Origin: Eubacteriales bacterium | Lineage (GTDB): Bacteria > Bacillota > Clostridia > Oscillospirales > CAG-272 | Length of the DNA stretch: 64,000 nucleotides | Direction of reading: 5' to 3' | NCBI GenBank assembly: GCA_045657225.1 | Contig: JAZOSR010000035.1 | Location: 20,953 to 84,952 of the forward strand | In this document: positions 1-64,000 of the stretch, piece by piece | How positions within the stretch are numbered: the first letter of the stretch is position 1 | Layout: the number at the start of each line of letters is the position of its first letter | Notes under the pieces: model-generated | Database searches by the model: none | What the model saw: only the letters and a program-made list of their open reading frames with translations | What the model was told of the DNA's origin: nothing | Program-made: the position numbers and the translations under genes

Positions 1-396
1 GCGGCAAAGGAATGGAAGCATTCGGTGGAGAGCATGATATTGATGGCAATATCCTCCTCACCCGTCTTGCGCACACTGTGCTGCGTGTGACGGTTCAGAA
101 GCAGCACGTCGCCCGCTTTCATTTTTACCTCGCGGTGCTTGATAACGTGCGTGATCTCGCCTGAGCAAACGTAGGTCATTTCCACGTAGTTGTGACCGTG
201 CGCGGGGAAGCTTGCAAATCTTGTGTGACGGCGCAGGGAGATTTGCTGATCGTCCTCCATCAGGCGGTGGTTGTTGATAATAAACTCCTTGGCAAAGGCA
301 GAATAGAGCTTTTTGTTGATTCTATTTTCGCCCTCGATAATGCGTTGCTCCTCATCGTTGATGAGAGAAAGTCTTGATAAAATTTCAGCTTTCACA
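1..396 (-). CDS. AraC-family transcriptional regulator, N-terminal cupin-type sensor domain (partial; gene continues past window start)
   Basis: Not in ORF track because it runs off the edge. Reverse-strand translation from GTG at 396 (GGAAAGGA upstream) gives VKAEILSRLSLINDEEQRII...RRHTRFASFPAHGHNYVEMTYVCSGEITHVIKHREVKMKAGDVLLLNRHTQHSV, the H-x-H...E and G-D-hydrophobic pattern typical of cupin domains of AraC regulators. Confidence 0.5.
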
Positions 397-411
397 ATGC
401 GTCCTTTCCGA

Positions 412-445
412 TTTTGCCAAGCAAACGGCGGGATTTGGCAAAATA
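412..445. promoter_or_regulatory. 10-bp perfect inverted repeat ATTTTGCCAA-N14-TTGGCAAAAT just upstream of the AraC-family gene start; possible operator
   Basis: Read directly from sequence; position in the leader/promoter region of the divergent regulator gene. Confidence 0.3.
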
Positions 446-540
446 CACCGTCATTATCTTTATTCTACCATAAAAAATAATTATTTGCAATAGGTTAATT
501 AAAAATAGGTCTATTTTTGTAAAATTATCGTTCCAAATGC

Positions 541-575
541 AAAAAAACACCGCCGAATGATTCGGCGGTGTTTTT
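541..575 (-). terminator. Rho-independent terminator downstream of purA (A-tract/T-tract on both sides, could act bidirectionally)
   Basis: CACCGCCGAA-TGA-TTCGGCGGTG 10-bp stem flanked by A7 and T5 runs, 5 nt after the purA stop. Confidence 0.8.
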
Positions 576-579
576 GATT

Positions 580-1854
580 TTAGAACATCTGGATATATGC
601 CTCACGCTCGGCACCAACCGAAACGTATTTGATCTTGCAATCCACAAGCTCCTCAAGCTTCTTGACGTAAGCGAGCAGCTCGGCGGGCATATCCTCAATG
701 GTGCGGCACTTCGAGATGTCGCAGTTCCAACCGTCAACGTACTCGATGATGGGCTTTGCAATGATGAGGTCGTTGCCCGTGGGGAACTCGGTCGTGCGCT
801 TGCCGTTTACGTCGTAAGCAACACAGATCGGGATCTTCTTCATATAGGAAAGAATGTCGGTCTTGGTGAGCGCGATCTCGTCAGCACCCTGTACACGGCA
901 ACCGTAGCGGGAAGCAACGACGTCAAAGGGACCAACGCGACGGGGACGACCCGTAGCGGCACCGTACTCGCCACCGGCGGCACGAAGCTCCTCAGCCTCC
1001 TCACCAAACCACTCGCAGGTGAAGGGACCCTCACCAACGCAGGTGGAGTAAGCCTTCATGATACCGATAACGTTATCAAGCTTCACACCGGGAATGCCCG
1101 CACCGATCGGACCGTAAGCGGCGATCGTGGAGGACGAGGAGGTGTAGGGGTAAATACCGAAATCAATATCACGCAGAGCACCGAGCTGTGCCTCAAACAT
1201 GATGCGCTTGCCAGCCTTAACGGCGTCGGTAAGATAAACACCCGTGTCAACGATGTAGTCACGGAAGATATCAGCATATTTCTTCAGCCAAGCAAAGAGC
1301 TCGTCGTAAACGAGGGGCTCTGCGCCGTACATGCCCTCAACCATCAGGGACTTGTAGGCAACCACGCCCTTGAGGCGCTTTGCAAGGTAATCAAGATCAA
1401 GCAGATCACCCATGCGAATGCATTTCTTAAGGTACTTGTCGCCGTAAACGGGACCGATACCGCGGCGGGTGGAGCCGTATTTTTCGCCTGCAAGACGCTC
1501 TTCCTCAAGGCAGTCGAGCTGCACGTGGTAGGGAAGCGTGAGAATGGCGCGGTCGCTGATCTTGAGGTTCTTGGGCGAGATCTCAATGCCGCCCTCGCGA
1601 AGGCTTGCAGCCTCCTTGTCAAGGTGTGCGAGGTCAATTGCCATACCGTTACCCATGACGCACACAACGTCGGGGCGCAGAATGCCCGAGGGCAACAGAT
1701 TGAGCACGAACTTGCCGCGCTCGTTAATAACGGTGTGACCCGCGTTGTTGCCGCCCTGATAGCGTACAACGATGTCCTGCTGTTCGGAAAGAAGGTCGAC
1801 CATGCGGCCCTTACCTTCATCTCCCCAGTTAATACCAACAATAGATGTGAGCAT
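580..1854 (-). CDS. purA: adenylosuccinate synthetase
   Basis: 424 aa; N-terminus INWGDEGKGRMVDLL...YQGGNNAGHTV is the PurA P-loop/GTP signature; full-length collinear with PurA. Confidence 0.97.
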   Translation of the reverse strand: MLTSIVGINWGDEGKGRMVDLLSEQQDIVVRYQGGNNAGHTVINERGKFVLNLLPSGILRPDVVCVMGNGMAIDLAHLDKEAASLREGGIEISPKNLKISDRAILTLPYHVQLDCLEEERLAGEKYGSTRRGIGPVYGDKYLKKCIRMGDLLDLDYLAKRLKGVVAYKSLMVEGMYGAEPLVYDELFAWLKKYADIFRDYIVDTGVYLTDAVKAGKRIMFEAQLGALRDIDFGIYPYTSSSSTIAAYGPIGAGIPGVKLDNVIGIMKAYSTCVGEGPFTCEWFGEEAEELRAAGGEYGAATGRPRRVGPFDVVASRYGCRVQGADEIALTKTDILSYMKKIPICVAYDVNGKRTTEFPTGNDLIIAKPIIEYVDGWNCDISKCRTIEDMPAELLAYVKKLEELVDCKIKYVSVGAEREAYIQMF

Positions 1855-1887
1855 AAATGCTACCTCCTCATTTTTTCAACATTTTAT

Positions 1888-1916
1888 ATTATAACAAATA
1901 TTTTACCGATTTGCAA
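1888..1916 (-). promoter_or_regulatory. sigma-A type promoter for purA (TTGCAA-17-TATAAT)
   Basis: On the minus strand TTGCAA (1911-1916), 17-nt spacer, TATAAT (1888-1893), about 30 nt upstream of the purA SD GAGGAGG. Confidence 0.6.
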
Positions 1917-1987
1917 CTGTAAAAATAAAATTTTAGGTAAAAAAATGATATTTTTTGATATAGGGTGTCTTAAAATCGGGTGTTTTT

Positions 1988-2806
1988 TTAAGCTTCCTTG
2001 TTTTGACGCAGTATCTCGAAGGCAAGAACCGTCGTTGCGGCGGCGGTGGAAAGTGAGCCGCGAAAGCTTCTTCCGTAATCGATTCTGACGTTTTGGTCGA
2101 TCGTTTCGGCAACGGCGGCACAAATACCGCGCTTTTCGCCACCAACGACCAAAAGGATCGGTTTTTTGAGGTTTGCCTCGGTGTGGGAAACGGAATCGCG
2201 GATCGAGGCGGCGATCACGGTGTAGCCAAGAGATTTGGCGAGCTTGATGGTTTCAAGTGAATCTCCGCAAAAGGCGGGAAGCGCCTCGGAGGCGCCTGCC
2301 GATGCCTTGGCGACAACCCCCGCGGCTGAAAACCAATTGCGCGTGCCCGTAAGGATCGCGTCGCACCCCGCGGCGTAAAGCGAGCGCAGAGAATAGCCGA
2401 AATTGTAGGGGTCCTCAATGCCGTCAAGCAGGCAAAGAAAGGCGTTTTTCGGTAAATTTTCGGCAGTGGGCAAGGGGAGAGTGCGCGCCGTACAGCGAGC
2501 GACCACGCCGCCGTGCGTGTTGCCAACGCCAAGCGCGTCGATGGTAGCGGCATCGGTGACGGTCAGCAAAAAGCCAAGCTCCTTTGCCTTATGCTCAAGA
2601 AAACGAAATTCACGTTGCTTTTTCTTGATTTTTTCTTTATCAAATAGGATTTCAACAATGCTGCGGTCATTGGTACCAATCTCCTTGGCACCAATCAGGG
2701 CAGAAATGGAGGTCATACCCTCCAAAATGCAGATATTGTCAAAATCAAGGTTTTCTCGACCCATAAAAAACGCGCTCCTTGGTTCTTTTTTGAAGAAAAT
2801 AGACAT
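1988..2806 (-). CDS. TrmH/SpoU-family RNA 2'-O-methyltransferase (RlmB-like)
   Basis: 272 aa; C-terminal LLVVGGEKRGI ... GSLSTAAATTVLAFEI matches the SpoU methylase knot motifs. Confidence 0.85.
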   Translation of the reverse strand: MSIFFKKEPRSAFFMGRENLDFDNICILEGMTSISALIGAKEIGTNDRSIVEILFDKEKIKKKQREFRFLEHKAKELGFLLTVTDAATIDALGVGNTHGGVVARCTARTLPLPTAENLPKNAFLCLLDGIEDPYNFGYSLRSLYAAGCDAILTGTRNWFSAAGVVAKASAGASEALPAFCGDSLETIKLAKSLGYTVIAASIRDSVSHTEANLKKPILLVVGGEKRGICAAVAETIDQNVRIDYGRSFRGSLSTAAATTVLAFEILRQNKEA

Positions 2807-2883
2807 ACCTTAAAAATAAAGGGCGTGCCCACTACCAAGTATAACAGATATTTGGCAAAATTTCAACAGAGAAGAGTAGAATT

Positions 2884-3156
2884 ATGAAGCAATTTTTAGA
2901 ATTAACCAGATGCGAGCGACTTGGCAGATATATCGTTGATCACTGTGCCACCGTGCGTAGCACGGCAGGGCATTTTCTTATCAGCAAAAGCACGGTACAT
3001 AAGGACGTGACAGTCCATTTAAAGGGAATTGACCAAGCGCTTTACGAGGAGGTGCGCGAGGTGCTTGAAAAGAACAAATCCGAGCGCCATCTGCGCGGTG
3101 GCGCCGCTACCAAGCAAAAATATAAAGAACGGGAAAAGCGCTATTTCGGCGCGTGA
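2884..3156 (+). CDS. spoIIID: stage III sporulation protein D, DNA-binding regulator
   Basis: 90 aa; ...RLGRYIVDHCATVRSTAGHFLISKSTVHKDVT...SERHLRGGAATKQKY closely parallels B. subtilis SpoIIID (KSTVHKD, RHLRGG motifs). Confidence 0.9.
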   Translation: MKQFLELTRCERLGRYIVDHCATVRSTAGHFLISKSTVHKDVTVHLKGIDQALYEEVREVLEKNKSERHLRGGAATKQKYKEREKRYFGA

Positions 3157-3160
3157 AAGT

Positions 3161-3194
3161 AAAAAAGAACCGATGATAAATCGGTTCTTTTTTT
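3161..3194 (+). terminator. Rho-independent terminator after spoIIID
   Basis: AAGAACCGA-TGATAAA-TCGGTTCTT stem followed by T7. Confidence 0.8.
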
Positions 3195-3276
3195 GTACCG
3201 CAGGGATGGCAAAGCAAAGGAACAATCCATCTCGCTAATCGGGAGGAGGACGAGGGCAAAAATGTTGCCGAAGCCG

Positions 3277-3305
3277 TTGACGAAAGCGGCAAGGTGAGGT
3301 ATAAT
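3277..3305 (+). promoter_or_regulatory. near-consensus promoter TTGACG-17-TATAAT
   Basis: TTGACG 3277-3282, 17-nt spacer, TATAAT 3300-3305; it overlaps the GTG start (3294) that the ORF track assigns to the 274-aa ORF. Confidence 0.6.
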
Positions 3306-4118
3306 AAAAGGGTACCCAGCGGTAACGATTTTGCAACCAAAGCAATGATTTGGGCGAGATCTGATGGTACACTGATTGGTGAGAAAAAAGCGCTCATCAA
3401 TGGTGATGTTGTTATCATAAAGACGAAGGATGAATATGAGGTAATTGGGGATTATCCCAACCAAAACAAGAACAGCATTGATCAAATCTATGAGAAAGTG
3501 AGAGGGAACAATGAAGGATTATATGGAAGCCTTCATAGCAGTATTAGCGCATACGAAGCTATCACGGGAGGGGGTTCACTACATAGCGGAAGCAATGTGG
3601 GAAAAACGGGGCTTCACGGACAAAATGGTGGAATACATCAAAGCCAATCCGGAGGCAACAGAGTCGGACCTTCTCGAGGAAGCAAACAGAATCGTGGTCC
3701 AATAAAACCCGTACGGTATGATCTGGCTAATATGACCGACGATGGCTGGGTAGAGGTTACTTATTCGGACGGTACCATAGGGCGACAAAATGTTAACGAT
3801 AAGAAAAATTTTGGAAAGCCCAAATACTCCCACAACGCGAGTGAAACAGTGACACTTTCCAAAGGGCAGATCGCGGCATTGCGTGCCAATTACGAGGGCG
3901 ACAAGGTCTTTACCAAGAAGGAGGTCGCCGCGGCGATCAAGACCATTGATGCTTTGCAAAGCCTTCCTGCGAAAGCTGTCAAATCATCACAATCCAACTC
4001 AAACAACCCATCAGCGCGGGCAAGGGAATTTATCCCCCCGCGCCTATTTATTCACACACACTTTTATACAAAATACAAGTTTTATATAAAACAGGGAATG
4101 GGAAAGGCGGTTTTTTGA
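3294..4118 (+). CDS. hypothetical ORF, possibly a decayed mobile-element remnant (start uncertain; predicted start lies inside a promoter)
   Basis: 274-aa open frame with a G/S/N low-complexity middle that overlaps a better-supported 64-aa ORF in another frame; no SD before in-frame ATGs (3345, 3726 region). No family recognised. Confidence 0.3.
   Translation: MRYNKRVPSGNDFATKAMIWARSDGTLIGEKKALINGDVVIIKTKDEYEVIGDYPNQNKNSIDQIYEKVRGNNEGLYGSLHSSISAYEAITGGGSLHSGSNVGKTGLHGQNGGIHQSQSGGNRVGPSRGSKQNRGPIKPVRYDLANMTDDGWVEVTYSDGTIGRQNVNDKKNFGKPKYSHNASETVTLSKGQIAALRANYEGDKVFTKKEVAAAIKTIDALQSLPAKAVKSSQSNSNNPSARAREFIPPRLFIHTHFYTKYKFYIKQGMGKAVF
3511..3705 (+). CDS. hypothetical small helical protein (64 aa)
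   Basis: SD-like GAGAGGGA just upstream of ATG; balanced, helix-like composition (MKDYMEAFIAVLAHTKLSREGVHYIAEAMWEKRGFTDKMVEYIK...). Confidence 0.4.
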   Translation: MKDYMEAFIAVLAHTKLSREGVHYIAEAMWEKRGFTDKMVEYIKANPEATESDLLEEANRIVVQ

Positions 4119-4502
4119 GGGTTTTTGCTTTTTTTGGTGTTGGTGTCTTATGTTTGGGGCGTTTACGTATAATTATCGTGTCAGGGCTATTAAGGATTGG
4201 CTGATCCTTGATTGGTATTTGTCTTGCGGGATGTGCTTTTATAAATTTGTATTTTTATATCGGTTCCATGGCTCTGTGTGAGTTAGCGTGATTTATTTAT
4301 CAATTAAAATTTTGATGTGCAACGGTGTTTCCTCCGTTTGCGATCATTATTTTAATTGCGCTTTTTTATTATCGTCTTCTATCCAGCCCTTTTACTGTTT
4401 GTTTTTATCCTTATTTTCCTTTTGCGTGAAAAATAACGTGGCGTCCCTAAAATCGGCATTTAAAATTTTTGATTGTGGCGGACAACTCCATCGTTTTTAC
4501 CC

Positions 4503-4728
4503 AAAATTTTAAATGCTCTTTTCGAGTGTTATTTTTGCGTTTAAAATTTTTCTTTTAACAGTACCGTTTATCGTTGTCTTTCAAAATTTTCAATGCGGTT
4601 TTTAAAACCGATCGATCAGATTGCAAAAATAATACGCCGTCTTTACAACGTTTTTTTGATTGCTTTATTTTTACGCGCGTGCCGAAAAGTCATTTGAAAA
4701 TAAAATTTTAAATGCTGCTTTTAAAACC
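4503..4728. repeat. dispersed AAAATTTT(A/C)AATGC...TTTTAAAACC motif copies in a 680-bp AT-rich non-coding spacer
   Basis: 27-nt copies at 4583-4609 and 4702-4728 (24/27 identical) and a 14-nt partial copy at 4503-4516. Confidence 0.5.
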
Positions 4729-4803
4729 ACCTGTTTTCGCAATTGTTGACTAATCAACAAAAAAAGAAAGAGGGAAATAAAAAATTAAATTTCAGAAAAA
4801 CAT

Positions 4804-4832
4804 TTGCACTTTTTGAAAATATATGTTATAAT
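4804..4832 (+). promoter_or_regulatory. promoter TTGCAC-17-TATAAT
   Basis: TTGCAC 4804-4809, 17-nt spacer, TATAAT 4827-4832, upstream of SD GGAGGA and ATG 4864. Confidence 0.6.
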
Positions 4833-4863
4833 AAGACAAATAAATTTTTGGAGGACCATTCAA

Positions 4864-5289
4864 ATGGCAATTAAAATGCGTGTGCTTTACGCATCCGGCA
4901 AGGCAAAGATCGCTCAGATGGCTGACATCATCAAGGACGAGTACGATCTTGCGATCAACGCCGTAGACAAGATCCCCCCTGCATATTCCTGCAACAACGA
5001 GCGCCTTGTGGTGCTGATGTTTTCCATGAAGGGCGACCCCGATGACCAGGTTCGTCTGTTCTGCCAGGAGCTGACCAAGGCTCGCGCGCAAAACGTCGCT
5101 TTGGTGATGGACGGCAATGAGGCTGCTGCCAACAAAATGAAGGACATTTTGAAGGCTGCGGGCACCAACGTCGCTGACGAGGTATTTTACGTCAAGTGCG
5201 CTTTCCTTCCCTTCCTTGACAAGATCAAGCCCGAGGAAAAGGAAGCTCTGCTTGCTTTCACCCACCGCATTGTAGACAGCCTGCAATAA
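4864..5289 (+). CDS. hypothetical protein, flavodoxin-like fold suspected
   Basis: Start moved to ATG 4864 (SD GGAGGA 7 nt upstream). MAIKMRVLYASGKAKIAQMADII... alternating beta-alpha pattern; family not recognised with confidence. Confidence 0.7.
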   Translation: MAIKMRVLYASGKAKIAQMADIIKDEYDLAINAVDKIPPAYSCNNERLVVLMFSMKGDPDDQVRLFCQELTKARAQNVALVMDGNEAAANKMKDILKAAGTNVADEVFYVKCAFLPFLDKIKPEEKEALLAFTHRIVDSLQ

Positions 5290-5294
5290 AAATT

Positions 5295-5338
5295 CAAGCC
5301 GATTTTAGGGATTTTTCCTTGAAATCGGCTTGTTTTTG
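5295..5338 (+). terminator. Rho-independent terminator
   Basis: CAAGCCGATTT ... AAATCGGCTTG 11-bp stem followed by T5. Confidence 0.8.
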
Positions 5339-5370
5339 TTAAAATAATGAAAAATTTCATTCTTTTGGTG

Positions 5371-5399
5371 TTGCTCTTGTTTAAGATTTATGTTATAAT
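5371..5399 (+). promoter_or_regulatory. promoter TTGCTC-17-TATAAT
   Basis: Read from sequence upstream of the apgM-like gene. Confidence 0.55.
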
Positions 5400-5446
5400 A
5401 ATTTAATCATAAATTCCCACGCACACGCGCATATACGAGGTGTAAT

Positions 5447-6661
5447 ATGAAATATTTAGTTTTAATACCCGATGGCATGGCTGATGAGCCTATCGCTTCC
5501 CTGCAAGACAAAACCCCCATGGAGGTGGCAAAAAAGCCCAACATGGACGCGCTTGCAAAAACGGCATTGGTCGGCACGGTGTCAAACGTGCCCGCCGATA
5601 TGGTGCCCGAGAGCGATACTGCCAATCTTGCTATTCTTTCTTACGATCCCAAGATCTTTTCCAAGGGGCGCTCTCCCCTTGAGGCGGTCAGCATGGGCAT
5701 TGAAATGCAGCCCGATGAAACGGCGTACCGCTGCAACGTCGTGACCCTTTCCGACAACGGCGAGGATTACGAGGACAAGATCATTCTTGACCACAGTGCC
5801 GATGAGATCACAACGGCAGAGGCGGACGTTTTAATTCGCGCCGTGCAGGAAAAATTCGGCAACGATCTCCGTCACTTTTATACGGGTATCAGCTACCGTC
5901 ATTGTCTCATTAAAAAGAACGGCAACGACCGCTATCCCTTCATGCGCCCCCACGATATTCTCGGCAAGCGCATTGGCGAGTATCTGCCCGAAAAGACAGG
6001 CGACGGCAAGGAATTTTACGATCTGATGCGTGAGAGCTTTGATCTTCTCAATCACCACCCCGTCAACGAGGCAAGACGCGCAAGAGGACTTAAGCCCGCC
6101 AACTCGATTTGGTTCTGGAGCCCCGGCAAAAAGCCGCAGCTTCCCTCCTTTAGCGAAAAATGGGGGGTGAAGGGCGCCGTGATTTCTGCCGTTGACCTCA
6201 TCAAGGGCATCGGTCTTTGCGCCGGCATGCGCTCGATCGACGTTGAGGGCGCTACCGGTAATGTGCACACAAATTACAAGGGTAAGGCAGACGCCGCGAT
6301 CTCCGCTTTTGCCGAGGGCTATGAGCTCGTTTACGTGCACGTGGAGGCACCCGACGAGTGCGGACACCGTGCCGAGCTTGAAAACAAGGTATTGTCGATC
6401 GAGCTCATCGACCGTGATATACTCGGTCCCGTGGTTGAATACCTGAAAAGCACGGGCGAGGATTTCAAGGTGATGCTCCTGCCCGATCACCCCACGCCGA
6501 TCCGTGCGCGCACGCACACGATCGACCCTGTTCCCTTCTTCATTTACGCATCCGACGCGGTGCTTGAGGGCGTTGAGAGATTCAATGAGAAAACCGCTAC
6601 CGCCAAGAATAATTATCTTGCAAACGGCTATAAACTGATGGGGATACTGACCGAAAAATAA
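5447..6661 (+). CDS. apgM: cofactor-independent phosphoglycerate mutase family protein (archaeal ApgM type; alternative role as non-canonical homoserine kinase possible)
   Basis: 404 aa; MKYLVLIPDGMADEPI...KTPMEVAKKPNMDALA N-terminus and HVEAPDECGH metal-site motif typical of the ApgM/COG3635 family. Confidence 0.85.
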   Translation: MKYLVLIPDGMADEPIASLQDKTPMEVAKKPNMDALAKTALVGTVSNVPADMVPESDTANLAILSYDPKIFSKGRSPLEAVSMGIEMQPDETAYRCNVVTLSDNGEDYEDKIILDHSADEITTAEADVLIRAVQEKFGNDLRHFYTGISYRHCLIKKNGNDRYPFMRPHDILGKRIGEYLPEKTGDGKEFYDLMRESFDLLNHHPVNEARRARGLKPANSIWFWSPGKKPQLPSFSEKWGVKGAVISAVDLIKGIGLCAGMRSIDVEGATGNVHTNYKGKADAAISAFAEGYELVYVHVEAPDECGHRAELENKVLSIELIDRDILGPVVEYLKSTGEDFKVMLLPDHPTPIRARTHTIDPVPFFIYASDAVLEGVERFNEKTATAKNNYLANGYKLMGILTEK

Positions 6662-6679
6662 TCAAAGGGAGTTTTTCTG

Positions 6680-7309
6680 ATGGGAGAAGCAGCCAGAAAA
6701 AAGAAAACGCAAGCCGAGCAGGAAAAAGTTACCCCTGCCGTTGCTATTCTTGAATATATGGAAATGTTTGTGTTTGCCGTGGTGTTTGTCATTCTTTTAC
6801 TCACCTTTGCGCTTCGCCTTTGTGAGGTGGACGGCCCCTCCATGAACAATACGCTCACAGAGGGCGAGCGACTTCTCATTTCCGATCTTTTTTACACACC
6901 AAAGCAAAATGATATTATCGTCTTTCACTTGACCGATTCCCCCAATCCGCATTATAACAAGCCGATCGTCAAGCGCGTGATCGCCACGGGTGGACAGTTT
7001 GTGAAGATAGACTATATGCAAAATCAAGTGTTCGTATCAAATGACGATGTCTTTACCGAGGATGAGATCATAGACGAGAGTGGCTACGCGTATTTTAGTG
7101 CCAATTACGGCGGCACGTGGCGCGAAGCCGTACAAAATGAACCGCCGGAGGTATTTGCCGTTCCGGAAGGTAAGCTTTTTGTGATGGGTGATAATCGCAA
7201 CAATTCCGCGGATAGCCGCAATAAGGATATTGGCTTTGTTGACGAGGACTGCGTGCTTGGCAGAGCGCTTTGCTGTGTGATGCCCTTTTCCTCGTTCCGC
7301 ACACTTTAA
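6680..7309 (+). CDS. lepB: signal peptidase I
   Basis: N-terminal TM, GPSMNNTL (catalytic Ser), VKRVIATGG (catalytic Lys), GDNRNNSADSR boxes. Confidence 0.9.
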   Translation: MGEAARKKKTQAEQEKVTPAVAILEYMEMFVFAVVFVILLLTFALRLCEVDGPSMNNTLTEGERLLISDLFYTPKQNDIIVFHLTDSPNPHYNKPIVKRVIATGGQFVKIDYMQNQVFVSNDDVFTEDEIIDESGYAYFSANYGGTWREAVQNEPPEVFAVPEGKLFVMGDNRNNSADSRNKDIGFVDEDCVLGRALCCVMPFSSFRTL

Positions 7310-7320
7310 TGAGGTGAATT

Positions 7321-8202
7321 ATGCCAACCGATATTATACAGTGGTTTCCGGGCCACATGGCGAAAACAAGGCGCCTGATCTCGGAAAAATTAAAGCAGGT
7401 GGATATTATTATTGAGCTGCTTGACGCACGCATTCCGAAAAGCTCTCGCAATCCCGAGATCGCGAAGCTGACTGAGGGAAAGCCGATCGTCACGCTTTTA
7501 AATAAATCCGCGCTTGCTGACCCCAAGGAAACCGATAAATGGATCGCCTTTTACACGGGTAAGGGACAGCGCTGTCTTGCCTTTGACTGCGTTTCCAAAA
7601 AAGGACTTGACCGCTTAATGCCTACGGTGCGAGAGGTGCTTGCCGAAAAGATCGAGCGCTATGAGCAAAAGGGCATGAGCGGCAGACGCTTGCGTGCTAT
7701 GGTGGTGGGTATCCCGAACGTTGGAAAATCCTCACTGATCAATTTGCTCGGTGGCAGCAAAAAGGCAAAGGTTGAAAACCGTCCCGGCGTGACCCTTGCC
7801 CCGCAATGGATCACCACGCGCGAGGGTATTGACCTTATGGACATGCCCGGCGTTTTGTGGCCGCGCTTTGACGATCGCGCCACGGGCGAGAATCTTGCTA
7901 TCACGGGCGCCATTAAGGACGATGTGGTGGAGATCGAAACACTTGCCTTCGTGCTTTGCCGTCGCCTGCGCGAGCAATACCCTGCTCTGCTTGCGGCACG
8001 GTATAAAATTGAGGATTCCGTCTTGTCCGGTGACATGACCGACTATGAATTATTTGAATATATCGGTAAAAAACGCGGCTTCCTTGTCAGCGGCGGCGAG
8101 GTGAATACCGAGCGCACCGCCAATATGCTGCTTGATGAATTTCGCGCGGCAAAGATCGGTCGCATTACGCTTGACCGCTTTGAGGAGGTGGCAAAATGCT
8201 GA
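7321..8202 (+). CDS. rbgA: ribosome biogenesis GTPase A (YlqF/RbgA)
   Basis: IQWFPGHMAKTRR start, circularly permuted GTPase motifs (LNKSAL ... GIPNVGKSSLIN ... DMPG). Confidence 0.93.
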   Translation: MPTDIIQWFPGHMAKTRRLISEKLKQVDIIIELLDARIPKSSRNPEIAKLTEGKPIVTLLNKSALADPKETDKWIAFYTGKGQRCLAFDCVSKKGLDRLMPTVREVLAEKIERYEQKGMSGRRLRAMVVGIPNVGKSSLINLLGGSKKAKVENRPGVTLAPQWITTREGIDLMDMPGVLWPRFDDRATGENLAITGAIKDDVVEIETLAFVLCRRLREQYPALLAARYKIEDSVLSGDMTDYELFEYIGKKRGFLVSGGEVNTERTANMLLDEFRAAKIGRITLDRFEEVAKC

Positions 8203-8798
8203 CATATGAGCTTGAATCCGCCCTTGAAAGCGAAGGCTTCCAAGCGATTTGCGGCGTTGACGAGGCGGGGCGAGGCCCGTTGTGCGGACCTGTTGCCGCT
8301 GCCGCTTGTATCCTGCCCACGGGGCTTGTGATCGAGGGGCTGAACGACTCCAAAAAGTTAACCGAAGCCAAGCGAGAAAAGCTTTACGACGAGATCACGA
8401 AAAACGCGGTAGCCTGGTGCGTGGCACTTGGTAGTGTCGAGGAGATCAACGAAACCGACATTCTCTCCACTACCCTACATACCATGCGCCGCGCGATCGA
8501 GGGCTTGCAGATAAAGGCGGATTACGCCCTGATTGACGGCAATATCACACGCGGCTTTACGCTTCCCTGCCGCGCCGTTGTGCACGGCGATGCCACTTCG
8601 CCCAGTATTGCCGCCGCCTCTATTCTTGCCAAGGTCACGCGTGACCGCATTTGCGCCGAGCTTGATGCGGCATATCCGCAATATGGCATTGCCAAGCACA
8701 AGGGCTATGGCACCAAGGCGCATATGGACGCTCTGCGTCAATACGGTCCCGCTCCCATTTACCGCACGAAATTCATTCGTTTTCTTGACGAAAAATGA
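8196..8798 (+). CDS. rnhB: ribonuclease HII
   Basis: GVDEAGRGPLCGPV active-site motif; 200 aa; classical rbgA-rnhB neighbourhood. Confidence 0.95.
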   Translation: MLTYELESALESEGFQAICGVDEAGRGPLCGPVAAAACILPTGLVIEGLNDSKKLTEAKREKLYDEITKNAVAWCVALGSVEEINETDILSTTLHTMRRAIEGLQIKADYALIDGNITRGFTLPCRAVVHGDATSPSIAAASILAKVTRDRICAELDAAYPQYGIAKHKGYGTKAHMDALRQYGPAPIYRTKFIRFLDEK

Positions 8799-9202
8799 AG
8801 GAATTATCAATCAGAGCGATCGGTCGGCGCGGTGAGCGAATTGCCGCCCGTCATTTGAAGCGTCAGGGCTATAAAATTGTTGGTAAAAACCTGCATTACC
8901 GCAAAAACGAGCTTGATATTATTGCGGCTGACCGTCAATATCTTGTTTTCGTTGAGGTAAAAACACGCACGTTTTTATCATCTACCGGTGCCGATACGGT
9001 GCGCCCTGCCACTGCGGTCGATGCCGAAAAGCGCAAGCGAACGGTAGAAGCGGCAATGGCGCATCTTGCCGCACATCACACAGAGCTTTGCCCTCGCTTT
9101 GACGTGATCGAAATCTATCTTGATCAATCAAGGCGTTATCGTGCCTTCAAGATCAATCATATTGAGGACGCATTTACCGCAAGCGGAAAATTCCGCAGAT
9201 AA
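8795..9202 (+). CDS. yraN: YraN-family (UPF0102) putative endonuclease
   Basis: GERIAARHLKRQGYKIVGKN...ELDIIA...LVFVEVKTR pattern; follows rnhB as in many Firmicutes. Confidence 0.85.
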   Translation: MKELSIRAIGRRGERIAARHLKRQGYKIVGKNLHYRKNELDIIAADRQYLVFVEVKTRTFLSSTGADTVRPATAVDAEKRKRTVEAAMAHLAAHHTELCPRFDVIEIYLDQSRRYRAFKINHIEDAFTASGKFRR

Positions 9203-9240
9203 TTTATGATAAAATTTCAGCTAACATAAAGGAGCCAATT

Positions 9241-10725
9241 ATGAAATTCCAAAGCACACGCGATCAAAGCGCTGCCAAATTCAGTGCGGCACAGGTCATC
9301 AAGCAGGGTCTTGCCGCAGACGGCGGTCTTTTCGTGCCCGAAGAGATCCCCGCGCTTACCGAAACCGAGATCAAAGCACTTTGCACCATGGATTATCCCG
9401 CACGCGCGGCAGAGATCCTTGGTAAATTTCTTACCGATTATAGCAAAGAGGAGCTTCTTGCAGACTGCCGCGCGGCGTATGCCCCCGCATCCTTTGTCGG
9501 TGGTGCCGCCCCCCTTCACGCCTTGCAGGATCATCTTCAAGTAATGGAGCTTTGGCACGGTCCTACCGCCGCTTTTAAGGATATGGCGTTGCAGATCATG
9601 CCTCGCCTACTCTCCCGCGCGCTCATCAAAACGGGCGAGGAGCGCACGGCGCTGATTCTGGTTGCCACCTCGGGTGACACGGGCAAGGCGGCTCTTGAGG
9701 GCTACAAGGACATTGACCGCATTCAGATGATGGTCTTCTACCCCGTTGACGGTGTCAGTGCCGTGCAAAAGCTGCAAATGCAAACGCAAACCGGCGACAA
9801 TGTCAACGTAACCGCCATCAAGGGCAATTTTGACGATGCACAAACCGGTGTCAAGCGCATTTTCTCCAGCGAAGAGGTTGCCCGCAAGCTCAACGAAAAG
9901 GGCTATTTCCTCTCCTCCGCTAACTCGATCAACTGGGGACGCCTTGCGCCGCAGATCGTGTATTACGTATCGGCATACTGCGACCTTCTGAATAAGGGCA
10001 CGATCAAGTACGGTGACAAGATCAACGTAACGGTTCCCACGGGCAATTTCGGCAATATTTTCGCCGCTTATCTTGCAAAGCTCATGGGTCTGCCCATCGA
10101 CAAGCTCGTTTGCGCTTCCAACAAAAACAATATTCTCACCGATTTCCTGAAAACCGGCACGTACGACCGCAACCGCGATTTTTATCTCACCATGTCGCCC
10201 TCGATGGATATTCTCATTTCGAGCAATCTTGAAAGACTGCTTTACTTCACTGCAGGTCCCGCGCGCACTGCGGCATATATGAAGGATTTGAACGAAAAGG
10301 GCGTTTATACGGTGGACGAGGAGATCAAAAACGCGATCGACGAGTCCTTTGTCGGTTGCTTTGCCGATGAGCAAGCGACCGCCGCTACCATCAAAAGCAC
10401 GATGGAAAAGTACGGCTATCTCATTGACACGCACACTGCCGTTGCTGTCAGCGCCGCCGAGCAGTATATGAAGGAAAGCGGCGATCAAAAGCCGATGGTG
10501 GTTGCCTCGACCGCAAGTCCTTACAAGTTCGCCTTTGACGTTTATACCTCGCTTTACGATAGTGCCCCCACCTCGTCGCTTGCGGCACTTGATGAGCTGG
10601 CGGCAAAAACCGGCACGGAAATTCCCTATCCTCTTTGCGGTATTGGCGAGCGCAAGGTGCGCTTTACCGACGTTGTTGATGCGGCGGATATGGAACAGGC
10701 AATGCTTGATTACGTTGCCAAATAA
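9241..10725 (+). CDS. thrC: threonine synthase
   Basis: 494 aa; MKFQSTRD start, PLP-lysine motif TAAFKDMALQ, long-form ThrC length. Confidence 0.95.
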   Translation: MKFQSTRDQSAAKFSAAQVIKQGLAADGGLFVPEEIPALTETEIKALCTMDYPARAAEILGKFLTDYSKEELLADCRAAYAPASFVGGAAPLHALQDHLQVMELWHGPTAAFKDMALQIMPRLLSRALIKTGEERTALILVATSGDTGKAALEGYKDIDRIQMMVFYPVDGVSAVQKLQMQTQTGDNVNVTAIKGNFDDAQTGVKRIFSSEEVARKLNEKGYFLSSANSINWGRLAPQIVYYVSAYCDLLNKGTIKYGDKINVTVPTGNFGNIFAAYLAKLMGLPIDKLVCASNKNNILTDFLKTGTYDRNRDFYLTMSPSMDILISSNLERLLYFTAGPARTAAYMKDLNEKGVYTVDEEIKNAIDESFVGCFADEQATAATIKSTMEKYGYLIDTHTAVAVSAAEQYMKESGDQKPMVVASTASPYKFAFDVYTSLYDSAPTSSLAALDELAAKTGTEIPYPLCGIGERKVRFTDVVDAADMEQAMLDYVAK

Positions 10726-10737
10726 AAAGCAACGAAA

Positions 10738-10770
10738 AAGGTTGCTTGCGGTTATTTCGCAAGCAACCTT
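10738..10770. terminator. hairpin between convergent thrC and DUF1540 gene
   Basis: AAGGTTGCTTGCG-GTTATTT-CGCAAGCAACCTT 13-bp stem; weak U-tract. Confidence 0.6.
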
Positions 10771-10786
10771 CTGAAATTAGTTAAGA

Positions 10787-10969
10787 TCAGTTGTTCTTCG
10801 GCTTAAATGTCGCGCATACCGTATCGGTGCTGCAATCGGCGTAGCTGGGGCCAACACTGATCTTTTGAGCGGTGCAGTAGCACTCGCCCTCATGGTATTG
10901 GCAATTTTTGACGTCGCAGGTAATACCTCTGTTGACGTCGTGACAACAGTTATCGTTTCTTTCCATCAT
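10787..10969 (-). CDS. DUF1540 domain-containing Cys-rich small protein
   Basis: 60 aa; ITCDVKNCQYHEGECYCTAQKISVGP pattern characteristic of DUF1540. Confidence 0.8.
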   Translation of the reverse strand: MMERNDNCCHDVNRGITCDVKNCQYHEGECYCTAQKISVGPSYADCSTDTVCATFKPKNN

Positions 10970-11050
10970 GATAGTTCTCTCCTTTCAAAGGATAGTATTA
11001 TTATGCTCGTTTTCTCGTGCTTCATTCTTCAAGAAAGGAGGGGATTTTGT

Positions 11051-11791
11051 ATGGCACTTTTTACCATAGCCGACCTGCATTTTTCAGCCTGCGGCGATCA
11101 TAAAATGGACGTTTTTGGCTCTCGTTGGCAAAACTACACGAAAAAAATATGTGACACGTGGCGCGCGGTTGTCGGTGAGAATGATACCGTGGTGATCCCC
11201 GGTGACATTTCTTGGGGCATGACGCTTAGCGAGGCAAAGGATGATTTTGCCCTGCTCCATTCTCTTCCCGGCAAAAAGCTGATCGGCAAGGGTAACCATG
11301 ATTTTTGGTGGGATACCGCCAAAAAGTGCAATGGCTTTTTTGAAGAAAATGGCTTTGATACGTTGTCGCTTCTTTACAACAACGCATATATTGTAGAAGA
11401 TTTTATCGTTTGCGGCACACGTGGATGGTTTCTTGACAAGGAGCAGCAGGTCACGGTCGGTGAGGTTGATTTTGAAAAAATTTCGGCGCGTGAGCTTGGG
11501 AGATTAAAGCTTTCGCTTGATGCCGCAAAAAAATTGCAAACGGGCGAGCACGAGGACAAGGAAATACTTGTTTTTTTGCATTTCCCTCCTAAATGGAAGG
11601 ATTTTGAATTTACCGCTATGCTGGAGCTTCTTTTATCTTATCATGTGAAGCGCTGCTATTTCGGGCATATTCACGGTCTTTACGGAGCGGAGCCGATTGT
11701 GCGGTATGGCGCGCTTTCGGGCCGTCTTATCTCGTCCGATTTTTTAAATTTCATTCCCCACAGAATATTTTCTGCCGAAAACGCCTTATAA
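11051..11791 (+). CDS. metallophosphoesterase (calcineurin-like phosphoesterase family)
   Basis: Start moved to ATG 11051 (SD AGGAGGGG). Motifs IADLHFS, PGDISWG, GNHDFWW, FLHFPP, GHIHG in canonical order. Confidence 0.85.
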   Translation: MALFTIADLHFSACGDHKMDVFGSRWQNYTKKICDTWRAVVGENDTVVIPGDISWGMTLSEAKDDFALLHSLPGKKLIGKGNHDFWWDTAKKCNGFFEENGFDTLSLLYNNAYIVEDFIVCGTRGWFLDKEQQVTVGEVDFEKISARELGRLKLSLDAAKKLQTGEHEDKEILVFLHFPPKWKDFEFTAMLELLLSYHVKRCYFGHIHGLYGAEPIVRYGALSGRLISSDFLNFIPHRIFSAENAL

Positions 11792-11798
11792 TTAATAT

Positions 11799-11813
11799 AT
11801 TTTGTAGATATTT
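11799..11813 (+). repeat. left copy of 15-bp direct repeat ATTTTGTAGATATTT (candidate attL / element end)
   Basis: Exact match to 26574-26588; continues cGCAAA vs tGCtAAA. Confidence 0.8.
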
Positions 11814-11841
11814 CGCAAATGTCAACCCCCTATTTTAGAAA

Positions 11842-12900
11842 TTAAGCAAATTTTTTTATGCCGAGGGTGGAGAGCTCGGCGTGGAAGCGTTCTCTTGCGG
11901 TGTCCCAATTAAAGAGCTGGCGGGGCATATCGTTAAGATAATCGCATGCCTCGGCTATCTCATTATCGCTATAATTGGCTATGGGAACGCCCTTTTTAAT
12001 GAAGCGGCGGAGGATCCTATTTTGGTTCTCGTTGCTCCCTCGTTCAGAACTGCAATACGGATGGCAATAAAAGACCGACGTGCGGACGGAATTACCTCTC
12101 CTCGATAATTCCATCCTGCGCCAGTCTGCAAACTCGCTGCCATTGTCACAAGTGATCGTCTTGAAGATCTTACGAAATTTAGTGATACCGAGCTGTTTTT
12201 CGAGCTTATCCAGGACGGCGACGGTGGAGGCGGCACTTTTATCCGTCGCACGAAAAACAAGCTCAAATCGCGTTTTTCGCTCCGTTAAGACCAACAACGT
12301 ATTACCGTGCCGTTTTGTGCCTATGACGCTATCAAGCTCCCAATGACCAAATTCCTCACGCTGCAGCACGTGCGGCGGACGCAGATCAATACAAGTACCG
12401 CGAGGTGGATTTTTTACCTTTTCCACCTTGCGGTATTTTCTTTTTCTCATGCCGCGGCAAACGAGATCCTTATTGGTGAGGCGGCGGAAATATCCCTTGT
12501 CGATATAGTGATAAAGCGTTGTGACACAGATCTGTGTTTTCACCGGGATCTGTTCACGTCTGATCGTTGCGAGAGCGACTGCCGGGGAGAGCTTGCGCTT
12601 AAGGATCAGCTCCTCGATCGTGCGGAGGGTATCGTGATCATTGCTGATCTTTGGCTGCGCTCCCCGGGCCTCTTTATTGAAATCTGCGTTTCTTTGTGCC
12701 AGATCTGCACTATATTTCTTTGTTTCGGTCCAATCATGATTACGATGCATGTAATAACCGCGTTTCAGCTCGTAATAGATTGCCGGATTAGAATAGCCGA
12801 GGATCTGTGAGATTTTTACGGCATTCAAATGAAGCACATTATACATGCGCTCGATCGTCTTTCTTACCTCATACGTCATTCGTTTGTAACCCATTGTCAA
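11842..12900 (-). CDS. IS30-family DDE transposase
   Basis: 352 aa; N-terminal HTH, then GHWELDSV (D), ITCDNGSEF (D), SERGSNENQNRILRRFIKKG (E) - the IS30 DDE spacing and motifs. Confidence 0.92.
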   Translation of the reverse strand: MTMGYKRMTYEVRKTIERMYNVLHLNAVKISQILGYSNPAIYYELKRGYYMHRNHDWTETKKYSADLAQRNADFNKEARGAQPKISNDHDTLRTIEELILKRKLSPAVALATIRREQIPVKTQICVTTLYHYIDKGYFRRLTNKDLVCRGMRKRKYRKVEKVKNPPRGTCIDLRPPHVLQREEFGHWELDSVIGTKRHGNTLLVLTERKTRFELVFRATDKSAASTVAVLDKLEKQLGITKFRKIFKTITCDNGSEFADWRRMELSRRGNSVRTSVFYCHPYCSSERGSNENQNRILRRFIKKGVPIANYSDNEIAEACDYLNDMPRQLFNWDTARERFHAELSTLGIKKFA

Positions 12901-13065
12901 GTGCTCCTTTCACCAAAAAGGCGGAAGGCGGTGGGGCGGCGCCGGCTAACCCGCCTTGGCGCGCGCCCCACACTCGCCATTCCGCCCACTCTTTTGTTTG
13001 AAATTCCTTTTGTCCCTGTAGCCAGACCCTTGACAATCGGGTGCTTTTGCGATCTCTCCCACAGA

Positions 13066-13197
13066 TGAAAATAAGCCCGAAAGGAGGTGATAAGATGGGA
13101 TACTTACGTATATGCAACTGGATCTGCACTCACAGCCAAATGATTGTTGATCTAATTGCAAAGATGCTCGTCATCTTATAAACCCTTACGGGCTTGT
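13066..13197 (-). ncRNA. candidate cis-antisense (antitoxin-like) RNA A; ends approximate
   Basis: Predicted start about 7 nt downstream of the antisense -10; would be fully complementary to the 28-codon ORF and its SD; a weak hairpin plus U-rich run (CCTTTCGGGCTTATTTT) lies opposite the SD region. Confidence 0.4.
13095..13181 (+). CDS. 28-aa peptide, candidate type I toxin (copy A): MGYLRICNWICTHSQMIVDLIAKMLVIL
   Basis: Strong SD AAGGAGGTGATAAG before ATG; same-length homologous ORF at 18009-18095 with several synonymous third-position differences; followed by a 9-bp-stem hairpin. Confidence 0.55.
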   Translation: MGYLRICNWICTHSQMIVDLIAKMLVIL

Positions 13198-13203
13198 GGG
13201 ATT

Positions 13204-13232
13204 ATTATATCACACAAGCCCCTTCTTGTCAA
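13204..13232 (-). promoter_or_regulatory. consensus antisense promoter TTGACA-17-TATAAT convergent on peptide ORF A
   Basis: Minus strand: TTGACA (13227-13232), 17-nt spacer, TATAAT (13204-13209); the -10 lies in the loop of the hairpin after the ORF stop. Conserved in copy B. Confidence 0.65.
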
Positions 13233-13649
13233 GCCTTGGGGTGGAAAACCTTATCCGCGGTTTTCCCCAACACCACACCGTGGTGTCGGTGCCCCTTTCC
13301 CTGCGAGGTGTTTCATAACGCTCTCGCAAACTCAAAAGTGGGGTATATAACGGTTTTTCTAACTTTTCTCTGACACGCGGGGAGAAAACTTAAAAAAGCC
13401 GTTACATCTTCCCGAGGTCTAAACGACCTCGTTTTGATTTTACTCACTCGTTATGTAGCTCCGCTATCAAGGAAGTGAAGGCAAGGCGCAAGCGCCTTAC
13501 TTTCACTTCCCATTTCCATTTTTGGGGAGGCGCCGTCTGCGGACGGCGGCGCGGAGTTGGTTGCCGCGTACGTTCATCAACAGCGACCGGGGGCGGCTGA
13601 ATACCCCCGGGGTTGCAAAGCCGAACAGCAACGAAGGCAGGTGGAAAGG

Positions 13650-13763
13650 ATGGAGAACGTGAGCTTAAGCGACAAGGCAATACAACGGCTGATCGAGTTT
13701 CTCTCACGTGCCGGGTGGACCGACGCACAGATCCTTGATCTGATCAATTACGTAACGAAATAA
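13650..13763 (+). CDS. hypothetical 37-aa protein (MENVSLSDKAIQRLIEFLSRAGWTDAQILDLINYVTK)
   Basis: SD AGGTGGAAAGG before ATG 13650; followed by hairpin CGAGGAG...CTCCTCG. The 68-aa ORF-track start lies in GC-rich hairpin DNA and is unlikely. Confidence 0.5.
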   Translation: MENVSLSDKAIQRLIEFLSRAGWTDAQILDLINYVTK

Positions 13764-13919
13764 AAAATACCCGAGGAGCCCTAACTCCTCGAGTATTCCA
13801 CATATTGCAGATGGGGTGCGAGCCTGCCCGCATCCTGTCTGCCAACCCTGTATGCACAGTATACCACAAACAAATCTATTTGTCAAGCCCCGGGTTTTCC
13901 CGGGCGGAAAGGAAGAAAA

Positions 13920-14102
13920 ATGACCTATCAAGACCTGATCAGCGCCGGCATTGAGATCCAATGCCAAACCGTACTTTACTACTACGACTATAACCGGGAT
14001 AAGCGCGTGCTGCTTTCGCCTGCAGATGCAGCCGGCAAAGAGATCAGATACATGTACGTGGAGGACGACGTGCTTTACATCGAAGTGGAGGTGGAGCTAT
14101 GA
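13920..14102 (+). CDS. hypothetical 60-aa protein
   Basis: SD GGAAAGGAAG; stop overlaps next start (ATGA). Confidence 0.6.
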   Translation: MTYQDLISAGIEIQCQTVLYYYDYNRDKRVLLSPADAAGKEIRYMYVEDDVLYIEVEVEL

Positions 14103-14392
14103 ACGAATTCAATTTCAGCGTATTGATGAAGAAATCGCAAAACTACACGCCGAGCAGCTTGATGCACACCTATGCGCAGCAGCACCCGAGCGCAAGCTTT
14201 TGCTATGATCTGAACGGCAAGCCCTATCTGCTCATTGCCAACGTTCGCTATTACTACAAGCATTGGCGCATAATCGCCGTGTCGCCGAACAGCGAGATGG
14301 TAACCGTCTATCTCAACGATCCCCACGCACTTGTGCCTATGCCGGGCACAGAAGGTAATTGGGGTGAAAGACATTGGGGAGGTTTGAAATGA
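14099..14392 (+). CDS. hypothetical 97-aa protein
   Basis: SD GGAGGTGGAG; ATGA overlaps at both ends. Confidence 0.65.
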   Translation: MNEFNFSVLMKKSQNYTPSSLMHTYAQQHPSASFCYDLNGKPYLLIANVRYYYKHWRIIAVSPNSEMVTVYLNDPHALVPMPGTEGNWGERHWGGLK

Positions 14393-14550
14393 TCGAATTA
14401 TGGGTAAATTATTGGAGCGGAGATTTTTTCGTAGGACATTTTCCAGATATTACATCAGCTCAAAAATATTTTGAAGATCACAAGGAACGTTTTAGAGATT
14501 ATAGAGGTGAAAAATTTGGTTTCCCATACGCTACTCCATTTTTGCGCTAA
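14389..14550 (+). CDS. hypothetical 53-aa protein (MIELWVNYWSGDFFVGHFPDITSAQKYFEDHKERFRDYRGEKFGFPYATPFLR)
   Basis: Below ORF-track cutoff; found by reading on from the ATGA overlap at 14389-14392; SD GGGGAGG upstream. Confidence 0.55.
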   Translation: MIELWVNYWSGDFFVGHFPDITSAQKYFEDHKERFRDYRGEKFGFPYATPFLR

Positions 14551-14649
14551 AACAAAACATAATAGGGGGCGGTTTAACCGTCCCCGCCACCTCAAGCCCT
14601 ACTCCCTACCACTACCACATAGGGTGCTCTGCACCCGGAAAGGATTTTT

Positions 14650-14910
14650 ATGACAGAAGCTACTTACTACACCATCATACTTGTTTGTGTATCTGCTTTT
14701 GCCATTTTACATGGCATTAACTGCTTTATTCAAAGTCGAAAATATTACCAACTCACCATAGATGGTGAAACATTTCAAGTAGTATTTAATTTAGATATAA
14801 GCCGGTGGAGCAAAACCGTTACTTTCACAGATCTAAATTACATAGAGCACACTATGACTTACAACAGAATTGAACTCTATGAGATTAAGCTAAAGGAGCA
14901 TGACCAATGA
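14650..14910 (+). CDS. hypothetical 86-aa membrane-anchored protein
   Basis: SD GAAAGGA; N-terminal hydrophobic segment YYTIILVCVSAFAILHGINCFI. Confidence 0.6.
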   Translation: MTEATYYTIILVCVSAFAILHGINCFIQSRKYYQLTIDGETFQVVFNLDISRWSKTVTFTDLNYIEHTMTYNRIELYEIKLKEHDQ

Positions 14911-15002
14911 AATACTTCCTCCGTGCGCTTGAGATCCTCGGGATCCTCTCCTTCTCGCTTTTTGTGGGCTATCTGCTCTTTCTGATGGTCTACATCGTGT
15001 GA
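14907..15002 (+). CDS. hypothetical 31-aa hydrophobic micro-protein (MKYFLRALEILGILSFSLFVGYLLFLMVYIV)
   Basis: ATGA overlap with the preceding ORF; single predicted TM helix; ends 9 nt before the NTPase ATG. Confidence 0.5.
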   Translation: MKYFLRALEILGILSFSLFVGYLLFLMVYIV

Positions 15003-15011
15003 GGTGCTGCC

Positions 15012-17177
15012 ATGCTCAAGAAGCTCAAGCAAATCAACTACCGTCATTTCATTGCCGCCGGGCTGGTGCTCGGCTCGGCGGCGCTATGTGTGTTCGTTTA
15101 CAAGTACCCTTTGGTGCGTTTGTGGGAAAGCATCATTGCCTTCATCCGCGCGATCGCGTATTCCTTCATGGATCTCCTCGAGCTCCCCGAGGCGCCCGAG
15201 ATCACCCAGACCGTCAACGACTTTTCTCGGGTAGACCTCACCGGTGCGATCGGCATTGACGTTGACGAGCTCTGGCGGCGGCTCTCCGGGGTATGGTCCG
15301 AGATCTTTGTGTGGGAGCATTTTCAATACTATCTGATCTTCCTCTTGTGGCACTTCACGCGCTTCATGTATTACAGCTGCATTATCCTCTTGATCGGCGT
15401 CGTTGCCATCATTCCCGTCGTGCTTACGTGGGACGATATCAACAACGACTACAACCAGGATACCGTGCCCCTTGTGCTATTCAAGCGCTTTGTGGCAGCA
15501 CCCTGCAGGCGCGTGTTCACGTGGCTTCGGGATCTCCTGGTGTTCTTCCGTAGCTCACGATATTGGAGCTGGTTCGTGTTCGTGTGGCTCCTGAACTTCG
15601 GCGTGTTCTCGGTGGCGATCTCGTTCCTTGCCTATTACTTTTGGGCGCTGACCGCCTTTGATCTCTCCACCTTCGGCGTGCAGCTCGTCAAGCTGGCGGC
15701 GGATCTCTTGCTTATGCTGAACACGTTGCCATGGTACGCCTGGGCGGTGATCTTCGCACTCTTGTGGGATCTGTGGCGCCACCGCATTGCCGACGATAAG
15801 ATGCAGCACATGGAAGCACAAAACAAAGGGATGCTGAGCGAGATGCCCATGTGTGCCTTCGTAACGGCTCCGCCGCGTACCGGCAAGACCACGCTGATCA
15901 CCTCCATGGCGATCTCCTACGCCGCCATGTTTCGCCACAATGCCCTCGAGCTCATGACCGGGAACATGCACAAATATCCGCGCTTCCCCTGGATCAACTT
16001 TGAGCTCGATCTCAAGGACGCGATCAGAGCGCACTTCGTTTACAACCTCTATACCGCAAGGGAATGGGTCCGCACGTGGTGTGCCGGCTTCCTTGAGGAT
16101 CCTTGCCGGCAACGGCTGTGGGATTACAACATAGACCTCTATCCGACGGAATACAACGATCACCTTACCGTCACGCCGATCTGGAGAGCACTCGAGAACT
16201 ACGCCCAGGAGTTTTTTATCTACTTCATGCAAACCTCTATCCTGGTGTCTGCCTACTCGATCCGCGAGGACTTTATCTTTATTGACGAGGGGAACTTCCC
16301 GATCGTTGACACCAACTTCTTTGCGCGTGATCCCGCTGCCATCGAGGAGGACAGCAGCTACGCGCACGTCATCGACTACGACATGCTGCGTCTTGGCAAA
16401 AAAATGCTGGAGGACAACCCCAATATAGGCGCCCTCGAATTCGGCGTCGTGCTGATCCCGGAGGTAGACAAGGAGCGCAAGAACGATCTGCGTTTGCGCG
16501 AGCTGAAGCTAAAGGACGACGTCTGCACCCAAAAGAACGACCTATTTAACGAATGGATGAAGATGGCGGGGCAATCTGCCATGGTGGAGAATTTCTGCTT
16601 TTTGCGTATTCTTTCGGATGCACAACGGCCATCCTCCTGGGGCGCGGATGCGCGCGAGCTTTCGATCGTCTTGCACATTGACAAGAAGGGCGACGCTGCC
16701 AACGCCTTGCCGCTCTTCTGGGTGGAGAACGGACTTGTCGGCAAATACCTCTCCTGGTGGGATAGTGTATACGTGAACAGTCGCTTCAAATGGGGCAATA
16801 ACCGTCTGATCACGTGGCTGGGCGAGGGGCTCGGCTCCTTCCTTTATAGCTACCTCCTGCGGCGCAACAACGACTACGGCTATTGGCGGCAGAAGATCCA
16901 GAGCGAGAGCGGAACCCTTGAGAAAGAAAACCTCGAAGAATACAGCTACACGATCGCACGCAAAAAGGACTACGCCGAGCGCTTTGCCTCCGACCATTTC
17001 AAGTCCTACTCACAAATCCAGACCGCCGAGTGTCACGTGGGCCTCGGTGATCTGCCCGCTTACAACTCAATCTATCCCACGTTTGACGAAATGATCATCC
17101 AAAATTCGCACTTCTGCCGGGAACTCATTCAATACTTTGATATCGTACCGGCAGAGGAGAAAGGAGAAAGCAAATGA
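15012..17177 (+). CDS. polytopic-membrane P-loop NTPase (N-terminal ~270-aa multi-TM domain + C-terminal Walker A/B domain); DNA-translocase/assembly ATPase candidate
   Basis: 721 aa; at least four long hydrophobic stretches in residues 13-255; Walker A APPRTGKT at residues 286-293 (nt 15867-15890); Walker-B-like VVLIPEVDKE; no confident family assignment. Confidence 0.8.
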   Translation: MLKKLKQINYRHFIAAGLVLGSAALCVFVYKYPLVRLWESIIAFIRAIAYSFMDLLELPEAPEITQTVNDFSRVDLTGAIGIDVDELWRRLSGVWSEIFVWEHFQYYLIFLLWHFTRFMYYSCIILLIGVVAIIPVVLTWDDINNDYNQDTVPLVLFKRFVAAPCRRVFTWLRDLLVFFRSSRYWSWFVFVWLLNFGVFSVAISFLAYYFWALTAFDLSTFGVQLVKLAADLLLMLNTLPWYAWAVIFALLWDLWRHRIADDKMQHMEAQNKGMLSEMPMCAFVTAPPRTGKTTLITSMAISYAAMFRHNALELMTGNMHKYPRFPWINFELDLKDAIRAHFVYNLYTAREWVRTWCAGFLEDPCRQRLWDYNIDLYPTEYNDHLTVTPIWRALENYAQEFFIYFMQTSILVSAYSIREDFIFIDEGNFPIVDTNFFARDPAAIEEDSSYAHVIDYDMLRLGKKMLEDNPNIGALEFGVVLIPEVDKERKNDLRLRELKLKDDVCTQKNDLFNEWMKMAGQSAMVENFCFLRILSDAQRPSSWGADARELSIVLHIDKKGDAANALPLFWVENGLVGKYLSWWDSVYVNSRFKWGNNRLITWLGEGLGSFLYSYLLRRNNDYGYWRQKIQSESGTLEKENLEEYSYTIARKKDYAERFASDHFKSYSQIQTAECHVGLGDLPAYNSIYPTFDEMIIQNSHFCRELIQYFDIVPAEEKGESK

Positions 17178-17335
17178 CACAGCACAGCACAGCACAGCAC
17201 AGCACAGCACAGCACACCCTCGAGCGTGACATAAAGGACTATTTCAAGCTGCAGGTCGATCGGGATCCCGACGAGCTCGATCTCACCGAGATCTCCAAAG
17301 ACGTGCTTGAGATTATCAGACGTCATATAAAGTAA
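17174..17335 (+). CDS. hypothetical 53-aa protein with (CACAG)7 repeat in codons 2-13
   Basis: ATGA overlap with NTPase stop; MTQHSTAQHSTAQHTLERDIKDYFKLQVDRDPDELDLTEISKDVLEIIRRHIK. Confidence 0.55.
   Translation: MTQHSTAQHSTAQHTLERDIKDYFKLQVDRDPDELDLTEISKDVLEIIRRHIK
17178..17212 (+). repeat. perfect pentanucleotide tandem repeat (CACAG)x7
   Basis: Counted base by base from 17178 to 17212, followed by CACAC. Confidence 0.95.
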
Positions 17336-17363
17336 TACAATTCAAACGTTTAAATTGTATTAC
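17332..17363. promoter_or_regulatory. 32-nt near-perfect palindrome GTAATACAATT-CAAACGTTTA-AATTGTATTAC (terminator and/or operator upstream of the RHH gene)
   Basis: 11-bp perfect arms; one mismatched pair in the centre; 20 nt before the RHH gene ATG. Confidence 0.6.
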
Positions 17364-17382
17364 ATCCTTGTGAGGAGCGATT

Positions 17383-17619
17383 ATGTATAAACAAAGAGAT
17401 AAGCTAATCAGTATACGCGTCAATAGCAAGCTGTTGGAGCAAGTGAAAAAGATCATCGATGCCAAAACCGAGGTCAGAGAAGGTTGGGGTGCTCGTAAAA
17501 TTTATTACTACCGCGACGAAAAACGTCCCTATGAATATGATAAATTCACCATTGCAGATCTTCTCGAAGAAGCCATGGAAAAATACCTCGAGGAACAAAC
17601 ACCTTCAGCGCAAAAGTAA
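17383..17619 (+). CDS. ribbon-helix-helix (CopG/Arc-like) DNA-binding protein
   Basis: 78 aa; SD GAGGAG; N-terminal KLISIRVNSKLLEQVKKII fits the RHH beta-strand plus helix pattern. Confidence 0.7.
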   Translation: MYKQRDKLISIRVNSKLLEQVKKIIDAKTEVREGWGARKIYYYRDEKRPYEYDKFTIADLLEEAMEKYLEEQTPSAQK

Positions 17620-17667
17620 TACACGGCGCCGGAAATGTAATACACGGCGCCGGAAATGTAATACATC
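17616..17667 (+). repeat. 21-nt tandem direct repeat GTAATACACGGCGCCGGAAAT x2 plus partial third copy (iterons)
   Basis: 17616-17636 and 17637-17657 identical; 17658-17667 GTAATACATC. Confidence 0.9.
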
Positions 17668-17731
17668 ATTCAACGTCTGACAACGTATCACATTTAACCA
17701 GGGTTTTTGTATTACTTTGTGCGATCGCCAT

Positions 17732-17773
17732 ATGTAATACATTGCTGTGAGATCTCACTGCAATGTATTACAT
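17732..17773. repeat. 42-nt near-perfect palindrome ATGTAATACATTGC-TGTGAGATCTCACT-GCAATGTATTACAT
   Basis: Only one mismatched pair; carries two more GTAATAC boxes in inverted orientation. Confidence 0.8.
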
Positions 17774-17974
17774 ACTTAAGCAAACAAAAACAGCCCTCGG
17801 GCATTGCCCGGGGGCTTTTCACACTTTTGTGCATTTTGTATATTCAGAAGATCTATTTTGCGCTCCGATCGCCACGCTGCAGCGCAAGTTTTCTGTGTAT
17901 CTTGCACAACTCTCCCCGGGCTCACCCTAACCTCGTATTCACCCACTTGACACTCACGGGCTTGCATAATCCCC

Positions 17975-18111
17975 GAAAAAGGAAACAAACCCGAAGGGAG
18001 GTGATAAGATGCTATACGTACGTATATACAATTGGGTCAACGCTCATTACCACACGATCCTTGACCTAATTGTAATGCTACTCGCACACTTATAACCCCC
18101 AACGGGCTTGT
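17975..18111 (-). ncRNA. candidate cis-antisense (antitoxin-like) RNA B; ends approximate
   Basis: Starts downstream of the antisense -10; CCCTTCGGG hairpin plus TTTGTTTCCTTTTT run opposite the SD region. Confidence 0.4.
18009..18095 (+). CDS. 28-aa peptide, candidate type I toxin (copy B): MLYVRIYNWVNAHYHTILDLIVMLLAHL
   Basis: SD AGGGAGGTGATAAG; same length and frame as copy A; synonymous differences (AAC/AAT, CAC/CAT, ATT/ATC, GAT/GAC) argue for coding constraint. Confidence 0.55.
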   Translation: MLYVRIYNWVNAHYHTILDLIVMLLAHL

Positions 18112-18117
18112 GTGGTT

Positions 18118-18146
18118 ATTATATCATACAAGCCCAATCCTGTCAA
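18118..18146 (-). promoter_or_regulatory. consensus antisense promoter TTGACA-17-TATAAT convergent on peptide ORF B
   Basis: Minus strand TTGACA (18141-18146), 17 nt, TATAAT (18118-18123); same position relative to the hairpin as in copy A. Confidence 0.65.
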
Positions 18147-18176
18147 GTCCTCACCGGGGAGAGAGCTTTCGATCTA

Positions 18177-18362
18177 TTGACAATTTTCCCCTTTTGTGAT
18201 ATCCTTTTATTGTCACACAATTTCATCACAATCACAGGGGAAACTATCTTTGGTAAAAAGTGTTCCTCTCTTTTTCTCATACCCTTGTGGTTGTGGAATT
18301 GTGTGACAACAATGAGTGGACCACTTTTTCGGTGTGCCTCTCGTTGGAGGCACACTTTTTTA
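18177..18362 (+). ncRNA. candidate ~150-nt small RNA (promoter TTGACA-17-TATCCT to strong intrinsic terminator)
   Basis: TTGACA 18177-18182, TATCCT 18200-18205; terminator GTGTGCCTC-loop-GAGGCACAC (18332-18355) plus T6ATTTT; no SD-preceded ORF inside; contains ATTGTCACACAAT / ATTGTGTGACAA inverted boxes. Confidence 0.45.
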
Positions 18363-18379
18363 TTTTCGACATTTTTCAC

Positions 18380-18408
18380 TTGCACGTGCGCCTGCTTTTC
18401 GCTAAAAT
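18380..18408 (+). promoter_or_regulatory. promoter TTGCAC-17-TAAAAT for the zinc-ribbon/nuclease gene
   Basis: Read from sequence; 28 nt upstream of ATG 18436 (SD GGAGG). Confidence 0.6.
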
Positions 18409-18435
18409 ATTTTTATAAATGCTTGGAGGTTTATT

Positions 18436-19176
18436 ATGGCTGACAAACTTATTTGCCCGATCTGTGGCGAACCAACACGAATCTACATGGGAAACGCACG
18501 CAAGGACCGTCTTTGCGGCAAACATGCCGACATGCTTAAGGCAGGTGATCTGATCCTCGGCGAGGACGGAAAATTCACCCTCAAGGATGCACCAAAGCCG
18601 GAGCTGAAGGAGAGAGCTGCGGCAGAACCGGCAGCTGCTTCTGATCTGACGTGCATTATCTGCGGCGAGCCGAGTAATGGGAAGCATTTTTGTGTGAAAT
18701 GTTATCACAAATACAAAAACAAAATCATTTATCTAAAGATAAAAGATTGCGTAGAATATGAACCACTCGGTTATGAATATGAAAGTGATTTAGTATGCGA
18801 AGATGGTCACATTGTAAAAAGTGAACCCGAACGAAACATTGACAATTGGCTTTTCAATCACGATATTAAACATATTTATGAGAGAACTTATCAAGTAAAC
18901 GAAACCGTGAAATTGCGTCCTGACTGGTGCTTACCGGGTTACATCAAAGATGAAGATGGACGCCCTGTTGATGTTTATGTTGAATATTGGGGAATCGAAG
19001 GCAGTGCAAAATATGAAAATATAAAGAATTATAAACTTCCTATTTACCAACAAGAAGGATTAACGCTAATAAACATCAACGCCGAACAAGACAAACGAGA
19101 TATAAGTGCAGCTCTTGATTGGAAAGTTTGGAACAAGAAAAATATCAAACCCTATCGAATCAATTTTCTTAAATAA
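18436..19176 (+). CDS. double zinc-ribbon protein with C-terminal PD-(D/E)xK-like nuclease domain
   Basis: 246 aa; CPICG...CGKH and CIICG...CVKCYH motifs; C-terminal SEPERNIDNWL...YERTY...RPDWCLP...VYVEYWG...Y...K...Y resembles the restriction-endonuclease-like module seen at the N-terminus of some UvrD/helicase IV-like proteins (from memory). Confidence 0.75.
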   Translation: MADKLICPICGEPTRIYMGNARKDRLCGKHADMLKAGDLILGEDGKFTLKDAPKPELKERAAAEPAAASDLTCIICGEPSNGKHFCVKCYHKYKNKIIYLKIKDCVEYEPLGYEYESDLVCEDGHIVKSEPERNIDNWLFNHDIKHIYERTYQVNETVKLRPDWCLPGYIKDEDGRPVDVYVEYWGIEGSAKYENIKNYKLPIYQQEGLTLININAEQDKRDISAALDWKVWNKKNIKPYRINFLK

Positions 19177-19180
19177 GACC

Positions 19181-19214
19181 AAGGAGCTCGCCCAACTGGG
19201 CGAGCTCCTTTTGT
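19181..19214. terminator. bidirectional terminator between convergent genes
   Basis: AAGGAGCTCGCCC-AACT-GGGCGAGCTCCTT 13-bp stem, T-rich after. Confidence 0.8.
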
Positions 19215-19415
19215 TCATCGGAATTTTCTTCCGGCATTTTTAATGCCGAGATAATCCGCTTGTCCTGCCTTAATATGTGTTCCAAAGTGACTTCTTAGCA
19301 TAGCTTCCGATTCTCCATATTGATGAGCAGCAATACCAACGCCAATCCAATATGCACGACGTTGATCCGCAGAATACCTTTTTTTACTTTTGTAATTTTT
19401 TCTTGCTTTTGCCAT
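19215..19415 (-). CDS. hypothetical basic 66-aa protein
   Basis: SD AAAAGGAG 8 nt upstream of ATG; no family recognised. Confidence 0.65.
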   Translation of the reverse strand: MAKARKNYKSKKRYSADQRRAYWIGVGIAAHQYGESEAMLRSHFGTHIKAGQADYLGIKNAGRKFR

Positions 19416-19446
19416 AATTTTTCTCCTTTTATTTTTTAAAATAGGG

Positions 19447-19548
19447 TTGACAAATACCCGACTTTCGGATATACTATTAATGAGCTTGATTCTTCAAGCG
19501 CCGACTTGTGTCGGATAGATGGGGGAGAAAATCCCCCTTTTTTATTTT
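19447..19548 (+). ncRNA. candidate ~65-nt small RNA, antisense to the junction of two minus-strand genes
   Basis: Consensus-like promoter TTGACA (19447-19452)-17-TATACT (19470-19475); terminator GGGGGA-GAAAA-TCCCCC (19521-19537) plus T6ATTTT; internal CCGA..TCGG hairpin. Confidence 0.55.
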
Positions 19549-19997
19549 CGCCCTTTCATAGTTCTTAATCTTTTTCGGTTTGATTTCCCGTTTTTTCCGG
19601 AAATCAAATCTTTTTTTATGTTATTAACGTCCTTGATGGACATTTCGCTTGAAACACCCTTTCTTACAAATTTATGCCCTAATTTAATAGGTGCATCAGA
19701 ATCATCTAAAGTAAGAACAACCGGTCTATATTTTGATTTTCCCGATTGATAATTAGGCAATGCTTTCCCAGAAGACGTTCCAAGTTTAACAAGTGCCAAT
19801 TCATCAAAACGATTGCTGTCAACTACAACCGTTTTGCGATAGTTACCTTTTCCTTCATATCCAGGCTTACGATAGTTTTTTTGCCCTTTAAAATATTCAT
19901 CACGAGTATGTATAATAGTGCCATTAGGAATATTTCTCGAAACATTACGTTTAGGTTTTCCCGGATAATTTGATTTTTTGTTTGCCGTAAATATCAC
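19542..19997 (-). CDS. hypothetical very basic 151-aa protein
   Basis: Open frame with GTG start (SD AAGGAG abuts the start codon, so the exact start is uncertain); Lys/Arg/Gly/Asn-rich; no family recognised. Confidence 0.6.
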   Translation of the reverse strand: MIFTANKKSNYPGKPKRNVSRNIPNGTIIHTRDEYFKGQKNYRKPGYEGKGNYRKTVVVDSNRFDELALVKLGTSSGKALPNYQSGKSKYRPVVLTLDDSDAPIKLGHKFVRKGVSSEMSIKDVNNIKKDLISGKNGKSNRKRLRTMKGRK

Positions 19998-20078
19998 TCC
20001 TTTTGTTCAACTTGCTCTATCAGAGTGCCGTAGCTGCAGCGCGATCGCGCCGAGCTGCGGCACTCTTTGTTTTAAGAA

Positions 20079-22025
20079 TTATTCATTCTTATTTTCATTA
20101 TGTTTTCGGCTCTCTTTGTCCGCTCGTCTATCTCGTCGTCGCTGGCGTACTGCTGAATTTGTTGCACTGCACAAACGAATCACAGGAGGTAAAAAGAAAA
20201 TTGCCAAGATAATCAAAGCAATAATCAACATTAAAAAAACGATTTTCTTAATTGCTCCTTTTAATGCATCCAAAATATCCTGCCATAAGGAACTAGGTGT
20301 TTTTCCTACCCCCAAATCACCAACTATATCATATACAATACCATCACCAAAGCTATTTACGGTATTACTGACGGTAGGAATGACCACAGTGCCTCTTTTA
20401 CTTGTAAAAGCGATATGAGCAATAGATACGTTCAGCATCGCGCTTTTTTCGATGCTGTAACCAACGATAGGTCCTATATAAACCTGATCCATTTCCCATA
20501 CATCCTGAAGCAGTGTACAGCGGTAATCCGCAATTGCATAACGCAAAATTACAACCACCTCATCATTCATTGCAGCTTCTGCACAAACTTTAGAAAAGGC
20601 ATCAAGATCACAAGCATTGATAAAAAGGTTTTTGCTATATTCTGCATATTCACTTTGTAAAATTACACTGTAACTAACCGGGTTCTCAATGACCTCTATT
20701 TTTTTGCACTCTTTTAAGAAATCCTCCGTTAAATAAACGTCTTTATCGCCAAAAAGTCTTTGCCAAAAATTCGGTTCATATTTTCCGTGCGACATTTCAT
20801 AGGTTTCCAAATTGAACAAATCCTTATCGGTATAATCAATATCTAAGTTTCTCCTATACTCTGTATAGAGTGCGGATGCGTCAATACCCTTTGCAACCTG
20901 ATCCTTATAAAGCTTCTCCAACTTCTCTGAAGTAAAAGCTGTCATTTGACTCAAATCGCCCAAATCAAAATCCTCGGGTATGGCGTTGCTTTCGATTAAG
21001 TAAGCCAAACGTTCATAAATAAGAGCGTTTCTATAATCATCAAAAATGTTTTCCTTATCCGTATAAATCCAATCGGCATAATGATATCCTCCACTAAGAG
21101 GAATTTCTTCTTTTATAAATTTATCACCCGCCACCAAATCCATTACGTCAGTATCCTCTGTAATTTTTTGACCGTTTTGAATCATATTACGTGTAACATC
21201 ATCAAAAACGCCTTCACGTGTCACGATAATCGGTGTCAGTTTTACAGAATCATAGCTCGCGCGAATGGAAGAAATATATCCGTATCGCTCCAAAACACTT
21301 TTTTTTACCTTAAAATAAACCGAATGGATTTCATAATGGTCATATTCATCGGAAAGATTACCGTCAACGGTTTTGCCGGCGTTCGGGCTCACCCACGTAG
21401 TATCGTACAGCTTAATTGGCAAAACCTCGCCGTCGCGCACCTCGCAATTCAAGCTTTTATCGAAATCATATCCCGTAAAGATATACATACGGGATATCAC
21501 AAACTCCTGAATCTCGCCCTCTTTTGAAAGAAAAATGCCGGGAATATTATACACACGCTCGCCGGGATTTTCATGCAGGCTCCAAAGCTGCTTTACCACG
21601 TTGCTACCATACGACGTTACCTTATATTTCAAAAAACGGTTATCATTGCTTTTTGAAGCCAACTCCAGACCGTAAAAGTTATATGCCGCTACCACCATAT
21701 TCAAACCAAACTCTACGTGATCATCCGGAGAATTTTCAAATTTAATGCAACCGGGATTATACAAGTAAATGTAAAAGCCGTAATTTGAAGAATTGGTAAT
21801 GCTTTTAAAGCCTACTTCGGCTACAAAAAGCACCTCCACGTCCGTACGCGATTGATCCACGGGATATTTACTTTGATCAAACGGTTCTCCGTTTATTTTT
21901 AGTTGCGCAAGCTCTTTCATTACCACGCTATCATCCGTTGCCGCATCGACGGCGGCTGATGCGCTCATACAAAACACACTCAGCAACGATAAAAGCGCCA
22001 ACATAAGCGCCAATATTTTTTCCAT
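20079..22025 (-). CDS. secreted protein with N-terminal signal peptide and C-terminal TM anchor plus Arg/Lys tail (adsorption/spike-like topology)
   Basis: Start moved to MEKILALMLALLSLLSVFCMSASA (SD AAAGGAGAAGGG). C-terminus IVFLMLIIALIILAIFFLPPVI then RQRRRDRRADKESRKHNENKNE. Confidence 0.8.
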   Translation of the reverse strand: MEKILALMLALLSLLSVFCMSASAAVDAATDDSVVMKELAQLKINGEPFDQSKYPVDQSRTDVEVLFVAEVGFKSITNSSNYGFYIYLYNPGCIKFENSPDDHVEFGLNMVVAAYNFYGLELASKSNDNRFLKYKVTSYGSNVVKQLWSLHENPGERVYNIPGIFLSKEGEIQEFVISRMYIFTGYDFDKSLNCEVRDGEVLPIKLYDTTWVSPNAGKTVDGNLSDEYDHYEIHSVYFKVKKSVLERYGYISSIRASYDSVKLTPIIVTREGVFDDVTRNMIQNGQKITEDTDVMDLVAGDKFIKEEIPLSGGYHYADWIYTDKENIFDDYRNALIYERLAYLIESNAIPEDFDLGDLSQMTAFTSEKLEKLYKDQVAKGIDASALYTEYRRNLDIDYTDKDLFNLETYEMSHGKYEPNFWQRLFGDKDVYLTEDFLKECKKIEVIENPVSYSVILQSEYAEYSKNLFINACDLDAFSKVCAEAAMNDEVVVILRYAIADYRCTLLQDVWEMDQVYIGPIVGYSIEKSAMLNVSIAHIAFTSKRGTVVIPTVSNTVNSFGDGIVYDIVGDLGVGKTPSSLWQDILDALKGAIKKIVFLMLIIALIILAIFFLPPVIRLCSATNSAVRQRRRDRRADKESRKHNENKNE

Positions 22026-22082
22026 CCCTTCTCCTTTCCACAAGAAGGCCTGCGACCTATCGTCGCACGCCTTCCCCTGTTC

Positions 22083-22568
22083 TTATTCAATTACCGTAAA
22101 GTAAATAAATTTTAACGCCGCGCTATTGAAGCTACCCGTATATTCCATCAGCACAATCGCATATCTACCGGGCGTAAACGTCGGATCGCCACTACCTTCA
22201 TAATTGCTTTCCATATGATCAAACACATTGGTTGCATTGCCGGAACCTGCCCCAAGCAACGTTTCACTCTCGCCATCGCGCAAAGCGCCAACACGCCAAT
22301 AAGCCATACGGTCGGTGAACTCTCCATCACGGTAAACCATTACACGATCAAGCGGATTGAACGTTGTTACGGTAACCAAAATTGGCTCTCCCTCTTTATA
22401 CACATCCTTACTGGTATAAATTGAACGTGTGCGAGGATTGGCCGACACGTTGATGATTGTGCCCTCATCCTTTTGTACGTTTTGCTGCTGCAGCATTTTA
22501 CCTGCCACTAACGTGCCGCCAAACGACAACAGAAGCACAAGAACACACAAGACTATGCGCTTCCACAT
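22083..22568 (-). CDS. hypothetical signal-anchored/secreted 161-aa protein
   Basis: N-terminal hydrophobic segment IVLCVLVLLLSFGGTLVAG; beta-rich remainder. Confidence 0.75.
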   Translation of the reverse strand: MWKRIVLCVLVLLLSFGGTLVAGKMLQQQNVQKDEGTIINVSANPRTRSIYTSKDVYKEGEPILVTVTTFNPLDRVMVYRDGEFTDRMAYWRVGALRDGESETLLGAGSGNATNVFDHMESNYEGSGDPTFTPGRYAIVLMEYTGSFNSAALKFIYFTVIE

Positions 22569-22571
22569 AAT

Positions 22572-23135
22572 TTACTTCCAGAACTCTACCAAGTCCTCAA
22601 CGGAAGTACCTACGCAGAGAATGGGCTTAATTTTGACGTTATTCAGGCTGCAATCCTCAGCAAGAACAAGCTCAAGCTTCACGGTGATATCCTCGACCAG
22701 CTCGTCGCCGGGAATCACAACCGTAGAATTGTAACAGCTCTTTACCTCAGCGTCATTGTTGACGTTCGTCAGCTTCAAATACGCGGTGCCCTTAGAACCG
22801 TTCATGCCGGAATTAAAAACGTATGAAGTACCCTTTTTCAGCGTATACGTACCAATCGGAATGCTCGTTGCTTCCTCAGCCGTGCCGCTTACCTTGATGA
22901 TATTATCATCATCAATCGATACGGTCACACCGTTCTCTCCACCGGAAAGCACGCCGTCATCATCTGCAAAATTCATTGCCTGATACAGGTTGTCCTCGTT
23001 TACCTCGCGCAGCTGCCACTCGGTAGGATCCATGTTTTGGAAACCCTTGGAAAGATTACCGATCAGGATCAGACCGGTACAGGCAACCAGGACGATTGCC
23101 ACCATCGTTGCGATCATTTTTCTTTTTGCTCTCAT
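22572..23135 (-). CDS. hypothetical signal-anchored/secreted 187-aa protein
   Basis: SD AAGGAG; N-terminal MIATMVAIVLVACTGLILIG; beta-rich remainder. Confidence 0.75.
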   Translation of the reverse strand: MRAKRKMIATMVAIVLVACTGLILIGNLSKGFQNMDPTEWQLREVNEDNLYQAMNFADDDGVLSGGENGVTVSIDDDNIIKVSGTAEEATSIPIGTYTLKKGTSYVFNSGMNGSKGTAYLKLTNVNNDAEVKSCYNSTVVIPGDELVEDITVKLELVLAEDCSLNNVKIKPILCVGTSVEDLVEFWK

Positions 23136-23261
23136 TTTTTGTTTTCTCCTTTTTTGTTAAAATTTGATTTTTTATACGCCCATCGGGCTACTTGAAACGC
23201 CGGGAAAATACTTGAATTTTTCGCCCTGCTTGCGGGCGGTGCATCATGTTCACCTTCCTTC

Positions 23262-23293
23262 AATGAAAAATGGGTGGGGACGTATCCCCACCC
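23262..23293 (-). terminator. intrinsic terminator after the 101-aa gene
   Basis: Minus strand GGGTGGGGA-TACG-TCCCCACCC followed by ATTTTTCATT. Confidence 0.7.
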
Positions 23294-23372
23294 AAGTTCA
23301 ATGCGCTGTGGGGCAGCGCTATTGACAGATCAGATACACAACCGCCCCCACTGCAATTGTGCTTTTCGGATA

Positions 23373-23678
23373 TCACGCCGACTTTACGGGCTCGATCTTG
23401 ATATCCATCTTTGCCTTGCCGATCACACGAACCTCGCAAAGCGTGGCAACCGTACGGGTGCCGAACTGCTCGATCAGATACTCGAAATCACAGTAATCGC
23501 CGATCATGATATTGGAAATATCAAAACGGACGAAAACCGCTTCCACCTTCTGACCCTGCTCGCCGTCTGCCTGCTGCGCGGGCTTGTCCCAAAGCACGTG
23601 CAACGTGCGTGACATCTTTTGCTCGCCGTCCTTTTCGTAAGAACGCTCCTGCTTGCCTACAATAATCCCTTTTCTCAT
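23373..23678 (-). CDS. hypothetical 101-aa protein
   Basis: SD AAGAGGT; no family recognised (a single-stranded-DNA-binding role would fit the context but is unsupported). Confidence 0.7.
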   Translation of the reverse strand: MRKGIIVGKQERSYEKDGEQKMSRTLHVLWDKPAQQADGEQGQKVEAVFVRFDISNIMIGDYCDFEYLIEQFGTRTVATLCEVRVIGKAKMDIKIEPVKSA

Positions 23679-23718
23679 TTTCTTTACCTCTTTTCTTTAT
23701 GTATTTTTTTAGGGAATA

Positions 23719-25149
23719 CTAAAATGAATTATCGACACACTCAAAACAAGCAATTTTCGAACCATCACGAAAGTAAGCTCTAATCACAAAAATTTCCGTG
23801 CCGTTTATTACAGCGTCAGGCGCAATTAATTCACCATTCTCGTAACGAAATGTTGTACCATTTTCCAGAAGAACTTTATAGTAAAGCAAAACATCAAAAC
23901 GATTTCCGCCATTATCATAAATTTCATCAGTAAGCGTATTCATTACGACAAACCGTACCGCAACATTTAAACGCTGCCCAGGTATCATCACAGTAAACGG
24001 ACGATCAAGAAGCTCTTGATTAGATACTATATCTACAATTTGATGCTTGTATATTAATCGCTTGTTAAGTAACGATTCCAAGACACTTTCATCTGCATTT
24101 TCATAACCGTTAAAAATGCCTGCAGTAATATTTGCACTGACCATTAAAGCCCTATTGCATTCATCCAAAGCAATTTCACTATAGGAATTGCCACTTATTG
24201 TACTACCTGTATATAATGCCTTAGAACAAACATACGCATAAGAGGAAGCGTATGTCAAAAAGCTTTCTCCATACGGAACAAAAGCATATTGACGAACGGA
24301 TTTTTCCCCAAATTCCGCATAAGGAATTGCAACTATCACACGATTCGTATTTAACATTTTAATTCGTATCAAATAAGTGCGAAGCAACATTTCATTTAAG
24401 CCTTGTTCTTCACTGCAATTTAAGATCTCGTAATTACGACCTAATGTTAACTCTTCATTTTTAGAAAACTCCACAACCCAATCGACCACGGCAGTCATCG
24501 AACTTATTTTTTGCACCTCATCAATAGGAGCCAATAACATCTTAAACACACCACCTGCAGATACTACGTTTTGATAAAAAGTAGTATCTACATGCGCCAG
24601 AAATTTAATGCCGCCGTATTCTCCCATAGAAGCTTCGTTATAAGCAAATTCAGACGGCATCAAATAAAAGTCATTACTTGTATATGGCACAACATCCTTA
24701 TCCGCTGTAGGCGAAGAAATAGGATTAACCTTTATTTTACAGTTGGCTTCCATACCATCATAACGAAGTGTAACAATAGCCTCTCCGACTCCCACACCTT
24801 TTACGATAAAACCGTTTGCAACAGGACCGGATTCACCAATCGTTATATTTTGTTCAACAAAAACTATATCAGAGGCAGAAGATTCATATTCCCAAGGTAA
24901 TGTAACGTCCTTATGCGTCAGTTGAACGTCTATCAACCAGCTCTCTCCCAAAGTCAATTGCTTTTCCGTAGTTTGAATGACAAGCTTCGAATTAATGCTT
25001 ACCGAGCCCTGCAAATCCACAACAGAATTCTCCCGATGCATCATATATTCTTTAAGACTTTGAATCAAATTAACGGCTAAAATAATCAAAAAAACAAGTA
25101 AAACAGCCGTTACTAACAAAACAACAATTTTTTTTCGCTTTGCACTCAT
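23719..25149 (-). CDS. membrane-anchored protein with Ig-like (Big_2-type) domain
   Basis: Start set to MSAKRKKIVVLLVTAVLLVFLIILAV, whose ATG overlaps the Rep stop (ATGA). Segment DIVFVEQNITIGESGPVANGFIVKGVGVGEAIVTLRYDGMEANCKIKV resembles bacterial Ig-like group 2 domains. Confidence 0.8.
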   Translation of the reverse strand: MSAKRKKIVVLLVTAVLLVFLIILAVNLIQSLKEYMMHRENSVVDLQGSVSINSKLVIQTTEKQLTLGESWLIDVQLTHKDVTLPWEYESSASDIVFVEQNITIGESGPVANGFIVKGVGVGEAIVTLRYDGMEANCKIKVNPISSPTADKDVVPYTSNDFYLMPSEFAYNEASMGEYGGIKFLAHVDTTFYQNVVSAGGVFKMLLAPIDEVQKISSMTAVVDWVVEFSKNEELTLGRNYEILNCSEEQGLNEMLLRTYLIRIKMLNTNRVIVAIPYAEFGEKSVRQYAFVPYGESFLTYASSYAYVCSKALYTGSTISGNSYSEIALDECNRALMVSANITAGIFNGYENADESVLESLLNKRLIYKHQIVDIVSNQELLDRPFTVMIPGQRLNVAVRFVVMNTLTDEIYDNGGNRFDVLLYYKVLLENGTTFRYENGELIAPDAVINGTEIFVIRAYFRDGSKIACFECVDNSF

Positions 25150-26414
25150 TTTTTGTTTTTTCCTTTGCACTTGTAACAAATTCCAAAATTACTATCCGAT
25201 TCTACATGATCGAAAGCATGTATCGGCTTTACTTCCTGGCACTTTGCGCACAAAATTTGCTGCACACCGTTCCATATTTGAGGGCCCGGACGAGAGAACA
25301 CCGTAAACCACGGGGAGCGCTCCTCGTTTTGCTTCTGATCATTCAGCCATTCAAGCGCAATGTCCGTTTCGTTGCTCTCGCAATACTCGCGGATCATATC
25401 CGCATCAAGCTTGTCCTCATACTTGCCATGCTGGTGTATCAGATCTATGTATTTTGACGTCTGCTCGATCTGTCTTGCTTGTATCAGCTCGAAAAATTTT
25501 GTCGGGCCTAATATGGTAATTGCCGCATCAATGGCGTTACCGGCATTATTTTGCACAAAATTGACCATACGCTCCAGGTTATAGCCCTTGCCGGGCTTAC
25601 GGTACAAGGAAAGCTTTTCGGCATCCTGCAAAAACGCTTGCCAATACGGAAAACGGTGCCAAACCATTTTCTTGGGGTTGCCGCGCGCGGCGACCTCGTA
25701 ACCGTAATCAAGATAGTTTTCCATCACCCCACGGAACGCTTGTCCGAGCGTCAGCGGCGCCTCGATCTGTGTCACAGGGTCCTTGCCTATGAGGTACTTA
25801 ACAAACTCAAGCGCGCGATCGTCGCGCAGCTGCAGCTCGCAACGTACCCAGTGGGGAATGCTCTCCTTCACCTTTTCACGGTCCTCACGGCCGCGCATTT
25901 TGGAAATGCGCTCCTGCAGCTTATCGTAGATACGCACCAACAGCAACGACTTGGGTGATCCTATATCACACGACAAGCCGTTTGTGGATTCTATCACCTG
26001 GGCATAATCGGTTTTGGCTTTATATTTGTGGTTGCGCGGGCGCGTATCATCGCAAATGCGCTCAATATCCAAAACGCCGGTAAAATCATCGTAAGCAATA
26101 TCAAGACGTGTCAACTTCATAGCATTTTCGGGCTTCATTAAAGCCGCGAAAATCACGTCGTAGCTCTTATGGCTGGATTCACTTTCAAATGTGCGGCAGC
26201 CTTGACCCGAAAACTCACACCAAACGTTGTCTTGTGTGCCTCCATAATGTATGGAGATAGACCCATTATAGAAACGAGCACCATATCCGCGCACTCCTCG
26301 GTCGATCAATTGCCACCCTGAAGTAATCCCGATCAATTCCATCATATCCTCGGGGGTCATGGTCTTGCTCGTAATCGAAAGCCAGTCAATAAGAATACCG
26401 TTCTTATACTCCAT
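25146..26414 (-). CDS. rolling-circle replication initiator, Rep_trans family (PF02486-like), with C-terminal zinc ribbon
   Basis: 422 aa; IDWLSIT, RLDIAYD, IGSPKSLLLVRIYDK, VRCELQLRD motifs in the order typical of Rep_trans initiators/relaxases; C-terminal CAKC...CYKC. Confidence 0.9.
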   Translation of the reverse strand: MEYKNGILIDWLSITSKTMTPEDMMELIGITSGWQLIDRGVRGYGARFYNGSISIHYGGTQDNVWCEFSGQGCRTFESESSHKSYDVIFAALMKPENAMKLTRLDIAYDDFTGVLDIERICDDTRPRNHKYKAKTDYAQVIESTNGLSCDIGSPKSLLLVRIYDKLQERISKMRGREDREKVKESIPHWVRCELQLRDDRALEFVKYLIGKDPVTQIEAPLTLGQAFRGVMENYLDYGYEVAARGNPKKMVWHRFPYWQAFLQDAEKLSLYRKPGKGYNLERMVNFVQNNAGNAIDAAITILGPTKFFELIQARQIEQTSKYIDLIHQHGKYEDKLDADMIREYCESNETDIALEWLNDQKQNEERSPWFTVFSRPGPQIWNGVQQILCAKCQEVKPIHAFDHVESDSNFGICYKCKGKNKK

Positions 26415-26573
26415 TTTTCGCGGTACCCCCTACGACAGTGTTTTGAAGATCTGTACCCCCCTGTTAGCGGGGGGGCACCGCCCGCCCTCCGCCGCGCTTC
26501 GCGCGGCTTCGAGCGGGCATTTTTCGCCTCTCATTCGCTCCTTTGACTTTCTAAAATAGATTTTAACATTCAA

Positions 26574-26588
26574 ATTTTGTAGATATTT
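26574..26588 (+). repeat. right copy of 15-bp direct repeat ATTTTGTAGATATTT (candidate attR / element end)
   Basis: Exact match to 11799-11813. Confidence 0.8.
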
Positions 26589-26600
26589 TGCTAAAAGCTC

Positions 26601-26629
26601 TTGACAAAGAAATAAAAAAAAGTTAAAAT
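26601..26629 (+). promoter_or_regulatory. tig promoter TTGACA-17-TAAAAT
   Basis: TTGACA 26601-26606, 17-nt spacer, TAAAAT 26624-26629; SD GGAGGA and ATG 26667 downstream. Confidence 0.7.
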
Positions 26630-26666
26630 ATACTTTGTGAATTTTTCAACTCTTGGAGGACAAAAA

Positions 26667-28061
26667 ATGAAATTGGTAAAAGCTGAAAAAATTGAGGGTA
26701 GCAAATTTGAGCTTCACATCTCGATTGACAAGGCAACCTTTGACGAGGCAGTCAGCAAGGCTTATCAGAAGGAAAAGGGTAAGATCAGTGTTCCCGGCTT
26801 CCGTAAGGGCAAGGCTCCCCGTTCTATTATTGAGAAAATGTACGGCACCGGCGTGTTCTACGAAACCGCTATTAACGATCTCATTCCCGATGCTTATAAC
26901 GACGCTGTAAAAGAAGCGGGCATTTCTCCTGTTGCACAGCCTGACATTGACGTTGTTTCTCTTGACGACAACGGTCTTGTGCTCTCTGCTAAGGTATTTG
27001 TTAAGCCCGAGGTGAAGATCGCCGATTACTTTGGTCTTGCCGCTACCAAAAACGTAGCACCCGTTGAGGATGCAGAGGTTGAGAGCGAGATCAACACCGT
27101 GCGTGAGCGCAACTCCCGCGAAACCGAGGTAATGGGTCGCGCCGCAGAGCTTGGCGACACTGCTGTTATTGATTACGAGGGCTTTTGCGACGGTAAGGCA
27201 TTCGACGGCGGCAAGGGCGAGGATTACGCGCTGAAGCTTGGCTCCGGCACCTTTATTCCCGGCTTTGAGGATCAGATCGTCGGTCACAAGGTTGACGATG
27301 AGTTTGACGTTAACGTCACCTTCCCCACCGAGTATCACTCGGCAGAGCTTGCAGGCAAGGAAGCTGTCTTTAAGTGCAAGATCCATGCTCTCACTCACGT
27401 TGAGCTGCCCGAGCTTGATGACGATTTCGCAAAAGATATTTCCGAATTTGACACCTTTGCTGAATACAAGGCTGACTTGGCGGCAAAGATTGCAAAGAGA
27501 CATGAGGACACCGCTGATGCGGCTGTCAGCGAGCAGCTTGTTGACGCCCTTATCGAGAAGATGGAGGCAGAGATCCCCGCTCCCATGTTTGATGCAGAGG
27601 TAGAAAACTTCCTGCGCGATTACGACAACCGTCTGCGTATGTCCGGTCTTGACCTCAACACCTATATCAAGTACACCGGCATGACCCTTGAGAAGATGCG
27701 CGAGGAGTTCCGTCCCCAGGCAGAGCGTCAGGTAAAGGCTCGTCTTGCTCTTGAAAAGATCGCTGAGCTTGAGAACGTTGTTGCCGAGGAGGCTGACATT
27801 ACCGCCGAGATCGAGCGCATTGCCGCTGCTTACAATATGCCCGTTGACCAGGTCAAGGAAAGCCTTCCCACCGATGTGATCGCTGAAGATATCAAGGTGA
27901 AGAAGACGATGGACCTTGTACGCGAAAAGGCAGTTGTAACGAGCGAGGCTCCCGCAAAGAAGCCCGCTGCAAAGAAAACCACCTCTACCGCTAAGAAGCC
28001 TGCCGCAAAGAAAACCACCGCAAAAAAGACGGCTGAAAAGGCTGAAGAGGAAAACGCATAA
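26667..28061 (+). CDS. tig: trigger factor, with Lys/Ala-rich C-terminal tail
   Basis: Start moved to MKLVKAEKIEGSKFEL (SD GGAGGA). PPIase core GFRKGKAP ... FIPGFEDQIVGH; tig-clpP-clpX synteny. Confidence 0.95.
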   Translation: MKLVKAEKIEGSKFELHISIDKATFDEAVSKAYQKEKGKISVPGFRKGKAPRSIIEKMYGTGVFYETAINDLIPDAYNDAVKEAGISPVAQPDIDVVSLDDNGLVLSAKVFVKPEVKIADYFGLAATKNVAPVEDAEVESEINTVRERNSRETEVMGRAAELGDTAVIDYEGFCDGKAFDGGKGEDYALKLGSGTFIPGFEDQIVGHKVDDEFDVNVTFPTEYHSAELAGKEAVFKCKIHALTHVELPELDDDFAKDISEFDTFAEYKADLAAKIAKRHEDTADAAVSEQLVDALIEKMEAEIPAPMFDAEVENFLRDYDNRLRMSGLDLNTYIKYTGMTLEKMREEFRPQAERQVKARLALEKIAELENVVAEEADITAEIERIAAAYNMPVDQVKESLPTDVIAEDIKVKKTMDLVREKAVVTSEAPAKKPAAKKTTSTAKKPAAKKTTAKKTAEKAEEENA

Positions 28062-28148
28062 TTAATACTGTTCATTGTAGCCGCGGCATCGTCGCGGCTA
28101 CAGCAATCTTAACATAAAAAATCGAAAAACGGAGGTTAGAGTTAAATT

Positions 28149-28754
28149 ATGATGGATTTTTTCCGTAAAGATGCACTTGTTCCCATGGTTGTGGAGCAGA
28201 CCGGTCGCGGTGAGCGTTCCTACGATATTTTCTCCCGTTTACTTAACGACCGCATTGTTTTTCTTTCCGATGAAGTAAACGACACCACCGCTTCTCTTGT
28301 GGTTGCGCAAATGCTTTTCCTTGAGGCACAGGATCCCGATAAGGATATCAGCTTTTATATCAATAGCCCCGGCGGCTCTGTTACCGCTGGCATGGCAATT
28401 TACGACACGATGAATTATATTAAATGTGACGTATCTACCATTTGTATTGGTATGGCGGCATCTATGGGTGCGTTTCTTCTCTCCTCCGGCACTAAGGGTA
28501 AGCGCTTTGCACTTCCCAACAGCGAGATCATGATCCACCAGCCCCTTGGCGGTGCACGCGGTCAAGCGTCCGATATTAAGATTCAAGCAGATCTGATTTT
28601 GAGAACGCGCGATACCCTCAACCGCATTCTTGCCGAAAATACCGGTAAGAGCATCGAGGAGATCGCACGCGATACCGACCGCGACAATTTCATGACCGCT
28701 GATCAAGCGCTTGCATACGGCTTGGTAGACAAGGTACTTGCAAAGCGCGCTTAA
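28149..28754 (+). CDS. clpP: ATP-dependent Clp protease proteolytic subunit
   Basis: [21 protein letters not shown] (Ser), MIHQP (His) motifs. Confidence 0.97.
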
Positions 28755-28776
28755 AATACAATTTGTGAGGTAATTC

Positions 28777-30111
28777 ATGGCAAATTCAAGCTCCGGTAAG
28801 GGTAATAACGGGCACAGCATTCCCCACTGCTCCTTTTGTGGCAGAAACGAATCGCAAGCAATGCTCATCTCCTCCAATACAGGACTTTATATTTGTAATT
28901 ATTGCGTAGATGCTTGCATGGATATGATCGCCAAGAGTGAGGAGGAAGCGCTTGACGCTACTGCCTTTACCGCTGACAATCTTCCCCGCCCCACGCAGAT
29001 CAAGGCGGCGCTTGATGAATACGTCATCGGTCAAAACGAGGCAAAGATCGCGCTTTCCGTGGCGGTTTACAACCATTATAAGCGCGTTTTGTATGCCGAA
29101 AAATTCGAGCAACAGAAAAAGAGAAAGCGCAAAACGCAAGATGCTGTTGACGAAATTGACGAGGTCGAGCTTCAAAAAAGCAACGTGCTTTTGCTTGGAC
29201 CCACGGGTGTTGGAAAAACCTATCTCGCGCAAACGCTTGCCAAAACATTGCACGTGCCCTTTGCCATTGCCGATGCTACGACTCTGACAGAAGCCGGTTA
29301 CGTTGGTGAGGACGTTGAAAATATCCTTTTGCGCCTCATTCAAGCGGCAGATTACGATATTTCGCTCGCGGAGCGCGGCATTATTTATATTGACGAGATT
29401 GACAAGATCGCGCGCAAGAGCGAAAACCGCTCTATCACCCGCGATGTGTCGGGCGAGGGTGTGCAGCAAGCGCTCCTTAAAATTTTGGAGGGTACCGTTG
29501 CCAATGTGCCTCCGCAGGGCGGCAGAAAGCACCCGAATCAAGAATTCATTCGCATCAACACCAAGAATATTCTCTTTATTTGCGGCGGTGCGTTTGAGGG
29601 TCTTGATAAGCTGATCGAAAAGCGCAAGGGCAACCAAACCGTTGGCTTTGGCGGCGTGATCCTCAAAAAAGAAGAAAAGAAAAAGGCGGGGCTTTTCCAC
29701 GACGTTTTACCGCAGGATATCGTAAAATACGGCTTGATTCCCGAGCTTGTCGGTCGTGTACCCGTTATCGTTTCGCTTGATGAGCTTGACAAGAGCGCGC
29801 TTGTGCGCATTATCAGCGAGCCCAAAAATTCGCTTGTCCGTCAGTATCAAAAGCTCTTTGATCTTGACGGCGTGAAGCTGACCTTTGCCAAGGGCGCTAT
29901 GGAAGCGATCGCCGAGCTTGCGCTTGAGCGCAATACGGGCGCCCGCGGTCTTCGCGCCATTATGGAAAATCTGATGCTCTCCTCTATGTACGAAATTCCC
30001 GCACGCAAGGACGTTGCGGAGGTTCGTATTACCGCGAAATCGGTCAAAGGCAAGGAAGCGCCGCAATATATTTTGTTGCGTGACGCGCTGTCTGAACAAA
30101 AGGAAGCATAA
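28777..30111 (+). CDS. clpX: ATP-dependent Clp protease ATP-binding subunit ClpX
   Basis: N-terminal zinc finger CSFCGR...CNYC, Walker A GPTGVGKT, full-length ClpX. Confidence 0.97.
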
Positions 30112-30118
30112 AATGCAA

Positions 30119-30166
30119 AAGAACACCGTCGTTTTTTAAAAAAGCCGACGGTGTTCTTCTTTTTTC
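30119..30166 (+). terminator. Rho-independent terminator after clpX
   Basis: AAGAACACCGTCG ... CGACGGTGTTCTT 13-bp stem followed by a T-run. Confidence 0.85.
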
Positions 30167-30260
30167 TTGATTTTTCTTTCATTGTATGATATAATATATA
30201 TTGTTATTTTGGCATAAGCAAAGCCCCTGCCTCCATATAGTGCAAAGAGGGGGTGTTGTT

Positions 30261-30797
30261 ATGCATTTCTTTTTACCGACTAATGAGCAAAATGCACTGT
30301 CGCGGTTGTTTTTTCGTTATTTTTTGCTTTACGTATCTGCGTTACCCTTTGGTTTTTGGCTATCAAAGCAGCAATTTTTCGCTGCTGTTACGATTCCCTT
30401 GCCGTTTGCCGCGCTTTTGCCCGTAGTGTTCGCTACCTTGCTTGCATTCTTTACGTTAACAGGGCCTCTTATGGTTCTTTTGACCTTTCTTAAGGGATGC
30501 GTTGATTTTTTATTTTTGATTGATCTCATTTCCCTTGCGGGAAATGCCGAAATTAGCTTATTACATTTTAATATCGTATTGTTTTTAATTGGCGCGGGTA
30601 TTATCATTTATATTCTCGCCGCCGCAAATGCGCGTTTGTTTGCTTTTGAAAACACCTCTCGCGATCTTTCCTTGGTGCTTTCAAAACCCTTCTTTCGATA
30701 TCTCACACAAGCAGCCGTGTTTGTGACGATTGCCGCTTTTTTATATTATTTGTGGCAAAAATTATTGACGTTACTGCCGTTACTGCAACAGCTCTAA
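30261..30797 (+). CDS. hypothetical integral membrane protein
   Basis: Start moved to MHFFLPTNEQ (SD AGAGGGGG); 4-5 hydrophobic segments. Confidence 0.6.
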   Translation: MHFFLPTNEQNALSRLFFRYFLLYVSALPFGFWLSKQQFFAAVTIPLPFAALLPVVFATLLAFFTLTGPLMVLLTFLKGCVDFLFLIDLISLAGNAEISLLHFNIVLFLIGAGIIIYILAAANARLFAFENTSRDLSLVLSKPFFRYLTQAAVFVTIAAFLYYLWQKLLTLLPLLQQL

Positions 30798-30822
30798 CGG
30801 CGAGAAAGGATACATAAAATTC

Positions 30823-31788
30823 ATGGAACAAAAAAAGAAATGGTTCTTTGGTAACAAGGACCGTCCCGATGCCGAGGTGGAGGATACCACCCCTACGCTA
30901 TCGTATTTTTTTAAGCTTTTGTGGCGCAAGGCGGGTAAGCTTTTGTCACTGAATCTGTTAATGGCTTTGCAATTCATTCCGCTGCTCGTGGCACTTCTGG
31001 TATTCTTACTCGGTCCCACCACCCCGACCGTGGAGCATCCGCTTTATGCTCCCCTGCTTGGCGCCTCTATGGCGGGCGGAGCTCCTACCGCAAACCTAAT
31101 GCTCGCCATTTTCGGGCAGCAGCTTGACGTGCCCGTGCTTTCTACGGGTAGATTGGTTGTAATAATCGTAATGCTGTCGATCACGGCACTGACGTGGGGC
31201 TGGCAAAACGTGGGGGCTGGCTATAATCTGCGTAGCCTTGTTCGTGGAGATTCCTGCTTCCTGCTTTCCGATTATTTTTACGCCATTCGTCGCAATTTTT
31301 GGCAGAGCTTCATTTTTGGTATCATTGACTTCGCCTTTATTGCGTTGATCCTGTTTGATATTTTCTTCTTTTATCCGCTTTCCGCTGATTTTGCGTACGG
31401 CTTTATGTATATCGTCGTGCTGGTGATCGGTATTCTTTATATCATCATGAGAGCTTATATTTTCCCCATGATGATTACCTTTGATCTCTCCATTCGAAAG
31501 CTCCTCAAAAACGCCCTCATATTTACCATGCTTGGTATTAAGCGAAATATTGTTGCCCTGCTCGGTATCCTCGCTGTGGTTATTTTGAACGTTGTTCTGA
31601 TCGTTGGCGGACTTTCGATCGGCTTTTCCGCACCGATCATTCTCCCCATCTTCTATGTGCCCGCTTTGCTTGGATTTATCGGTATGTTTGCCGTTTACCC
31701 CAATATCAAGCGCTATATGATCGATCCTTATACCGAGAAAAACGGCACCGATACCGCGAACGATACCGATGCCGACGCATCCGTTTGA
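30823..31788 (+). CDS. integral membrane protein (possibly YesL/DUF624-like)
   Basis: 321 aa, multiple TM segments; N-terminal FFKLLWRKAGKLLSLNLLMAL resembles DUF624 proteins (weak, from memory). Confidence 0.6.
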   Translation: MEQKKKWFFGNKDRPDAEVEDTTPTLSYFFKLLWRKAGKLLSLNLLMALQFIPLLVALLVFLLGPTTPTVEHPLYAPLLGASMAGGAPTANLMLAIFGQQLDVPVLSTGRLVVIIVMLSITALTWGWQNVGAGYNLRSLVRGDSCFLLSDYFYAIRRNFWQSFIFGIIDFAFIALILFDIFFFYPLSADFAYGFMYIVVLVIGILYIIMRAYIFPMMITFDLSIRKLLKNALIFTMLGIKRNIVALLGILAVVILNVVLIVGGLSIGFSAPIILPIFYVPALLGFIGMFAVYPNIKRYMIDPYTEKNGTDTANDTDADASV

Positions 31789-32496
31789 TCAGCCGCGCAA
31801 AAGCTCGCTGACCGTTACAAACTCATATCCCGACCTCTGCAGCATCGGTATGATTTGCCGAAGCACCGCAGGGGTCGGACTGTTTTTACCCGTGAAATCG
31901 TGCATTAAAATGATCGAACCGTCGCAGATGTTTTTTTGAATGTTTGAAACGATTTTTGCCACGGGTGTTTTTGCCCAATCCCGCGTGTCAATGCTCCACA
32001 TCACGATCGTATAGCCCATTTCCTCGCAAAGCGCCTTGATCTCGTCTGTACAAATTCCCTCAGGAGGACGAAAAAGCCGTGGTGCATGCCCTGTTTTTCC
32101 CTCTAATGCTTTACTGCAAGCTAAAATATCCGCAATTAAAATATTTGCCTGTATATCCTTTGTGTGATAGTGATGGTAGGTGTGATTGCCGATTTCGTGC
32201 CCATCCTCTATTTCCCGTTTGATGAGATCTTCGTAGGTGTCTGCATTTATGCCAATTGTAAAAAAGGTCGCGTGCACACCGTATTTTTTTAAAATATCTA
32301 AGATCTGCGGCGTGTAACGCGGATGCGGTCCGTCATCAAAGGTAAGGGCAATTCTTTTTTTGCCGTCGCTTTTCGTGTGGTGAAATACAATTTCGGGTGT
32401 TGCGTTAACCGAGATCGTTGCGCTCATGAATAAAACAACCGCCAAAAGAAGCGTTATCAGGCGAAAAATCGCCTTTTTCCTCATCGCTCGATACAT
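31789..32496 (-). CDS. polysaccharide deacetylase family protein (NodB homology domain)
   Basis: RIALTFDDGPHP...ATFF, HTYHH, LFRPPEG motifs; N-terminal signal anchor. Confidence 0.88.
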   Translation of the reverse strand: MYRAMRKKAIFRLITLLLAVVLFMSATISVNATPEIVFHHTKSDGKKRIALTFDDGPHPRYTPQILDILKKYGVHATFFTIGINADTYEDLIKREIEDGHEIGNHTYHHYHTKDIQANILIADILACSKALEGKTGHAPRLFRPPEGICTDEIKALCEEMGYTIVMWSIDTRDWAKTPVAKIVSNIQKNICDGSIILMHDFTGKNSPTPAVLRQIIPMLQRSGYEFVTVSELLRG

Positions 32497-33266
32497 AATT
32501 CATCTAACGTACCGAAGCGATAGCCTTTTTCCTTTAATGCTTGGATAAGCTTCGGTAAAATTGCCGCGTTTGTTGCAGAAGTCGGGTGCAAAAGGATCAC
32601 TGCGCCGTTGTGCATACGTTCAAGTAACAAGGAGAGTGCTTTTTCCTCGCTTGGTTGCTTATTGTTATCCCAATCGGCATACGCAAGGCTCCAAAACACG
32701 GTGCGATAGCCCATGGAATCTACCTTTTGCAGTAACGTGCGCGAAAAGCTCCCCTCGGGAGGTCTGAAATAGGATGCAACCGATTTTCCCGTCGCGCTCA
32801 TCACCGCATCCTCTAAATCTCTTATTTCTTTTTCAATAACAGTGTCATCGACCATTGATAAATTGGTATGGCGCGCTGTATGGTTGCAAACAAGATGCCC
32901 TTCCGCTTGCATACGCACAACAAGGCTCGGGCATTCTGTCACAAAATGCTTTAACAGAAAAAACGCGGCAGGTGTTTTTGTATCACGAAGCGTGTTCAGT
33001 ATTTTCTCGGTGTTGCCGTTTTCGTAGCCTGCGTCAAAGGTCAGATATACCACCTTTTCTTCAGTCGTATCGCCGTGACGGTGGTCGATATAATAGCCCC
33101 CTAATTCCTCAACAAACAAAAGCTCCTCGGCGGCAAGGGCTTGCCTGCCGTTTTTTGTTTTTGTGGTATACCAGTGGTATTCTTTTTCCTTAATGGCGGT
33201 TACAGAAAAGGAAAATAAAGAAAATATAAGCATTCCCGCCAAAAAACAACTGCATATTTTTTTCAT
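32481..33266 (-). CDS. pdaA: delta-lactam-biosynthetic de-N-acetylase-like polysaccharide deacetylase
   Basis: VVYLTFDAGYENGNTEKIL...AAFFLL pattern matches the PdaA subgroup (TFD-x-GYENG). Confidence 0.8.
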   Translation of the reverse strand: MKKICSCFLAGMLIFSLFSFSVTAIKEKEYHWYTTKTKNGRQALAAEELLFVEELGGYYIDHRHGDTTEEKVVYLTFDAGYENGNTEKILNTLRDTKTPAAFFLLKHFVTECPSLVVRMQAEGHLVCNHTARHTNLSMVDDTVIEKEIRDLEDAVMSATGKSVASYFRPPEGSFSRTLLQKVDSMGYRTVFWSLAYADWDNNKQPSEEKALSLLLERMHNGAVILLHPTSATNAAILPKLIQALKEKGYRFGTLDELCIER

Positions 33267-33331
33267 TTGCGATCCTCCCCAATGTTTTACTGATATATAT
33301 TGTTATCTGAATCTCAATTTCTACACGATAT

Positions 33332-33376
33332 AAAAAATGGTGCTCCTGCATGAAGCAGGAGCACCGTTTTACTTTT
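33332..33376 (-). terminator. terminator (bidirectional geometry)
   Basis: GGTGCTCCTGC-ATGAA-GCAGGAGCACC flanked by A6 and T-runs. Confidence 0.8.
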
Positions 33377-33378
33377 TA

Positions 33379-34047
33379 TTAATCTTCAAAATCGAAATCA
33401 GCTAAATTTTTCTTTATGTACTGTATCGTTTTGGCTTCAAAATAGCGTTTGTTTTTTTGGAAGAATGGGACCACTCGTCCCTCTTGTCCTTCGACGTTTT
33501 GCTTCAGATCAAAGAGAAAATCCGCCATTTCCTTTTCACCGCCCATTTTAAGTGAGCGGCAGACAAATGCAACCGTACGCTCGTCTGCACTTAAGAACAA
33601 GGGTAAAATATCGTTTTCGTCCATGATCGATACATCGTGCAGCATCTTCAAAGAAATCAGCGGGACAAAGGCAGAATTCGCTTGTAATTGGATCACCAGC
33701 TCGCGCGGGATCCCACTCCAAAGCTCGATGGATTTTGGCGCAAATGAAGAAAGATAAAAGCTTAAGTTGTCATCGGCAAAATCATAGGTGAGCGCCTCGG
33801 CGGTTATCGAAATTTTGCGGCGACGATCGTACAAAAAGAAATTTGCTCTCGGTGCGTTTTTGCGATAAGAAAGGTAAAGCAGCACGATGCCCAAAACAAG
33901 CGACAGCGCTCCTAAAATTGTTAAAACAATGGAGAGCATTTTCTGGTCTTTTATGCTCGACGAGAAAATGAAAAGCACCAAAGCCAGCAAGGACAGAAAA
34001 AATGCTATAAATTTAGGGTTGTAAAAATCAAACTTCTTTTCTTTCAT
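33379..34047 (-). CDS. hypothetical membrane protein (two N-terminal TM helices)
   Basis: 222 aa; no family recognised. Confidence 0.65.
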   Translation of the reverse strand: MKEKKFDFYNPKFIAFFLSLLALVLFIFSSSIKDQKMLSIVLTILGALSLVLGIVLLYLSYRKNAPRANFFLYDRRRKISITAEALTYDFADDNLSFYLSSFAPKSIELWSGIPRELVIQLQANSAFVPLISLKMLHDVSIMDENDILPLFLSADERTVAFVCRSLKMGGEKEMADFLFDLKQNVEGQEGRVVPFFQKNKRYFEAKTIQYIKKNLADFDFED

Positions 34048-34061
34048 AATGCAACCTTTCT

Positions 34062-36455
34062 TTATATTTTTGTTAATTTAGCGTATGTTGACATCAATCT
34101 TTTCGTGCCCTTGGTGTCGAATGCAATTTCGTAAAGATAATCGGCGCCCATTTTTTGCACACTGATGATGAGTCCCTCGCCAAAGAGCATATGCCGCACT
34201 CGATCGCCTGGTGAAAGTACACAGGGTGTGGTCTTCGGTACCTTTTTTTCGATACCGCCAACGTTCACGTGCTCCTTTGCAGCCGCATATTTACTCTTCT
34301 CAAAATTATATTGCGCAACGCCAAATCTTTGCGTTGGAACGGCACGTTTTTCGCGCTCAATCAGATTGGCGGGAATTTCATCAAGAAAGCGCGAGGGTGG
34401 ATTTGCGCCCGTGCGTCCGTAAAGCAGGCGCGAGGCGGCATGGAGAATGTAAAGCTCATCCTTGGCGCGCGTGATCGCAACGTAAGCAAGACGGCGTTCC
34501 TCCTCAAGTGCTTCGGGACCCTCCATGATCGTTTGGGAACTTGGGAAAAGCCCTTCCTCAAAGCCCGGGAGAAAGACGCGGGGGAATTCAAGCCCCTTGG
34601 CACTGTGTATCGTCATCATTACAACGGCGTCGGCTGTATCGTCATAGCGGTCAACGTCGGCAACGAGCGCTGTAACCTCCAAAAATTCGGTCAGTGTCGG
34701 TGTGTCGGTGCTATCCTGATACTCCTTGACGTTGGAAATAAATTCGTTTAAGTTGTCAAGACGGTCGGCTTCCTCAGGACCCATATCAATGATCATTTGA
34801 CGGTAACCGCTTCTCTCAAGCACCTCGTTGACGAAATCGTCAAGCGACATCACATCGGCAAGCTCGGTTAAGGAGGAGATCAATCCCGCAAAATCAAGGA
34901 GCGACGCGGCAGAGCGCGAAAGCGCCATATAACGGTCGGCGTGACTGATGACGTCAAACATGGAAACGCCCTCCATTGCCGCAATTTCCTCAATAGCGGC
35001 AAGCGTGCGATCACCGATCTTGCGCCTTGGCTCATTGATAATGCGCAAAAGGCGTTCCTTGTCGCTGTGATTGTTAATGAGCTGTAAATATGCCACGATA
35101 TCGCGAATTTCCTTGCGGTCCGCAAAGCGAACGCCGCCGAGCATACGGTAAGGGATACCGCTTCTCGTAAAAGTGGTTTCAAGGGCGTTGGATTGCGCGT
35201 TGGTACGATAAAGCACGGCAAAATCACGGTAAGCGCATTCCCCTGCCGCCACCTTTTTACCGATAATATCAATGATCTTGCGCGCCTCGGCATTTTGGTG
35301 CTCGGGATTCAGCACCTGAATCTTTTCCCCCCCCTCGCGGTTGGTCCAAAGCGTTTTTCCCTTTCTGTTTTCGTTGTGGGAGATCACGGCATTGGCGGCA
35401 TCAAGAATCGGCTGTGTGGAACGGTAATTTTGCTCAAGGCGAATCACCTTGGCATCGTTAAATCGACGGTCAAACTGCAAAATATTGGCGATCGTCGCGC
35501 CGCGGAAGCGGTAAATGCTTTGGTCATCATCACCCACTACCATCAAATTGCGATAGCCTCCCGCAAGAAGCGCTGTTAGGCGAAACTGCGCTTCGTTTGT
35601 GTCCTGATACTCGTCAACCGATACGTAACGAAACTGACTTTGGTAGGTGTTGCGCACCTCCTCGTTGTTTTCAAGGAGCTTGACGGTATAAAAGATAATA
35701 TCGTCAAAATCAAGCGCGTTTGAGCCCTCCATGCGCTTTTGATACGCCTCATAGATCTTTGCGATCTGCTTCATTTTATAGTCGTTTCCAAACTCCAATA
35801 AAAATTCATCGGGCGTGATCAGCTTTTCCTTGGCGTCACTGATGTGACGAATGACGGATTTTATGTTCAGCGTCTTTTCGTCAATATTTTGCTCCTTCAT
35901 GACTGCCCCGATGGCTTTTTTGGTATCGTCGGTATCGTAAATGGTAAAGCCCTCACGAAGCCCTGCCGCATCGCTGAAGCGGCGCAGAATACGCATACAG
36001 ATCGAGTGGAAGGTGCCCGCCCAAATATTCGAGGCAAGATCGGGATCCTCGGGGAATGCCGAGGCAAGGCGCGCCTTGATCTCCCCTGCCGCTTTATTGG
36101 TAAAGGTAATGGCAAGCACACGCCACGGCGGGCAAGGATTATTGGTAAATTCAGAAAGCAGCCCTTCAAGCTCCTCGTCGGTAAGCGGCTCGTTCAGTGC
36201 TCTTTCCAATGCCTCAACGTGTCTTTCGTCAAGGTCAAACGGTACGTAATCGCTATGGTAAGCGTTTCCAAAACGGATCATGTACGCAATGCGGCGCACC
36301 AAAACGGTGGTTTTTCCGCTTCCCGCCCCCGCTAAAACAAGCAAGGGTGAATTGATATGATAAACCGCTGCTCTTTGCATGCTGTTAAGGGACCGATAAT
36401 ATCGGTCAAACAGCGCGCGCTTAACGGTAAGATAACGTGTTTGCAGATCTAACAT
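34062..36455 (-). CDS. pcrA: ATP-dependent DNA helicase PcrA (UvrD/Rep family)
   Basis: LNSMQRAAV...LVLAGAGSGKTTVL Walker A, DEYQDTN Walker B, full SF1 motif set. Start placed at ATG 36455 (SD GGAGG 6 nt upstream) rather than the upstream TTG. Confidence 0.95.
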   Translation of the reverse strand: MLDLQTRYLTVKRALFDRYYRSLNSMQRAAVYHINSPLLVLAGAGSGKTTVLVRRIAYMIRFGNAYHSDYVPFDLDERHVEALERALNEPLTDEELEGLLSEFTNNPCPPWRVLAITFTNKAAGEIKARLASAFPEDPDLASNIWAGTFHSICMRILRRFSDAAGLREGFTIYDTDDTKKAIGAVMKEQNIDEKTLNIKSVIRHISDAKEKLITPDEFLLEFGNDYKMKQIAKIYEAYQKRMEGSNALDFDDIIFYTVKLLENNEEVRNTYQSQFRYVSVDEYQDTNEAQFRLTALLAGGYRNLMVVGDDDQSIYRFRGATIANILQFDRRFNDAKVIRLEQNYRSTQPILDAANAVISHNENRKGKTLWTNREGGEKIQVLNPEHQNAEARKIIDIIGKKVAAGECAYRDFAVLYRTNAQSNALETTFTRSGIPYRMLGGVRFADRKEIRDIVAYLQLINNHSDKERLLRIINEPRRKIGDRTLAAIEEIAAMEGVSMFDVISHADRYMALSRSAASLLDFAGLISSLTELADVMSLDDFVNEVLERSGYRQMIIDMGPEEADRLDNLNEFISNVKEYQDSTDTPTLTEFLEVTALVADVDRYDDTADAVVMMTIHSAKGLEFPRVFLPGFEEGLFPSSQTIMEGPEALEEERRLAYVAITRAKDELYILHAASRLLYGRTGANPPSRFLDEIPANLIEREKRAVPTQRFGVAQYNFEKSKYAAAKEHVNVGGIEKKVPKTTPCVLSPGDRVRHMLFGEGLIISVQKMGADYLYEIAFDTKGTKRLMSTYAKLTKI

Positions 36456-36465
36456 GCTGGCCTCC

Positions 36466-36498
36466 AAAAGAAAAAACGGGGGACAAAATCAGTCCCCC
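36466..36498 (-). terminator. Rho-independent terminator after the Asn/Gln-rich micro-ORF
   Basis: Minus strand GGGGGAC-TGATTTT-GTCCCCC followed by GTTTTTTCTTTT. Confidence 0.8.
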
Positions 36499-36511
36499 GC
36501 CGCCGATTGGA

Positions 36512-36682
36512 TTAATAATCCTTCTTTTGCTGGTTCTGATTTTTGTTCTGATTGTTGTTTTGATTATTGTTCTGATTTTGGTTGTTCTGGTTGTTCTGGT
36601 TGTTTTGGTTGTTATTCTGATTATTGTTCTGATTGTTGTTCTGGTTCTTGTTGTAGTTTTGGTTCTGATTTTGGTTCTGCAT
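36512..36682 (-). CDS. 56-aa Asn/Gln-rich micro-protein (31 N + 17 Q)
   Basis: Hand translation of the minus strand: MQNQNQNQNYNKNQNNNQNNNQNNNQNNQNNQNNQNQNNNQNNNQNKNQNQQKKDY; SD AAGGGAG 8 nt upstream; own terminator; same strand as all neighbours. Below the ORF-track size cutoff. Confidence 0.6.
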   Translation of the reverse strand: MQNQNQNQNYNKNQNNNQNNNQNNNQNNQNNQNNQNQNNNQNNNQNKNQNQQKKDY

Positions 36683-36762
36683 GATACACACTCCCTTTTA
36701 GCATTGCCCTGCCTTTTGCTGTGCAAGGCTGATGTTAGTATGCGTCAAGCAAAATAAAGTAT

Positions 36763-38151
36763 TCATTCAAAGCGATATCTTTCCTTGATCTTGCCAAAAA
36801 TAAGGAATAGGGTGTAACCGAAATAAACGGCGAAAAGCAAGGCGCAAAGAAAATCTGCACACCAGAAAAATTCAAGAATGCGGAATGCCTTGGTGTTGGG
36901 CCATTCCTTAATATAATCATAAAGGAACGAGAAAAGCCCGCTGATAAAGCCAAGGATGAAGCACTTGATAAGCTGCCAATCAAATTCCTCAAGGACACGC
37001 TTTCTGTTACGCAGCTCAAATTCCGCAGGCTCGTGCTCAAAAACATAGCCTGTTTTGTTTTTGATGATCTCTCGCAAGAAGAAAAGCAAGAGAATGAGAA
37101 ACGCAAGAAACGCCAAAAATTCAAGCAAGGAAAAGATCCACATCGTGGTATATGCCTTAAAAACAACTTGATCCTTGCCAATGTTTTCCGCATAATGCTC
37201 GCTTGAAAATTGATAGGAAAAATAACTTGATACGGTTGCAATCACGGTAAAGATAATAGCCGAAAGCCAAAGCCCCCATTTTTTAAGGAGCGAATCCTTG
37301 GCGGCAAGCAAAATAGCAAGCAGTAAAATAATTCCCGCGACGGTGTCTGAAATGATGTTTTGAAAATCGATGTAAAAATCGACAAGAAAAAGCGCACCGA
37401 TAAGCATGAGAATAAATACTGCGCGGTAAAAGGCCTTTACTCTGATGCCGGGGTGGCGCTCCATAAAGGAGCTATACGCTTCTCCGAGCGACGTCAGGAA
37501 ACGTTCCTCCCCTTTTACCTTGGCGAAATAATAGAGTATGCTTACCAACCACACAATACCGAGCACGAGCGCGGGCAAAAATGCCAAAATGCGCATCACG
37601 CCGATATATTGGTATAGATTGATCATTCCCGTTTCGGCAGAGCTGCTGTTCATCAGTGCCGCAAATTCGGGTAGGAGCAAAACGATCTCGCGCACGATAA
37701 AGAAGATGACCGAGAAGCGGCGCATTCTCTCGCAGATCGAATATTTCTTATCCCAACGCAGATAAAGCGCTTCGCAGTCATACGTGCCCGCCAGCATATC
37801 CATACCGTCAAAAAAAGCATTTATGGCAACTACGGCAAAATACGTGCGCACAGTAGCGCTTAAAAACGAAATGATAAGTAAGAGCAGCTCCTGCTCTCCC
37901 TTTGCTCCCATGCCGAAAACAAACAAAAGAAGTAAGTTTTTGACAAGATCTGCAAGCAAGAAGTAAAAAAATGCTTTACTTGCCTCTTGCATATGGCGAT
38001 CAATGCGAGAAAATGGGATAAGACCGAGTATCACGAAAATCGCACCGATAAAATCGGGCAAAACGTCAATCGCGGCAAAATAAGGATTAAAGAAAAATAC
38101 AAAGCCGATGCAAATCAGAAATATACGCAACGGACGAATCTGCATTGCCAT
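36763..38151 (-). CDS. hypothetical polytopic membrane protein (462 aa)
   Basis: More than 10 hydrophobic segments; no family recognised. Confidence 0.7.
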   Translation of the reverse strand: MAMQIRPLRIFLICIGFVFFFNPYFAAIDVLPDFIGAIFVILGLIPFSRIDRHMQEASKAFFYFLLADLVKNLLLLFVFGMGAKGEQELLLLIISFLSATVRTYFAVVAINAFFDGMDMLAGTYDCEALYLRWDKKYSICERMRRFSVIFFIVREIVLLLPEFAALMNSSSAETGMINLYQYIGVMRILAFLPALVLGIVWLVSILYYFAKVKGEERFLTSLGEAYSSFMERHPGIRVKAFYRAVFILMLIGALFLVDFYIDFQNIISDTVAGIILLLAILLAAKDSLLKKWGLWLSAIIFTVIATVSSYFSYQFSSEHYAENIGKDQVVFKAYTTMWIFSLLEFLAFLAFLILLLFFLREIIKNKTGYVFEHEPAEFELRNRKRVLEEFDWQLIKCFILGFISGLFSFLYDYIKEWPNTKAFRILEFFWCADFLCALLFAVYFGYTLFLIFGKIKERYRFE

Positions 38152-38154
38152 GAT

Positions 38155-38760
38155 TTATTTTCCTTTCTTTGTTTTTTTGTCTTGTATGGGCGCTGTGATC
38201 TCGCTGCCCTCGGGCAAAATATAACGGTAGCATCTGAAAAAGAGCCAGAGGTTTAAGAATGCGCAGAAAAAGCGCAAGAGCGAGATGGGAAGCGCAAAGG
38301 CTGTCTGATGCGTTTCGATAAACGAGATCGGCAGCTTGGCAATCAAATAAAGCAGATGATATATGCCGACAAAGACCAAATTTCTCATAGAAATGCTTTG
38401 AATTTCAACAAGTCCAAGGTCGCCCGCAAGCATCATAAGACCGCCCAAAAGTACCGCATGGAACAATAGTGTATAAACGAAATAGCACCACTCAACAACG
38501 GTATAAAACGTGCCGACAAGGAACGACATCTCGGGCAATACGTTAAGCGTCATTAAGCCGTACAAGGCAAAATAACAGCCAAACAACACGCCGAGTGCCG
38601 ACACGAAAAGAGATTTCAAGAAAAAGGAGTGGTATGGCGCAAGACGGTAGCACGCAAACGCTACAATGCCAAAGCCGATCGGCATTACCAGTGCAAACGG
38701 CGCAAAGATCGTCATGATATTGATCATAAAATAGCCGATCAGCAATAATCCAAAGCCCAT
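38155..38760 (-). CDS. hypothetical polytopic membrane protein (201 aa)
   Basis: Six or so hydrophobic segments; begins 19 nt after the secA stop. Confidence 0.7.
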   Translation of the reverse strand: MGFGLLLIGYFMINIMTIFAPFALVMPIGFGIVAFACYRLAPYHSFFLKSLFVSALGVLFGCYFALYGLMTLNVLPEMSFLVGTFYTVVEWCYFVYTLLFHAVLLGGLMMLAGDLGLVEIQSISMRNLVFVGIYHLLYLIAKLPISFIETHQTAFALPISLLRFFCAFLNLWLFFRCYRYILPEGSEITAPIQDKKTKKGK

Positions 38761-38779
38761 GTCCTACTCCTTTTTATTC

Positions 38780-41527
38780 TCAAGAATTGTTCTGCGCGGC
38801 ACCGCAGCACTTTTTGTATTTTTTACCGCTGCCGCAGGGGCAAAGATCGTTTCTGCCGACCTTTTCTGCCTTGCGCACCACAACTGTCTTTTTTCTTGCG
38901 GCTCCGTCTTGTCCCTCAAAGCTTTCCTGCAAGGGCTTGGCGAGCTGCACGCGGCGAACGGGCTGCGGGCGCGGAATCACGGTCAGCACGTGGCGAACGG
39001 TTTCGTCACGGATCTCGGCGATCATCTCATCAAACATATCTGCGCCCTGCAGACGGTATTCGTTGACGGGATTGCGTTGTGCATAAGAGTGCAGACCAAT
39101 GCTTCCCTTCAAATCGTCCATGGCATCGATATGATCCATCCAATGACGGTCTACCGATTGCAACAAAATCGAGCGCTCGACCTCGCGGAAGGTCTCCTCG
39201 CCAAAGAGCTTTACCTTTTCCTCGTAGAGCGCCTCGGCGCGTGCGGTAAGGTGCTCGACCAGCGCATCTTGCTTGTTCTTCTCGGCAAGCACTGCCTCAA
39301 GCTCATCGTCGGTGTTGATCAAATAAGGCTTATAAACAGTGGCAAGACCTGCAATGTTACGGGTCTCCTCACTGCCATCGCCCCAATAAAGCGCCACGTT
39401 GTCGGCGATCGTCGAACGGATCATCGAAAGGATCGTTGCGGAAATATCCTCGCCGTTTAGCACGTCAAGACGTTGCTTATAAATGAGATTGCGTTGCTGG
39501 TTCATTACGTCGTCGTAGGTGAGGACGTTCTTACGGCGCTTAAAGTTGTTATCCTCAATGCGCTTTTGTGCCATTTCAATACGGCTTGACAAAAGTCCCA
39601 TTGAAAGCGGCTGATCGTCAGGCAGTCCCAAGCGGTCGGCAAAGCCCTGCATGCGGTCACCGCCAAACAAACGCATCAGATCATCCTCAAGCGAGAGGAA
39701 AAAGCGAGATTCGCCCGGGTCACCCTGACGGCCTGCACGACCGCGCAGCTGATTGTCAATACGGCGGCTCTCGTGACGCTCGGTACCGAGAATATAAAGT
39801 CCCCCTGCCGCGCGCACGCGCTCTGCCTCGGGTGGAATTTCTTTTTTATACTTTTCGTGAAGATCACGGAAGAGCTCGCATGCGGCACGTACCTCATCAT
39901 CCTCAATGTCGGTCGTGCCCGTTGCCATCGCGATCATTTCCTCGGTATATTCGAGCTTGCGCATCTCATTTTTGGCTAGGAACTCGGCATTGCCACCCAG
40001 CATAATGTCCGTACCGCGTCCTGCCATGTTTGTGGAGATCGTTACGGCACCGAATTTGCCTGCCTGCGCCACAATCTCCGCCTCGCGCTCATGGTGCTTG
40101 GCATTGAGGACGTTGTGCTTGATGCCGCGCTTCTTGAGCTTTGCGGAAAGCTCCTCGGACTTGTCTACACTGATCGTACCGACAAGCACGGGCTGACCCT
40201 TTTCGTGACATTCCACGATCTGGGCAATGATCGCATCATATTTCCCCTTGATATTCTTATAAACGTTATCGTTGTGATCAATGCGGATCATCGGCTTATT
40301 GGTGGGTACCTCCACCACGTCAAGCGCGTAGATCTCACGGAATTCCATATCCTCGGTGAGTGCCGTGCCCGTCATGCCCGAAAGCTTTTGATACATACGG
40401 AAATAATTCTGGAAGGTGATCGTCGCGAGCGTGCGGTTTTCCTTTTGCACCTCCACACCCTCTTTTGCCTCAATTGCTTGGTGCAAGCCGTTTGAGTAAC
40501 GGCGTCCCGGCATAATACGACCCGTGAAGGAATCCACGATCATCACGCCGTTTTCATTCACAACGTAATCAACGTCGCGCTTCATCACGCCCCATGCGTG
40601 AATGGCCTGATTGATGTGATGCGCGATCTCGGAATTGGCGGGATCGCCAAAGTTTTCAATACCGAAGAATTCCTCCGCGCGCGCGGCTCCGCGAGGGGTG
40701 ATGACCGCATTGCGTGCCTTCTCATCTACTACGTAATCGGCTTCGACCGTATCAAGCTCCTCTTTACTGTCAATTTCTTTTTTGACGAGCTTGGTCATGG
40801 TGCGCACCAGCGTATTCGCACGGTCGTAAAGATCGGTCGACTTTTGCCCTGCGCCCGAGATAATAAGCGGCGTGCGCGCCTCGTCAATGAGGATCGAGTC
40901 CACCTCGTCAACGATGGCGAAGGTGTGACCGCGCTGTACCATATCGGCCTTATACACCACCATGTTATCACGCAGATAATCAAATCCAAATTCATTGTTG
41001 GTGCCGTAGGTAATATCCGCATTGTATGCCGCCTGCTTCTCCGCGGGCGTAAGACCGTGAACCACAAGACCCGTGGAAAGACCCATAAAGGCATAGACTC
41101 TGCCCATTTCCTCACTGTCGCGGCGTGCAAGATAATCGTTGACGGTGACAACGTGCACACCATTCCCCGTCAGCGCGTTGAGGTAAGCGGGCATAGTCGC
41201 CACAAGGGTCTTACCCTCGCCCGTTTTCATTTCGGCAATACGACCTTGGTGCAAAATAATACCGCCCAGCAGTTGTACAAAGAAGGGGCGCTTGCCAAGC
41301 ACACGCTCGTCTGCCTCGCGTACTGCGGCAAATGCGTCGCACAAAATATCATCAAGTGTTTCACCCGCCGCAAGGCGCGCCTTCAGCTGCGGTGTGACAC
41401 CCGCAAGCTCCTCGTTTGACATTGCGGCATATTTGGGCGCAAGCGCCTCGATCTCGTTAGCGATGCGACGCAGCTTTTTAATTTGACGGTCACTGTATGA
41501 ACCGAACATTTTACGAAACAATCCCAT
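38780..41527 (-). CDS. secA: preprotein translocase ATPase SecA
   Basis: 915 aa; MKTGEGKT Walker A, DEVDSILIDEARTPLIISG, C-terminal zinc motif CPCGSGKKYKKCCG. Confidence 0.98.
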   Translation of the reverse strand: MGLFRKMFGSYSDRQIKKLRRIANEIEALAPKYAAMSNEELAGVTPQLKARLAAGETLDDILCDAFAAVREADERVLGKRPFFVQLLGGIILHQGRIAEMKTGEGKTLVATMPAYLNALTGNGVHVVTVNDYLARRDSEEMGRVYAFMGLSTGLVVHGLTPAEKQAAYNADITYGTNNEFGFDYLRDNMVVYKADMVQRGHTFAIVDEVDSILIDEARTPLIISGAGQKSTDLYDRANTLVRTMTKLVKKEIDSKEELDTVEADYVVDEKARNAVITPRGAARAEEFFGIENFGDPANSEIAHHINQAIHAWGVMKRDVDYVVNENGVMIVDSFTGRIMPGRRYSNGLHQAIEAKEGVEVQKENRTLATITFQNYFRMYQKLSGMTGTALTEDMEFREIYALDVVEVPTNKPMIRIDHNDNVYKNIKGKYDAIIAQIVECHEKGQPVLVGTISVDKSEELSAKLKKRGIKHNVLNAKHHEREAEIVAQAGKFGAVTISTNMAGRGTDIMLGGNAEFLAKNEMRKLEYTEEMIAMATGTTDIEDDEVRAACELFRDLHEKYKKEIPPEAERVRAAGGLYILGTERHESRRIDNQLRGRAGRQGDPGESRFFLSLEDDLMRLFGGDRMQGFADRLGLPDDQPLSMGLLSSRIEMAQKRIEDNNFKRRKNVLTYDDVMNQQRNLIYKQRLDVLNGEDISATILSMIRSTIADNVALYWGDGSEETRNIAGLATVYKPYLINTDDELEAVLAEKNKQDALVEHLTARAEALYEEKVKLFGEETFREVERSILLQSVDRHWMDHIDAMDDLKGSIGLHSYAQRNPVNEYRLQGADMFDEMIAEIRDETVRHVLTVIPRPQPVRRVQLAKPLQESFEGQDGAARKKTVVVRKAEKVGRNDLCPCGSGKKYKKCCGAAQNNS

Positions 41528-41686
41528 TGGGGGCCTCCAAAATATATAAATTATATTTATTATACTACATATAATAGAAAATTGCCATAGAAATCACGAA
41601 AAATTTGCAAATTTTTTTCACTCTCCCTTGCGCCTTGCGGACAAATCGGTTATAATGATAAGGATAACGAAAAGGGGGTGCTTGTT

Positions 41687-42199
41687 ATGCCCAAAATTCA
41701 TATCGTGCTTTTCGAGCCCGAAATTCCGCAAAACACGGGCAATATCGCGAGGACCTGTGCGGCAACGGGCGCTTCCCTGCACCTCATTAAGCCCATGGGC
41801 TTTGAGATCGACGACAAAAAGCTCAAGCGCGCAGGGCTTGATTATTGGGATAAGCTTGATATTACTTATTACGAAGGAATTGATGACTTTTTTTCAAAGC
41901 ACAGCGACGCGAAAATCTACTATTTTACCACCAAAGGCACGCACAATTATACCGAGGTAACCTATCCCGCAGAAGTGTTTTTGATGTTTGGTAAGGAAAG
42001 CGCGGGACTGCCCGAGGAGCTTTTATTCTCTCACCCAGGAGAGGCACTGCGTATCCCGATGCGTGACAAGCTTCGTAGCCTCAATCTCTCGAATTCCGTG
42101 GCAATTGCGGTATACGAGGTTCTTCGCCAAGATCATTTTAGTGATCTGCGCGAGTCGGGCGAGCTGACAAAATACGATTGGAACGATGCAAATGGATAA
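41687..42199 (+). CDS. trmL: tRNA (cytidine/uridine-2'-O-)-methyltransferase TrmL
   Basis: MPKIHIVLFEPEIPQNTGNIARTCAATG start typical of TrmL; SpoU knot motifs at the C-terminus. Confidence 0.9.
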   Translation: MPKIHIVLFEPEIPQNTGNIARTCAATGASLHLIKPMGFEIDDKKLKRAGLDYWDKLDITYYEGIDDFFSKHSDAKIYYFTTKGTHNYTEVTYPAEVFLMFGKESAGLPEELLFSHPGEALRIPMRDKLRSLNLSNSVAIAVYEVLRQDHFSDLRESGELTKYDWNDANG

Positions 42200-43241
42200 A
42201 ATCATGATCGCGATGAGCGGCGGCGTTGACAGTGCCGTTGCCGCTTATCTTACTGCAAAAGACGTGACCTGTGCGGGTGTTACGATGTATCTTGCCAAAG
42301 ACGGCACACATCACGCCCAAAATGCAAAAAAAGATATTGCCGATGCGCGCGCGATCTGCGAGAAGCTTCATATCCCGCATTTTACAGCCGATCTATCGGC
42401 GGAATTTTCGCGCGAGGTCGTTGATCGCTTTGTAAAAAGCTATCTTGCAGGCGAAACGCCTAACCCTTGTGTCGATTGCAACCGTTACATCAAATTCGGC
42501 GCTCTGTTTGATTTTGCAAGAAAAAACGGATATCAGAGCATTGCAACGGGACATTATGCGCGAGTTGAACGCGATGCCTCGGGCAAATATTTACTCCGCC
42601 GCGCCAAGGATACCTCAAAGGACCAAAGCTATATGCTTTATTCTCTTTCTCAAGAAACGCTCGCCGCCACGCGATTTCCGCTTGGTGACCTTACCAAGGA
42701 TGAGGTGCGCGAAATCGCGAGAGGACTTGATTTTGCCGTTGCGCACAAAAGCGACAGCCAGGATATTTGCTTCGTGCCAAACGGAGATTACGCAAGTATG
42801 ATCGAGGAAATAACAAAAACAAGCATCCCGCGCGGCAATTTTCTCTCGCTTGACGGCAAGGTGCTGGGTGAGCATCAAGGCATTATCCGCTATACGGTCG
42901 GTCAAGGCAAAGGACTTGGTATTTCGCTTGGTAAGAAAATGTTCGTGGTTTCCAAATCCGCCGCCGATCACACCGTCACACTCGGTGATGAAAAGGAGCT
43001 TTATACCACACGCCTTACGGCATCAAACATTAATTTGATCCCCTTTGATAAAATGTCCTCTAAAATGAAGCTGACCGCGAAGGCACGCTATCGCCAAGCA
43101 CCCGCCGAGGTTATAGTTGAGCAAACGGGTGAGGATGAGTTGACCGTTGAATTTAGCGAGCCGCAACGTGCGATCGCCGCAGGACAATCCCTTGTTTTAT
43201 ACGACGGCGAGTATGTTATCGGTGGCGGTAAGATCAATTAA
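42186..43241 (+). CDS. mnmA: tRNA 2-thiouridine(34) synthase
   Basis: PP-loop AMSGGVDSAVAA, CVDCN and DQSY motifs. Confidence 0.95.
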   Translation: MQMDKIMIAMSGGVDSAVAAYLTAKDVTCAGVTMYLAKDGTHHAQNAKKDIADARAICEKLHIPHFTADLSAEFSREVVDRFVKSYLAGETPNPCVDCNRYIKFGALFDFARKNGYQSIATGHYARVERDASGKYLLRRAKDTSKDQSYMLYSLSQETLAATRFPLGDLTKDEVREIARGLDFAVAHKSDSQDICFVPNGDYASMIEEITKTSIPRGNFLSLDGKVLGEHQGIIRYTVGQGKGLGISLGKKMFVVSKSAADHTVTLGDEKELYTTRLTASNINLIPFDKMSSKMKLTAKARYRQAPAEVIVEQTGEDELTVEFSEPQRAIAAGQSLVLYDGEYVIGGGKIN

Positions 43242-43251
43242 AAATCACAAA

Positions 43252-43288
43252 ACCGAGCGCACAAAATTTGTGCGCTCGGTGCTTTTTT
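43252..43288 (+). terminator. terminator between convergent mnmA and PBP gene
   Basis: ACCGAGCGCAC-AAAATTT-GTGCGCTCGGT followed by GCTTTTTT. Confidence 0.8.
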
Positions 43289-45668
43289 ACGGCAAAAGCA
43301 GCCGCCGATCCCAAAAGTCGTCAAGGGTATGCTGTGGACAAATTCTATTATAGGGTATCACCCCCATAGGAATGCCGTAATGTGAGCTTGTTTGACCTTC
43401 TTGTGCATAATACGGCTCATTATCGGTTAAAAAAGGTTTCTTTTCGTGACATTCTCCACCGTAAGAATAAGGTGCGTCCAACACCTTTATCTGCCGTGGA
43501 AAGTGTCTTGACACGCGCAAAAGCGCAACCTTGTGCCTGCACTCCGTGGGGCATTTGTCACACGCGACGCCCCCACCCTCACAGTAATCGATCAACGTGT
43601 GGCAGTCGCAATAAGAGGTTGGCTCCGTGCCTTTTTTGAAATAACCGATCTCGCTGCGGTCGCCGCGCGGATCAAGCGCGCAATTTTGTGAAAGCAGCTT
43701 TCCCGAATCCTTGCAATAACGAACTGAAATCACATTTTCATTTGTAGGAAAGCTCTTCTGCACGTCGCTTCGCTCGGCAAGAATTTCTCCCATCACCGCA
43801 TCGAAAATGGCAAGCGCGTGATTCCCCCTCACATCCGCAACCGATCGCGGCTCGTCAAAGCCGTACCACACGCCCGCGAGATATTGCGGCGTGTAACCTA
43901 TAAACCATTTATCACAGTTTTTACTGCTCGTTCCCGTCTTCCCTGCCACGTCTGTCTTTGTGTCAACAGTCAGATCTCTGCCCGTGCCTTCTCTTACGGC
44001 TCGCCTTAGCATCATTGTGGTAATATACGCAGTTTCCGCAGAAAACACGCGCTCGCTTTTATCCTCGTTGCTTAAAAGAAGCTCGTTTTTCTCACTTAGC
44101 ACCTTATAAAAGCTTTTTGTTCCGCAAAAATAGCCCCCTGAGGAAAGCGCCGTATAACCACCCACCACCTCGCGAAGAGATACACCGTTTGACTGCTGTC
44201 CGAGTGCGAGTGCCGCGGCACCCATATCTCCCTTTTCGCTCAAGGACGAAAAACCAAGCTTATCCTTTAAAAAATGAAAGGAGCTTGCGTTTCCAAGCCT
44301 TTGCAAGATTGAAACACTAACCGTATTGATCGAATAGGTCAGCGCCGTCCCTGCGGTGGTAAGACCTCTGTATAGGTCGGGCGAATTGCGCGGCCACGGC
44401 GCGCCGTTCTCGCGAAAGCTGATCGGCACGTCATCAAACACGCTTCCATAGGTGATGAGCCCCTGTTCAAGCGCGGGTGCATATACAGCCAAAGGCTTGA
44501 TAACAGACCCCGATGGGCGCGTGGTATTGAAGGCGTAATTTTGTGATCGATTGGCGTTTTTTGTGCCAATCGCGCCCGCTACGGCTAAAATATGCCCGTT
44601 TTTTGCATCGGTGATCATCATAGCACTCTGTGCTTTTTTACCGTTTTCGTGTGTGGGAAAGTTTTCCTTGTTTTCATAAAACCGCAGAAGCACACGCTCA
44701 ATTTGGGGATCTATCGTGGTATAGATCTTTAAGCCGCCGCAATACACAAGACGGCTCGCGCGCTCCTTGCTATATCCCTTTTCCTTTACAAGCGCATTGA
44801 TGACGTCCTCTATGACCAAATCCGCATACCAGGAATTGATCCTTCCCGTCATGACACGGTCGTTGACGCGGAGGGCGGTAGCCGACGATTTTGCCTCCTG
44901 CCATGCCGCATCGTCAATCATGCCCTGTGCGTGCATTTCATCAAGAATAATATCTCGGCGAACACGATTTTCATCGGGGTGCTTTATGGGATCGTATTTT
45001 GCGGGATTATTGGTGATCGCGGCGATCGTAGCGCATTCCGCCAGCGAAAGCTCGCCCACTTCCTTTGAAAAATAAGCGTTTGCGGCAGTTTTCACGCCAA
45101 GACAGCCTCTTGCGAGATTAACGACGTTTAAATACTGCTCAAGAATTTCATCCTTTGAAAATTCCTTTTCGAGTTTTGCCGCACGCATGACCTCGCCCAC
45201 CTTGCGCGTGACACTCTTTTGACTTTCTCCCGTTAGGTTTTTGATCAACTGCTGTGTGATGGTTGAGCCGCCAAAGTCACCTCTGCCGCCGCTTGTGACA
45301 AAGCGCCCCGCGGCAGAAGCGGTACGCCGCCAATCAACACCGCCGTGCTCGTAAAAGCGCTTATCCTCAATCGCGATAAATGCGTTTTTAAGATCATTTG
45401 GCACTTCACCGATCGGAGAAAACAGCATATTTTCATATCCGCTGATGCGATCATCTTCAAGCTCCAGCGCCTCGCCCTGCTTGTTATAATAATATAACCT
45501 CGTTGTTTTATCGCCCCTAATGAAAAGCGCGTCGTTTATATCGCTTTTCACAAAAAACAAGGCAAACACACTAAAGCCTATGACAAAAGCGGTTACCAAA
45601 ACCGTACAGGATAATTGCAAAAGCAGTAAAAATCGAAGGAATCTTCCCTTTTTTTCGTTTTCACACAT
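43287..45668 (-). CDS. class A penicillin-binding protein (glycosyltransferase + transpeptidase) with Cys-rich C-terminal extension
   Basis: IAIEDKRFYEHGGVD, GGSTITQQL (GT51); SGSVIKP SxxK (TPase). Start set at MCENEKK (45668), after a GC hairpin; ORF-track start 45701 is an alternative. Confidence 0.92.
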   Translation of the reverse strand: MCENEKKGRFLRFLLLLQLSCTVLVTAFVIGFSVFALFFVKSDINDALFIRGDKTTRLYYYNKQGEALELEDDRISGYENMLFSPIGEVPNDLKNAFIAIEDKRFYEHGGVDWRRTASAAGRFVTSGGRGDFGGSTITQQLIKNLTGESQKSVTRKVGEVMRAAKLEKEFSKDEILEQYLNVVNLARGCLGVKTAANAYFSKEVGELSLAECATIAAITNNPAKYDPIKHPDENRVRRDIILDEMHAQGMIDDAAWQEAKSSATALRVNDRVMTGRINSWYADLVIEDVINALVKEKGYSKERASRLVYCGGLKIYTTIDPQIERVLLRFYENKENFPTHENGKKAQSAMMITDAKNGHILAVAGAIGTKNANRSQNYAFNTTRPSGSVIKPLAVYAPALEQGLITYGSVFDDVPISFRENGAPWPRNSPDLYRGLTTAGTALTYSINTVSVSILQRLGNASSFHFLKDKLGFSSLSEKGDMGAAALALGQQSNGVSLREVVGGYTALSSGGYFCGTKSFYKVLSEKNELLLSNEDKSERVFSAETAYITTMMLRRAVREGTGRDLTVDTKTDVAGKTGTSSKNCDKWFIGYTPQYLAGVWYGFDEPRSVADVRGNHALAIFDAVMGEILAERSDVQKSFPTNENVISVRYCKDSGKLLSQNCALDPRGDRSEIGYFKKGTEPTSYCDCHTLIDYCEGGGVACDKCPTECRHKVALLRVSRHFPRQIKVLDAPYSYGGECHEKKPFLTDNEPYYAQEGQTSSHYGIPMGVIPYNRICPQHTLDDFWDRRLLLP

Positions 45669-45761
45669 AACAATCACCCCCGCCTTGTTAGTGTTGCGCA
45701 AGGCGGGGGTGAAATACCTGTTCTTATATGGGATAATTGCGTGATTTTTGTTATTTAAGCT

Positions 45762-48700
45762 TTATTTGGGCACGACGTTTTCTGCTCCCAACATATCCTT
45801 TAGCTTTTGCAGTAAGGCTTCTTCGCGTTTGACACCGAAGACCTGCTTGTGATAGGTCTTTTTCTCGTTGTCAAAAAAGGAAAGCGCAAGATCGCCCGTG
45901 TTGGCAAGCAAATATTTGCGCACTTCAAAATAAAGCGGCGCGGTAAGCGAGGGCACGCGCAAATAAAGATGTGCGGCATGGGTTAACGGACTATCGCTTG
46001 CAATGGGCGTTTTGACGGACTGCTTACCGTCGTTTGGCGTGAGCGCTTGCAGACGTGATACCAAAATTTTCGGCGGCTCGTCCTCGCGCAGTGAGATCTG
46101 TCCTTCTACGCGCAGTACACTGTCGCTTCCCAAAATATCAAGATAGCGCTCGCGTACCTTTGGAAAAACCACGCACTCAATTTCGCCCGTGCGATCCTCC
46201 AGCGTGAAAAACGCCATTTTTTGGTCGGTTTTCGTTGATTTTACCGTCATGGCAGTGACGATGCCCGCAACAGTCACGTTTTCCTTGTCTGAAACAAGAT
46301 AACCGTCCTCACCGTCACTCTCGCATATTTCCTCCACCGTTTTAAGGTCGGGGGCACAGAGCGCTTTTGAAAAGCCGTCAAGCACGTGACCCGAGAAATA
46401 CATGCCCGAAGCCTCTTTTTCCTGCAAAAGAAGGGTTTGAAGCTCGTATTCGGGCAATTCGGGATAGGTGACCGCGGGCGTTGCCTCAACGGCGGTAAAC
46501 ATATCAAGCTGTCCTGTGAGATTGGTGCGATTGCGCCCCTGCTGATAATCGACCAGCTGCTCGTAAACCGCCATCAGGCGACTGCGGTAAACGCCAAGCG
46601 TATCGAAGGCGCCCGCCTTGATCAGTGATTCAATTTGACGCTTGTTGAGGTCATAGGGTGCCATGCGCTCCACAAATTCCTCAAAAGATCGGTAGCGACC
46701 GTTTTGCTCGCGCTCGCTGACAACCGCTTCAAGAAACTGTCTGCCCACGTTTTTCAGTGCGAGAAGTCCAAAGCGGATATGGTCGCCACACGCCGAAAAA
46801 TCCACCTCGGATTCGTTTATATCGGGGGGCAACACACGCACGCCTCGCTTGCCGACCTCGGCAATATACGCCGCAATTTTGGGCAAATTTCCAAGCTCGG
46901 AGGTAAGGAGCGCCGCAAAATATTCCTTTGGCGCATGCTCCTTCAGATACGCGGTGCGGTAGGAGATCACGGCGTATGCCGCCGCGTGGCTTTTATTAAA
47001 GGCATAATTGGCAAAGGAGGAAAGATCGTCAAAGAGCTTCCCTGCCGCCTCGGCTGCAATGCCGTTTTTGGCGCATCCCGCAAGGAACGCGCCACGCTCC
47101 GCTTCCATCACGTCTGCTTTTTTCTTTGCCATGGCACGGCGCACAATGTCTGCCTTGCCAAAGGTATATCCCGCAAGCTCACGGAAGATCTGCATGACCT
47201 GCTCTTGATAGACCACGCATCCGTAGGTGTTTTTGAGGATGGGCTCAAGCTGCGGAATATCGTATATCACCGCATCGGGATTGCGGTGATTCTCAATAAA
47301 TTTCGGGATCGATTCCATTGGTCCCGGGCGATAAAGGGCGATTGCCGCCACAATATCCTCAAAGCAAGTGGGGGAAAGGTTTGCAAGCATTTGTCGCATA
47401 CCACCCGATTCAAGCTGAAAAATACCCGAGGTGTTTCCCTTCGCGATCAAGCGATAGGTCGCCGCATCGTCAAACGGAATCTTATTAAGATCAAAGGAAG
47501 GATCTGTCTTTTGAACCGCCGTGGCGGCATCGTTCATGATCGTCAGATACCGCAATCCCAGAAAATCGAATTTCAAAAGCCCAAGCGACGCAACCGTATC
47601 CATATCGTATTGCGTAATCACCGCGCCATTGCTGACCGCGATCGGCAAGTGGCGATCAAGCGCTTCTTTGGTAATGACAATGCCTGCCGCATGGATTGAA
47701 AGATTGCGCGGCATACCCTCAAGCGCCATTGAAAGGTCGATCAGCCTTTTCACGGTAGGACTGCTATCATATAGCCTTTTCAAATCGGGCAGCTTCAATG
47801 CGTGCTTGATGGTGATACCAAGCTCGCGCGGAATAGCTTTTGCCACGGCATCAACCTCGACATACGGCAAGCCAAGCACACGCCCAACGTCACGCACCGC
47901 GGCACGCGCCGCAAGGGTGCCAAAGGTCACGATCTGCGTGACGTGATCCTTGCCGTAACGGCGCGTCACGTATTCTATGACCTCCTCGCGCCTGTTGTAG
48001 CAAAAGTCAATATCAATATCGGGCATACTGACGCGCTCGGGATTCAAAAAGCGCTCGAAAAGTAATTCGTGCGGCAACGGATCAACGTCGGTAATGCCGA
48101 GGAAATACGCCACCAAGCTTCCCGCACCCGAGCCACGTCCGGGACCCACGGGAATATGCTTGCTTTTGGCAAAATTCACGTAATCCTGCACGATAAGGAA
48201 ATAATCGGCATATCCCATATCGTTGATGACCGAGAGCTCGTATTCCATACGCGCTCTGTATTGCGAGAGCGAAAAGCGCGCGGTGGATAAGCATCCCTCT
48301 TTTTCCCTCTTTTCCATGCCCGCTTTGGTGAGAGCGGCAAGGTATTCCTTGGCATCTTGTCCGTCGGGGCAAGGAAATTGCGGCAAATAGGTTTTGGTAA
48401 AATCAAACTCAAACGAGCAACGATCGGCAATTTTTACCGTATTTTCAAGTGCGCCCTCAAAGCTTTCGAACAAAGCGCGCATTTCGTCGCTGTTTTTATA
48501 GTAAAATTCGTCGGTTTCAAAGCCGATCGGGCGACCGTCCGCGAGGCGTGTGTTCGTCTGAATGCACATGAGGACCGCCTGCGTGCCCGCGTCCTCGCGC
48601 GTGAGGTAATGACAATCGTTGGTGGCTACCATGGGCAGATTCAATTTTCTTGCAAGCTGGGCAAGCATGGGCAAAATTTGCTGTTGCTGGGGGAGCCCGT

Positions 48701-49229
48701 GATCCTGCAATTCAATATAAAAACGATCCTTGCCGAAAATCTCGGCAAGCTCAGCGGCGCTCTTACAAGCGGCATCAAAATCCCCTGCCACAAGCATCTG
48801 CGGAATGCGCCCTGCAAGGCATCCCGAAAGGGCGATAAGTCCCTTTGAATATTCCTTTAAAAGCTCAATGTCCACGCGCGGCTTGCTGTAAAAGCCCTCG
48901 GTAAAGGAGAGGGATACCATGCGAATGAGATTTTGATAACCGATTTCATTTTCACAAAGCAAAACAAGGTGATTGGGGTGTGCGTCCTGCGTGCTTTTCG
49001 CAAAGCGCGAGCGCGGTGCCACATATACCTCGCAGCCAATGATCGGCTTGATGCCCTCTGCCTTGCAGGCGCGGTAAAACGCCACAGCGCCGTACATCAC
49101 ACCGTGATCGGTCAGTGCTACCGCACTGTGACCGCAAGCCTTGGCGCGGCGCGGTATTTCGCTCACACGGCACGCGCCGTCAAGCAGGCTGTATTCGCTG
49201 TGCAAATGCAAATGTACAAAATCCGACAT
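45762..49229 (-). CDS. dnaE: DNA polymerase III alpha subunit
   Basis: PHP N-terminus FVHLHLHSEYSLLDGA; full-length DnaE. Start at MSDFVHLH (SD AAGGAGGG). Confidence 0.97.
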   Translation of the reverse strand: MSDFVHLHLHSEYSLLDGACRVSEIPRRAKACGHSAVALTDHGVMYGAVAFYRACKAEGIKPIIGCEVYVAPRSRFAKSTQDAHPNHLVLLCENEIGYQNLIRMVSLSFTEGFYSKPRVDIELLKEYSKGLIALSGCLAGRIPQMLVAGDFDAACKSAAELAEIFGKDRFYIELQDHGLPQQQQILPMLAQLARKLNLPMVATNDCHYLTREDAGTQAVLMCIQTNTRLADGRPIGFETDEFYYKNSDEMRALFESFEGALENTVKIADRCSFEFDFTKTYLPQFPCPDGQDAKEYLAALTKAGMEKREKEGCLSTARFSLSQYRARMEYELSVINDMGYADYFLIVQDYVNFAKSKHIPVGPGRGSGAGSLVAYFLGITDVDPLPHELLFERFLNPERVSMPDIDIDFCYNRREEVIEYVTRRYGKDHVTQIVTFGTLAARAAVRDVGRVLGLPYVEVDAVAKAIPRELGITIKHALKLPDLKRLYDSSPTVKRLIDLSMALEGMPRNLSIHAAGIVITKEALDRHLPIAVSNGAVITQYDMDTVASLGLLKFDFLGLRYLTIMNDAATAVQKTDPSFDLNKIPFDDAATYRLIAKGNTSGIFQLESGGMRQMLANLSPTCFEDIVAAIALYRPGPMESIPKFIENHRNPDAVIYDIPQLEPILKNTYGCVVYQEQVMQIFRELAGYTFGKADIVRRAMAKKKADVMEAERGAFLAGCAKNGIAAEAAGKLFDDLSSFANYAFNKSHAAAYAVISYRTAYLKEHAPKEYFAALLTSELGNLPKIAAYIAEVGKRGVRVLPPDINESEVDFSACGDHIRFGLLALKNVGRQFLEAVVSEREQNGRYRSFEEFVERMAPYDLNKRQIESLIKAGAFDTLGVYRSRLMAVYEQLVDYQQGRNRTNLTGQLDMFTAVEATPAVTYPELPEYELQTLLLQEKEASGMYFSGHVLDGFSKALCAPDLKTVEEICESDGEDGYLVSDKENVTVAGIVTAMTVKSTKTDQKMAFFTLEDRTGEIECVVFPKVRERYLDILGSDSVLRVEGQISLREDEPPKILVSRLQALTPNDGKQSVKTPIASDSPLTHAAHLYLRVPSLTAPLYFEVRKYLLANTGDLALSFFDNEKKTYHKQVFGVKREEALLQKLKDMLGAENVVPK

Positions 49230-49251
49230 GCTTTTCCCTCCTTTTCTTTTA

Positions 49252-50100
49252 TTATTTCTCCTTTTGCAGTGAATCTGCAAACGAAATCAACTTTTGAAGT
49301 CTGTGATTGAGCCCCGATTTCGTCAGTGGCGGATTGTGTGCCTTGGCAAGCTCAAACAAGGAAGCGGCAGGCATTTCCTCGCGCAAACGAGCCGTTTGTG
49401 CAAGCTCGCTCGGCAGAGTTTCAAATCGCATGGCGGCACGGATCCGTTCAATTGCTTCAAGCGTGCGTCCCGCGGCATCCACCGACCTTGTAATATTGCG
49501 TGTTACGCAGTTGGTGGCACGGTTTTCCTCGTTGCGAATATCGCGCACGATCTTGGCGTTCATCAACTCGAAAAGCGCGTTTGTCGCGCCGAGAAAGGTC
49601 AGTATTTCTTCAATGGCGGCACTGTTTTTGATGTAGATGCCCGTGCCCGTTCGATGCGTGCGCTGCTTGGGAGCCCAACCGTTTTCAAGAAGAACACGTG
49701 AAAGGAATTCCGCGCCTTCCCCCTCCTCTGCCTTGATCTCCAAATGATAGCTTTTTTGCGGGTCGGTCATCGTGCCCGCGGCAATGACAGCGCCGCGCAA
49801 AAAATGCGCCGCGCAGTGCGCGCAATGAGGCGTATATTCCGTTTTTGTTAAAAAATCATATAATTTTTTTGACGAGAAAAGCAGGGTGTTTCTTTCCATC
49901 AGCGCCTCGCCGCGGTAAAGATCACGGTAAAGGCGGGCAATCTCCATGCGCGCGTCAAGCGAGGAAACAGAAAGCAAAATATTCCCCGATTTGGTCTGTG
50001 CGGCATTGAGAAAAAGCCCCCTTGCGTAAGCCGCCTTACAGCAAGCCTTACGCGGAGCACCCAAGATCAATTCACTTTTCAGGCGCATTGAATAATTCAT
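49252..50100 (-). CDS. whiA: DNA-binding protein WhiA
   Basis: FLRGAVIAAGTMTDPQKSYHLE, NAKIVRDIRNEENRATNC, C-terminal HTH LTKSGLNHRLQKL. Confidence 0.88.
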   Translation of the reverse strand: MNYSMRLKSELILGAPRKACCKAAYARGLFLNAAQTKSGNILLSVSSLDARMEIARLYRDLYRGEALMERNTLLFSSKKLYDFLTKTEYTPHCAHCAAHFLRGAVIAAGTMTDPQKSYHLEIKAEEGEGAEFLSRVLLENGWAPKQRTHRTGTGIYIKNSAAIEEILTFLGATNALFELMNAKIVRDIRNEENRATNCVTRNITRSVDAAGRTLEAIERIRAAMRFETLPSELAQTARLREEMPAASLFELAKAHNPPLTKSGLNHRLQKLISFADSLQKEK

Positions 50101-51014
50101 GTTTCGTTTGAGATCAACCGAATTTCAGGCTTCGGTCGAAATCCCCTTTCTCTTTGTGTAATATCCTGAATCTTTTGAATTAAATTAAGAACGTCGGCGG
50201 CAGTTGCGCCGCCCGTATTTACAATAAACCCTGCATGCTTTTCACTCACCGCAGCGCCGCCCACACGCATACCCTTGAGTCCCAACTCGTCAAGAATGGC
50301 ACTGATCGCCACGTCGGGCGCAGGGCGCAAAAATGTGCTTCCCGCACTCGGCAAGCCGCAAGGCTGTGATCTGCTTCGCCAAGCTGTGAGGGCATCGATT
50401 TCCTTGCGTATCTTAGCAGGATCGGCGATGCCCGAAAAAGAAAATGAAATACGCAAAATAATAGCATTTAAGCCTTGAAAAGAACTGTTTCTGTAAGAAA
50501 AAGTCAACTCTTTGCTAAAATACGTTCTTTTTTTACAACAGTCAAGGTCAAAAACAGTCACTGTGCGAACGCTCTCGCCAATACATTTTCCGTGCGCGCC
50601 CGCGTTCATCATCACCGCACCGCCAACACTCGCGGGTATTCCTGCGGCAAAGGCAAGATCACCAAACCCACGGGCTGCCACGCGTCTTGCCAATAGCGGC
50701 AGCGAAAGCCCCGCTCCCACTGTGGCACCGTGCGACTCAAAGCGGCAAGCATCAAGCAAGCGCGTGCGGATCACGGCGCGAAAGATCATGCCGTCGTCAA
50801 AAAGCAAATTACTACCATTCCCTATGACCGAAAACGGCAAGGAAAGCGCTTGGCAAAGGCAAACGCTCTCAACGAGCTCGCACTCACAAGCCGGGTCTAT
50901 GACAAGGCGGCAAATGCCTCCCACACGGAAGGTCGATAAGACCTTGGCATCAACGTAGGGAGTAAACTTGATATTCTTTCTCTTTAAAACTTCCTCCAGC
51001 CGCGCCCAGCTCAT
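50097..51014 (-). CDS. murB: UDP-N-acetylenolpyruvoylglucosamine reductase
   Basis: FRVGG, GNGSNLL, SAGSTF motifs; 305 aa. Confidence 0.93.
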   Translation of the reverse strand: MSWARLEEVLKRKNIKFTPYVDAKVLSTFRVGGICRLVIDPACECELVESVCLCQALSLPFSVIGNGSNLLFDDGMIFRAVIRTRLLDACRFESHGATVGAGLSLPLLARRVAARGFGDLAFAAGIPASVGGAVMMNAGAHGKCIGESVRTVTVFDLDCCKKRTYFSKELTFSYRNSSFQGLNAIILRISFSFSGIADPAKIRKEIDALTAWRSRSQPCGLPSAGSTFLRPAPDVAISAILDELGLKGMRVGGAAVSEKHAGFIVNTGGATAADVLNLIQKIQDITQRERGFRPKPEIRLISNET

Positions 51015-51703
51015 ACCAAGACCAAAGGAAGAATGTCCTTTGGCTCCTTGACGGTGTAGGTGATAGGAAGATTTTTTGTGTTGGGCATGCTTTTGGGATT
51101 AAACCAACAGGAGTCTATCCCCACGCCAATGGCGCCCGCAATATCGGAGGTAAGTGAATCTCCGATCACCAAAGCATTTTTGGGGGAAAAATCGGGTATC
51201 CTCTTTGCTACTGCCTCAAAATAACGGGGATCGGGCTTTTCGTATCCGAGTGCTTCGGAAATAAATATGTCTTTGAAATACGGCACGAAGCTTGATTTTT
51301 GGAAGCGCGCCTCCTGCACGTATTTGATGCCGTTGGTTACGATATAAAGATCGCAAAAGTCAGCAAGCGTGCGGCAAAGCTCCTCCATACCGTCCACGGT
51401 AAAGGTCTGCCTTGAGAGAAAATCCGTGTAGGTCGTTGCCATTTTTTCGGCATCAAGCGAAAATGAGTGTTCCTTGCAAAATACGGCAAAGCGCTCGGTA
51501 CGAAGCTTGCTTTTTTCAATTTCTCCGCGCTCTAATTTTTTCCACATCTGATCGTTGATGGCGCTATAAGAAAGGATCAGCTCCTCGGTGGGGGTAATCC
51601 CAAAGCTTTGCATGGTTTTTGAAATCGCAACGCGCTCGGAGAGCGAAAAATCAAATAGCGTATTATCCGCATCAAAAAGCAAGGTTTTGTATCTTACCGT
51701 CAA
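51011..51703 (-). CDS. HAD-superfamily hydrolase (YjjG-type nucleotidase-like)
   Basis: LLFDADNTLFDF (DxD), VTNG, GDSLTSDI motifs. Start placed at TTG 51703 (SD AAGGAGAG); the longer ORF-track N-terminus lacks support. Confidence 0.85.
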   Translation of the reverse strand: MTVRYKTLLFDADNTLFDFSLSERVAISKTMQSFGITPTEELILSYSAINDQMWKKLERGEIEKSKLRTERFAVFCKEHSFSLDAEKMATTYTDFLSRQTFTVDGMEELCRTLADFCDLYIVTNGIKYVQEARFQKSSFVPYFKDIFISEALGYEKPDPRYFEAVAKRIPDFSPKNALVIGDSLTSDIAGAIGVGIDSCWFNPKSMPNTKNLPITYTVKEPKDILPLVLV

Positions 51704-51855
51704 AAAAATCACTCTCCTTTTTACCGTATATCCATTATAGCTTATTTTTTTTAAAATTTCAACCCATAAGCGCTTGAAAGTAAAAGTTTTCTCTTGCATT
51801 TTCACACAATATGTAGTATAATACTAATTAATAATATCTATTTATGGAGGTTTTT

Positions 51856-53001
51856 ATGAAACAGCGCATCTTAAAACTTGGCACGCTCGGCTTCGGCGCA
51901 ATGGGCAAGACCCATGCCTATGCCGTCAAAAACCTCCCTTTTTTCTGCTCCGACCTCCCCTTTCGGGCGGAGCTTTTCGGCGTTGCGACACGCGATGTGC
52001 AAAAGGCAAAAAATGCGGCAAGCACCTACGGCATTCCCTTTGCCACGGCAAGTGAGGATGAGATCATTTATCATAAGGACGTAGATATTGTCGATGTCTG
52101 CACTCCCAATCATTGCCATTTTAACACCGTCAAAAAGGCGCTTCTTGCAGGCAAGCACGTTTACTGCGAAAAGCCGCTATGCACGACCTATGCCGAGGCA
52201 AAGGAGCTCTCGGACCTCGCAAAAAAAGCGGGCGTTACCGCCGCTATTGTATTTAATAACCGCCATCTTGCGGCAGTAAAGCGCGCAAAAGAGTTGATCG
52301 ATGAAGGAAAAATCGGCAGGATCCTTCATTTTGAGGTGCAGTATCTTCACAACTCCTGTATTGATAAAACTCGCACAGCGGGTTGGAAGCAGGATGCCGA
52401 TATTTGCGGCGAGGGCGGCGTGCTCTTTGATCTTGGCTCGCACGCGCTTGATCTTGCCGTGCTCTTGTGCGGCGAGCTTGCCACCGTTTGGGGAAAATCG
52501 CAGATCGCCTATCCCACACACAAAAAAGCTGACGGTTCGGTGTTTTACACCAACGCGCCCGAGGCGTTTTATATGCAGGTAACAACAAAAACGGGCGCTG
52601 TCGGTACCATCACCGCAAGCAAGCTGACGATGGGCGCAAACGACGAGCTTTCGTTTGCCATATACGGCGAGCGCGGCGCACTTCGCTTCTCTCTCATGCA
52701 ACCCAATTACCTTTATTTTTACGATGCCGAGGTACCCGGCGGCAATTACGGCGGCTCACAAGGCTTCACCGCCATTGAATGTGTTGGCAGATACGAAAAT
52801 CCTGCGGGCACGTTCCCCTCGCCGAAGGCACCGACAGGGTGGCTTGCGGGGCACGTGATGAGCATGTACCACTTCCTGAGTGCGGTTTATGAGGGCAGAT
52901 CCGCAACGCCCGATTTCGCACACGGCGCGTATATTCAATATCTCATGGAATTAGCGCTTGCCTCTGCCGCAGACGGCACCGAAAAGGCGGTGATGCTATG
53001 A
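51856..53001 (+). CDS. Gfo/Idh/MocA family oxidoreductase
   Basis: N-terminal Rossmann GTLGFGAMGKTHA; CEKP motif; start at MKQRILKLG after SD GGAGG. Confidence 0.88.
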   Translation: MKQRILKLGTLGFGAMGKTHAYAVKNLPFFCSDLPFRAELFGVATRDVQKAKNAASTYGIPFATASEDEIIYHKDVDIVDVCTPNHCHFNTVKKALLAGKHVYCEKPLCTTYAEAKELSDLAKKAGVTAAIVFNNRHLAAVKRAKELIDEGKIGRILHFEVQYLHNSCIDKTRTAGWKQDADICGEGGVLFDLGSHALDLAVLLCGELATVWGKSQIAYPTHKKADGSVFYTNAPEAFYMQVTTKTGAVGTITASKLTMGANDELSFAIYGERGALRFSLMQPNYLYFYDAEVPGGNYGGSQGFTAIECVGRYENPAGTFPSPKAPTGWLAGHVMSMYHFLSAVYEGRSATPDFAHGAYIQYLMELALASAADGTEKAVML

Positions 53002-53597
53002 CCGTCATAGGCCTCACGGGCGGTAGCGGCGCGGGTAAAAGCCTTGCCGCAGATATTTTTAAAAAGCATGGCGTGCCCTCGCTTAACGCCGATCAAATTT
53101 ACCACGAAATTTTATCGCAAAAAGGCAACTGCACAAAGGAGATTGCCGATGCCTTCGGGCAAGAGGTTTTAGACCCCGAGGGATTCGTTGTGCGCCAAAA
53201 GCTTGCCGCCGCCGTCTTTGGCAAAAAAGACACGCCCTCTCTTTTGCATACTTTAAACACAATCACCCATAAATATGTTATGAGCGAGATCCGCAAAAGG
53301 TTGAATGATCTGAAGATCAATGGGTGTCGCGCCGCTTTGCTTGATGCGCCACAGCTGTTTGAAGCAGGGGCTGACAAGGATTGCGACGTGATCGTCGGTG
53401 TGATCGCCCCGCGTGACCTGCGCGTGGCACGTATTATGGCGCGCGACGGCTTGGACGTTACTACCGCCAAGGCACGTATTAACGCACAGCCAAGCGACGA
53501 TTTTTACCGAACAAATTGCCACGTGATTCTTGAAAACGACCACGACGAAGCGGCGCTCGAACAACGAATCAAGGAGCTGCTTGCTCTGTGGGGGTAA
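52998..53597 (+). CDS. coaE: dephospho-CoA kinase
   Basis: IGLTGGSGAGKS P-loop; 199 aa. Confidence 0.93.
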   Translation: MTVIGLTGGSGAGKSLAADIFKKHGVPSLNADQIYHEILSQKGNCTKEIADAFGQEVLDPEGFVVRQKLAAAVFGKKDTPSLLHTLNTITHKYVMSEIRKRLNDLKINGCRAALLDAPQLFEAGADKDCDVIVGVIAPRDLRVARIMARDGLDVTTAKARINAQPSDDFYRTNCHVILENDHDEAALEQRIKELLALWG

Positions 53598-53598
53598 A

Positions 53599-54174
53599 TT
53601 GAGTATTCGCAAAAGTATTCTCTTTAAAACGGCGATTGTCGCCGTTTTGATGGCAATGCTGCTCATAGCAGCGGCAGATGCCTTGACGAATTCTTTACAG
53701 CAAAAACGGGAGCGCGAGCTGCTTCCCGCCGTACTTCTTTACAGTCAAACCTACCGTCTATCACCCGCGCTGGTGTTAGCGGTCATTAAAACCGAAAGCG
53801 ATTTTCGACCGCGCGCCGTATCGCGGGCAGGGGCTATGGGGCTGATGCAATTAATGCCCGACACATTTTTATATCTTTCAAAGGAAAAATTCGGAGAAGA
53901 TCATAAGCAAGCAGAGCTTTTTGACCCAAGCGTCAACCTGCGCTTCGGTTGCTATTATCTTTCCTATCTTTTTGAAAGATTTGAAGATAAAAATACCGTT
54001 CTTGCCGCATACAACGCGGGCGAGGGACGCGTGTCGGCGTGGCTTGACGATCCTGCGCTTGCAAGGGACGGAAGGCTGATCAGCATTCCTTTTGCCGAAA
54101 CGGCGGCGTACGTAAAAAGCGTCAACAACGCCGAGAGCGCATATCAAAATAAATATCATTTTAAGGAGAAATAA
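53599..54174 (+). CDS. lytic transglycosylase (SLT domain), membrane-anchored
   Basis: ESDFRPRAVSRAGAMGLMQLMPDT, AAYNAGEGRV motifs. Start placed at TTG 53599 (SD TGGGGG) just after the coaE stop. Confidence 0.85.
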   Translation: MSIRKSILFKTAIVAVLMAMLLIAAADALTNSLQQKRERELLPAVLLYSQTYRLSPALVLAVIKTESDFRPRAVSRAGAMGLMQLMPDTFLYLSKEKFGEDHKQAELFDPSVNLRFGCYYLSYLFERFEDKNTVLAAYNAGEGRVSAWLDDPALARDGRLISIPFAETAAYVKSVNNAESAYQNKYHFKEK

Positions 54175-54175
54175 A

Positions 54176-55564
54176 ATGGATACCCAAAAGCTGGCAGCAG
54201 AGCTGCTTTACCGCAAAAAAAGTGTGTATGAAACAAAGAGCGGTGACGATATTGATGCCGCCTATGCCTATGCCAAAGGCTACGCCGCCTATCTTGACGC
54301 CGCAAAAACCGAGCGCGAGGCGGTCACCACGTCTCTCAATATGGCAATCGAGAAAGGCTTCAAGCCCTATACCATGGGCATGCCGCTTACCGTTGGCGGT
54401 AAATATTACTATAACAACCGCGGCAAGAACCTCTATCTCTTTACCGTAGGTAAAAAGCCGATCGATGAGGGCATTCGCATCTGCGCCGCACACATTGATT
54501 CTCCCCGCATTGACCTCAAGCAATGCCCCCTTTATGAGGAGGACGGCATGAGCTTCTTCAAAACGCATTATTACGGCGGTATTCGCAAGTATCAATGGGT
54601 GGCAACGCCCCTTTCCTTGCACGGCGTTATCATCAAAAAGGACGGCTCTACCATCACCGTAAACATCGGTGAGGACGAGGGCGACCCCGTATTTTATATC
54701 AACGATCTTCTCCCCCACCTTGCATACGACGGTAGCGAAAAGCTGCCCATCGGCGAAGCGATTCAGGGCGAGAAGCTCAACATTCTTGTTGGTAGCCGTC
54801 CGATCGATACCGAGAGCGACAATGCCATCAAGCTCAACACCCTTTATCTCCTCAACCAAAAATACGGCATCACCGAAGCTGACCTTCTTTCTGCCGAGCT
54901 CTGTGCCGTACCCGCCTTTAAGGCACGCGACATCGGCTTTGACCGCTCGCTCGTTGGCGCATACGGTCACGACGACCGCGTTTGCGCTTACCCTGCTCTT
55001 TCGGCAATTCTTGAGGCAGATGCACCCGAAAACACCATCATGTGCATTCTCGCGGACAAGGAGGAAACGGGTAGCGAGGGTAACACGGGCATGAAGAGCG
55101 CCCTGCTTCCCGATTTGATCAATGAGATCTCCCGTGCGCTTGGCGGCAACCCCGCACTTGTGCGCGCCAACTCCAAGTGCCTTTCTGCCGACGTTTCCGC
55201 GGCATACGATCCCAATTTCTCCGCCGTGTTTGAAAAGCGCAACACTCCCCTCTTGTCCGCGGGTGTAGTCCTGATGAAATTCACAGGCTCGCGCGGCAAA
55301 TCCGCGACCAACGACGCCAGCGCCGAATATATCGGGTGGCTGCGCCGCGTCATGGAGAAAGAGGGCGTCATTTGGCAAGCGGGTGAGCTTGGCAAGGTCG
55401 ATTGCGGCGGCGGTGGCACCGTTGCCAAATATATTGCAGGTCACAACATTGAAACCGTTGACCTCGGTGTGCCTGTTATTTCTATGCATGCTCCCTTTGA
55501 GGTGATCGCCAAGGTCGATCTTTTTGAGGCATACCGTGCCTTCACCGCCTTCTGCCACGCCTGA
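54176..55564 (+). CDS. M18-family aminopeptidase
   Basis: 462 aa; AAHIDSPRIDLK, GAYGHDDRVC, DKEETGSEG, VPVISMHAP metal-site motifs. Confidence 0.88.
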   Translation: MDTQKLAAELLYRKKSVYETKSGDDIDAAYAYAKGYAAYLDAAKTEREAVTTSLNMAIEKGFKPYTMGMPLTVGGKYYYNNRGKNLYLFTVGKKPIDEGIRICAAHIDSPRIDLKQCPLYEEDGMSFFKTHYYGGIRKYQWVATPLSLHGVIIKKDGSTITVNIGEDEGDPVFYINDLLPHLAYDGSEKLPIGEAIQGEKLNILVGSRPIDTESDNAIKLNTLYLLNQKYGITEADLLSAELCAVPAFKARDIGFDRSLVGAYGHDDRVCAYPALSAILEADAPENTIMCILADKEETGSEGNTGMKSALLPDLINEISRALGGNPALVRANSKCLSADVSAAYDPNFSAVFEKRNTPLLSAGVVLMKFTGSRGKSATNDASAEYIGWLRRVMEKEGVIWQAGELGKVDCGGGGTVAKYIAGHNIETVDLGVPVISMHAPFEVIAKVDLFEAYRAFTAFCHA

Positions 55565-56628
55565 TGCTGGATAAATTAACAGCCGTAGCGGCAAGGTTCG
55601 CCGAGCTTGAAAGCAAGTGTGAATCTCCCGAGGTTTTCACCGATACGGAAGCCTACACGGCGCTGATGAAGGAATACCGCAAGCTCGAGCCGACGGTTGC
55701 CCTTTACCGTGCGTACAACGCCGTTTTGACCGAACTGAACGAAGCACGCGAGCTTGCCGCCGTATCTGATACGGAGCTACGTGAAATGGCGCAAGCCGAA
55801 TGCCGCTTGCTCGAGGAAAAGGCAGAGGCGCTTTTGAATGATTTAAAGATCAAGCTTCTTCCAAGAGATGAAAACGACGACCGCAACGTGATCGTTGAGA
55901 TCCGCGCGGGTGCGGGCGGTGAGGAGGCGGCACTTTTCGCCGCTGTGCTTTACCGTATGTACACAATGTACGCCGATTCCGTTGGCTTTAAAACCTCTGC
56001 GCTTTCCGCGAATCAGACCGAGCTTGGCGGCTACCGTGAGATCACGTTTATGGTGGAGGGTGAGGGCGCTTATTCCCGCTTCAAATTTGAATCGGGTGTG
56101 CACCGCGTACAGCGCGTGCCCGTGACCGAATCGCAAGGGCGCATTCAAACCTCAACCGTGACCGTCGCGGTCCTGCCCGAGGCCGAGGAGGTGGACGTGC
56201 AGATCAACCCTGCCGACATCGTGATCGAATCCTGCAAGAGTAGCGGCGCTGGCGGTCAGCACGTCAATAAAACCGAGTCTGCCGTGCGCCTCACACACAA
56301 GCCAAGCGGTATTGTCGTTGAATGCCAAGAGGAGCGCAGTCAGTTCAAAAACCGCGACAAGGCAATGAAAATGCTGCGCACAAAGCTCCTTGATATTGAA
56401 AGGACGGCACAGCAGGAGCAAATTGCCACCGCACGTCGCACACAAGTGGGCACGGGCGATCGCAGTGAGCGCATCCGCACCTATAATTATCCGCAGGGGC
56501 GCGTCACCGATCACCGCATTTCCCTGACGCTCTACACACTTGAAAAGATCCTCAACGGCAATGTGGGAGAGCTGATCGACGCCCTCATTACCGCGGATAC
56601 CGCCCTGAAATTACAAAGCGAACAGTAA
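55564..56628 (+). CDS. prfA: peptide chain release factor 1
   Basis: GAGGQHVNKTESAVR (GGQ), RVPVTESQGRIQTS region typical of RF1. Confidence 0.96.
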   Translation: MLDKLTAVAARFAELESKCESPEVFTDTEAYTALMKEYRKLEPTVALYRAYNAVLTELNEARELAAVSDTELREMAQAECRLLEEKAEALLNDLKIKLLPRDENDDRNVIVEIRAGAGGEEAALFAAVLYRMYTMYADSVGFKTSALSANQTELGGYREITFMVEGEGAYSRFKFESGVHRVQRVPVTESQGRIQTSTVTVAVLPEAEEVDVQINPADIVIESCKSSGAGGQHVNKTESAVRLTHKPSGIVVECQEERSQFKNRDKAMKMLRTKLLDIERTAQQEQIATARRTQVGTGDRSERIRTYNYPQGRVTDHRISLTLYTLEKILNGNVGELIDALITADTALKLQSEQ

Positions 56629-56640
56629 GGAGGTTTTCTC

Positions 56641-57681
56641 TTGAAAACCGAAATTTTTCAAATAACCGATCCTGCCGCAAGCGCGGAGCTTATCGACCGC
56701 GCGGCGGCAAGGCTTCGTGACGGCGGTCTGGTCGTCTTTCCCACCGAAACCGTTTACGGCATCGGCGGTGATGCAACAAGCGCCGATGCGGCAGGCGCGA
56801 TATACGCCGCAAAGGGTCGTCCGTCGGACAACCCCCTCATTATACATATCGCCACGCCCGAGGACGCGGAAAAATACGCCGTAACAAGCGAAACCTATTA
56901 TAAGCTTGCCGCACAGTTTATGCCGGGACCGCTTACCGTGATCTTACCAAAAAAAGACACTGTCCCAAGCGCTGTGACGGGTGGGCTTGATACCGTGGCG
57001 ATTCGCTGTCCCGCGCATCCCGTGGCAAGCGCCCTGATCCGCGCGGCAGGCGTGCCGATCGCCGCCCCCTCTGCAAATACATCGGGTAAGCCCTCCCCCA
57101 CCCTTGCCGCCCACGTAATCGAGGACCTTGACGGCAAGGTCGATATCATTATTGACGGCGGAGAATGCGAGGTGGGGCTTGAATCCACCATTGTGGCGCT
57201 TCACGGCGAGGATGGCGTGCTTTTGCGCCCCGGCGCGATTACCTATGACGCGCTTTGTTGCGTTTGTAAGACCGTAACGGTGGCACCCGCGGTAACTGCG
57301 GCACTTGCCGAAAACGAGCGCGTGCTCTCACCCGGCATGAAATACCGTCATTACGCCCCCAACGCCTCCCTTGTTCTCCTTGACGGCGAGGAGGAACGCG
57401 TACTTTCATTTATGAAAAATGCCGCGAAGGACAAGACTGTCGGCATCATTTGCTATGACGAGGAGCAGGCGCTCTTTGAGAAGCAAGCCACGATCTTTTC
57501 GATCGGCGAAAAAGCCGATCTCAAGACGCAAGCGCACCGCTTGTTTGCAGTTTTGCGACAGTTAAACGACCACCAAGGGCTTTCAACCGTTTATGCTCAT
57601 CTGCCCCCCAAGGAAGGATTAGGGCTTGCCTTATATAACCGCTTGATCCGTGCCGCCGCGCACACTGTAAAACACGTTTAA
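56641..57681 (+). CDS. tsaC: L-threonylcarbamoyladenylate synthase (Sua5/YwlC long form)
   Basis: VVFPTETVYGIGGDA, SANTSGKPSPT motifs; prfA neighbourhood. Confidence 0.92.
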   Translation: MKTEIFQITDPAASAELIDRAAARLRDGGLVVFPTETVYGIGGDATSADAAGAIYAAKGRPSDNPLIIHIATPEDAEKYAVTSETYYKLAAQFMPGPLTVILPKKDTVPSAVTGGLDTVAIRCPAHPVASALIRAAGVPIAAPSANTSGKPSPTLAAHVIEDLDGKVDIIIDGGECEVGLESTIVALHGEDGVLLRPGAITYDALCCVCKTVTVAPAVTAALAENERVLSPGMKYRHYAPNASLVLLDGEEERVLSFMKNAAKDKTVGIICYDEEQALFEKQATIFSIGEKADLKTQAHRLFAVLRQLNDHQGLSTVYAHLPPKEGLGLALYNRLIRAAAHTVKHV

Positions 57682-57708
57682 ATACCGAAAGGAAGGTAAC
57701 ATACCGAG

Positions 57709-59964
57709 ATGGCAAAGAAAAAGAACTCTCCCGTAACAGAGCTCTCTCGCATTATCCCTGCCCCCGCAACGCCACAGCCCATTACCGAAACGATCGAGAA
57801 AAACTATATGCCCTACGTCATGAGCGTCATTATCTCGCGCGCCATTCCCGAGATCGACGGCCTCAAGCCCTCGCACCGCAAGCTTCTTTATACCATGTAT
57901 AAGATGGGACTTTTGAACGGCGCGCGCACCAAGAGCGCAAATATCGTCGGTCAAACGATGAAGCTGAACCCGCACGGTGATGCCGCCATTTACGAAACGA
58001 TGGTGCGCTTAACGCGCGGTAATGCGGCACTCCTGCACCCACTCGTTGACTCAAAGGGTAGCTTTGGTAAGCAATATTCGAGTGATATGAAATATGCCGC
58101 CTCGCGTTATACCGAGGCAAAGCTTGACGGTATTTGCACGGAGCTTTTCAGTGGCATTGAAAAGGATGCGGTGGATTTTGTTGACAACTACGACAACAGT
58201 ATGAAGGAGCCGGTTCTGCTCCCCACTACCTTCCCGAACGTCCTTGTCACCCCGAACGTCGGTATCGCGGTTGGTATGGCGTCCAATATCTGCTCGTTTA
58301 ACCTGGCGGAAATTTGCGACGGCACGATTGCCCTGCTCAAAAACCCCAAGGCTTCGATGGATCGCATTCTTGATCTTGTCAAAGCCCCCGATTTTTCGGG
58401 AGGCGGTCTGATTATTTACGACCGCGAGCAGATGCGCCGTATTTACGAAACGGGTCAGGGCTCATTTAAGATTCGTGCGCGTTATTCCTATGATAAAGCG
58501 TCACAGTGCATTGATATTTTGCAAATTCCCTACTCCACCACGATCGAGGCGATCCTTGACAGCATTACCGACCTTGTCAAGGAGGGTAAGATCAAGGAAA
58601 TCGTTGACTTCCGAGATGAGATCGACCTCAACGGCTTTAAGCTCACGCTTGACCTGAAGCGCGGAACAGATCCCGACAAGCTGATGAATCGCTTGTTTAA
58701 GCTGACGCCCCTTGAGGATAGCTTCAAGTGCAACTTTAATATTTTGATCAACTCCACTCCCCGTCAGCTCGGCGTGGTCGATATTCTGAAGGAATGGATC
58801 AGCTTCCGCATCGGGTGTGTACGCCGCGAGCTTAGCTTTGATCTCAAAAAGAAGCGCGACAGACTCCATCTCGTCACGGGTCTTGGCAAAATTTTGCTTG
58901 ATATTGATAAAGCCGTGCGCATCATCCGCCACGCGGAAAGCGACGACCGCGTCGTGCCCGAATTGATGGCAGGCTTCTCCATTGACGAGGTGCAGGCAGA
59001 TTACATTGCCAATATTAAGCTGCGCAACCTCAACAAAAAATACATTGTCAACTGTATTGAGGAAATGGAGAGCCTCAAAAAGGATATTGCCGAATTTGAG
59101 GAGATCTTGGCGGACGAGCTGAAGATCCGCGCCCGTATTGCCAACCAACTGACCGAAATTAAGAAAAAATACGGTCAGCCCCGTCGCTCACAGCTGATAT
59201 TTGCCAGCGACATTCCCGAGGAAGAAGAAGAAAACACCGTTGAGAACTATCCTGTTCGCCTTGTACTGACAAAGGAGGGCTACTTCAAAAAGATCACCTT
59301 CCAGTCCCTGCGAGGCAACGATGAGCAACGCCTCAAGGAGGGTGATAGCATCCACCAGCTCTTTGATGCTGAAAACAAGGACAATCTCATCATCTTTACC
59401 GACAAGGCACAGGTCTACAACGTCGCGGTTGACGATTTTGACACCACCAAAGCATCCGCTATGGGTGATTTCTTGAGTGCAAAGCTCGGTATGGACAAGG
59501 ACGAGCGCCCTGTCTTTATGCACGTACAAAACACCTATCCCGACGGTGAAAATATGGTCTTTATCTTTGAAAACGGTAAGGGCGTGCGCGTACCGATCTC
59601 GGCTTACGCCGCCAAGGGCAACCGCCGCAAGCTGAAAAACGCATTCTCCGACGCGTCGCCGCTTGTTGCAGCTTTTTACGAAAAAGAGAAAGAACCTTTC
59701 GATATCCTCTTGCTTTCTGACGCGGATCGTGCTATGATAATAAAGAGTTCGCTTTTGCCCATCATGTCAACACGTTACGCAAACGGCAACGCCGTCATGA
59801 CCTTTGGCAGACGCGAGAAGCGCATTGTGGAGGCACTGACCGATTATACCGCGCGCTTTGGCGACGGTAAGGGATATCGCAAATATAAGATACCCGCCAC
59901 GGGTGTGTTACTCAATGAAAAAAATATTGATGCCATGCAGATCAGCATGGACGACAAATTATAA
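57709..59964 (+). CDS. type IIA topoisomerase subunit A (ParC/GyrA-like)
   Basis: YMPYVMSVIISRAIPEIDGLKPSHRKLLY, HPHGD-type NPHGDAAIYE, catalytic AASRYTEAKL. No B subunit gene adjacent. Confidence 0.88.
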   Translation: MAKKKNSPVTELSRIIPAPATPQPITETIEKNYMPYVMSVIISRAIPEIDGLKPSHRKLLYTMYKMGLLNGARTKSANIVGQTMKLNPHGDAAIYETMVRLTRGNAALLHPLVDSKGSFGKQYSSDMKYAASRYTEAKLDGICTELFSGIEKDAVDFVDNYDNSMKEPVLLPTTFPNVLVTPNVGIAVGMASNICSFNLAEICDGTIALLKNPKASMDRILDLVKAPDFSGGGLIIYDREQMRRIYETGQGSFKIRARYSYDKASQCIDILQIPYSTTIEAILDSITDLVKEGKIKEIVDFRDEIDLNGFKLTLDLKRGTDPDKLMNRLFKLTPLEDSFKCNFNILINSTPRQLGVVDILKEWISFRIGCVRRELSFDLKKKRDRLHLVTGLGKILLDIDKAVRIIRHAESDDRVVPELMAGFSIDEVQADYIANIKLRNLNKKYIVNCIEEMESLKKDIAEFEEILADELKIRARIANQLTEIKKKYGQPRRSQLIFASDIPEEEEENTVENYPVRLVLTKEGYFKKITFQSLRGNDEQRLKEGDSIHQLFDAENKDNLIIFTDKAQVYNVAVDDFDTTKASAMGDFLSAKLGMDKDERPVFMHVQNTYPDGENMVFIFENGKGVRVPISAYAAKGNRRKLKNAFSDASPLVAAFYEKEKEPFDILLLSDADRAMIIKSSLLPIMSTRYANGNAVMTFGRREKRIVEALTDYTARFGDGKGYRKYKIPATGVLLNEKNIDAMQISMDDKL

Positions 59965-59979
59965 GGAAGGTACAATCCA

Positions 59980-60171
59980 ATGAGCAACAAACAAAAGAAG
60001 TCCAATCCCGCCACAAAAATTCTCGCAATTATCCTTGCCGTTTTGATGGTCGTCAGCATGGCGTTTTATACCATCTACATGATCGTTGAAAGCTTCAAAG
60101 GTACGGATGACGAAAACACAGAGAAGCAAACCGCACAAACCGAGATTGTTCCCTATTACGATTTTGCGTAA
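59980..60171 (+). CDS. hypothetical small membrane protein (63 aa)
   Basis: One TM (ILAIILAVLMVVSMAFYTIYMIV); SD GGAAGG upstream. Confidence 0.55.
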   Translation: MSNKQKKSNPATKILAIILAVLMVVSMAFYTIYMIVESFKGTDDENTEKQTAQTEIVPYYDFA

Positions 60172-60210
60172 AAAAAGAACGGACCGCTTTTAGCGGTCCG
60201 TTCTTTTTTT
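60171..60210. terminator. bidirectional Rho-independent terminator
   Basis: AAGAACGGACCGC-TTTTA-GCGGTCCGTTCTT flanked by A7 and T7. Confidence 0.85.
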
Positions 60211-60214
60211 GCTT

Positions 60215-61624
60215 TTAAATTTGTCTTGTAATTTTCTCCGAAAAAACAGAAGATCCCTTGGTAAGCGGGCCCTCTAAATGGCGTGCACGCCATTTTTCCT
60301 CAAATTCAATAATCTTTTTCGAAGGAAGCAAGGGGGCTTTTCTGCCGAAATAACGATCGGTGAAATCCTTGGTCTGTGCCACTTGAAGCTCAATGAGCGC
60401 GGCGGGCGCGTTATCCATTGCATAACTGCGCATGGCAATTCCCTCACCCTGGCAGACGCGCTGCAGCTCGTGGAAATAATATTTAAGAAGGAATTGTGCG
60501 TAAGAAACAAGACGCAAGCTACCGTACACACGGTAATGGCGATTTTTGCCCTCACCCGTTGCTTCAACGGCAACGCAATAACCGTTCTTTACCGCATCAA
60601 CGATCGCATCGTTTTCCTTTGCCTTTGCAAAGCAAATGTTGAAAAGATAATTGAAATAATTACCTTCAAGTGCATGCACGTCGCTTGAAGCAACAACCGA
60701 GATCTTCAGTCCATCGGCGCGAAGATCGCTCCAAAGCGCAATTGAACGGTTGTTGCCGTCCTGACCCATGCCGCCCATCAGCTCATAGGCATCAAACATA
60801 CCACTCTTCAGAAGAATCTTGGCAAATTCATCACGCACGTTGCGAATAGAAGAGCCGGCAGGACGCCAATAGGGATGCGCGAAGATGGCAAGACCGCCTG
60901 CTGCGTGAATTTTATCGGTTGCCCACATTGCTTTTTGGTATCTTTCGCGATACTGCGCAGGCACGCTTGCGGGTACCTTTTCAGCATAGGTCGCAAGCTC
61001 CCTTTCGTATTCGTCCTTATGATTATAATAAAGATCTGTAACGCTTGACTTACCGCCTACGTGAACGATATGCACGATACTGCCGGGGGTATGTACCTCC
61101 TCTCCAAGCACGCGCGTCACGCCAAGCTCGATGCCCTCATAGGTTTCGTCGATCTCGCCGCCCGGATAATAGCGGTTGTGGTCAGTGAGAGCAAAGAAAT
61201 CAAAGCCCTGCTCACGAAAATGCCCTGCCAGTGCCGCAGGATCGCGTTTGCCGTCAGAACGGTAGCTGTGCGTGTGAAGGTCGCCCTTCAGGGGCATACG
61301 CTCGTAAAGATCGCTTTCAAGCGCATACACGTGCATCGTTTCAAGCAGCTTTTCATCACGGTAAAGAAGCACAAGATATTCTTGCTCACCTTCAAAATTG
61401 AAAGAAAAGGTGAGATAACCGTTTTCGGCAACGGCACTCAGCTTTATCTTTCCCTCATCGGTATGATAATCGTTCGTGTCTCCGTCAACGGGAATAATAG
61501 TGAGGTTGTATACGCCGTCAAAGAGCAAAAATGCCTTTTCCGCGGGCGCAACCGTCATGGTCGTTTCTGTATTTGCTAAAACAACAGAGGGGTAAATAAC
61601 GTAACTTTTAGATGCGGGAAACAT
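60215..61624 (-). CDS. PHP-domain metal-dependent phosphoesterase family protein
   Basis: GDLHTHSYRSDG, ALTDHN, EVHTPG motifs of the PHP/CehA-like fold. Confidence 0.8.
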   Translation of the reverse strand: MFPASKSYVIYPSVVLANTETTMTVAPAEKAFLLFDGVYNLTIIPVDGDTNDYHTDEGKIKLSAVAENGYLTFSFNFEGEQEYLVLLYRDEKLLETMHVYALESDLYERMPLKGDLHTHSYRSDGKRDPAALAGHFREQGFDFFALTDHNRYYPGGEIDETYEGIELGVTRVLGEEVHTPGSIVHIVHVGGKSSVTDLYYNHKDEYERELATYAEKVPASVPAQYRERYQKAMWATDKIHAAGGLAIFAHPYWRPAGSSIRNVRDEFAKILLKSGMFDAYELMGGMGQDGNNRSIALWSDLRADGLKISVVASSDVHALEGNYFNYLFNICFAKAKENDAIVDAVKNGYCVAVEATGEGKNRHYRVYGSLRLVSYAQFLLKYYFHELQRVCQGEGIAMRSYAMDNAPAALIELQVAQTKDFTDRYFGRKAPLLPSKKIIEFEEKWRARHLEGPLTKGSSVFSEKITRQI

Positions 61625-61668
61625 ATCCTTACCTGCCTTTAAACTTTTGCCTGATTTATCATTGAAGC

Positions 61669-62757
61669 TTAATATTTCTTCTTGGTATCACAGTAAATGC
61701 AACGGCACACACGGTTTTCGGCGCTCACCACACGGAAGACCTGCTGCAGCTCCTGCTCGGTGGTCGTAATACAACGCGGGTTATCGCACTTAAGATCGTA
61801 TACAAACTCACCATTTTCCTGCTTTTCCGCAGCCTTTTCGCTGAGCTTACGGCCAAGAAGGCTGTAAATCAATGCCATACGCATGTATTTACCGTTTTGT
61901 ACCTGCTTGAAGTAGCAAGCGCGGGGGTCGTTGTCAACCGCTACGCTGATCTCGTTGACGCGAGGCAGCGGATGCAGCACGATCATATCCTTTTTAGCGG
62001 GTGCCAGCTTCTCGGGATTCAAAATATATGCGTCGCGCAGGCGCAGATATTCGTCAATATCGGTAAAGCGCTCCTGCTGTACGCGCGTCATATAGAGAAT
62101 GTCGAGCGTGGGCATGACTGCCTCAAGGTCGGTGGTTTCGGTGTAGGTGAAGCCGCGACCCTCGGGAATCTCGTTTTTGACGTAACCGGGGAGCTTCAGC
62201 TCATCGGGCGAGATCATCACAAAATTGATATTCTCGTAACGGCAAAGCGCAGCAATCAGCGAATGCACGGTTCTGCCAAACTTCAAATCGCCGCAAAAGC
62301 CGACGGTAAGACCCGTAAATCTTCCCTTTTCACGCTTAATGGTGAGAAGGTCGGCAAGCGTCTGCGTCGGGTGGTGGTGACCGCCGTCACCTGCATTAAT
62401 GACGGGAATGCCCGCATTTTGCGAAGCGACGAAGGGCGCGCCCTCCTTGGGGTGACGCATAGCAATAATATCCGCATAGCAGCTGATGACCTTTGCGGTA
62501 TCCGCCACACTCTCGCCCTTGCTGGCAGAGGTGCTGGAGGCAGAGGAAAAGCCAATCACATTGCCGCCAAGCTCATACATTGCCGCCTCAAAGGAAAGGC
62601 GGGTTCTGGTGGAAGGCTCAAAGAAAAGCGTTGCCAGCTTTTTACCGCGGCAAGCATCAGCATATTTCCCCGGATTTTCGATCATATCCTCGGCAGTTGC
62701 GAGAAGCTGGTCTACCTCCTCTACCGACAGATCCAAAATATCAACTATACTTTTCAT
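61669..62757 (-). CDS. pyrB: aspartate carbamoyltransferase catalytic chain fused to a PyrI-type zinc domain
   Basis: [18 protein letters not shown] motifs of PyrB; extra C-terminal ~55 aa [14 protein letters not shown]...[17 protein letters not shown] resembles the PyrI zinc domain. Start at MKSIVDIL (SD AGAGGA). Confidence 0.92.
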
Positions 62758-62779
62758 TCTTATTTCCTCTTTTATATTA

Positions 62780-63436
62780 TTACGCTTTTGCACCGTTCAC
62801 GGCAAGATAGTTCTTGATACGCGTAACGTTTTCCTCGTTTTTGGGATCCTCTTCAAGATACTCGATAATATCGTATACGTCAACGATGGAATATACGGGG
62901 AAGCCGAACTGCTCCTCGATCTCCTGCATTGCGCCCTTCTCGCCTTGTCCCTTTTCCTTACGGTCTACCATAATAAAGGTAGCGGCAACCTTTGTGCCCT
63001 CAAGGTGGGAAAGGATCTCCATCGACTCGCGGATCGCCGTGCCTGCGGTGATCACGTCCTCGATAATAACGATCTCCTCGCCTGCCGTCGGTACGTAACC
63101 AACGAAAACGCCGCCCTCGCCGTGATCCTTCACTTCCTTACGGTTGAAGAAGAAAGGAACGTTAAGACCGTTTTTTGAAAGCGCGACAGCCGCGGAAACA
63201 GAAAGCGAAATGCCCTTGTAAGCAGGACCGTAAAGAACCGCCTTTTTAGCACCCAGCTTTTCAAAATATGCCTTGGCGTAAAATTCACCGAGCGTGGCAA
63301 TATCACTGCCCGTCTTGATCATACCGGCATTGATAAAATAAGGAATCTTTCTGCCGCTCTTTGCGGTAAAATCACCGAATTTCAGAACGCCTGCTCTTTC
63401 CAAAAACTGAATAAATTCTCTCTTATAAGCTTCCAT
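62780..63436 (-). CDS. pyrE: orotate phosphoribosyltransferase
   Basis: [23 protein letters not shown] loop [11 protein letters not shown]. Confidence 0.95.
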
Positions 63437-63447
63437 TTTAAACTCCT

Positions 63448-64000
63448 TTAATCAACAAATTCACGAATGCAACGCTCGTAAGCGACAACGGGATCCTCCG
63501 CTGCGGTAATGGGTCTGCCCACCACGATATAATCCGAGCCGATTCTCTTTGCCTCGGCGGGGGTCATAACGCGCTTTTGGTCACCAATATCACCGTCAGC
63601 AAAGCGCACACCGGGCGTCACGGTCATAAACTGCTTGCCGCAGGTGTCGTGTACCTTACCTGCCTCAAGCGGAGAGCACACTACACCGTCAAGACCTGCC
63701 ACCATGGCGTTATGCGCGTAGTGCATGACGACCTTGTCGATGGGCTCCTTGATGAGCAGGTCGTTTTCCATGCGCTCCTGATCGGTAGAAGTCAGCTGCG
63801 TTACAGCAATCAGCATCGGGCGCGTGCCATCGGGGCGCGTAAGGCCCTCAAGTGCACCCTGCATCATGGTGATCGTGCCTGCGGCGTGCAGGTTCGTCAT
63901 ATCAACGTCAAGGCGAGAAAGCACTGCCATAGACTTTTTCACGGTGTTGGGAATGTCGTGAAGCTTAAGGTCAAGGAAGATCTTGTGACCGCGCTTTTTG
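63448..64000 (-). CDS. pyrF: orotidine 5'-phosphate decarboxylase (partial; N-terminus beyond window end)
   Basis: Frame stays open to the window edge: [20 protein letters not shown]... ([10 protein letters not shown] signature), then VVGRPIT. Confidence 0.9.

Follow-up and report, generated by a model that had tools for sequence, protein, structure and literature searches.

The window, by which we mean the whole 64,000-nt stretch of DNA analysed, carries a mobile element that encodes a Rol_Rep_N + Rep_trans rolling-circle initiator and an IS30 transposase. Analysis of the sequence and comparison with further copies revealed that the interval 5' of the transposase gene is one copy of a conserved, hairpin-shaped cassette of ~205 nt. 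A paralogous copy (cassette B) is present in the same window. The features of the two cassettes and of the adjoining region are as follows.

11842-12894, minus strand: IS30-family transposase (NF033563, 213.8 bits against a cut-off of 80), with its ATG at 12894
12920 to 12986, no strand assigned: bidirectional terminator, a GC-rich hairpin that separates the cassette from the transposase start (fold and sequence)
13029 to 13053, plus strand: left arm, a copy of the antisense promoter -35 box and 17-nt spacer (CTTGACAATCGGGTGCTTTTGCGAT; inverted repeat I2 and comparison of the arms of 16 copies)
13030-13035, plus strand: TTGACA, 59 nt 5' of the ATG
13053-13058, plus strand: TCTCTC, the hexamer after the left arm, not a -10 box
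13067 to 13079, plus strand: A-rich tract followed by AAGCCCG, read as CGGGCUU-AUUUUC in the antisense RNA (RNA fold)
13081-13094, plus strand: Shine-Dalgarno (SD) region, AAGGAGGTGATAAG
13095-13181, plus strand: 28-codon ORF, MGYLRICNWICTHSQMIVDLIAKMLVIL, the frame of which is open in 16/16 copies
13182 to 13198, plus strand: post-stop ACCCTTA (anti-SD) followed by CGGGCTTGTG (inverted repeats I23 and I14, folds and pair counts)
13190 to 13221, plus strand: local post-stop hairpin, GGGCTTGTG (13190-13198) paired with CACAAGCCC (13213-13221) over 9 bp, without a U-run
13232 to 13204, minus strand: antisense promoter, TTGACA-17-TATAAT with a TGn extended -10 box (promoter scan 12/12)
13067 to 13197, minus strand: predicted antisense RNA of ~131 nt, with predicted ends
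17946 to 18148, plus strand: cassette B, 76% identical to the first copy (sequence comparison)
18009-18095, plus strand: ORF of cassette B, MLYVRIYNWVNAHYHTILDLIVMLLAHL
18146 to 18118, minus strand: antisense promoter of cassette B (12/12, with TG)

The ORF, its SD, the 9-bp hairpin and the TTGACA box 59 nt upstream were all found where the preliminary description of this DNA had placed them. Together with the preceding GA, the SD amounts to 13 nt (GAAAGGAGGTGAT) complementary to the 3' end of 16S rRNA. The stem of the local hairpin can be extended to arms of 13 nt (inverted repeat I14), and its loop contains ATTATA (13204-13209), the complement of the antisense -10 box. The post-stop stretch 13182 to 13198 has alternative partners in the folds, namely the SD and AAGCCCG in a rod form, or 13209-13221 in the local hairpin. 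The right arm of the outer helix occupies 13209-13233 and thereby overlaps the antisense promoter. On the left side, the cassette is probably shielded by the terminator hairpin at 12920 to 12986.

Sixteen distinct copies of the cassette are known, 2 in the window and 14 elsewhere, on MAG or metagenome contigs of gut Clostridia. All were located on mobile elements; at least four element lineages carry two cassettes per element, and in L002 the pair is in tandem. The ORF, the SD and the antisense promoter are retained in 16/16 copies. The SD is unchanged in 15 and reads GGGGGTG in the diverged copy L046, which has retained the post-stop hairpin despite its different sequence, and variation in the promoter boxes is limited to one TTGACG and one TACAAT. 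A chance origin of the cassette was ruled out, because there are 16 copies and these show covariation. Searches further afield gave no match by blastn of the cassette against cultured phage records and 72,556 plasmid records, nothing meaningful when the consensus peptide was run against both sets of records by tblastn, and no genuine copies in pattern scans of IMG/VR and JGI metagenomes, where two JGI matches (L051 and L052) turned out to be ordinary genes hit by chance. A protein-database search with the extended ORF returned no candidate, and we therefore take it that gene callers miss the 28-codon ORF. The cassette is absent, by nhmmer and by architecture scan, from remoter IS30-like transposase loci (L007-L033, IMG/VR) and from elements L039-L044. 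As far as these searches reach, the cassette family appears to be restricted to uncultured gut Clostridia. A related element with a diverged cassette encodes Zot and Rep_trans and has an inovirus-like look, and the 721-aa neighbour of the cassette has no relatives in IMG/VR. The layout had been likened earlier to that of prophage-borne type I systems of Bacillus; the module does lie on a mobile element, which is not a prophage of the Bacillus type but a rolling-circle element with IS30 transposase and Rep_trans and with inovirus-like relatives.

The ORF has 28 codons, and 29 in one copy; its sole indel is an in-frame insertion of 3 nt, while the flanks carry indels of 1-4 nt. Its frame is free of stops in 16/16 copies and stops are present in the other five frames. 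Among 176 unpaired, saturated (fast-evolving) codons, no stop was observed against 7.6 expected. Even in L046 the ORF has 28 codons, and its residue pattern is the same. The pN/pS ratio was 0.64 in frame as compared to 0.76 and 1.16 in the shifted frames, a modest contrast obtained with saturated synonymous sites, and was dropped as a decisive proof of coding. The conserved residues N8, N11, D19, I21 and A22 coincide with nucleotide helices within the ORF. Protein-level selection on the 28-residue peptide thus appears modestly supported rather than proven, because part of the residue conservation falls in these helices.

The peptide has a GRAVY of ~1.1 and is amphipathic (muH ~0.3). Its best 19-residue Kyte-Doolittle window is 1.1-1.8 as against 2.2-2.5 for reference toxins. 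Several polar residues are conserved, a central Pro is present in seven copies, a charged tail is lacking, and the C-terminus IAKMLVIL is conserved and hydrophobic. Codons 12-17 are hypervariable and fall in the apical loop. A Pfam search with ten of the peptides at E<=10 returned no toxin family; the only matches were SapB_2, below threshold (17.9 bits, cut-off 21), and a weak one to DUF6053 (E 0.13). PADLOC gave no match to the peptide either. In the preliminary description the peptide had not been recognised as a member of any named toxin family, and this agrees with the Pfam, PADLOC, phage, plasmid and Rfam antitoxin searches, none of which linked the peptide or the RNA to TxpA/RatA, BsrG/SR4, Fst, Hok, Ldr or another such family. 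Some copies have another ORF, MTSIFAIRS..., on the antisense strand; it was set aside, as the two copies of the window and several others lack it or have it truncated.

The promoter scan returned three promoter-like sites in 2.5 kb, and the antisense promoter was the only perfect one. It is indeed the textbook promoter described earlier, with its -10 box in the hairpin loop, and has in addition the TGn extension. The RNA of ~131 nt predicted from this conserved promoter should be fully complementary to the SD, the start codon and the whole ORF, in line with the earlier description. Its fold is rod-like (-42.2 kcal/mol, z = -4.7), with a closing stem followed by UUAUUUUC. CGGGCUU-AUUUUC supplies the 3' half of the closing stem and the U-tract, a predicted terminator, and both stem and U-rich tail are conserved in the 16 copies. 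Comparison with Rfam revealed no antitoxin match and no match at gathering, and only chance-level miRNA-type matches at E<=10.

The folds of the sense RNA show the SD and AUG paired with the 3' end of the ORF and the C-rich post-stop CCCC stretch. This helix is paired in ~95% of cells and shows compensatory changes, such as a GC pair replaced by AU at columns 64:177 and, in L036b, ATAAAATG with CATTTTAT. The upstream TTGACA, which had been read as the sense promoter, has no -10 box at 16-18 nt in any of the 16 copies; the hexamer at a spacing of 17 nt is TCTCTC here and non-consensus throughout, and the box was rejected as a working sigma-A promoter. No conserved promoter was found further upstream of either cassette type; terminators were found there instead. 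Likewise, the post-stop hairpin, previously taken to be a terminator, has no T-run behind it (CCTTCTTGTC) and did not score as terminator-like, and it was rejected as an intrinsic terminator.

The entire cassette matches its own reverse complement and forms a covarying hairpin of ~100 bp (z = -5.3), the outer stem of which pairs the -35 box and spacer of the antisense promoter with the distal arm. Compensatory changes were observed in 19/57 pairs, a value reached by 0/500 shuffles, and 90% of cells are paired as compared to 28-41% after sliding of the partners. Helix 1 comprises 13 pairs and likewise shows compensatory changes. In all copies the arm helix spans exactly the -35 box and spacer and ends at the -10 box. 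The arms covary within a single cassette and not across the element, those of A and B being different. When folded as single-stranded DNA (ssDNA), the -35 box is paired with the distal arm in 16/16 copies, and the -10 box is mostly unpaired and not reconstituted. The polarity bearing the promoter gives the more stable ssDNA fold in 16/16 copies, a bias that may partly stem from G/T composition. An excess of wobble pairs in the arms on the minus strand was rejected as proof of the folding strand, since it is expected by composition from the G/T-rich right arm. The two arms together are contained in neither predicted RNA. A covarying hairpin that includes the promoter, which the preliminary description did not mention, is a feature which a plain toxin-antitoxin model leaves unexplained.

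Type I systems in T1TAdb have peptides of 20-60 aa, SD/anti-SD pairing and a 5'-3' long-distance interaction (PMC8594479). At the sequence level, the cassette has these general features: the size of the peptide, a complementary antisense RNA with its own promoter, and a fold that sequesters the SD. Type I toxins are also hydrophobic and usually span the membrane, and their mRNA is made from a promoter of its own; no such promoter was found for the peptide gene of the cassette. In the Ibs/Sib systems of E. coli, Sib spans the whole ibs ORF, whereas the RNAs of TxpA/RatA and BsrG/SR4 overlap at their 3' ends (PMC8594479). The latter layout had been proposed for this locus, and like these systems the cassette is on a Gram-positive mobile element with convergent transcription and a small peptide. 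However, its predicted antisense RNA spans the ORF and SD completely, its peptide has no homology to theirs and is of moderate hydropathy, and their toxins have 38-59 aa, a clear transmembrane helix and a charged tail. The layout is closer to Ibs/Sib, in which a tiny ORF lies wholly under a cis-antisense RNA of ~110-150 nt with a strong promoter (PMC8594479), and several diverged copies occur per genome. Ibs peptides, in contrast, have 18-19 residues and are much more hydrophobic, sequence and Rfam comparisons show no similarity, the toxin-side promoter of the cassette is without a -10 box, and the whole locus, antisense promoter included, is a hairpin. The variable segments of Ibs/Sib are thought to confer cognate specificity. 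As in hok/sok and AapA/IsoA, long-distance 5'-3' pairing hides the SD and start in an inert mRNA (the concept is given in PMC8594479), but the cassette has neither a leader ORF (mok) nor signs of 3' processing, and its antisense RNA spans the whole ORF and not the leader alone.

We consider that the cassette has about an even chance of being a type I toxin-antitoxin-like unit of peptide and cis-antisense RNA on a rolling-circle element, with a layout nearest to Ibs/Sib. The type I reading of the preliminary description is thus partly supported: the small ORF with its strong SD and the antisense promoter and RNA stand, whereas the sense -10 box and the U-run are missing, hydrophobicity is lower, no toxin family was recognised and toxicity is putative. 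Three layers would keep expression of the peptide off in the double-stranded (integrated) state. The sigma-A-type promoter would give the antisense RNA (about 13197 to 13067) covering SD, AUG and ORF, the SD and AUG of the sense RNA would be locked by the pairing described above, and the duplex DNA would offer no canonical sense promoter. The hypervariable apical loop (codons 12-17) is a likely site of first contact and specificity that may prevent cross-talk between the two copies of an element. This presumes that the two RNAs are in fact transcribed, that translation is repressed by the antisense RNA and that the peptide is either harmful or has some other activity. The most likely source of the sense RNA would be the cassette folded as ssDNA.

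We tentatively propose, although we hold it rather less than probable, that the strandedness of the DNA acts as a switch on one promoter, giving sense RNA from ssDNA and antisense RNA from double-stranded DNA (dsDNA). After the element has entered a cell, or while it replicates by the rolling-circle mode, the Rep-sense strand would be single-stranded and fold, the arms would rebuild the -35/spacer duplex and leave TATAAT open, and RNA polymerase would transcribe into the hairpin. From the geometry, the sense RNA is predicted to start at ~13063-13066, close to the A-rich tract and roughly 15-20 nt 5' of the SD; it would encode the peptide and could in addition serve as a primer for the complementary strand. 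On conversion to the double-stranded state, this promoter would fire in reverse and the antisense RNA would silence leftover peptide mRNA. Between the two DNA states, only the direction of transcription and the template would differ. Such a switch would account jointly for the missing sense -10 box, for the covariation of the arms and for the conservation of both the ORF and the antisense promoter.

Precedents exist for promoters of folded ssDNA. Frpo stem-loops rebuild both -35 and -10 boxes on ssDNA and are active only while single-stranded (PMC9849209, PMC11541004). Here too an ssDNA stem-loop is predicted to put a consensus -35 box into a form usable by polymerase. Unlike Frpo/ssi, however, the cassette leaves its -10 box without a complement, so that it would sit in a bubble; its promoter is also a contiguous 12/12 duplex promoter firing the opposite way; blastn against the plasmid records shows no sequence similarity; and the cassette resides on a rolling-circle, inovirus-like element of Firmicutes and not in a conjugative leading region. 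RNA-polymerase-dependent sso elements are known from rolling-circle plasmids, and like them the cassette is a long imperfect palindrome on a rolling-circle replicon, with Rep-fixed orientation and promoter-like boxes in the folded strand (PMC4595007). Judged from the sequence, location, structure and orientation all agree with an sso, i.e., a Rep_trans initiator, a strong hairpin and a promoter on the Rep-sense strand. Unlike an sso, the cassette has a conserved translatable ORF, and related elements bear two, one or no copies. The minus-strand origin of Ff phage is a folded promoter-like origin of the same kind, and the motif conserved in ssoA-type origins is CS-6 (TAGCGT/A). This motif, sought on both strands, is absent from 15/16 copies, with one incidental match.

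These precedents also allow a reading in which the cassette is solely an ssDNA promoter or complementary-strand origin, the exposed Rep-sense strand folding into the ~100-bp hairpin from which host RNA polymerase would prime the complementary strand, and the ORF is secondary or incidental. The Rol_Rep_N + Rep_trans initiator, the Zot + Rep_trans relative, the compensated and self-complementary hairpin, the arm helix that stops at the -10 box and covaries within each cassette, the pairing of the -35 box and the stability of the promoter-bearing polarity in every copy, and the absence of both arms together from either RNA are all in favour, as is the location of the antisense promoter on the Rep/transposase sense strand in three lineages. 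We nevertheless think it unlikely. Such an origin has no need for a 13-nt SD, an optimally spaced ATG and an open 28-codon frame, all of which are conserved. Its promoter is perfect in duplex DNA, whereas conversion to dsDNA switches Frpo off. CS-6, any similarity to plasmid or phage records and, in elements L039-L044, the cassette itself are absent. Moreover, the polarity bias may partly be one of G/T composition, and template switching at a quasi-palindrome could homogenise the arms without any function. Another reading, which seems to us very unlikely, is that a strong promoter and a structured, terminator-containing leader serve genes of the same strand, i.e., the IS30-family transposase (and Rep in the circular form) or the operon in L006, the opposite ORF being a by-product. 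A-type promoters do face the transposase at a distance of ~300 nt, the L006 promoter is co-directional with the genes on either side, and the leader has two terminators, as attenuation and antitermination leaders do. However, the promoters of all B-type copies oppose the neighbouring genes, serve none and run into a bidirectional terminator, yet they are perfect. A strong terminator lies directly 5' of the transposase RBS, and in a read-through RNA the transposase start codon can be paired with left-arm sequence, so that the element looks as though built to prevent this transcription. Nor would this reading explain why the opposite strand has an SD, an ATG and an open frame.

The same ORF and antisense features would also be expected of a small protein under antisense control without toxin function, being either regulatory or signalling, or a virion or assembly protein like pVII/pIX of Ff. 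The weak hydrophobicity for a membrane toxin, the conserved hydrophobic C-terminus and the inovirus-like host element argue for this. In prgQ/Anti-Q of pCF10, a short peptide gene faces a convergent promoter giving an antisense RNA, as in the cassette, and enterococcal pheromone-inhibitor precursors are peptides of ~22 residues beside a convergent antisense promoter, which the cassette resembles. Unlike prgQ/Anti-Q, the cassette has no PrgX-type receptor and no downstream conjugation operon; the N-terminus of the peptide is not signal-peptide-like, and no RRNPP-type receptor gene was found near the cassette. Two diverged copies per element with hypervariable middles also speak against such a protein, and the nucleotide conservation at the C-terminus is largely due to the SD/start pairing. 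We consider this possibility quite improbable.

If the type I-like reading is true, the cassettes would be a previously undescribed family of peptide and antisense-RNA units that rides on rolling-circle, inovirus-like elements integrating via an IS30-type transposase, a class of Gram-positive elements with little-studied biology. If the strandedness switch is true, a single promoter would for the first time be seen to give an mRNA from ssDNA and its antisense silencer from dsDNA, and the Frpo concept, so far one of Gram-negative conjugative plasmids, would hold for ssDNA elements of Firmicutes too. Such a switch would also offer a simple answer to how such elements time their early functions and complementary-strand synthesis.

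The conserved cassette of ~205 nt (a 28-codon ORF with its Shine-Dalgarno (SD) sequence, and an antisense promoter on the opposite strand) is present in two copies, A and B, on an insert of ~14.7 kb at about 11800-26500 of the window. Threonine synthase and metallophosphoesterase genes flank the insert on the left, and those of trigger factor, ClpP and ClpX on the right. Its landmarks are as follows, most of the remaining genes having no family assignment.

11842-12894, minus strand: IS30-family DDE transposase at one end of the insert (NF033563, 213.8 bits)
13030-13232: cassette A, ORF on the plus strand at 13095-13181
17946-18148: cassette B, ORF at 18009-18095
25146-26414, minus strand: Rol_Rep_N/Rep_trans rolling-circle initiator at the opposite end of the insert

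The transposase, cassette A and the downstream block recur beside different chromosomal genes in related contigs from different MAGs. In two contigs (L045 and L049) the transposase gene is joined directly to Rep, a sign of a circular or tandem junction. The varied insertion sites, the Rep_trans gene and these junctions together identify the insert as a mobile unit that replicates by rolling circle and has inovirus-like relatives. Among the latter, the Zot-encoding element of L045/L046 looks, from its sequence, like a Gram-positive inovirus integrating by transposase. Cassette A always precedes the transposase start by ~130 nt and has its promoter directed toward the transposase, cassette B follows a block with a gene of 716-721 aa, and the two have identical orientation. 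Both were kept in at least four element lineages (window, L034, L036 and L049/L050).

All parts of cassette A that the preliminary description had named were found where it placed them, viz. the ORF encoding MGYLRICNWICTHSQMIVDLIAKMLVIL, the SD AAGGAGGTGATAAG (13081-13094), the upstream TTGACA box (13030-13035), the hairpin pairing 13190-13198 with 13213-13221, and the minus-strand promoter TTGACA-17-TATAAT (13232 to 13204). The SD and the two preceding bases provide 13 nt complementary to the 3' end of 16S rRNA. In a promoter scan the minus-strand promoter scored 12/12 with a TG extended -10 and was the sole perfect site in 2.5 kb. Two details need correction. No -10 accompanies the upstream TTGACA, the hexamer at the correct spacing being TCTCTC, and what follows the hairpin after the stop codon is CCTTCTTGTC instead of a U-run, so that the scan did not class this hairpin as terminator-like.

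Cassette B is 76% identical to A, and its antisense promoter (18146 to 18118) scored 12/12 with TG. Scanning one genome of each GTDB species for the cassette pattern revealed seven further copies in six gut MAG contigs of Clostridia, Eubacteriales or Oscillospiraceae. Since the pattern required both SD and ATG, these copies are biased for both, and copies were therefore gathered again through homologues of the neighbouring transposase, whose contigs were searched by nhmmer with a cassette profile. This gave six more distinct copies plus a strongly diverged one (L046) within an element encoding Rep_trans and Zot, making 16 distinct copies in the alignment, window pair included. No similar cassette was present in the cultured phage records, plasmid records, IMG/VR or JGI metagenomes searched, and an Rfam search gave no match. 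Judged by these sequences, the cassette is a conserved unit rather than a chance arrangement. The element that carries the copy in L006 (1-8000) is of a different type. It has PcfJ-like, DUF3102, Lin1244-type replication initiator, sigma-70 region 4 and collagen-like DUF4988 tail-fibre-type genes, all of which share one strand with the antisense promoter of the cassette; the latter has thus moved between element types.

The ORF is open in 16/16 copies, with stops in the other five frames. Its sole indel is an in-frame 3-nt insertion in one copy (L050b), in contrast to the leader and the post-stop stretch on either side, where 1-4-nt indels are numerous. Diverged L046 has a 28-codon ORF, MRLFQICDFFTTYGNMIIEAIAILITTF, with a matching residue pattern and an SD-like GGGGGTG at unchanged spacing. 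The fast-evolving unpaired codons 2-6 and 12-17 had no stops in 176 codons as compared to 7.6 predicted from composition, and the same segments had 8 and 2 stops in the other sense frames and 14, 13 and 2 in the reverse frames. The pN/pS ratio was 0.64 in frame versus 0.76 and 1.16 in shifted frames, which is weak evidence as synonymous sites are saturated, and the coding signal of the conserved residues N8, N11, D19, I21 and A22 is confounded by nucleotide helices overlapping them within the ORF. Overall, these patterns argue that the ORF is probably translated. The predicted peptide is amphipathic and moderately hydrophobic (GRAVY ~1.1, best 19-residue window 1.1-1.8), with conserved polar residues N8, N11, D19 and K23, and Pro15 in seven copies.

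The antisense promoter was kept in all 16 copies (TTGACG in one, TACAAT in one, TGn in all). The RNA predicted from it, starting at about 13197, takes a rod-like fold (-42.2 kcal/mol, z = -4.7) with the closing stem AAGCCCG.AAGGG with CCUUU.CGGGCUU, then AUUUUC, and the copies conserve its U-rich tail, often in longer form, e.g. AUUUCUUUUUUA. Promoter conservation, rod fold and conserved tail thus lend good support, at the sequence level, to a discrete RNA of ~131 nt that is complementary to the entire ORF together with SD and AUG. In the sense-RNA fold, SD and AUG (GGAGGUGAUAAGAUG) pair with the last codons and the C-rich post-stop stretch, a helix with compensatory changes (GAUAAAAUG with CAUUUUAU in copy L036b; GC to AU at columns 64:177), and two more helices form within the ORF (GCAAU/AUUGC and GUCAA/UUGAC). 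An SD-sequestering toxin-mRNA fold with an antisense partner is expected of type I systems, and the cassette folds agree with this (PMC8594479). The apical loop (codons 12-17) is hypervariable and, by analogy, likely the region of first contact and specificity. On the antisense strand, a ~22-24-codon ORF (MTSIFAIRS...) begins at a mirror-image ATAAGATG after GAGGGG in copies L001, L002, L003, L004, L036 and L049; it has 14 codons in copy A, has no comparable ORF in copy B and several others, and is probably a by-product of dyad symmetry.

The cassette matches its own reverse complement (nhmmer, E 1e-13 to 1e-23), the whole forming a single long imperfect hairpin. In the outer helix the -35 and 17-nt spacer of the promoter (right arm, 13209-13233) pair with a left arm (13029-13053) which copies them, the similarity stopping exactly at the -10 in 16/16 copies. 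Full-hairpin pairing was seen in 89.9% of cells as compared to 28-41% with partners slid, and double compensatory changes in 19/57 pairs, where shuffling gave a mean of 7.7 and 0/500 shuffles reached 19. The arm helix holds 13 of these 19, some beyond the local hairpin. Arms covary per cassette: A and B differ within one element, and those of L046 are quite different yet mutually matching, which makes a shared DNA-binding protein unlikely as the cause. Neither predicted RNA spans both arms, and upstream of the cassettes there are terminators and no conserved promoter was found; the simplest setting for arm pairing would therefore be the ssDNA that a Rep_trans element must produce. In ssDNA folds the -35 is paired with the distal arm in 16/16 copies and TATAAT is largely unpaired in many. 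The promoter-bearing polarity folds more stably in 16/16, to which G/T composition may contribute. For the window, L049 and the Zot-bearing L045/L046 element, this polarity corresponds to the sense strand of Rep and the transposase, which, as in Ff phages, would be the displaced or packaged strand.

Several other features were seen in the window. Another minus-strand promoter, near-perfect (TTGACA-17-TATACT, 11/12 with TG, 13886 to 13858) and, unlike that of the cassette, lacking a complementary arm, lies ahead of a terminator with a 16-bp stem and a T-run (13799-13764, minus). Within 13755-13886 (minus) the two would define a candidate sRNA of ~95 nt, convergent with a small hydrophilic plus-strand ORF, MENVSLSDKAIQRLIEFLSRAGWTDAQILDLINYVTK (13650-13763), whose stop it abuts. 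A CAGCA pentanucleotide run (17177-17215), possibly a slippage-prone tract, directly follows an ATG at 17175 and overlaps the end of the 721-aa gene. A 78-aa ORF (17383-17619) with a weak Arc-like repressor match lies amid palindromes and iteron-like direct repeats of the GTAATACA type (17330-17780), and a bidirectional terminator follows (~17786-17815); this arrangement resembles that of an operator, a partition site or an origin. Between 18177 and 18360, a plus-strand promoter (TTGACA-17-TATCCT with TG) and terminator (18331-18356) bound a structured leader or sRNA of ~130 nt upstream of a 246-aa CxxC zinc-ribbon protein (18436-19176), whose C-terminal half matches the PADLOC candidates PDC-S69 (1e-16) and HEAT_CxxC_PD-DEXK. 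Eleven overlapping copies of a T/G-rich repeat of 12-nt period (TTCTGATTnTTG...) occupy 36510-36691.

The type I toxin-antitoxin reading of the preliminary description stood in its peptide and antisense layout but not in its likeness to TxpA/RatA (or BsrG/SR4), the layout being closest to Ibs/Sib. That the cassette is such an antisense-RNA-guarded small peptide we hold, from its sequence, at even odds. The preliminary description recognised no named toxin family in the peptide, and Pfam and PADLOC searches likewise gave no family, just a sub-threshold SapB_2 and a weak DUF6053 match; the peptide is also less hydrophobic than reference type I toxins. A non-toxic small protein under antisense control is an unlikely but credible alternative. 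A plain promoter with a leader appears improbable. A strong bidirectional GC hairpin terminator with U5 (12920-12986) insulates the left side of cassette A directly before the transposase RBS. Were transcription from the cassette promoter to read through, the left-arm CCCGAUUGUCAAG (13029-13040) in the RNA could pair with CUUGACAAUGGG at the transposase start (12890-12901). Both features look like a means of shielding the transposase from transcription that begins elsewhere. The promoter of B-type copies is directed against neighbouring genes and serves none. With the insulation, this argues for a role intrinsic to the cassette, not primarily that of a transposase promoter.

The toxin-antitoxin model leaves the whole-cassette hairpin, promoter included, unexplained. 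A serious rival, though of rather low probability, is an ssDNA promoter or origin with an incidental ORF. On ssDNA, promoter boxes are rebuilt by the Frpo stem-loops, which are off after conversion to dsDNA (PMC9849209, PMC11541004), and rolling-circle replicons are known to have single-strand origins that depend on RNA polymerase (PMC4595007). However, no sequence similarity to these precedents was found among plasmid records, the CS-6 motif of ssoA is absent, a conserved ORF sits inside the structure and, unlike Frpo, the promoter remains perfect in duplex DNA. Membership tests placed the cassette in no named toxin, antitoxin-RNA, Frpo or ssoA family. On such an ssDNA hairpin, RNA polymerase would read the left half as template, with -35 and -10 of the non-template strand coming from the right arm. 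Transcription would then begin at about 13063-13066, some 15-20 nt before the SD, and give the sense RNA, a geometry that would account for the missing sense -10. Tentatively, one promoter may serve twice: the sense RNA would arise when the cassette is an ssDNA hairpin, and the antisense RNA when it is duplex DNA. This combined reading overlaps that of an antisense-guarded peptide without mutual exclusion, and would account for all features of the cassette together.

Follow-up and report, generated by a model that had tools for sequence, protein, structure and literature searches.

A head-to-tail series of very short open reading frames lies directly in front of a large ATPase gene in the DNA of an Eubacteriales bacterium, and it raises the question of whether these frames are genes at all and, if so, whether they form one unit with the gene that follows. 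The stretch analysed, referred to here as the window, is 64,000 nt long (GCA_045657225.1 JAZOSR010000035.1:20953-84952), and the micro-ORFs of 60, 97, 53, 86 and 31 codons occupy positions 13920-15002 of its plus strand (Table 1). An earlier note on this DNA, made by reading the sequence, had described them as a translationally coupled chain feeding into the NTPase gene, and had proposed that the 31-aa product has the size and topology of a filamentous-phage-type coat or assembly protein, or of a small spread/transfer membrane protein. When the coordinates were recovered from the sequence, the ORF sizes and the head-to-tail packing came out as it had given them, and ATGA stop/start overlaps were found at each of the four positions that it had listed, 14099, 14389, 14907 and 17174. 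The chain is interrupted at two points, by 99 nt between o53 and o86 and by 9 nt between o31 and the ATPase gene. The product of o53 has 53 aa when read from its ATG; a longer form of 58 aa starts with TTG at 14374.

Table 1. Positions and properties of the features at the head of the ATPase operon, counted from the first nucleotide of the window
Feature	Position	Strand	Description
o37, 37-codon gene	13650..13763	+	Opens the plus-strand operon region; helical micro-protein, conserved
Leader between o37 and o60	13764..13886	-	Promoter-like site and terminator hairpin
o60, 60 aa	13920..14102	+	Acidic, cytoplasmic (pI 4.1, net charge -7); cargo
o97, 97 aa	14099..14392	+	Soluble, compact beta-alpha-beta fold (model); ATGA overlap with o60; cargo
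o53, 53 aa	14389..14550	+	Soluble; ATGA overlap with o97; cargo
GC-rich hairpin, 9 bp	14565..14585	+	Without U-run; lies between o53 and o86 (99-nt gap)
o86, 86 aa	14650..14910	+	N-terminal TM helix and beta-rich domain of ~55 aa
o31, 31 aa	14907..15002	+	Core gene, single-pass membrane peptide
Membrane P-loop ATPase, 721 aa	15012..17177	+	Signature gene of the element family
53-codon ORF	17174..17335	+	ATGA overlap with the ATPase stop; carries a CACAG repeat (family D4)

The reality of the micro-ORFs was judged from their conservation, which can be observed directly in related loci. In L086/L087, with 88.6% DNA identity across 13400-15100, all five frames and their overlaps are intact. Nei-Gojobori counts against L086, L003 and L001 gave dN/dS values of 0.05-0.27 for the five micro-ORFs versus 0.08-0.10 for the ATPase, the values for single ORFs being based on few changes (10-40 each) that all point in the same direction. 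Since the five ORFs are intact in the 88.6%-identical L086 and show dN/dS values in this range, the pattern goes beyond chance and the micro-ORFs are real genes. Moreover, a public protein collection contains the exact sequences of all five micro-proteins. The earlier note had named the loss of these frames in homologous elements as one finding that would speak against them; in relatives such as L086 all of them are open. That some or all are chance open frames is hardly credible: their products are short and match no family, and o53 is restricted to two near-identical relatives, yet a Shine-Dalgarno (SD) core of 5-7 nt with a spacer of 5-8 nt stands before every start, diverged relatives keep the frames open with synonymous change in excess, and homologs of o60, o97 and o86 stand in unchanged relative order in L096, the ATPase of which is 63% identical. 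As the earlier note had said, none of the products belongs to a recognised family, and searches of Pfam, PHROGs, NCBIfam and PADLOC returned no match for any of them. A hydropathy scan likewise placed one hydrophobic helix in the 86-aa product and one in the 31-aa product, in agreement with that note.

As for the relation of these genes to each other, most of their starts overlap or abut the upstream stops, with the SD inside the preceding gene, which is the pattern expected of translational coupling. We therefore infer coupled translation of the chain into the ATPase gene. The description of a chain feeding the NTPase gene thus stands as far as real ORFs and fitting start signals are concerned; it does not stand for a single functional unit, as four of the five genes are variable cargo.

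The region upstream has features of its own. The o37 gene is preceded by an SD (AGGTG) 6 nt upstream, has dN/dS values of 0.13-0.20 and has homologs in L001, L003, L086/87, L094 and L050. On the minus strand of the leader that follows it, a promoter-like TTGACA-17-TATACT is found at 13886-13858 and a terminator hairpin at 13799-13764; both promoter-like hexamers are invariant in five diverged loci, with variable flanks. Together, these minus-strand sites suggest a putative antisense RNA of ~90 nt at 13760-13850. An Rfam search of 10500-27500 gave sub-threshold matches only. The stem of the GC-rich hairpin behind o53 is preserved in L086 although 24 adjacent nucleotides are deleted there; its pattern does not fit an intrinsic terminator. 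At the other end of the ATPase gene, the 53-codon ORF that overlaps its stop has homologs in L001 and L096.

The division of the chain into a constant and a variable part is observed most clearly in L001. There, the alignment with the window stops at 13914 and resumes at 14903, the block 13915-14902 being missing exactly, and the leader, its ribosome-binding site (RBS) and the peptide gene are all retained. The leader RBS that is used by o60 in the window is used by the peptide gene, the counterpart of o31, in L001. In other relatives the same slot is filled differently: ORFs of 75, 60, 96, 52 and 138 codons are found in L003, ORFs of 59, 75, 96, 45 and 88 codons in L096, a single 95-codon ORF in L094, and ArdC together with other small ORFs in L005 and L095, so that the content varies among L003, L086, L094, L096, L005 and L095. 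Hence o60, o97, o53 and o86 are lineage-restricted cargo, inserted between the operon leader with its RBS and the peptide gene, and three of them (o60, o97 and o86) are restricted to the closest subclade.

The four cargo genes differ in how far they can be followed. Homologs of o60, which are 54-73% identical, are confined to L003, L086/87 and L096 and give dN/dS values of 0.13-0.16, and o97 (dN/dS 0.09-0.18) is represented by just 9 clusters in 5.8 billion proteins. The AlphaFold2 (AF2) model of o97 has a pLDDT of 81, reaching ~90 over residues 1-70; it found no Foldseek match in the PDB at E<=0.001, its best VIA-align Z of 4.8 is below the usual noise level, and its Atlas matches had TM scores of <=0.53 and lay among unnamed or phage-tail clusters. 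An ESM Atlas feature search with o97 and o86 gave nothing usable. A homolog of o53 exists only in L086/87, where it has 57 aa, and its dN/dS of 0.05 comes from 10 differences; a 407-aa aminotransferase (P0136) placed in its 90% cluster is a clustering artefact, being unrelated in sequence and context. With its TM segment at residues 2-20 and a dN/dS of 0.27, o86 is semi-conserved and always lies directly upstream of the peptide gene: a homolog occupies this position in L086/87 and in L096 (phmmer E 1.7e-22), and a marginal match does so in L008 (E 0.02-0.04). That o86 and the C-terminally extended forms of the peptide in L051, L059 and L061 might share a domain (IDGET) was considered, but a profile search gave this no support. 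Because sister elements hold the anti-restriction gene ArdC in the same slot, our best guess is that the cargo genes have host-interaction or anti-defence roles; the PADLOC library, in which the four cargo ORFs had no match, consists of defence models and not of anti-defence models.

In contrast to this variable cargo, the 31-codon gene belongs to the core: it constantly accompanies the ATPase gene, though it usually goes unannotated. The comparison covered 80 genome loci together with metagenome loci, and in all but ~3 of the ~90 related loci a peptide of the o31 type is encoded within 450 nt upstream of the ATPase. In most of them the end of a ~30-codon ORF coincides with the ATPase start or falls shortly ahead of it. 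A strict motif scan, in which G[YH] was required, reported 58 loci, one of which (L065) was spurious, leaving 57 with Gly-Tyr; a relaxed search of the 450 nt upstream of the ATPase recovered the gene in nearly all remaining loci, and in ~10 other loci Ser, Cys, Asp or Arg replaces the Gly. Peptide gene and ATPase gene share an ATGA junction in 30 of the 58 reported loci and lie within 9 nt in most others. One carrier in culture is Pumilibacter intestinalis CLA-AA-M10 (L077), in which the two genes overlap. The genes of L094 and L096 are present although they were skipped by the gene caller, and in 3-4 relatives the peptide is lengthened at its C-terminus to 113-127 aa and gains an extra domain.

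The peptide itself follows the consensus M-K-x-x-K-R, a hydrophobic stretch and then G-Y-F-I-[FY]-T-G. Gly-Tyr is present in all 53 aligned copies, which were chosen by the scan requiring G[YH]; the length of ~30 residues and the aromatic residue at +4 are conserved as well. On average, the first ten residues carry a net charge of +2.8 and the part behind Gly-Tyr one of +0.5. As its N-terminus is basic, the positive-inside rule would place that end in the cytoplasm, and the peptide is accordingly predicted to be a single-pass protein with a cytoplasmic N-terminus. A profile of the 53 copies retrieved 257 clusters at E<=0.001 among 1.84 billion protein representatives, mostly of 30-33 aa; its best independent match, P0151, overlaps by 4 nt a 722-aa gene, behind which a REP_ORF2-G2P gene and an rve integrase are encoded. 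Against Pfam and PHROG the 53 copies gave no consistent match, only scattered single ones with E values from 3e-4 to 1e-2, and they had no sequence match to the described coat and cap families pVI, pVII, pIX and pVIII. It is the peptide family itself that is the new point here.

A gene so placed might serve as an upstream ORF only, delivering ribosomes to the ATPase start and yielding a functionless peptide. The ATPase SD (GAGGTG) does overlap the o31 stop codon, and the ATGA junction is found in half of the family, both in favour of such a role. Nonetheless, the peptide sequence is constrained (Gly-Tyr, aromatic +4, length, and dN/dS of 0.10-0.20 with synonymous sites saturated), and relaxed scans showed that some peptide genes lie 150-380 nt from the ATPase and are still conserved (L009, L025, L034, L044, L071), all of which makes the upstream-ORF explanation very improbable. 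The divergences of peptide and ATPase are correlated (Mantel r 0.69, 0/999 permutations), a result that is expected for linked, co-inherited genes and carries no information on binding. Similarly, a complex prediction with the peptide alignment and ATPase residues 1-300 scored 0.07, which counts neither for nor against binding.

The ATPase gene belongs to an integrated rolling-circle island of 14.8 kb (11799-26594), with a direct repeat at 11799 and 26574; one end is occupied by an IS30-type transposase, the opposite end by a Rep_trans initiator (Rep_trans and Rol_Rep_N at 25146-26414). Its minus strand encodes a set of secreted or anchored proteins, one of which, 654 aa long, combines a signal peptide with a TM anchor at the C-terminus. 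At E<=0.1 the ATPase has no Pfam family, FtsK, TraG/VirD4 and T4SS included, and it has no PHROG. Hydropathy places four hydrophobic segments at residues 11-32, 115-144, 185-209 and 218-236, and the Walker A motif follows residue 285; in the AF2 model (pLDDT 70) the N-terminal ~280 residues form a helical domain, and the model of the whole protein found no Foldseek match in the PDB or BFVD at E<=0.001. Full-length relatives fall into more than 200 clusters and occur in at least 546 species genomes, mostly of Christensenellaceae, Oscillospiraceae and other Clostridia, with some Anaeroplasmataceae-like lineages. By comparison, a single record in a phage database matches the ATPase, an alignment-based scan of IMG/VR found it on 2 of 2.9 million contigs and the single-protein scan of IMG/VR found none. 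Integrases among the relatives are of IS30, tyrosine or serine type, and initiators are Rep_trans, Rep_OBD with a helicase, or REP_ORF2-G2P. As both vary, the ATPase module is the constant part of these elements.

Membership in the inoviruses is a natural question for such a module. Inoviruses are defined by a morphogenesis ATPase with Zot as its closest Pfam domain and one or two TM domains; further marks are structural proteins that are short (30-90 aa) and have a single TMD, and a rolling-circle initiator with short genes nearby (Roux et al. 2019, PMC6813254). The window's element has the short single-TM proteins (o31 and o86) and, among its short genes, a Rep_trans/Rol_Rep_N initiator, for which relatives have Rep_OBD or REP_ORF2-G2P. 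Its ATPase has no Zot/pI match in Pfam at E<=0.1 and has four hydrophobic segments within residues 11-236 instead of one or two TM domains. Because the ATPase lacks a Zot match, we do not claim inovirus membership. The module may work like a filamentous-phage assembly module and is not filed as a member of that group.

What the element family does share with filamentous phages is an order of genes. In 36 of the 38 loci with a match, the homolog of the 654-aa protein is encoded upstream of the ATPase gene and in the same direction, and the order large protein, peptide, ATPase was found where the neighbourhood was read (L016, L038, L042, L066, L074, L078, L093). In the window, L005 and L007 the large protein is inverted and lies downstream of the ATPase, so that the window's arrangement is derived. 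The ancestral order is, on this comparison of loci, a large secreted and C-terminally anchored protein, then the peptide, then the ATPase. It corresponds to the order gIII-gVI-gI of Ff phages and to that of orf6 (485 aa), orf7 (90 aa) and orf8, the ATPase gene, in the Gram-positive filamentous phage B5 (NC_003460). Among the annotated structural genes of B5 are, besides, two of 27 and 32 codons, which give the size of our peptide a precedent.

Taken together, the two-layer organisation of the locus suggests a reading that we hold to be probable, with some reserve: a core peptide that is a partner of the ATPase, either as subunit or adapter or as a minor particle protein, and in front of it a layer of accessory cargo. 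The region would be the 5′ part of the ATPase operon in an integrated rolling-circle element. The peptide would be translated immediately before the ATPase, so that the two are probably produced in a fixed ratio, and the peptide most likely acts with the ATPase in the membrane. It may then be a small subunit or adapter of a machine for exporting or assembling the DNA of the element, or else, by analogy with pVI of Ff and Orf7 of B5, a minor end protein of a released particle. The cargo genes, linked by their own SDs and mostly by ATGA overlaps, would ride on the ATPase transcript.

The coat protein that the earlier note had in mind is harder to maintain. The size and topology do fit, since inovirus structural proteins form a class of 30-90 aa with a single TMD (PMC6813254). 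Besides, the peptide is the sole tiny TM protein conserved across the whole family, and no other coat-like small TM gene is seen in the window's element. As the major coat protein of a filamentous virion, however, it would be expected to reach very high expression, and its gene overlaps or abuts that of the ATPase with no terminator-like site behind it in a terminator scan, which would imply low, ATPase-like expression. In the window's lineage its net charge is +1, without a basic DNA-binding end. Coat proteins of Ff and Pf are well above 30 aa, and at 30 aa the peptide is also well below the 57-aa coat gene product of B5. Finally, the extended relatives of 113-127 aa with their extra domain do not suit a major coat protein, and the position equals that of gVI and orf7 and not that of the coat gene. 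A major coat protein is therefore quite unlikely, and the part of the claim that holds is the phage-like size and topology of the 31-aa peptide.

A role in transfer between cells has also to be weighed, in which the element would be no virus but a minimal conjugation-like or "spread"-like system with the ATPase as translocase, the 654-aa protein as adhesin and the peptide as pore accessory. ArdC, the gene held in the cargo slot of L005 and L095, is typical of conjugative elements. Rep_trans proteins also serve as relaxases in Gram-positive integrative elements, and the initiator of the window is a relaxase-like protein of this family. The ATPase, moreover, resembles coupling proteins in that its P-loop comes after a membrane domain at the N-terminus, and its near absence from IMG/VR, set against its many host genomes, would suit a non-viral element. 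On the other hand, the ATPase lacks a match to FtsK, TraG/VirD4 or T4SS proteins, no other conjugation gene was seen in the Pfam-annotated neighbourhoods, some relatives carry the REP_ORF2-G2P initiator of filamentous-phage type and the gene order parallels that of filamentous phages. We consider such a transfer system unlikely, and keep to the peptide as ATPase partner with accessory cargo in front of it.

Perhaps one may go further and suppose that the peptide, the polytopic ATPase and the anchored surface protein are the minimal core of an undescribed non-lytic machine for DNA export or virion assembly in gut Clostridia and wall-less relatives, with the peptide as an obligatory structural or pore subunit. 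This is a speculative proposal, about which we are doubtful; if it is true, these elements would form a new lineage of viruses or transfer elements rather than a divergent branch of the inoviruses.

The ATPase in any case marks a family of mobile elements, in gut Clostridia and related lineages, that no library names and that virus catalogues almost never contain. A gene of 30 codons, often missed in gene calling, is no less constant than the ATPase and offers a second hallmark by which such elements can be found and delimited, and it shows that micro-proteins below the usual annotation cut-offs can be core components. The peptide gene is in addition a cheap experimental handle, allowing a direct test for filamentous-phage-like particles, and the slot before it is a place to seek small host-interaction or anti-defence genes.

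Comparison with known systems can be made at several levels. The likeness to filamentous phages is one of gene order, sizes and topology alone, because a Zot/pI match is lacking and the alignment with plectroviruses (below) is limited to Walker A. Like pVI of Ff and Orf7 of Propionibacterium phage B5, the peptide is a small hydrophobic protein encoded between an anchored protein and an ATPase; pVI and Orf7 have 90-112 residues and several hydrophobic segments, whereas the peptide has 30 residues and one helix, and no sequence similarity between them was found. The ATPase differs from that of Ff and B5 in being twice as long, with a polytopic N-terminal domain and no Zot match, and the large protein of the window lies on the opposite strand. 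In size the peptide is closer to pVII (33 aa) and pIX (32 aa) of Ff and to Orf3 (32 aa) and Orf4 (27 aa) of B5, which are likewise single hydrophobic helices of ~30 residues without a signal peptide and come from micro-genes of a rolling-circle element that overlap and are coupled. Their genes, however, precede the major coat gene and not the ATPase, no motif is shared, and the Gly-Tyr motif with the basic N-terminus is specific to the family described here.

Plectroviruses of Spiroplasma (SpV1-R8A2B, SVTS2, SVGII3) offer another parallel, as overlapping TM ORFs of 50-90 codons feed into a membrane P-loop ATPase, ORF2, which has its TM segments before Walker A. SpV1-R8A2B even carries an IS30-family transposase that is 27% identical to that of the window (E 5e-17), the sole match when all proteins of the element were compared with this phage by BLAST. 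An hhalign comparison of a 20-sequence ATPase alignment with the three ORF2 proteins aligned only 24 columns around Walker A, at a probability of 27%, and detected no similarity beyond the P-loop. ORF2 has ~335 aa as opposed to 721 aa here; the ORF before it has 67-69 aa in SpV1-R8A2B and SVTS2 and 54 aa in SVGII3, where it is ~200 nt away, and its "GYF" ending is found in SpV1-R8A2B only.

For the cargo, the nearest parallels are the "moron"-like slots of phages and the anti-defence leading regions of conjugative elements, which include ArdC. As in these, the position is fixed and the content changes between sisters, here with small, mostly orphan genes and, in two sisters, with ArdC itself. 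Unlike them, the cassette of the present family is embedded in the ATPase operon, at its 5′ end, and would be joined to it by coupled starts.

The short gene adjoining the start of the membrane P-loop ATPase, which encodes a peptide with a single transmembrane helix and Gly-Tyr, belongs to an under-annotated family, since in three loci of related elements (L091, L094 and L096) a gene of about 30 codons is present in the DNA and absent from the deposited gene calls. In L095, the peptide gene was absent from the gene calls, and a motif scan of this locus likewise returned no copy. Four further loci (L051, L059, L061 and L092) carry extended forms, where the peptide constitutes the N-terminus of a larger protein (113-127 aa) with an additional, presumably extracellular domain; these genes likewise terminate at the ATPase start. 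The ATPase element family goes unrecognised by standard virus detection, and a relative of the ATPase is encoded in just 2 of 2.9 million IMG/VR contigs (L098 and L099), compared with at least 546 species genomes.

Upstream of the peptide gene, the slot that holds the 60/97/53/86-codon cassette is occupied in two sister elements by an ArdC-type gene, which hints that anti-defence genes gather there. The sole long gap in the micro-ORF chain, between o53 and o86, contains a hairpin that might mark a junction between cassettes or affect RNA stability; in the near relative L086 its stem is retained, yet 24 adjoining nucleotides are deleted.

Both hexamers of the candidate minus-strand promoter in the operon leader are unchanged across five diverged loci, while neighbouring bases differ. 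Judged by sequence, this promoter and the terminator that it faces, both within 13764-13886, would yield a putative RNA of about 90 nt, which would be antisense to the leader separating o37, the 37-codon gene ahead of the chain, from the first micro-ORF. A perfect TTGACA-17-TATAAT on the minus strand faces a 28-codon ORF with a strong Shine-Dalgarno sequence that lies within the 176-nt direct repeat, and peptides resembling its product were found in L001, L003 and L005. The CACAG repeat shifts between reading contexts, because in the window it starts a 53-codon ORF, and in L096 (5421-5759) a protein of 112 aa carries it as its C-terminal tail.

Coordinates of the features in the window and in related or comparison loci
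Feature	Locus	Coordinates	Strand	Description
Direct repeat	window	13058-13233; 17972-18147		176 nt, 76% identity between copies
Terminator	window	13799-13764	minus	hairpin with T-run (sequence)
Promoter	window	13886-13858	minus	near-consensus TTGACA-17-TATACT with TG (sequence)
Hairpin	window	14565-14585		GC-rich, 9 bp, no U-run
CACAG repeat	window	17174-17216		read as AQHST
ArdC-type gene	L005	7669-8601		ArdcN + MPTase-PolyVal
ArdC-type gene	L095	8303-9253		ArdcN + MPTase-PolyVal
Extended peptide gene	L051	9658-9999		
Extended peptide gene	L059	9655-9999		
Extended peptide gene	L061	9611-9952		
Extended peptide gene	L092	9630-10013		
ORF10	L088 (SpV1-R8A2B)	7289-7492		67-aa TM protein; overlaps start of ATPase ORF2

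Among known systems, ORF10 of the plectrovirus SpV1-R8A2B ends in "...IVGYFK", resembling the Gly-Tyr-Phe of the peptide family. However, the plectroviruses SVTS2 and SVGII3 are devoid of such a GYF-type ending, and the likeness is therefore probably a coincidence.

Follow-up and report, generated by a model that had tools for sequence, protein, structure and literature searches.

Repeat-driven phase variation has been documented mainly in host-adapted Gram-negative pathogens and in mycoplasmas, and the on/off switches described in gut Firmicutes are mostly invertible DNA segments. Several described systems are close to the locus presented here. The opa genes of Neisseria carry CTCTT repeats in the leader coding region and switch at a rate of about 1e-3 per cell per generation (PMC3745409). 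In Haemophilus influenzae and Campylobacter, tetranucleotide or poly-G tracts are found in lic, mod and surface-structure genes (PMC6321876, PMC11868660). A CACAG repeat was proposed to modulate the expression of a restriction-modification system of type III of Pasteurella (now Mannheimia) haemolytica, according to the papers that cite this work (Ryan and Lo 1999, as cited by PMC6321876 and by PMC3874151). For pentanucleotide repeats, the PhasomeIt software applies a threshold of at least five units (PMC6321876). With respect to mobile elements, IS30-bound phages of gut Clostridia were described under the name IScream (PMC12823448).

The window, which is the whole stretch of 64 kb of DNA analysed here, contains a perfect (CACAG)7.8 tract (17178–17216, forward strand), for which Tandem Repeats Finder gave a period of 5 with 100% matches and which makes a candidate hypermutable switch. 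The tract consists of seven full CACAG units (17178–17212) followed by CACA, starts one base past an ATG (17174–17176) and spans codons 2–15 of a 53-codon ORF (17174–17335, forward strand, ORF list). This ORF is in the ON configuration in the window and encodes 53 aa, beginning with MTQHSTAQHSTAQHTLERDIK. Both the sequence and Tandem Repeats Finder confirmed the perfect (CACAG)x7 of 35 nt, one base past the ATG, that had been noticed in the preliminary description. In a scan of the whole window for perfect repeats (units of 2–9 nt, at least 4 copies, at least 15 nt), it was the sole perfect short-unit repeat. In 64 kb, about 2e-16 perfect period-5 runs as long as this one are expected by chance, which bears out the earlier statement that seven perfect copies are unlikely by chance. 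The CACAG tract itself is a real feature, beyond chance.

Directly upstream lies the gene for a 721-aa P-loop protein (15012–17177, forward strand, ORF list) with an N-terminal membrane-spanning region and the P-loop TAPPRTGKT. The label NTPase, which this protein had been given before, holds in so far as a Walker-A motif is present, but no family model matches the protein. Matches in Pfam, PHROG, NCBIfam, PADLOC and PDB did not go beyond weak P-loop ones, and a PDB-sequence profile search returned nothing. The AlphaFold2 model reached a pLDDT of 60 and left the P-loop core unmodelled. The protein has more than 200 homologues in metagenomes and MAGs of gut Clostridia, and the exact protein of the window was not on record in an exact-protein look-up. 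As had been described, the TGA of this gene (17175–17177) overlaps the ATG of the small ORF (17174–17176); the resulting ATGA (17174–17177, forward strand) is a translational-coupling arrangement. A Shine-Dalgarno-like AAAGGAG (17160–17166, forward strand) precedes the ATG by 7 nt. We also considered whether frameshifting could fuse the NTPase to the tail, and rejected this: relative to the NTPase, the frame of the tail is -1 in the window and +1 in the OFF alleles, and inspection of the sequence revealed no canonical slippery site.

Within the tract, none of the three frames contains a stop, and every frame gives the cyclic peptide HSTAQ. Three-frame translation showed that the other two frames end at a TGA (17227–17229) and a TAA (17232–17234) on the forward strand, at most 4–6 codons past the tract, exactly where the preliminary description had placed the early stops. 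Features of a phase-variable locus of the simple sequence repeat type are thus found here: tandem units with a length not divisible by three lie inside the ORF and downstream of the start, and a change by one unit leads to a premature stop.

The tract together with the 53-codon ORF probably forms a slipped-strand ON/OFF phase-variation switch on a real accessory gene, and from the comparison of sequences we assign this reading a probability of roughly 75%. According to this model, a slippage-prone simple sequence repeat would have been placed right behind the start codon of a lineage-specific accessory gene, and translation of the small protein would be coupled to the upstream membrane NTPase gene by the ATGA overlap together with its own Shine-Dalgarno motif. 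Units of 5 nt gained or lost during DNA replication would decide whether or not the conserved tail is in the frame of the ATG. The protein would be made with 7 full units, as in the window, or with 10, as in the relative L095, and by arithmetic 4 or 13 units would also be in frame. With other unit numbers, the ribosome would stop after about 16–26 codons, and the tail would not be made. We further infer that the small protein is translated, that switching within a clone is frequent and reversible, and that ON/OFF heterogeneity benefits the element or the host, for example by modulating the activity of the NTPase or of the mobile element.

Among relatives from metagenomes, tract lengths by lineage are 27, 28, 34, 39 (window), 51 and 55 nt. 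A repeat number invariant across homologues had been named beforehand as evidence against a switch, and these lengths of 27–55 nt show that it varies. With 7.8 units in the window and 5.4–11 in relatives, the tracts exceed the PhasomeIt cut-off for pentanucleotides. Three lineages (window, L095 and L096) have the ATG and the tail in one frame, and in three others (L092/L093, L088 and L089/L091) the ATG is out of frame; the tails are intact in all of them. Such a length polymorphism between in-frame and out-of-frame alleles of an otherwise intact gene, seen here in 3 ON and 3 OFF lineages, is a mark of phase-variable loci. The earlier suggestion that a change in unit number acts as an ON/OFF switch is hence supported by a conserved tail frame combined with a tract length that varied among relatives.

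How these counts are to be read depends on how the relatives were found. Those retrieved via the NTPase are unbiased for ON and OFF, and those retrieved via the small protein are biased towards ON; the sample holds six distinct repeat-bearing DNA alleles, three of which came from a search able to find in-frame alleles only. The repeat-bearing relatives found via the NTPase are all OFF, namely L092=L093 (95% NTPase identity, 28 nt), L088 (77%, 27 nt) and L089=L091 (75%, 55 nt). Thus, three of the four lineages sampled without ON/OFF bias are OFF, and the window with its 39 nt is ON. The relatives found via the small protein are all ON (L095 with 51 nt, L096 with 34 nt and P0149 with about 13 units). 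Translation from the ATG of the OFF alleles would end at equivalent stops after 16–26 codons.

A different reading holds that such OFF alleles are expressed from an alternative TTG in the 3' end of the NTPase gene, and that changes in the repeat merely swap N-termini. The tail frame of L092 and L088 is indeed open back to a TTG located 37–49 nt upstream of the ATG, where a product of 61 aa had been annotated by a gene caller. However, no Shine-Dalgarno motif precedes these TTGs, the third frame would stay off in any case, and the corresponding TTG frame of the window (17137–17229) stops at the TGA directly past the tract. Moreover, the tail frame of L089/L091 lacks a start codon altogether, and since neither ATG, GTG nor TTG occurs anywhere in the open tail frame of L089, this allele would be truly off. 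Expression from an alternative TTG is therefore considered very unlikely.

The length differences could also stem from assembly or sequencing artefacts, or the tract could act at the level of DNA or RNA, as a protein-binding site or a spacer, with an incidental effect on coding. The tract, or its edge, is where three Logan contigs (L001, L002 and L090) break off, which shows that assemblers struggle with it. Against an artefact, these breaks would fit a loop in a k=31 graph, and tracts of 27–55 nt are shorter than the k=141 of the ENA contigs, as judged by the k141_ prefix of their names. Identical tracts were also recovered from independent assemblies (L089=L091 and L092=L093). A point against the proposed switch is that no variation of the tract was seen between contigs from different samples with a 100% identical backbone (L089=L091=L090 and L092=L093); these may represent one strain or even a repeated assembly of one data set, and their agreement speaks neither for nor against switching at 1e-3 to 1e-5. 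As regards an action at the DNA or RNA level, the tract in relatives always begins 0–6 nt past the start codon of the same ORF, and this constant onset indicates a coding role. We judge this explanation to have a very small chance of being correct.

The surroundings of the start codon are similar among relatives. The ATGA is kept in L092, L088, L095, L097 and L098, and is replaced by TAATG in L089 and by TGATG in L096. The context aaaggagaaa..ATG is common to L092, L095, L096, L097 and L098.

Behind the tract, tblastn matches in relatives delimit a conserved tail of 38 residues, LERDIKDYFKLQVDRDPDELDLTEISKDVLEIIRRHIK (17219–17332, forward strand), which is regarded as the functional part of the 53-aa protein. 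In the tail frame, pairwise dN/dS was 0.03–0.48 for every pair among seven alleles, and the other two frames contain stops. As judged from these substitutions, the tail of the 53-codon ORF is a conserved coding sequence under purifying selection. An AlphaFold2 model of the 53-aa protein showed helices at residues 3–28 and 37–52 with a mean pLDDT of 86; the tail is predicted to form a helix-loop-helix, and the product is predicted to be an acidic two-helix protein. An orthologue of 45 aa without the repeat exists (L097, P0148 and P0151), and because of this, the tail alone would represent the ancestral protein. The dN/dS values, the stops in the other frames, the repeat-less orthologue and the confident predicted fold are what is expected of a genuine coding gene. 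The small ORF had no match in Pfam, PHROGs, NCBIfam or PADLOC, and Foldseek of its model against the PDB gave insignificant matches only (E above 8). An exact-protein look-up of the small ORF found no record, and an identical 53-aa protein (P0145) was traced to an NCBI assembly. One further protein, P0158, carries (HSTAQ)5 followed by an unrelated tail and might come from a family member that is read out of frame.

These data also bear on a neutral reading, in which a hypermutable microsatellite slips within a dispensable accessory ORF and its alleles drift between frames without selected bet-hedging while the locus is heading for loss. In agreement with this, the small gene is entirely lost from the close relative L094 (88% NTPase identity) and is therefore dispensable. 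The OFF state of three among the four lineages from the unbiased sampling, and a small protein to which no function could be assigned by Pfam, PHROGs, PADLOC or Foldseek against the PDB, point in the same direction. However, purifying selection acts on the tail even between OFF alleles: the OFF pair L092/L088 differs by 4 synonymous and 1 non-synonymous change in the tail (dN/dS 0.06). OFF states would thus be recent or transient and not old pseudogenes, because OFF tails are intact and dN/dS is low. A long perfect 5-nt repeat is also kept at the same codon position though the NTPases differ by 20–25%, and since a repeat-less orthologue exists, the repeat appears as an acquired feature that has persisted. 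In L098, an (AACAG)7 tract takes the same position behind the same ATGA and encodes NRTEQ, not HSTAQ. This replacement of CACAG by AACAG left period and perfection unchanged, and therefore it would be the 5-nt repeat that was retained, not the peptide. As far as these sequences tell, a change of the unit sequence, and with it of the encoded peptide, has left the 5-nt periodicity intact. Neutral drift thus appears unlikely, and a slipped-strand switch remains the preferred explanation. For such a switch, the state of 5 full units, which is carried by both OFF alleles L092 and L088, could be fairly stable.

The small gene and the NTPase gene sit on an island with an IS30 transposase in a gut Clostridia bacterium. 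The IS30-family transposase gene (11842–12897) faces outward at one end of the island. A tblastn search of the window with this transposase found no second IS30 copy, and the arrangement of IScream with IS30 at both ends is thus not seen; besides the transposase gene, there are only short inverted-repeat-like copies, at 19429–19458 and 26542–26594. A rolling-circle Rep of the Rep_trans type (25146–26411) provides an initiator as expected for a filamentous-phage-like element. In distant relatives, a Rep of Pfam PF23343 (ORF2/G2P type) adjoins the NTPase. A gene order of a large secreted protein, small membrane proteins and the NTPase is conserved. A pI/Zot ATPase was not recognised, as the 721-aa NTPase and 23 homologues showed no Zot match (PF05707) and only weak P-loop matches in Pfam. 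No PHROG structural protein matched on the island. The island may be related to filamentous phages.

Searches for the element elsewhere yielded little. The DNA of positions 13000–20000 had no match among GenBank phages and PLSDB plasmids, and tblastn of the NTPase against phages found a single unannotated faecal contig. In IMG/VR, patterns from close relatives gave 0 loci and a broader alignment gave 2 distant loci; a scan of the same collection with a DNA motif of the tail gave no match. Scans of the window for tRNA and Rfam families were empty. Contigs of about 5.7 kb were considered as circular genomes, an idea that was rejected since none had a terminal overlap. One can speculate that the 53-aa protein, being phase-variable, stochastically regulates either the orphan membrane NTPase or how active an undescribed IS30-mobilised, rolling-circle, filamentous-phage-like element of gut Clostridia is. 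By means of the slipped-strand switch, the element itself would hedge its bets, with quiescence on one side and, for example, particle production or transfer on the other, but we consider this improbable. If it were true, the contingency locus would serve a mobile element and not a surface structure of the host.

The findings argue for a slipped-strand locus on a mobile element in an uncultured lineage of gut Clostridia, backed by comparative data. The locus is tied to an unannotated NTPase family with hundreds of members and points to an uncharacterised element family worth describing. With filamentous ssDNA phages (Inoviridae, Plectroviridae) and IScream, the island shares a rolling-circle Rep, a conserved gene order and a terminal IS30 transposase, and it differs by an NTPase without a Zot/pI match and by one IS30 gene instead of one per end. 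The Mannheimia mod system, as far as the citing papers describe it, has the identical unit CACAG, but the gene (restriction-modification), the organism and the genomic context are unrelated, and the genes have no homology; the shared unit is a coincidence or a generally slippage-prone motif. The CACAG locus shares its principle with the loci of Haemophilus and Campylobacter: a hypermutable simple repeat lies within the ORF, expression depends on the frame, as proposed here, and both ON and OFF alleles are found among strains. The units are of another length there and the genes of other classes, namely chromosomal ones for surface structures or restriction-modification, whereas the CACAG locus sits on an island bearing an IS30 transposase and is coupled to an orphan NTPase. 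In Neisseria opa, too, a 5-nt unit lies within the first codons of an ORF, the number of units restores or disrupts the frame and leads to translational ON/OFF switching (PMC3745409), and no frame of the repeat contains a stop, so that translation runs through. The opa system belongs to a Gram-negative pathogen and concerns an outer-membrane adhesin of a multigene family, with the repeat in a functional signal peptide and a measured rate, whereas the CACAG locus of gut Clostridia concerns a single-copy, cytoplasmic-type acidic protein of 53 aa on a mobile element. The mechanism is already known, and to judge by these parallels the CACAG locus looks like a new example of slipped-strand phase variation.

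Across the start of the small open reading frame (ORF), the sequence read from 16800 to 17700 runs AAAGGAGAAAGCAA ATG A (CACAG)x7 CACA CCCTCGAGCGTGACATAAAGG. The CACAG tract lies at 17178-17216 (Tandem Repeats Finder: period 5, 7.8 copies, 100% matches). When the whole window was scanned for perfect repeats (unit size 2-9 nt, four or more copies, 15 nt or longer), it was the sole match; by chance, about 2e-16 runs like this tract are expected in 64 kb. The start codon (ATG, 17174) shares bases with the TGA stop (17175-17177) of the gene for a 721-aa P-loop protein, here called NTPase, and the product of the 53-codon ORF 17174-17335 is MTQHSTAQHSTAQHTLERDIKDYFKLQVDRDPDELDLTEISKDVLEIIRRHIK, whose last 38 residues form a conserved tail after the tract. 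The remaining two frames end at TGA 17227 and TAA 17232. Sequence reading, Tandem Repeats Finder and frame translation thereby bear out all that the preliminary description had stated as fact on the tract, the overlap, the ORF and the alternative-frame stops.

It is likely, with a probability of roughly three in four, that the tract is a working slipped-strand ON/OFF switch. Because the unit is 5 nt long, every slippage event would change the frame, and since no frame of a CACAG or AACAG repeat contains a stop codon, ribosomes would pass along the tract and continue in the downstream frame that its length sets. The tail would be reached only by unit counts equal to 7 modulo 3, such as 7 in the window and 10 in the related locus L095, and the other two count classes would terminate 4-6 codons past the tract. 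The ATGA overlap, replaced by TAATG or TGATG in other lineages, and the conserved AAAGGAG before the start would couple expression of the small ORF to NTPase. NTPase itself would never be altered by slippage, because the tract begins after its stop codon.

Relatives with the small ORF were mostly obtained by exact-protein look-ups of NTPase homologues and small-ORF homologues; loci L003-L087 were found by scanning collections of genome and metagenome contigs with patterns. Invariance of the repeat number across homologues had been named beforehand as evidence against a switch; the tracts in fact vary between 27 and 55 nt among lineages. The window allele (39 nt) has its ATG in frame with the tail (ON, 53 aa), as do L095 (51 nt, 57 aa) and L096 (34 nt, 54 aa). 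In the identical loci L092 and L093 (NTPase identity 95%, tract 28 nt), the ATG frame stops after 16 codons (MTQHSTAQHSTPSSAS*) and the tail is intact in frame +2; L088 (77%, 27 nt) is out of frame (OFF) in the same way with an intact tail. The identical loci L089 and L091 (75%, 55 nt, 11.0 units) are OFF after 26 codons, and their open tail frame is devoid of any ATG, GTG or TTG. Locus L098 carries (AACAG)7 after the same ATGA and is ON (53 aa), with the N-terminus NRTEQNRTEQNR in place of HSTAQ. Here the unit is swapped and period, perfection and position are unchanged, which argues that the repeat itself is retained and not the encoded peptide.

Among further family members, P0149 (63 aa, about 13 units, ON), P0151 and P0152 are known as proteins only, and L097 encodes 45 aa without a repeat (MTDLNQLILERAIK...). 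A GC-rich hairpin (GCCCTCGGGCATTGCCCGGGGGC) that closes the NTPase operon is conserved in L092 (4950-4990), L094 (5341-5380) and the window (17789-17817). In L094 (NTPase identity 88%) it directly follows the NTPase TGA, so small ORF and repeat are precisely absent there; both are also absent from NTPase relatives whose C-terminal 200 residues are at most 56% identical. Of the six DNA alleles with a repeat, three came from a protein search able to return in-frame alleles only, and the ON:OFF ratio in the unbiased set is 1:3. Where contigs from different samples had backbones that were 100% identical (L089, L090 and L091; L092 and L093), their tracts did not differ either, so variation is seen only between lineages whose flanks also differ by point substitutions (about 4% or more). 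The Logan contigs L001, L002 and L090 terminate at or inside the tract, for which the k=31 assembly graph is a better explanation than heterogeneity. The small-ORF profile also matched unrelated proteins (P0154-P0172) through HSTAQ-like segments, for instance P0158, in which an unrelated 18-residue tail comes after (HSTAQ)5; such proteins may be out-of-frame products or stem from other genes with CACAG-type repeats.

Pairwise Nei-Gojobori dN/dS over 36 shared tail codons was 0.03-0.48 in all 21 pairs, and stops are present in the tail's two other frames in every allele. The OFF-OFF pair L092/L088 differs by 4 synonymous versus 1 non-synonymous changes, with a neutral probability of about 0.01 by hand calculation from 24 synonymous and 84 non-synonymous sites. 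The tail is thus under purifying selection even where the lineage consensus is now out of frame, which is predicted by a reversible switch and not by an old pseudogene. A TTG inside the NTPase gene of L092 and L088 might alternatively start the tail: it is in frame and was chosen by the gene caller but lacks a Shine-Dalgarno motif, and its use is considered an annotation artefact. The ON/OFF reading proposed in the preliminary description is thus supported by in-frame and out-of-frame alleles together with a selected tail. The small protein is predicted to fold as a helix-loop-helix (AlphaFold2, mean pLDDT 86); searches of Pfam, PHROGs, PADLOC and Foldseek gave no function.

The N-terminal third of NTPase (15012-17177) is helical and of membrane type, and the protein contains a Walker-A motif (TAPPRTGKT). 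Only weak P-loop matches were found in Pfam, PHROGs, NCBIfam, PADLOC and PDB sequences, and its AlphaFold2 model is poor (pLDDT 60). Its homologues, over 200 and each either unnamed or hypothetical, occur in gut metagenomes and metagenome-assembled genomes of Clostridia, Christensenellales and Oscillospiraceae. Distant relatives keep the order large secreted protein, small (membrane) proteins, NTPase, IS30 transposase, and NTPase is often followed by a gene for a PF23343 Rep (Pfam), the type of plectrovirus ORF2 and inovirus G2P. The family (loci L003-L100) may mark a filamentous-phage-related element that has yet to be described.

In the window, the NTPase gene belongs to an island that spans roughly 14.8 kb (about 11.80-26.60 kb), flanked by metallophosphoesterase and trigger factor genes. 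It carries an outward-facing IS30-family transposase (11842-12897, minus strand; NCBIfam E 3.6e-63) and a Rep_trans rolling-circle initiator (25146-26411, minus strand); several secreted or membrane island proteins had no family match. The layout is similar to that of a filamentous phage, yet the island was not assigned there for lack of the defining match to a Zot/pI ATPase. Membership in the recently described IS30-bound "IScream" phages of gut Clostridia (PMC12823448) is not supported either, given only one IS30 gene and no recognisable tailed-phage genes. Imperfect inverted-repeat copies lie near 11812-11845, 19429-19458 and 26542-26594, and GC content falls from 50% to about 40% near 18 kb.

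Two 176-nt direct repeats (13058-13233 and 17972-18147; 76% identical) each hold a Shine-Dalgarno motif, a 28-codon hydrophobic peptide ORF (13095-13181; 18009-18095) and a minus-strand promoter that is convergent and matches TTGACA-17-TATAAT perfectly (13232-13204; 18146-18118), a layout resembling type I toxin-antitoxin modules. Palindromes containing GTAATACA (17332-17363; 17731-17774) and a 21-bp x2.6 tandem repeat (17612-17665), probably operator or iteron sites, flank an Arc-like (ribbon-helix-helix) gene of 78 aa (17383-17619); this module (17332-17780) is wholly missing in L092 and L094, both close relatives. Encoded at 18436-19176 is a 246-aa protein that has CxxC zinc ribbons and is possibly nuclease cargo of the island; its C-terminal half is matched by two PADLOC candidate defence models, PDC-S69 (1.2e-16) and HEAT_CxxC_PD-DEXK (5.6e-11), and its homologues are found with NTPase in 17 loci. 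Elsewhere, a degenerate tandem repeat at 36530-36679 (unit GTTCTGATTGTT, about 12 copies) has periods of 12, 9 and 18 nt and, because these are multiples of three, is possibly coding low-complexity sequence.

In its anatomy the small-ORF locus matches classical translational phase variation such as Neisseria opa, whose leader-peptide coding region contains CTCTT pentamers and whose switching rate is about 1e-3 per cell per generation (PMC3745409). As Ryan and Lo (1999) are cited in PMC6321876 and PMC3874151, a CACAG unit was described in a restriction-modification system of type III from Pasteurella (now Mannheimia) haemolytica; to the extent of those citations, the window tract shares this unit. 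PhasomeIt regards pentanucleotide tracts of at least five units as potentially phase variable (PMC6321876), and the locus has every sequence-level feature by which a phase-variable locus is recognised. This kind of switch is already known, and the locus is, judged by its sequence, a further example; its setting is what is new: in a mobile element of gut Clostridia, an orphan NTPase has a tiny acidic protein coupled to it.
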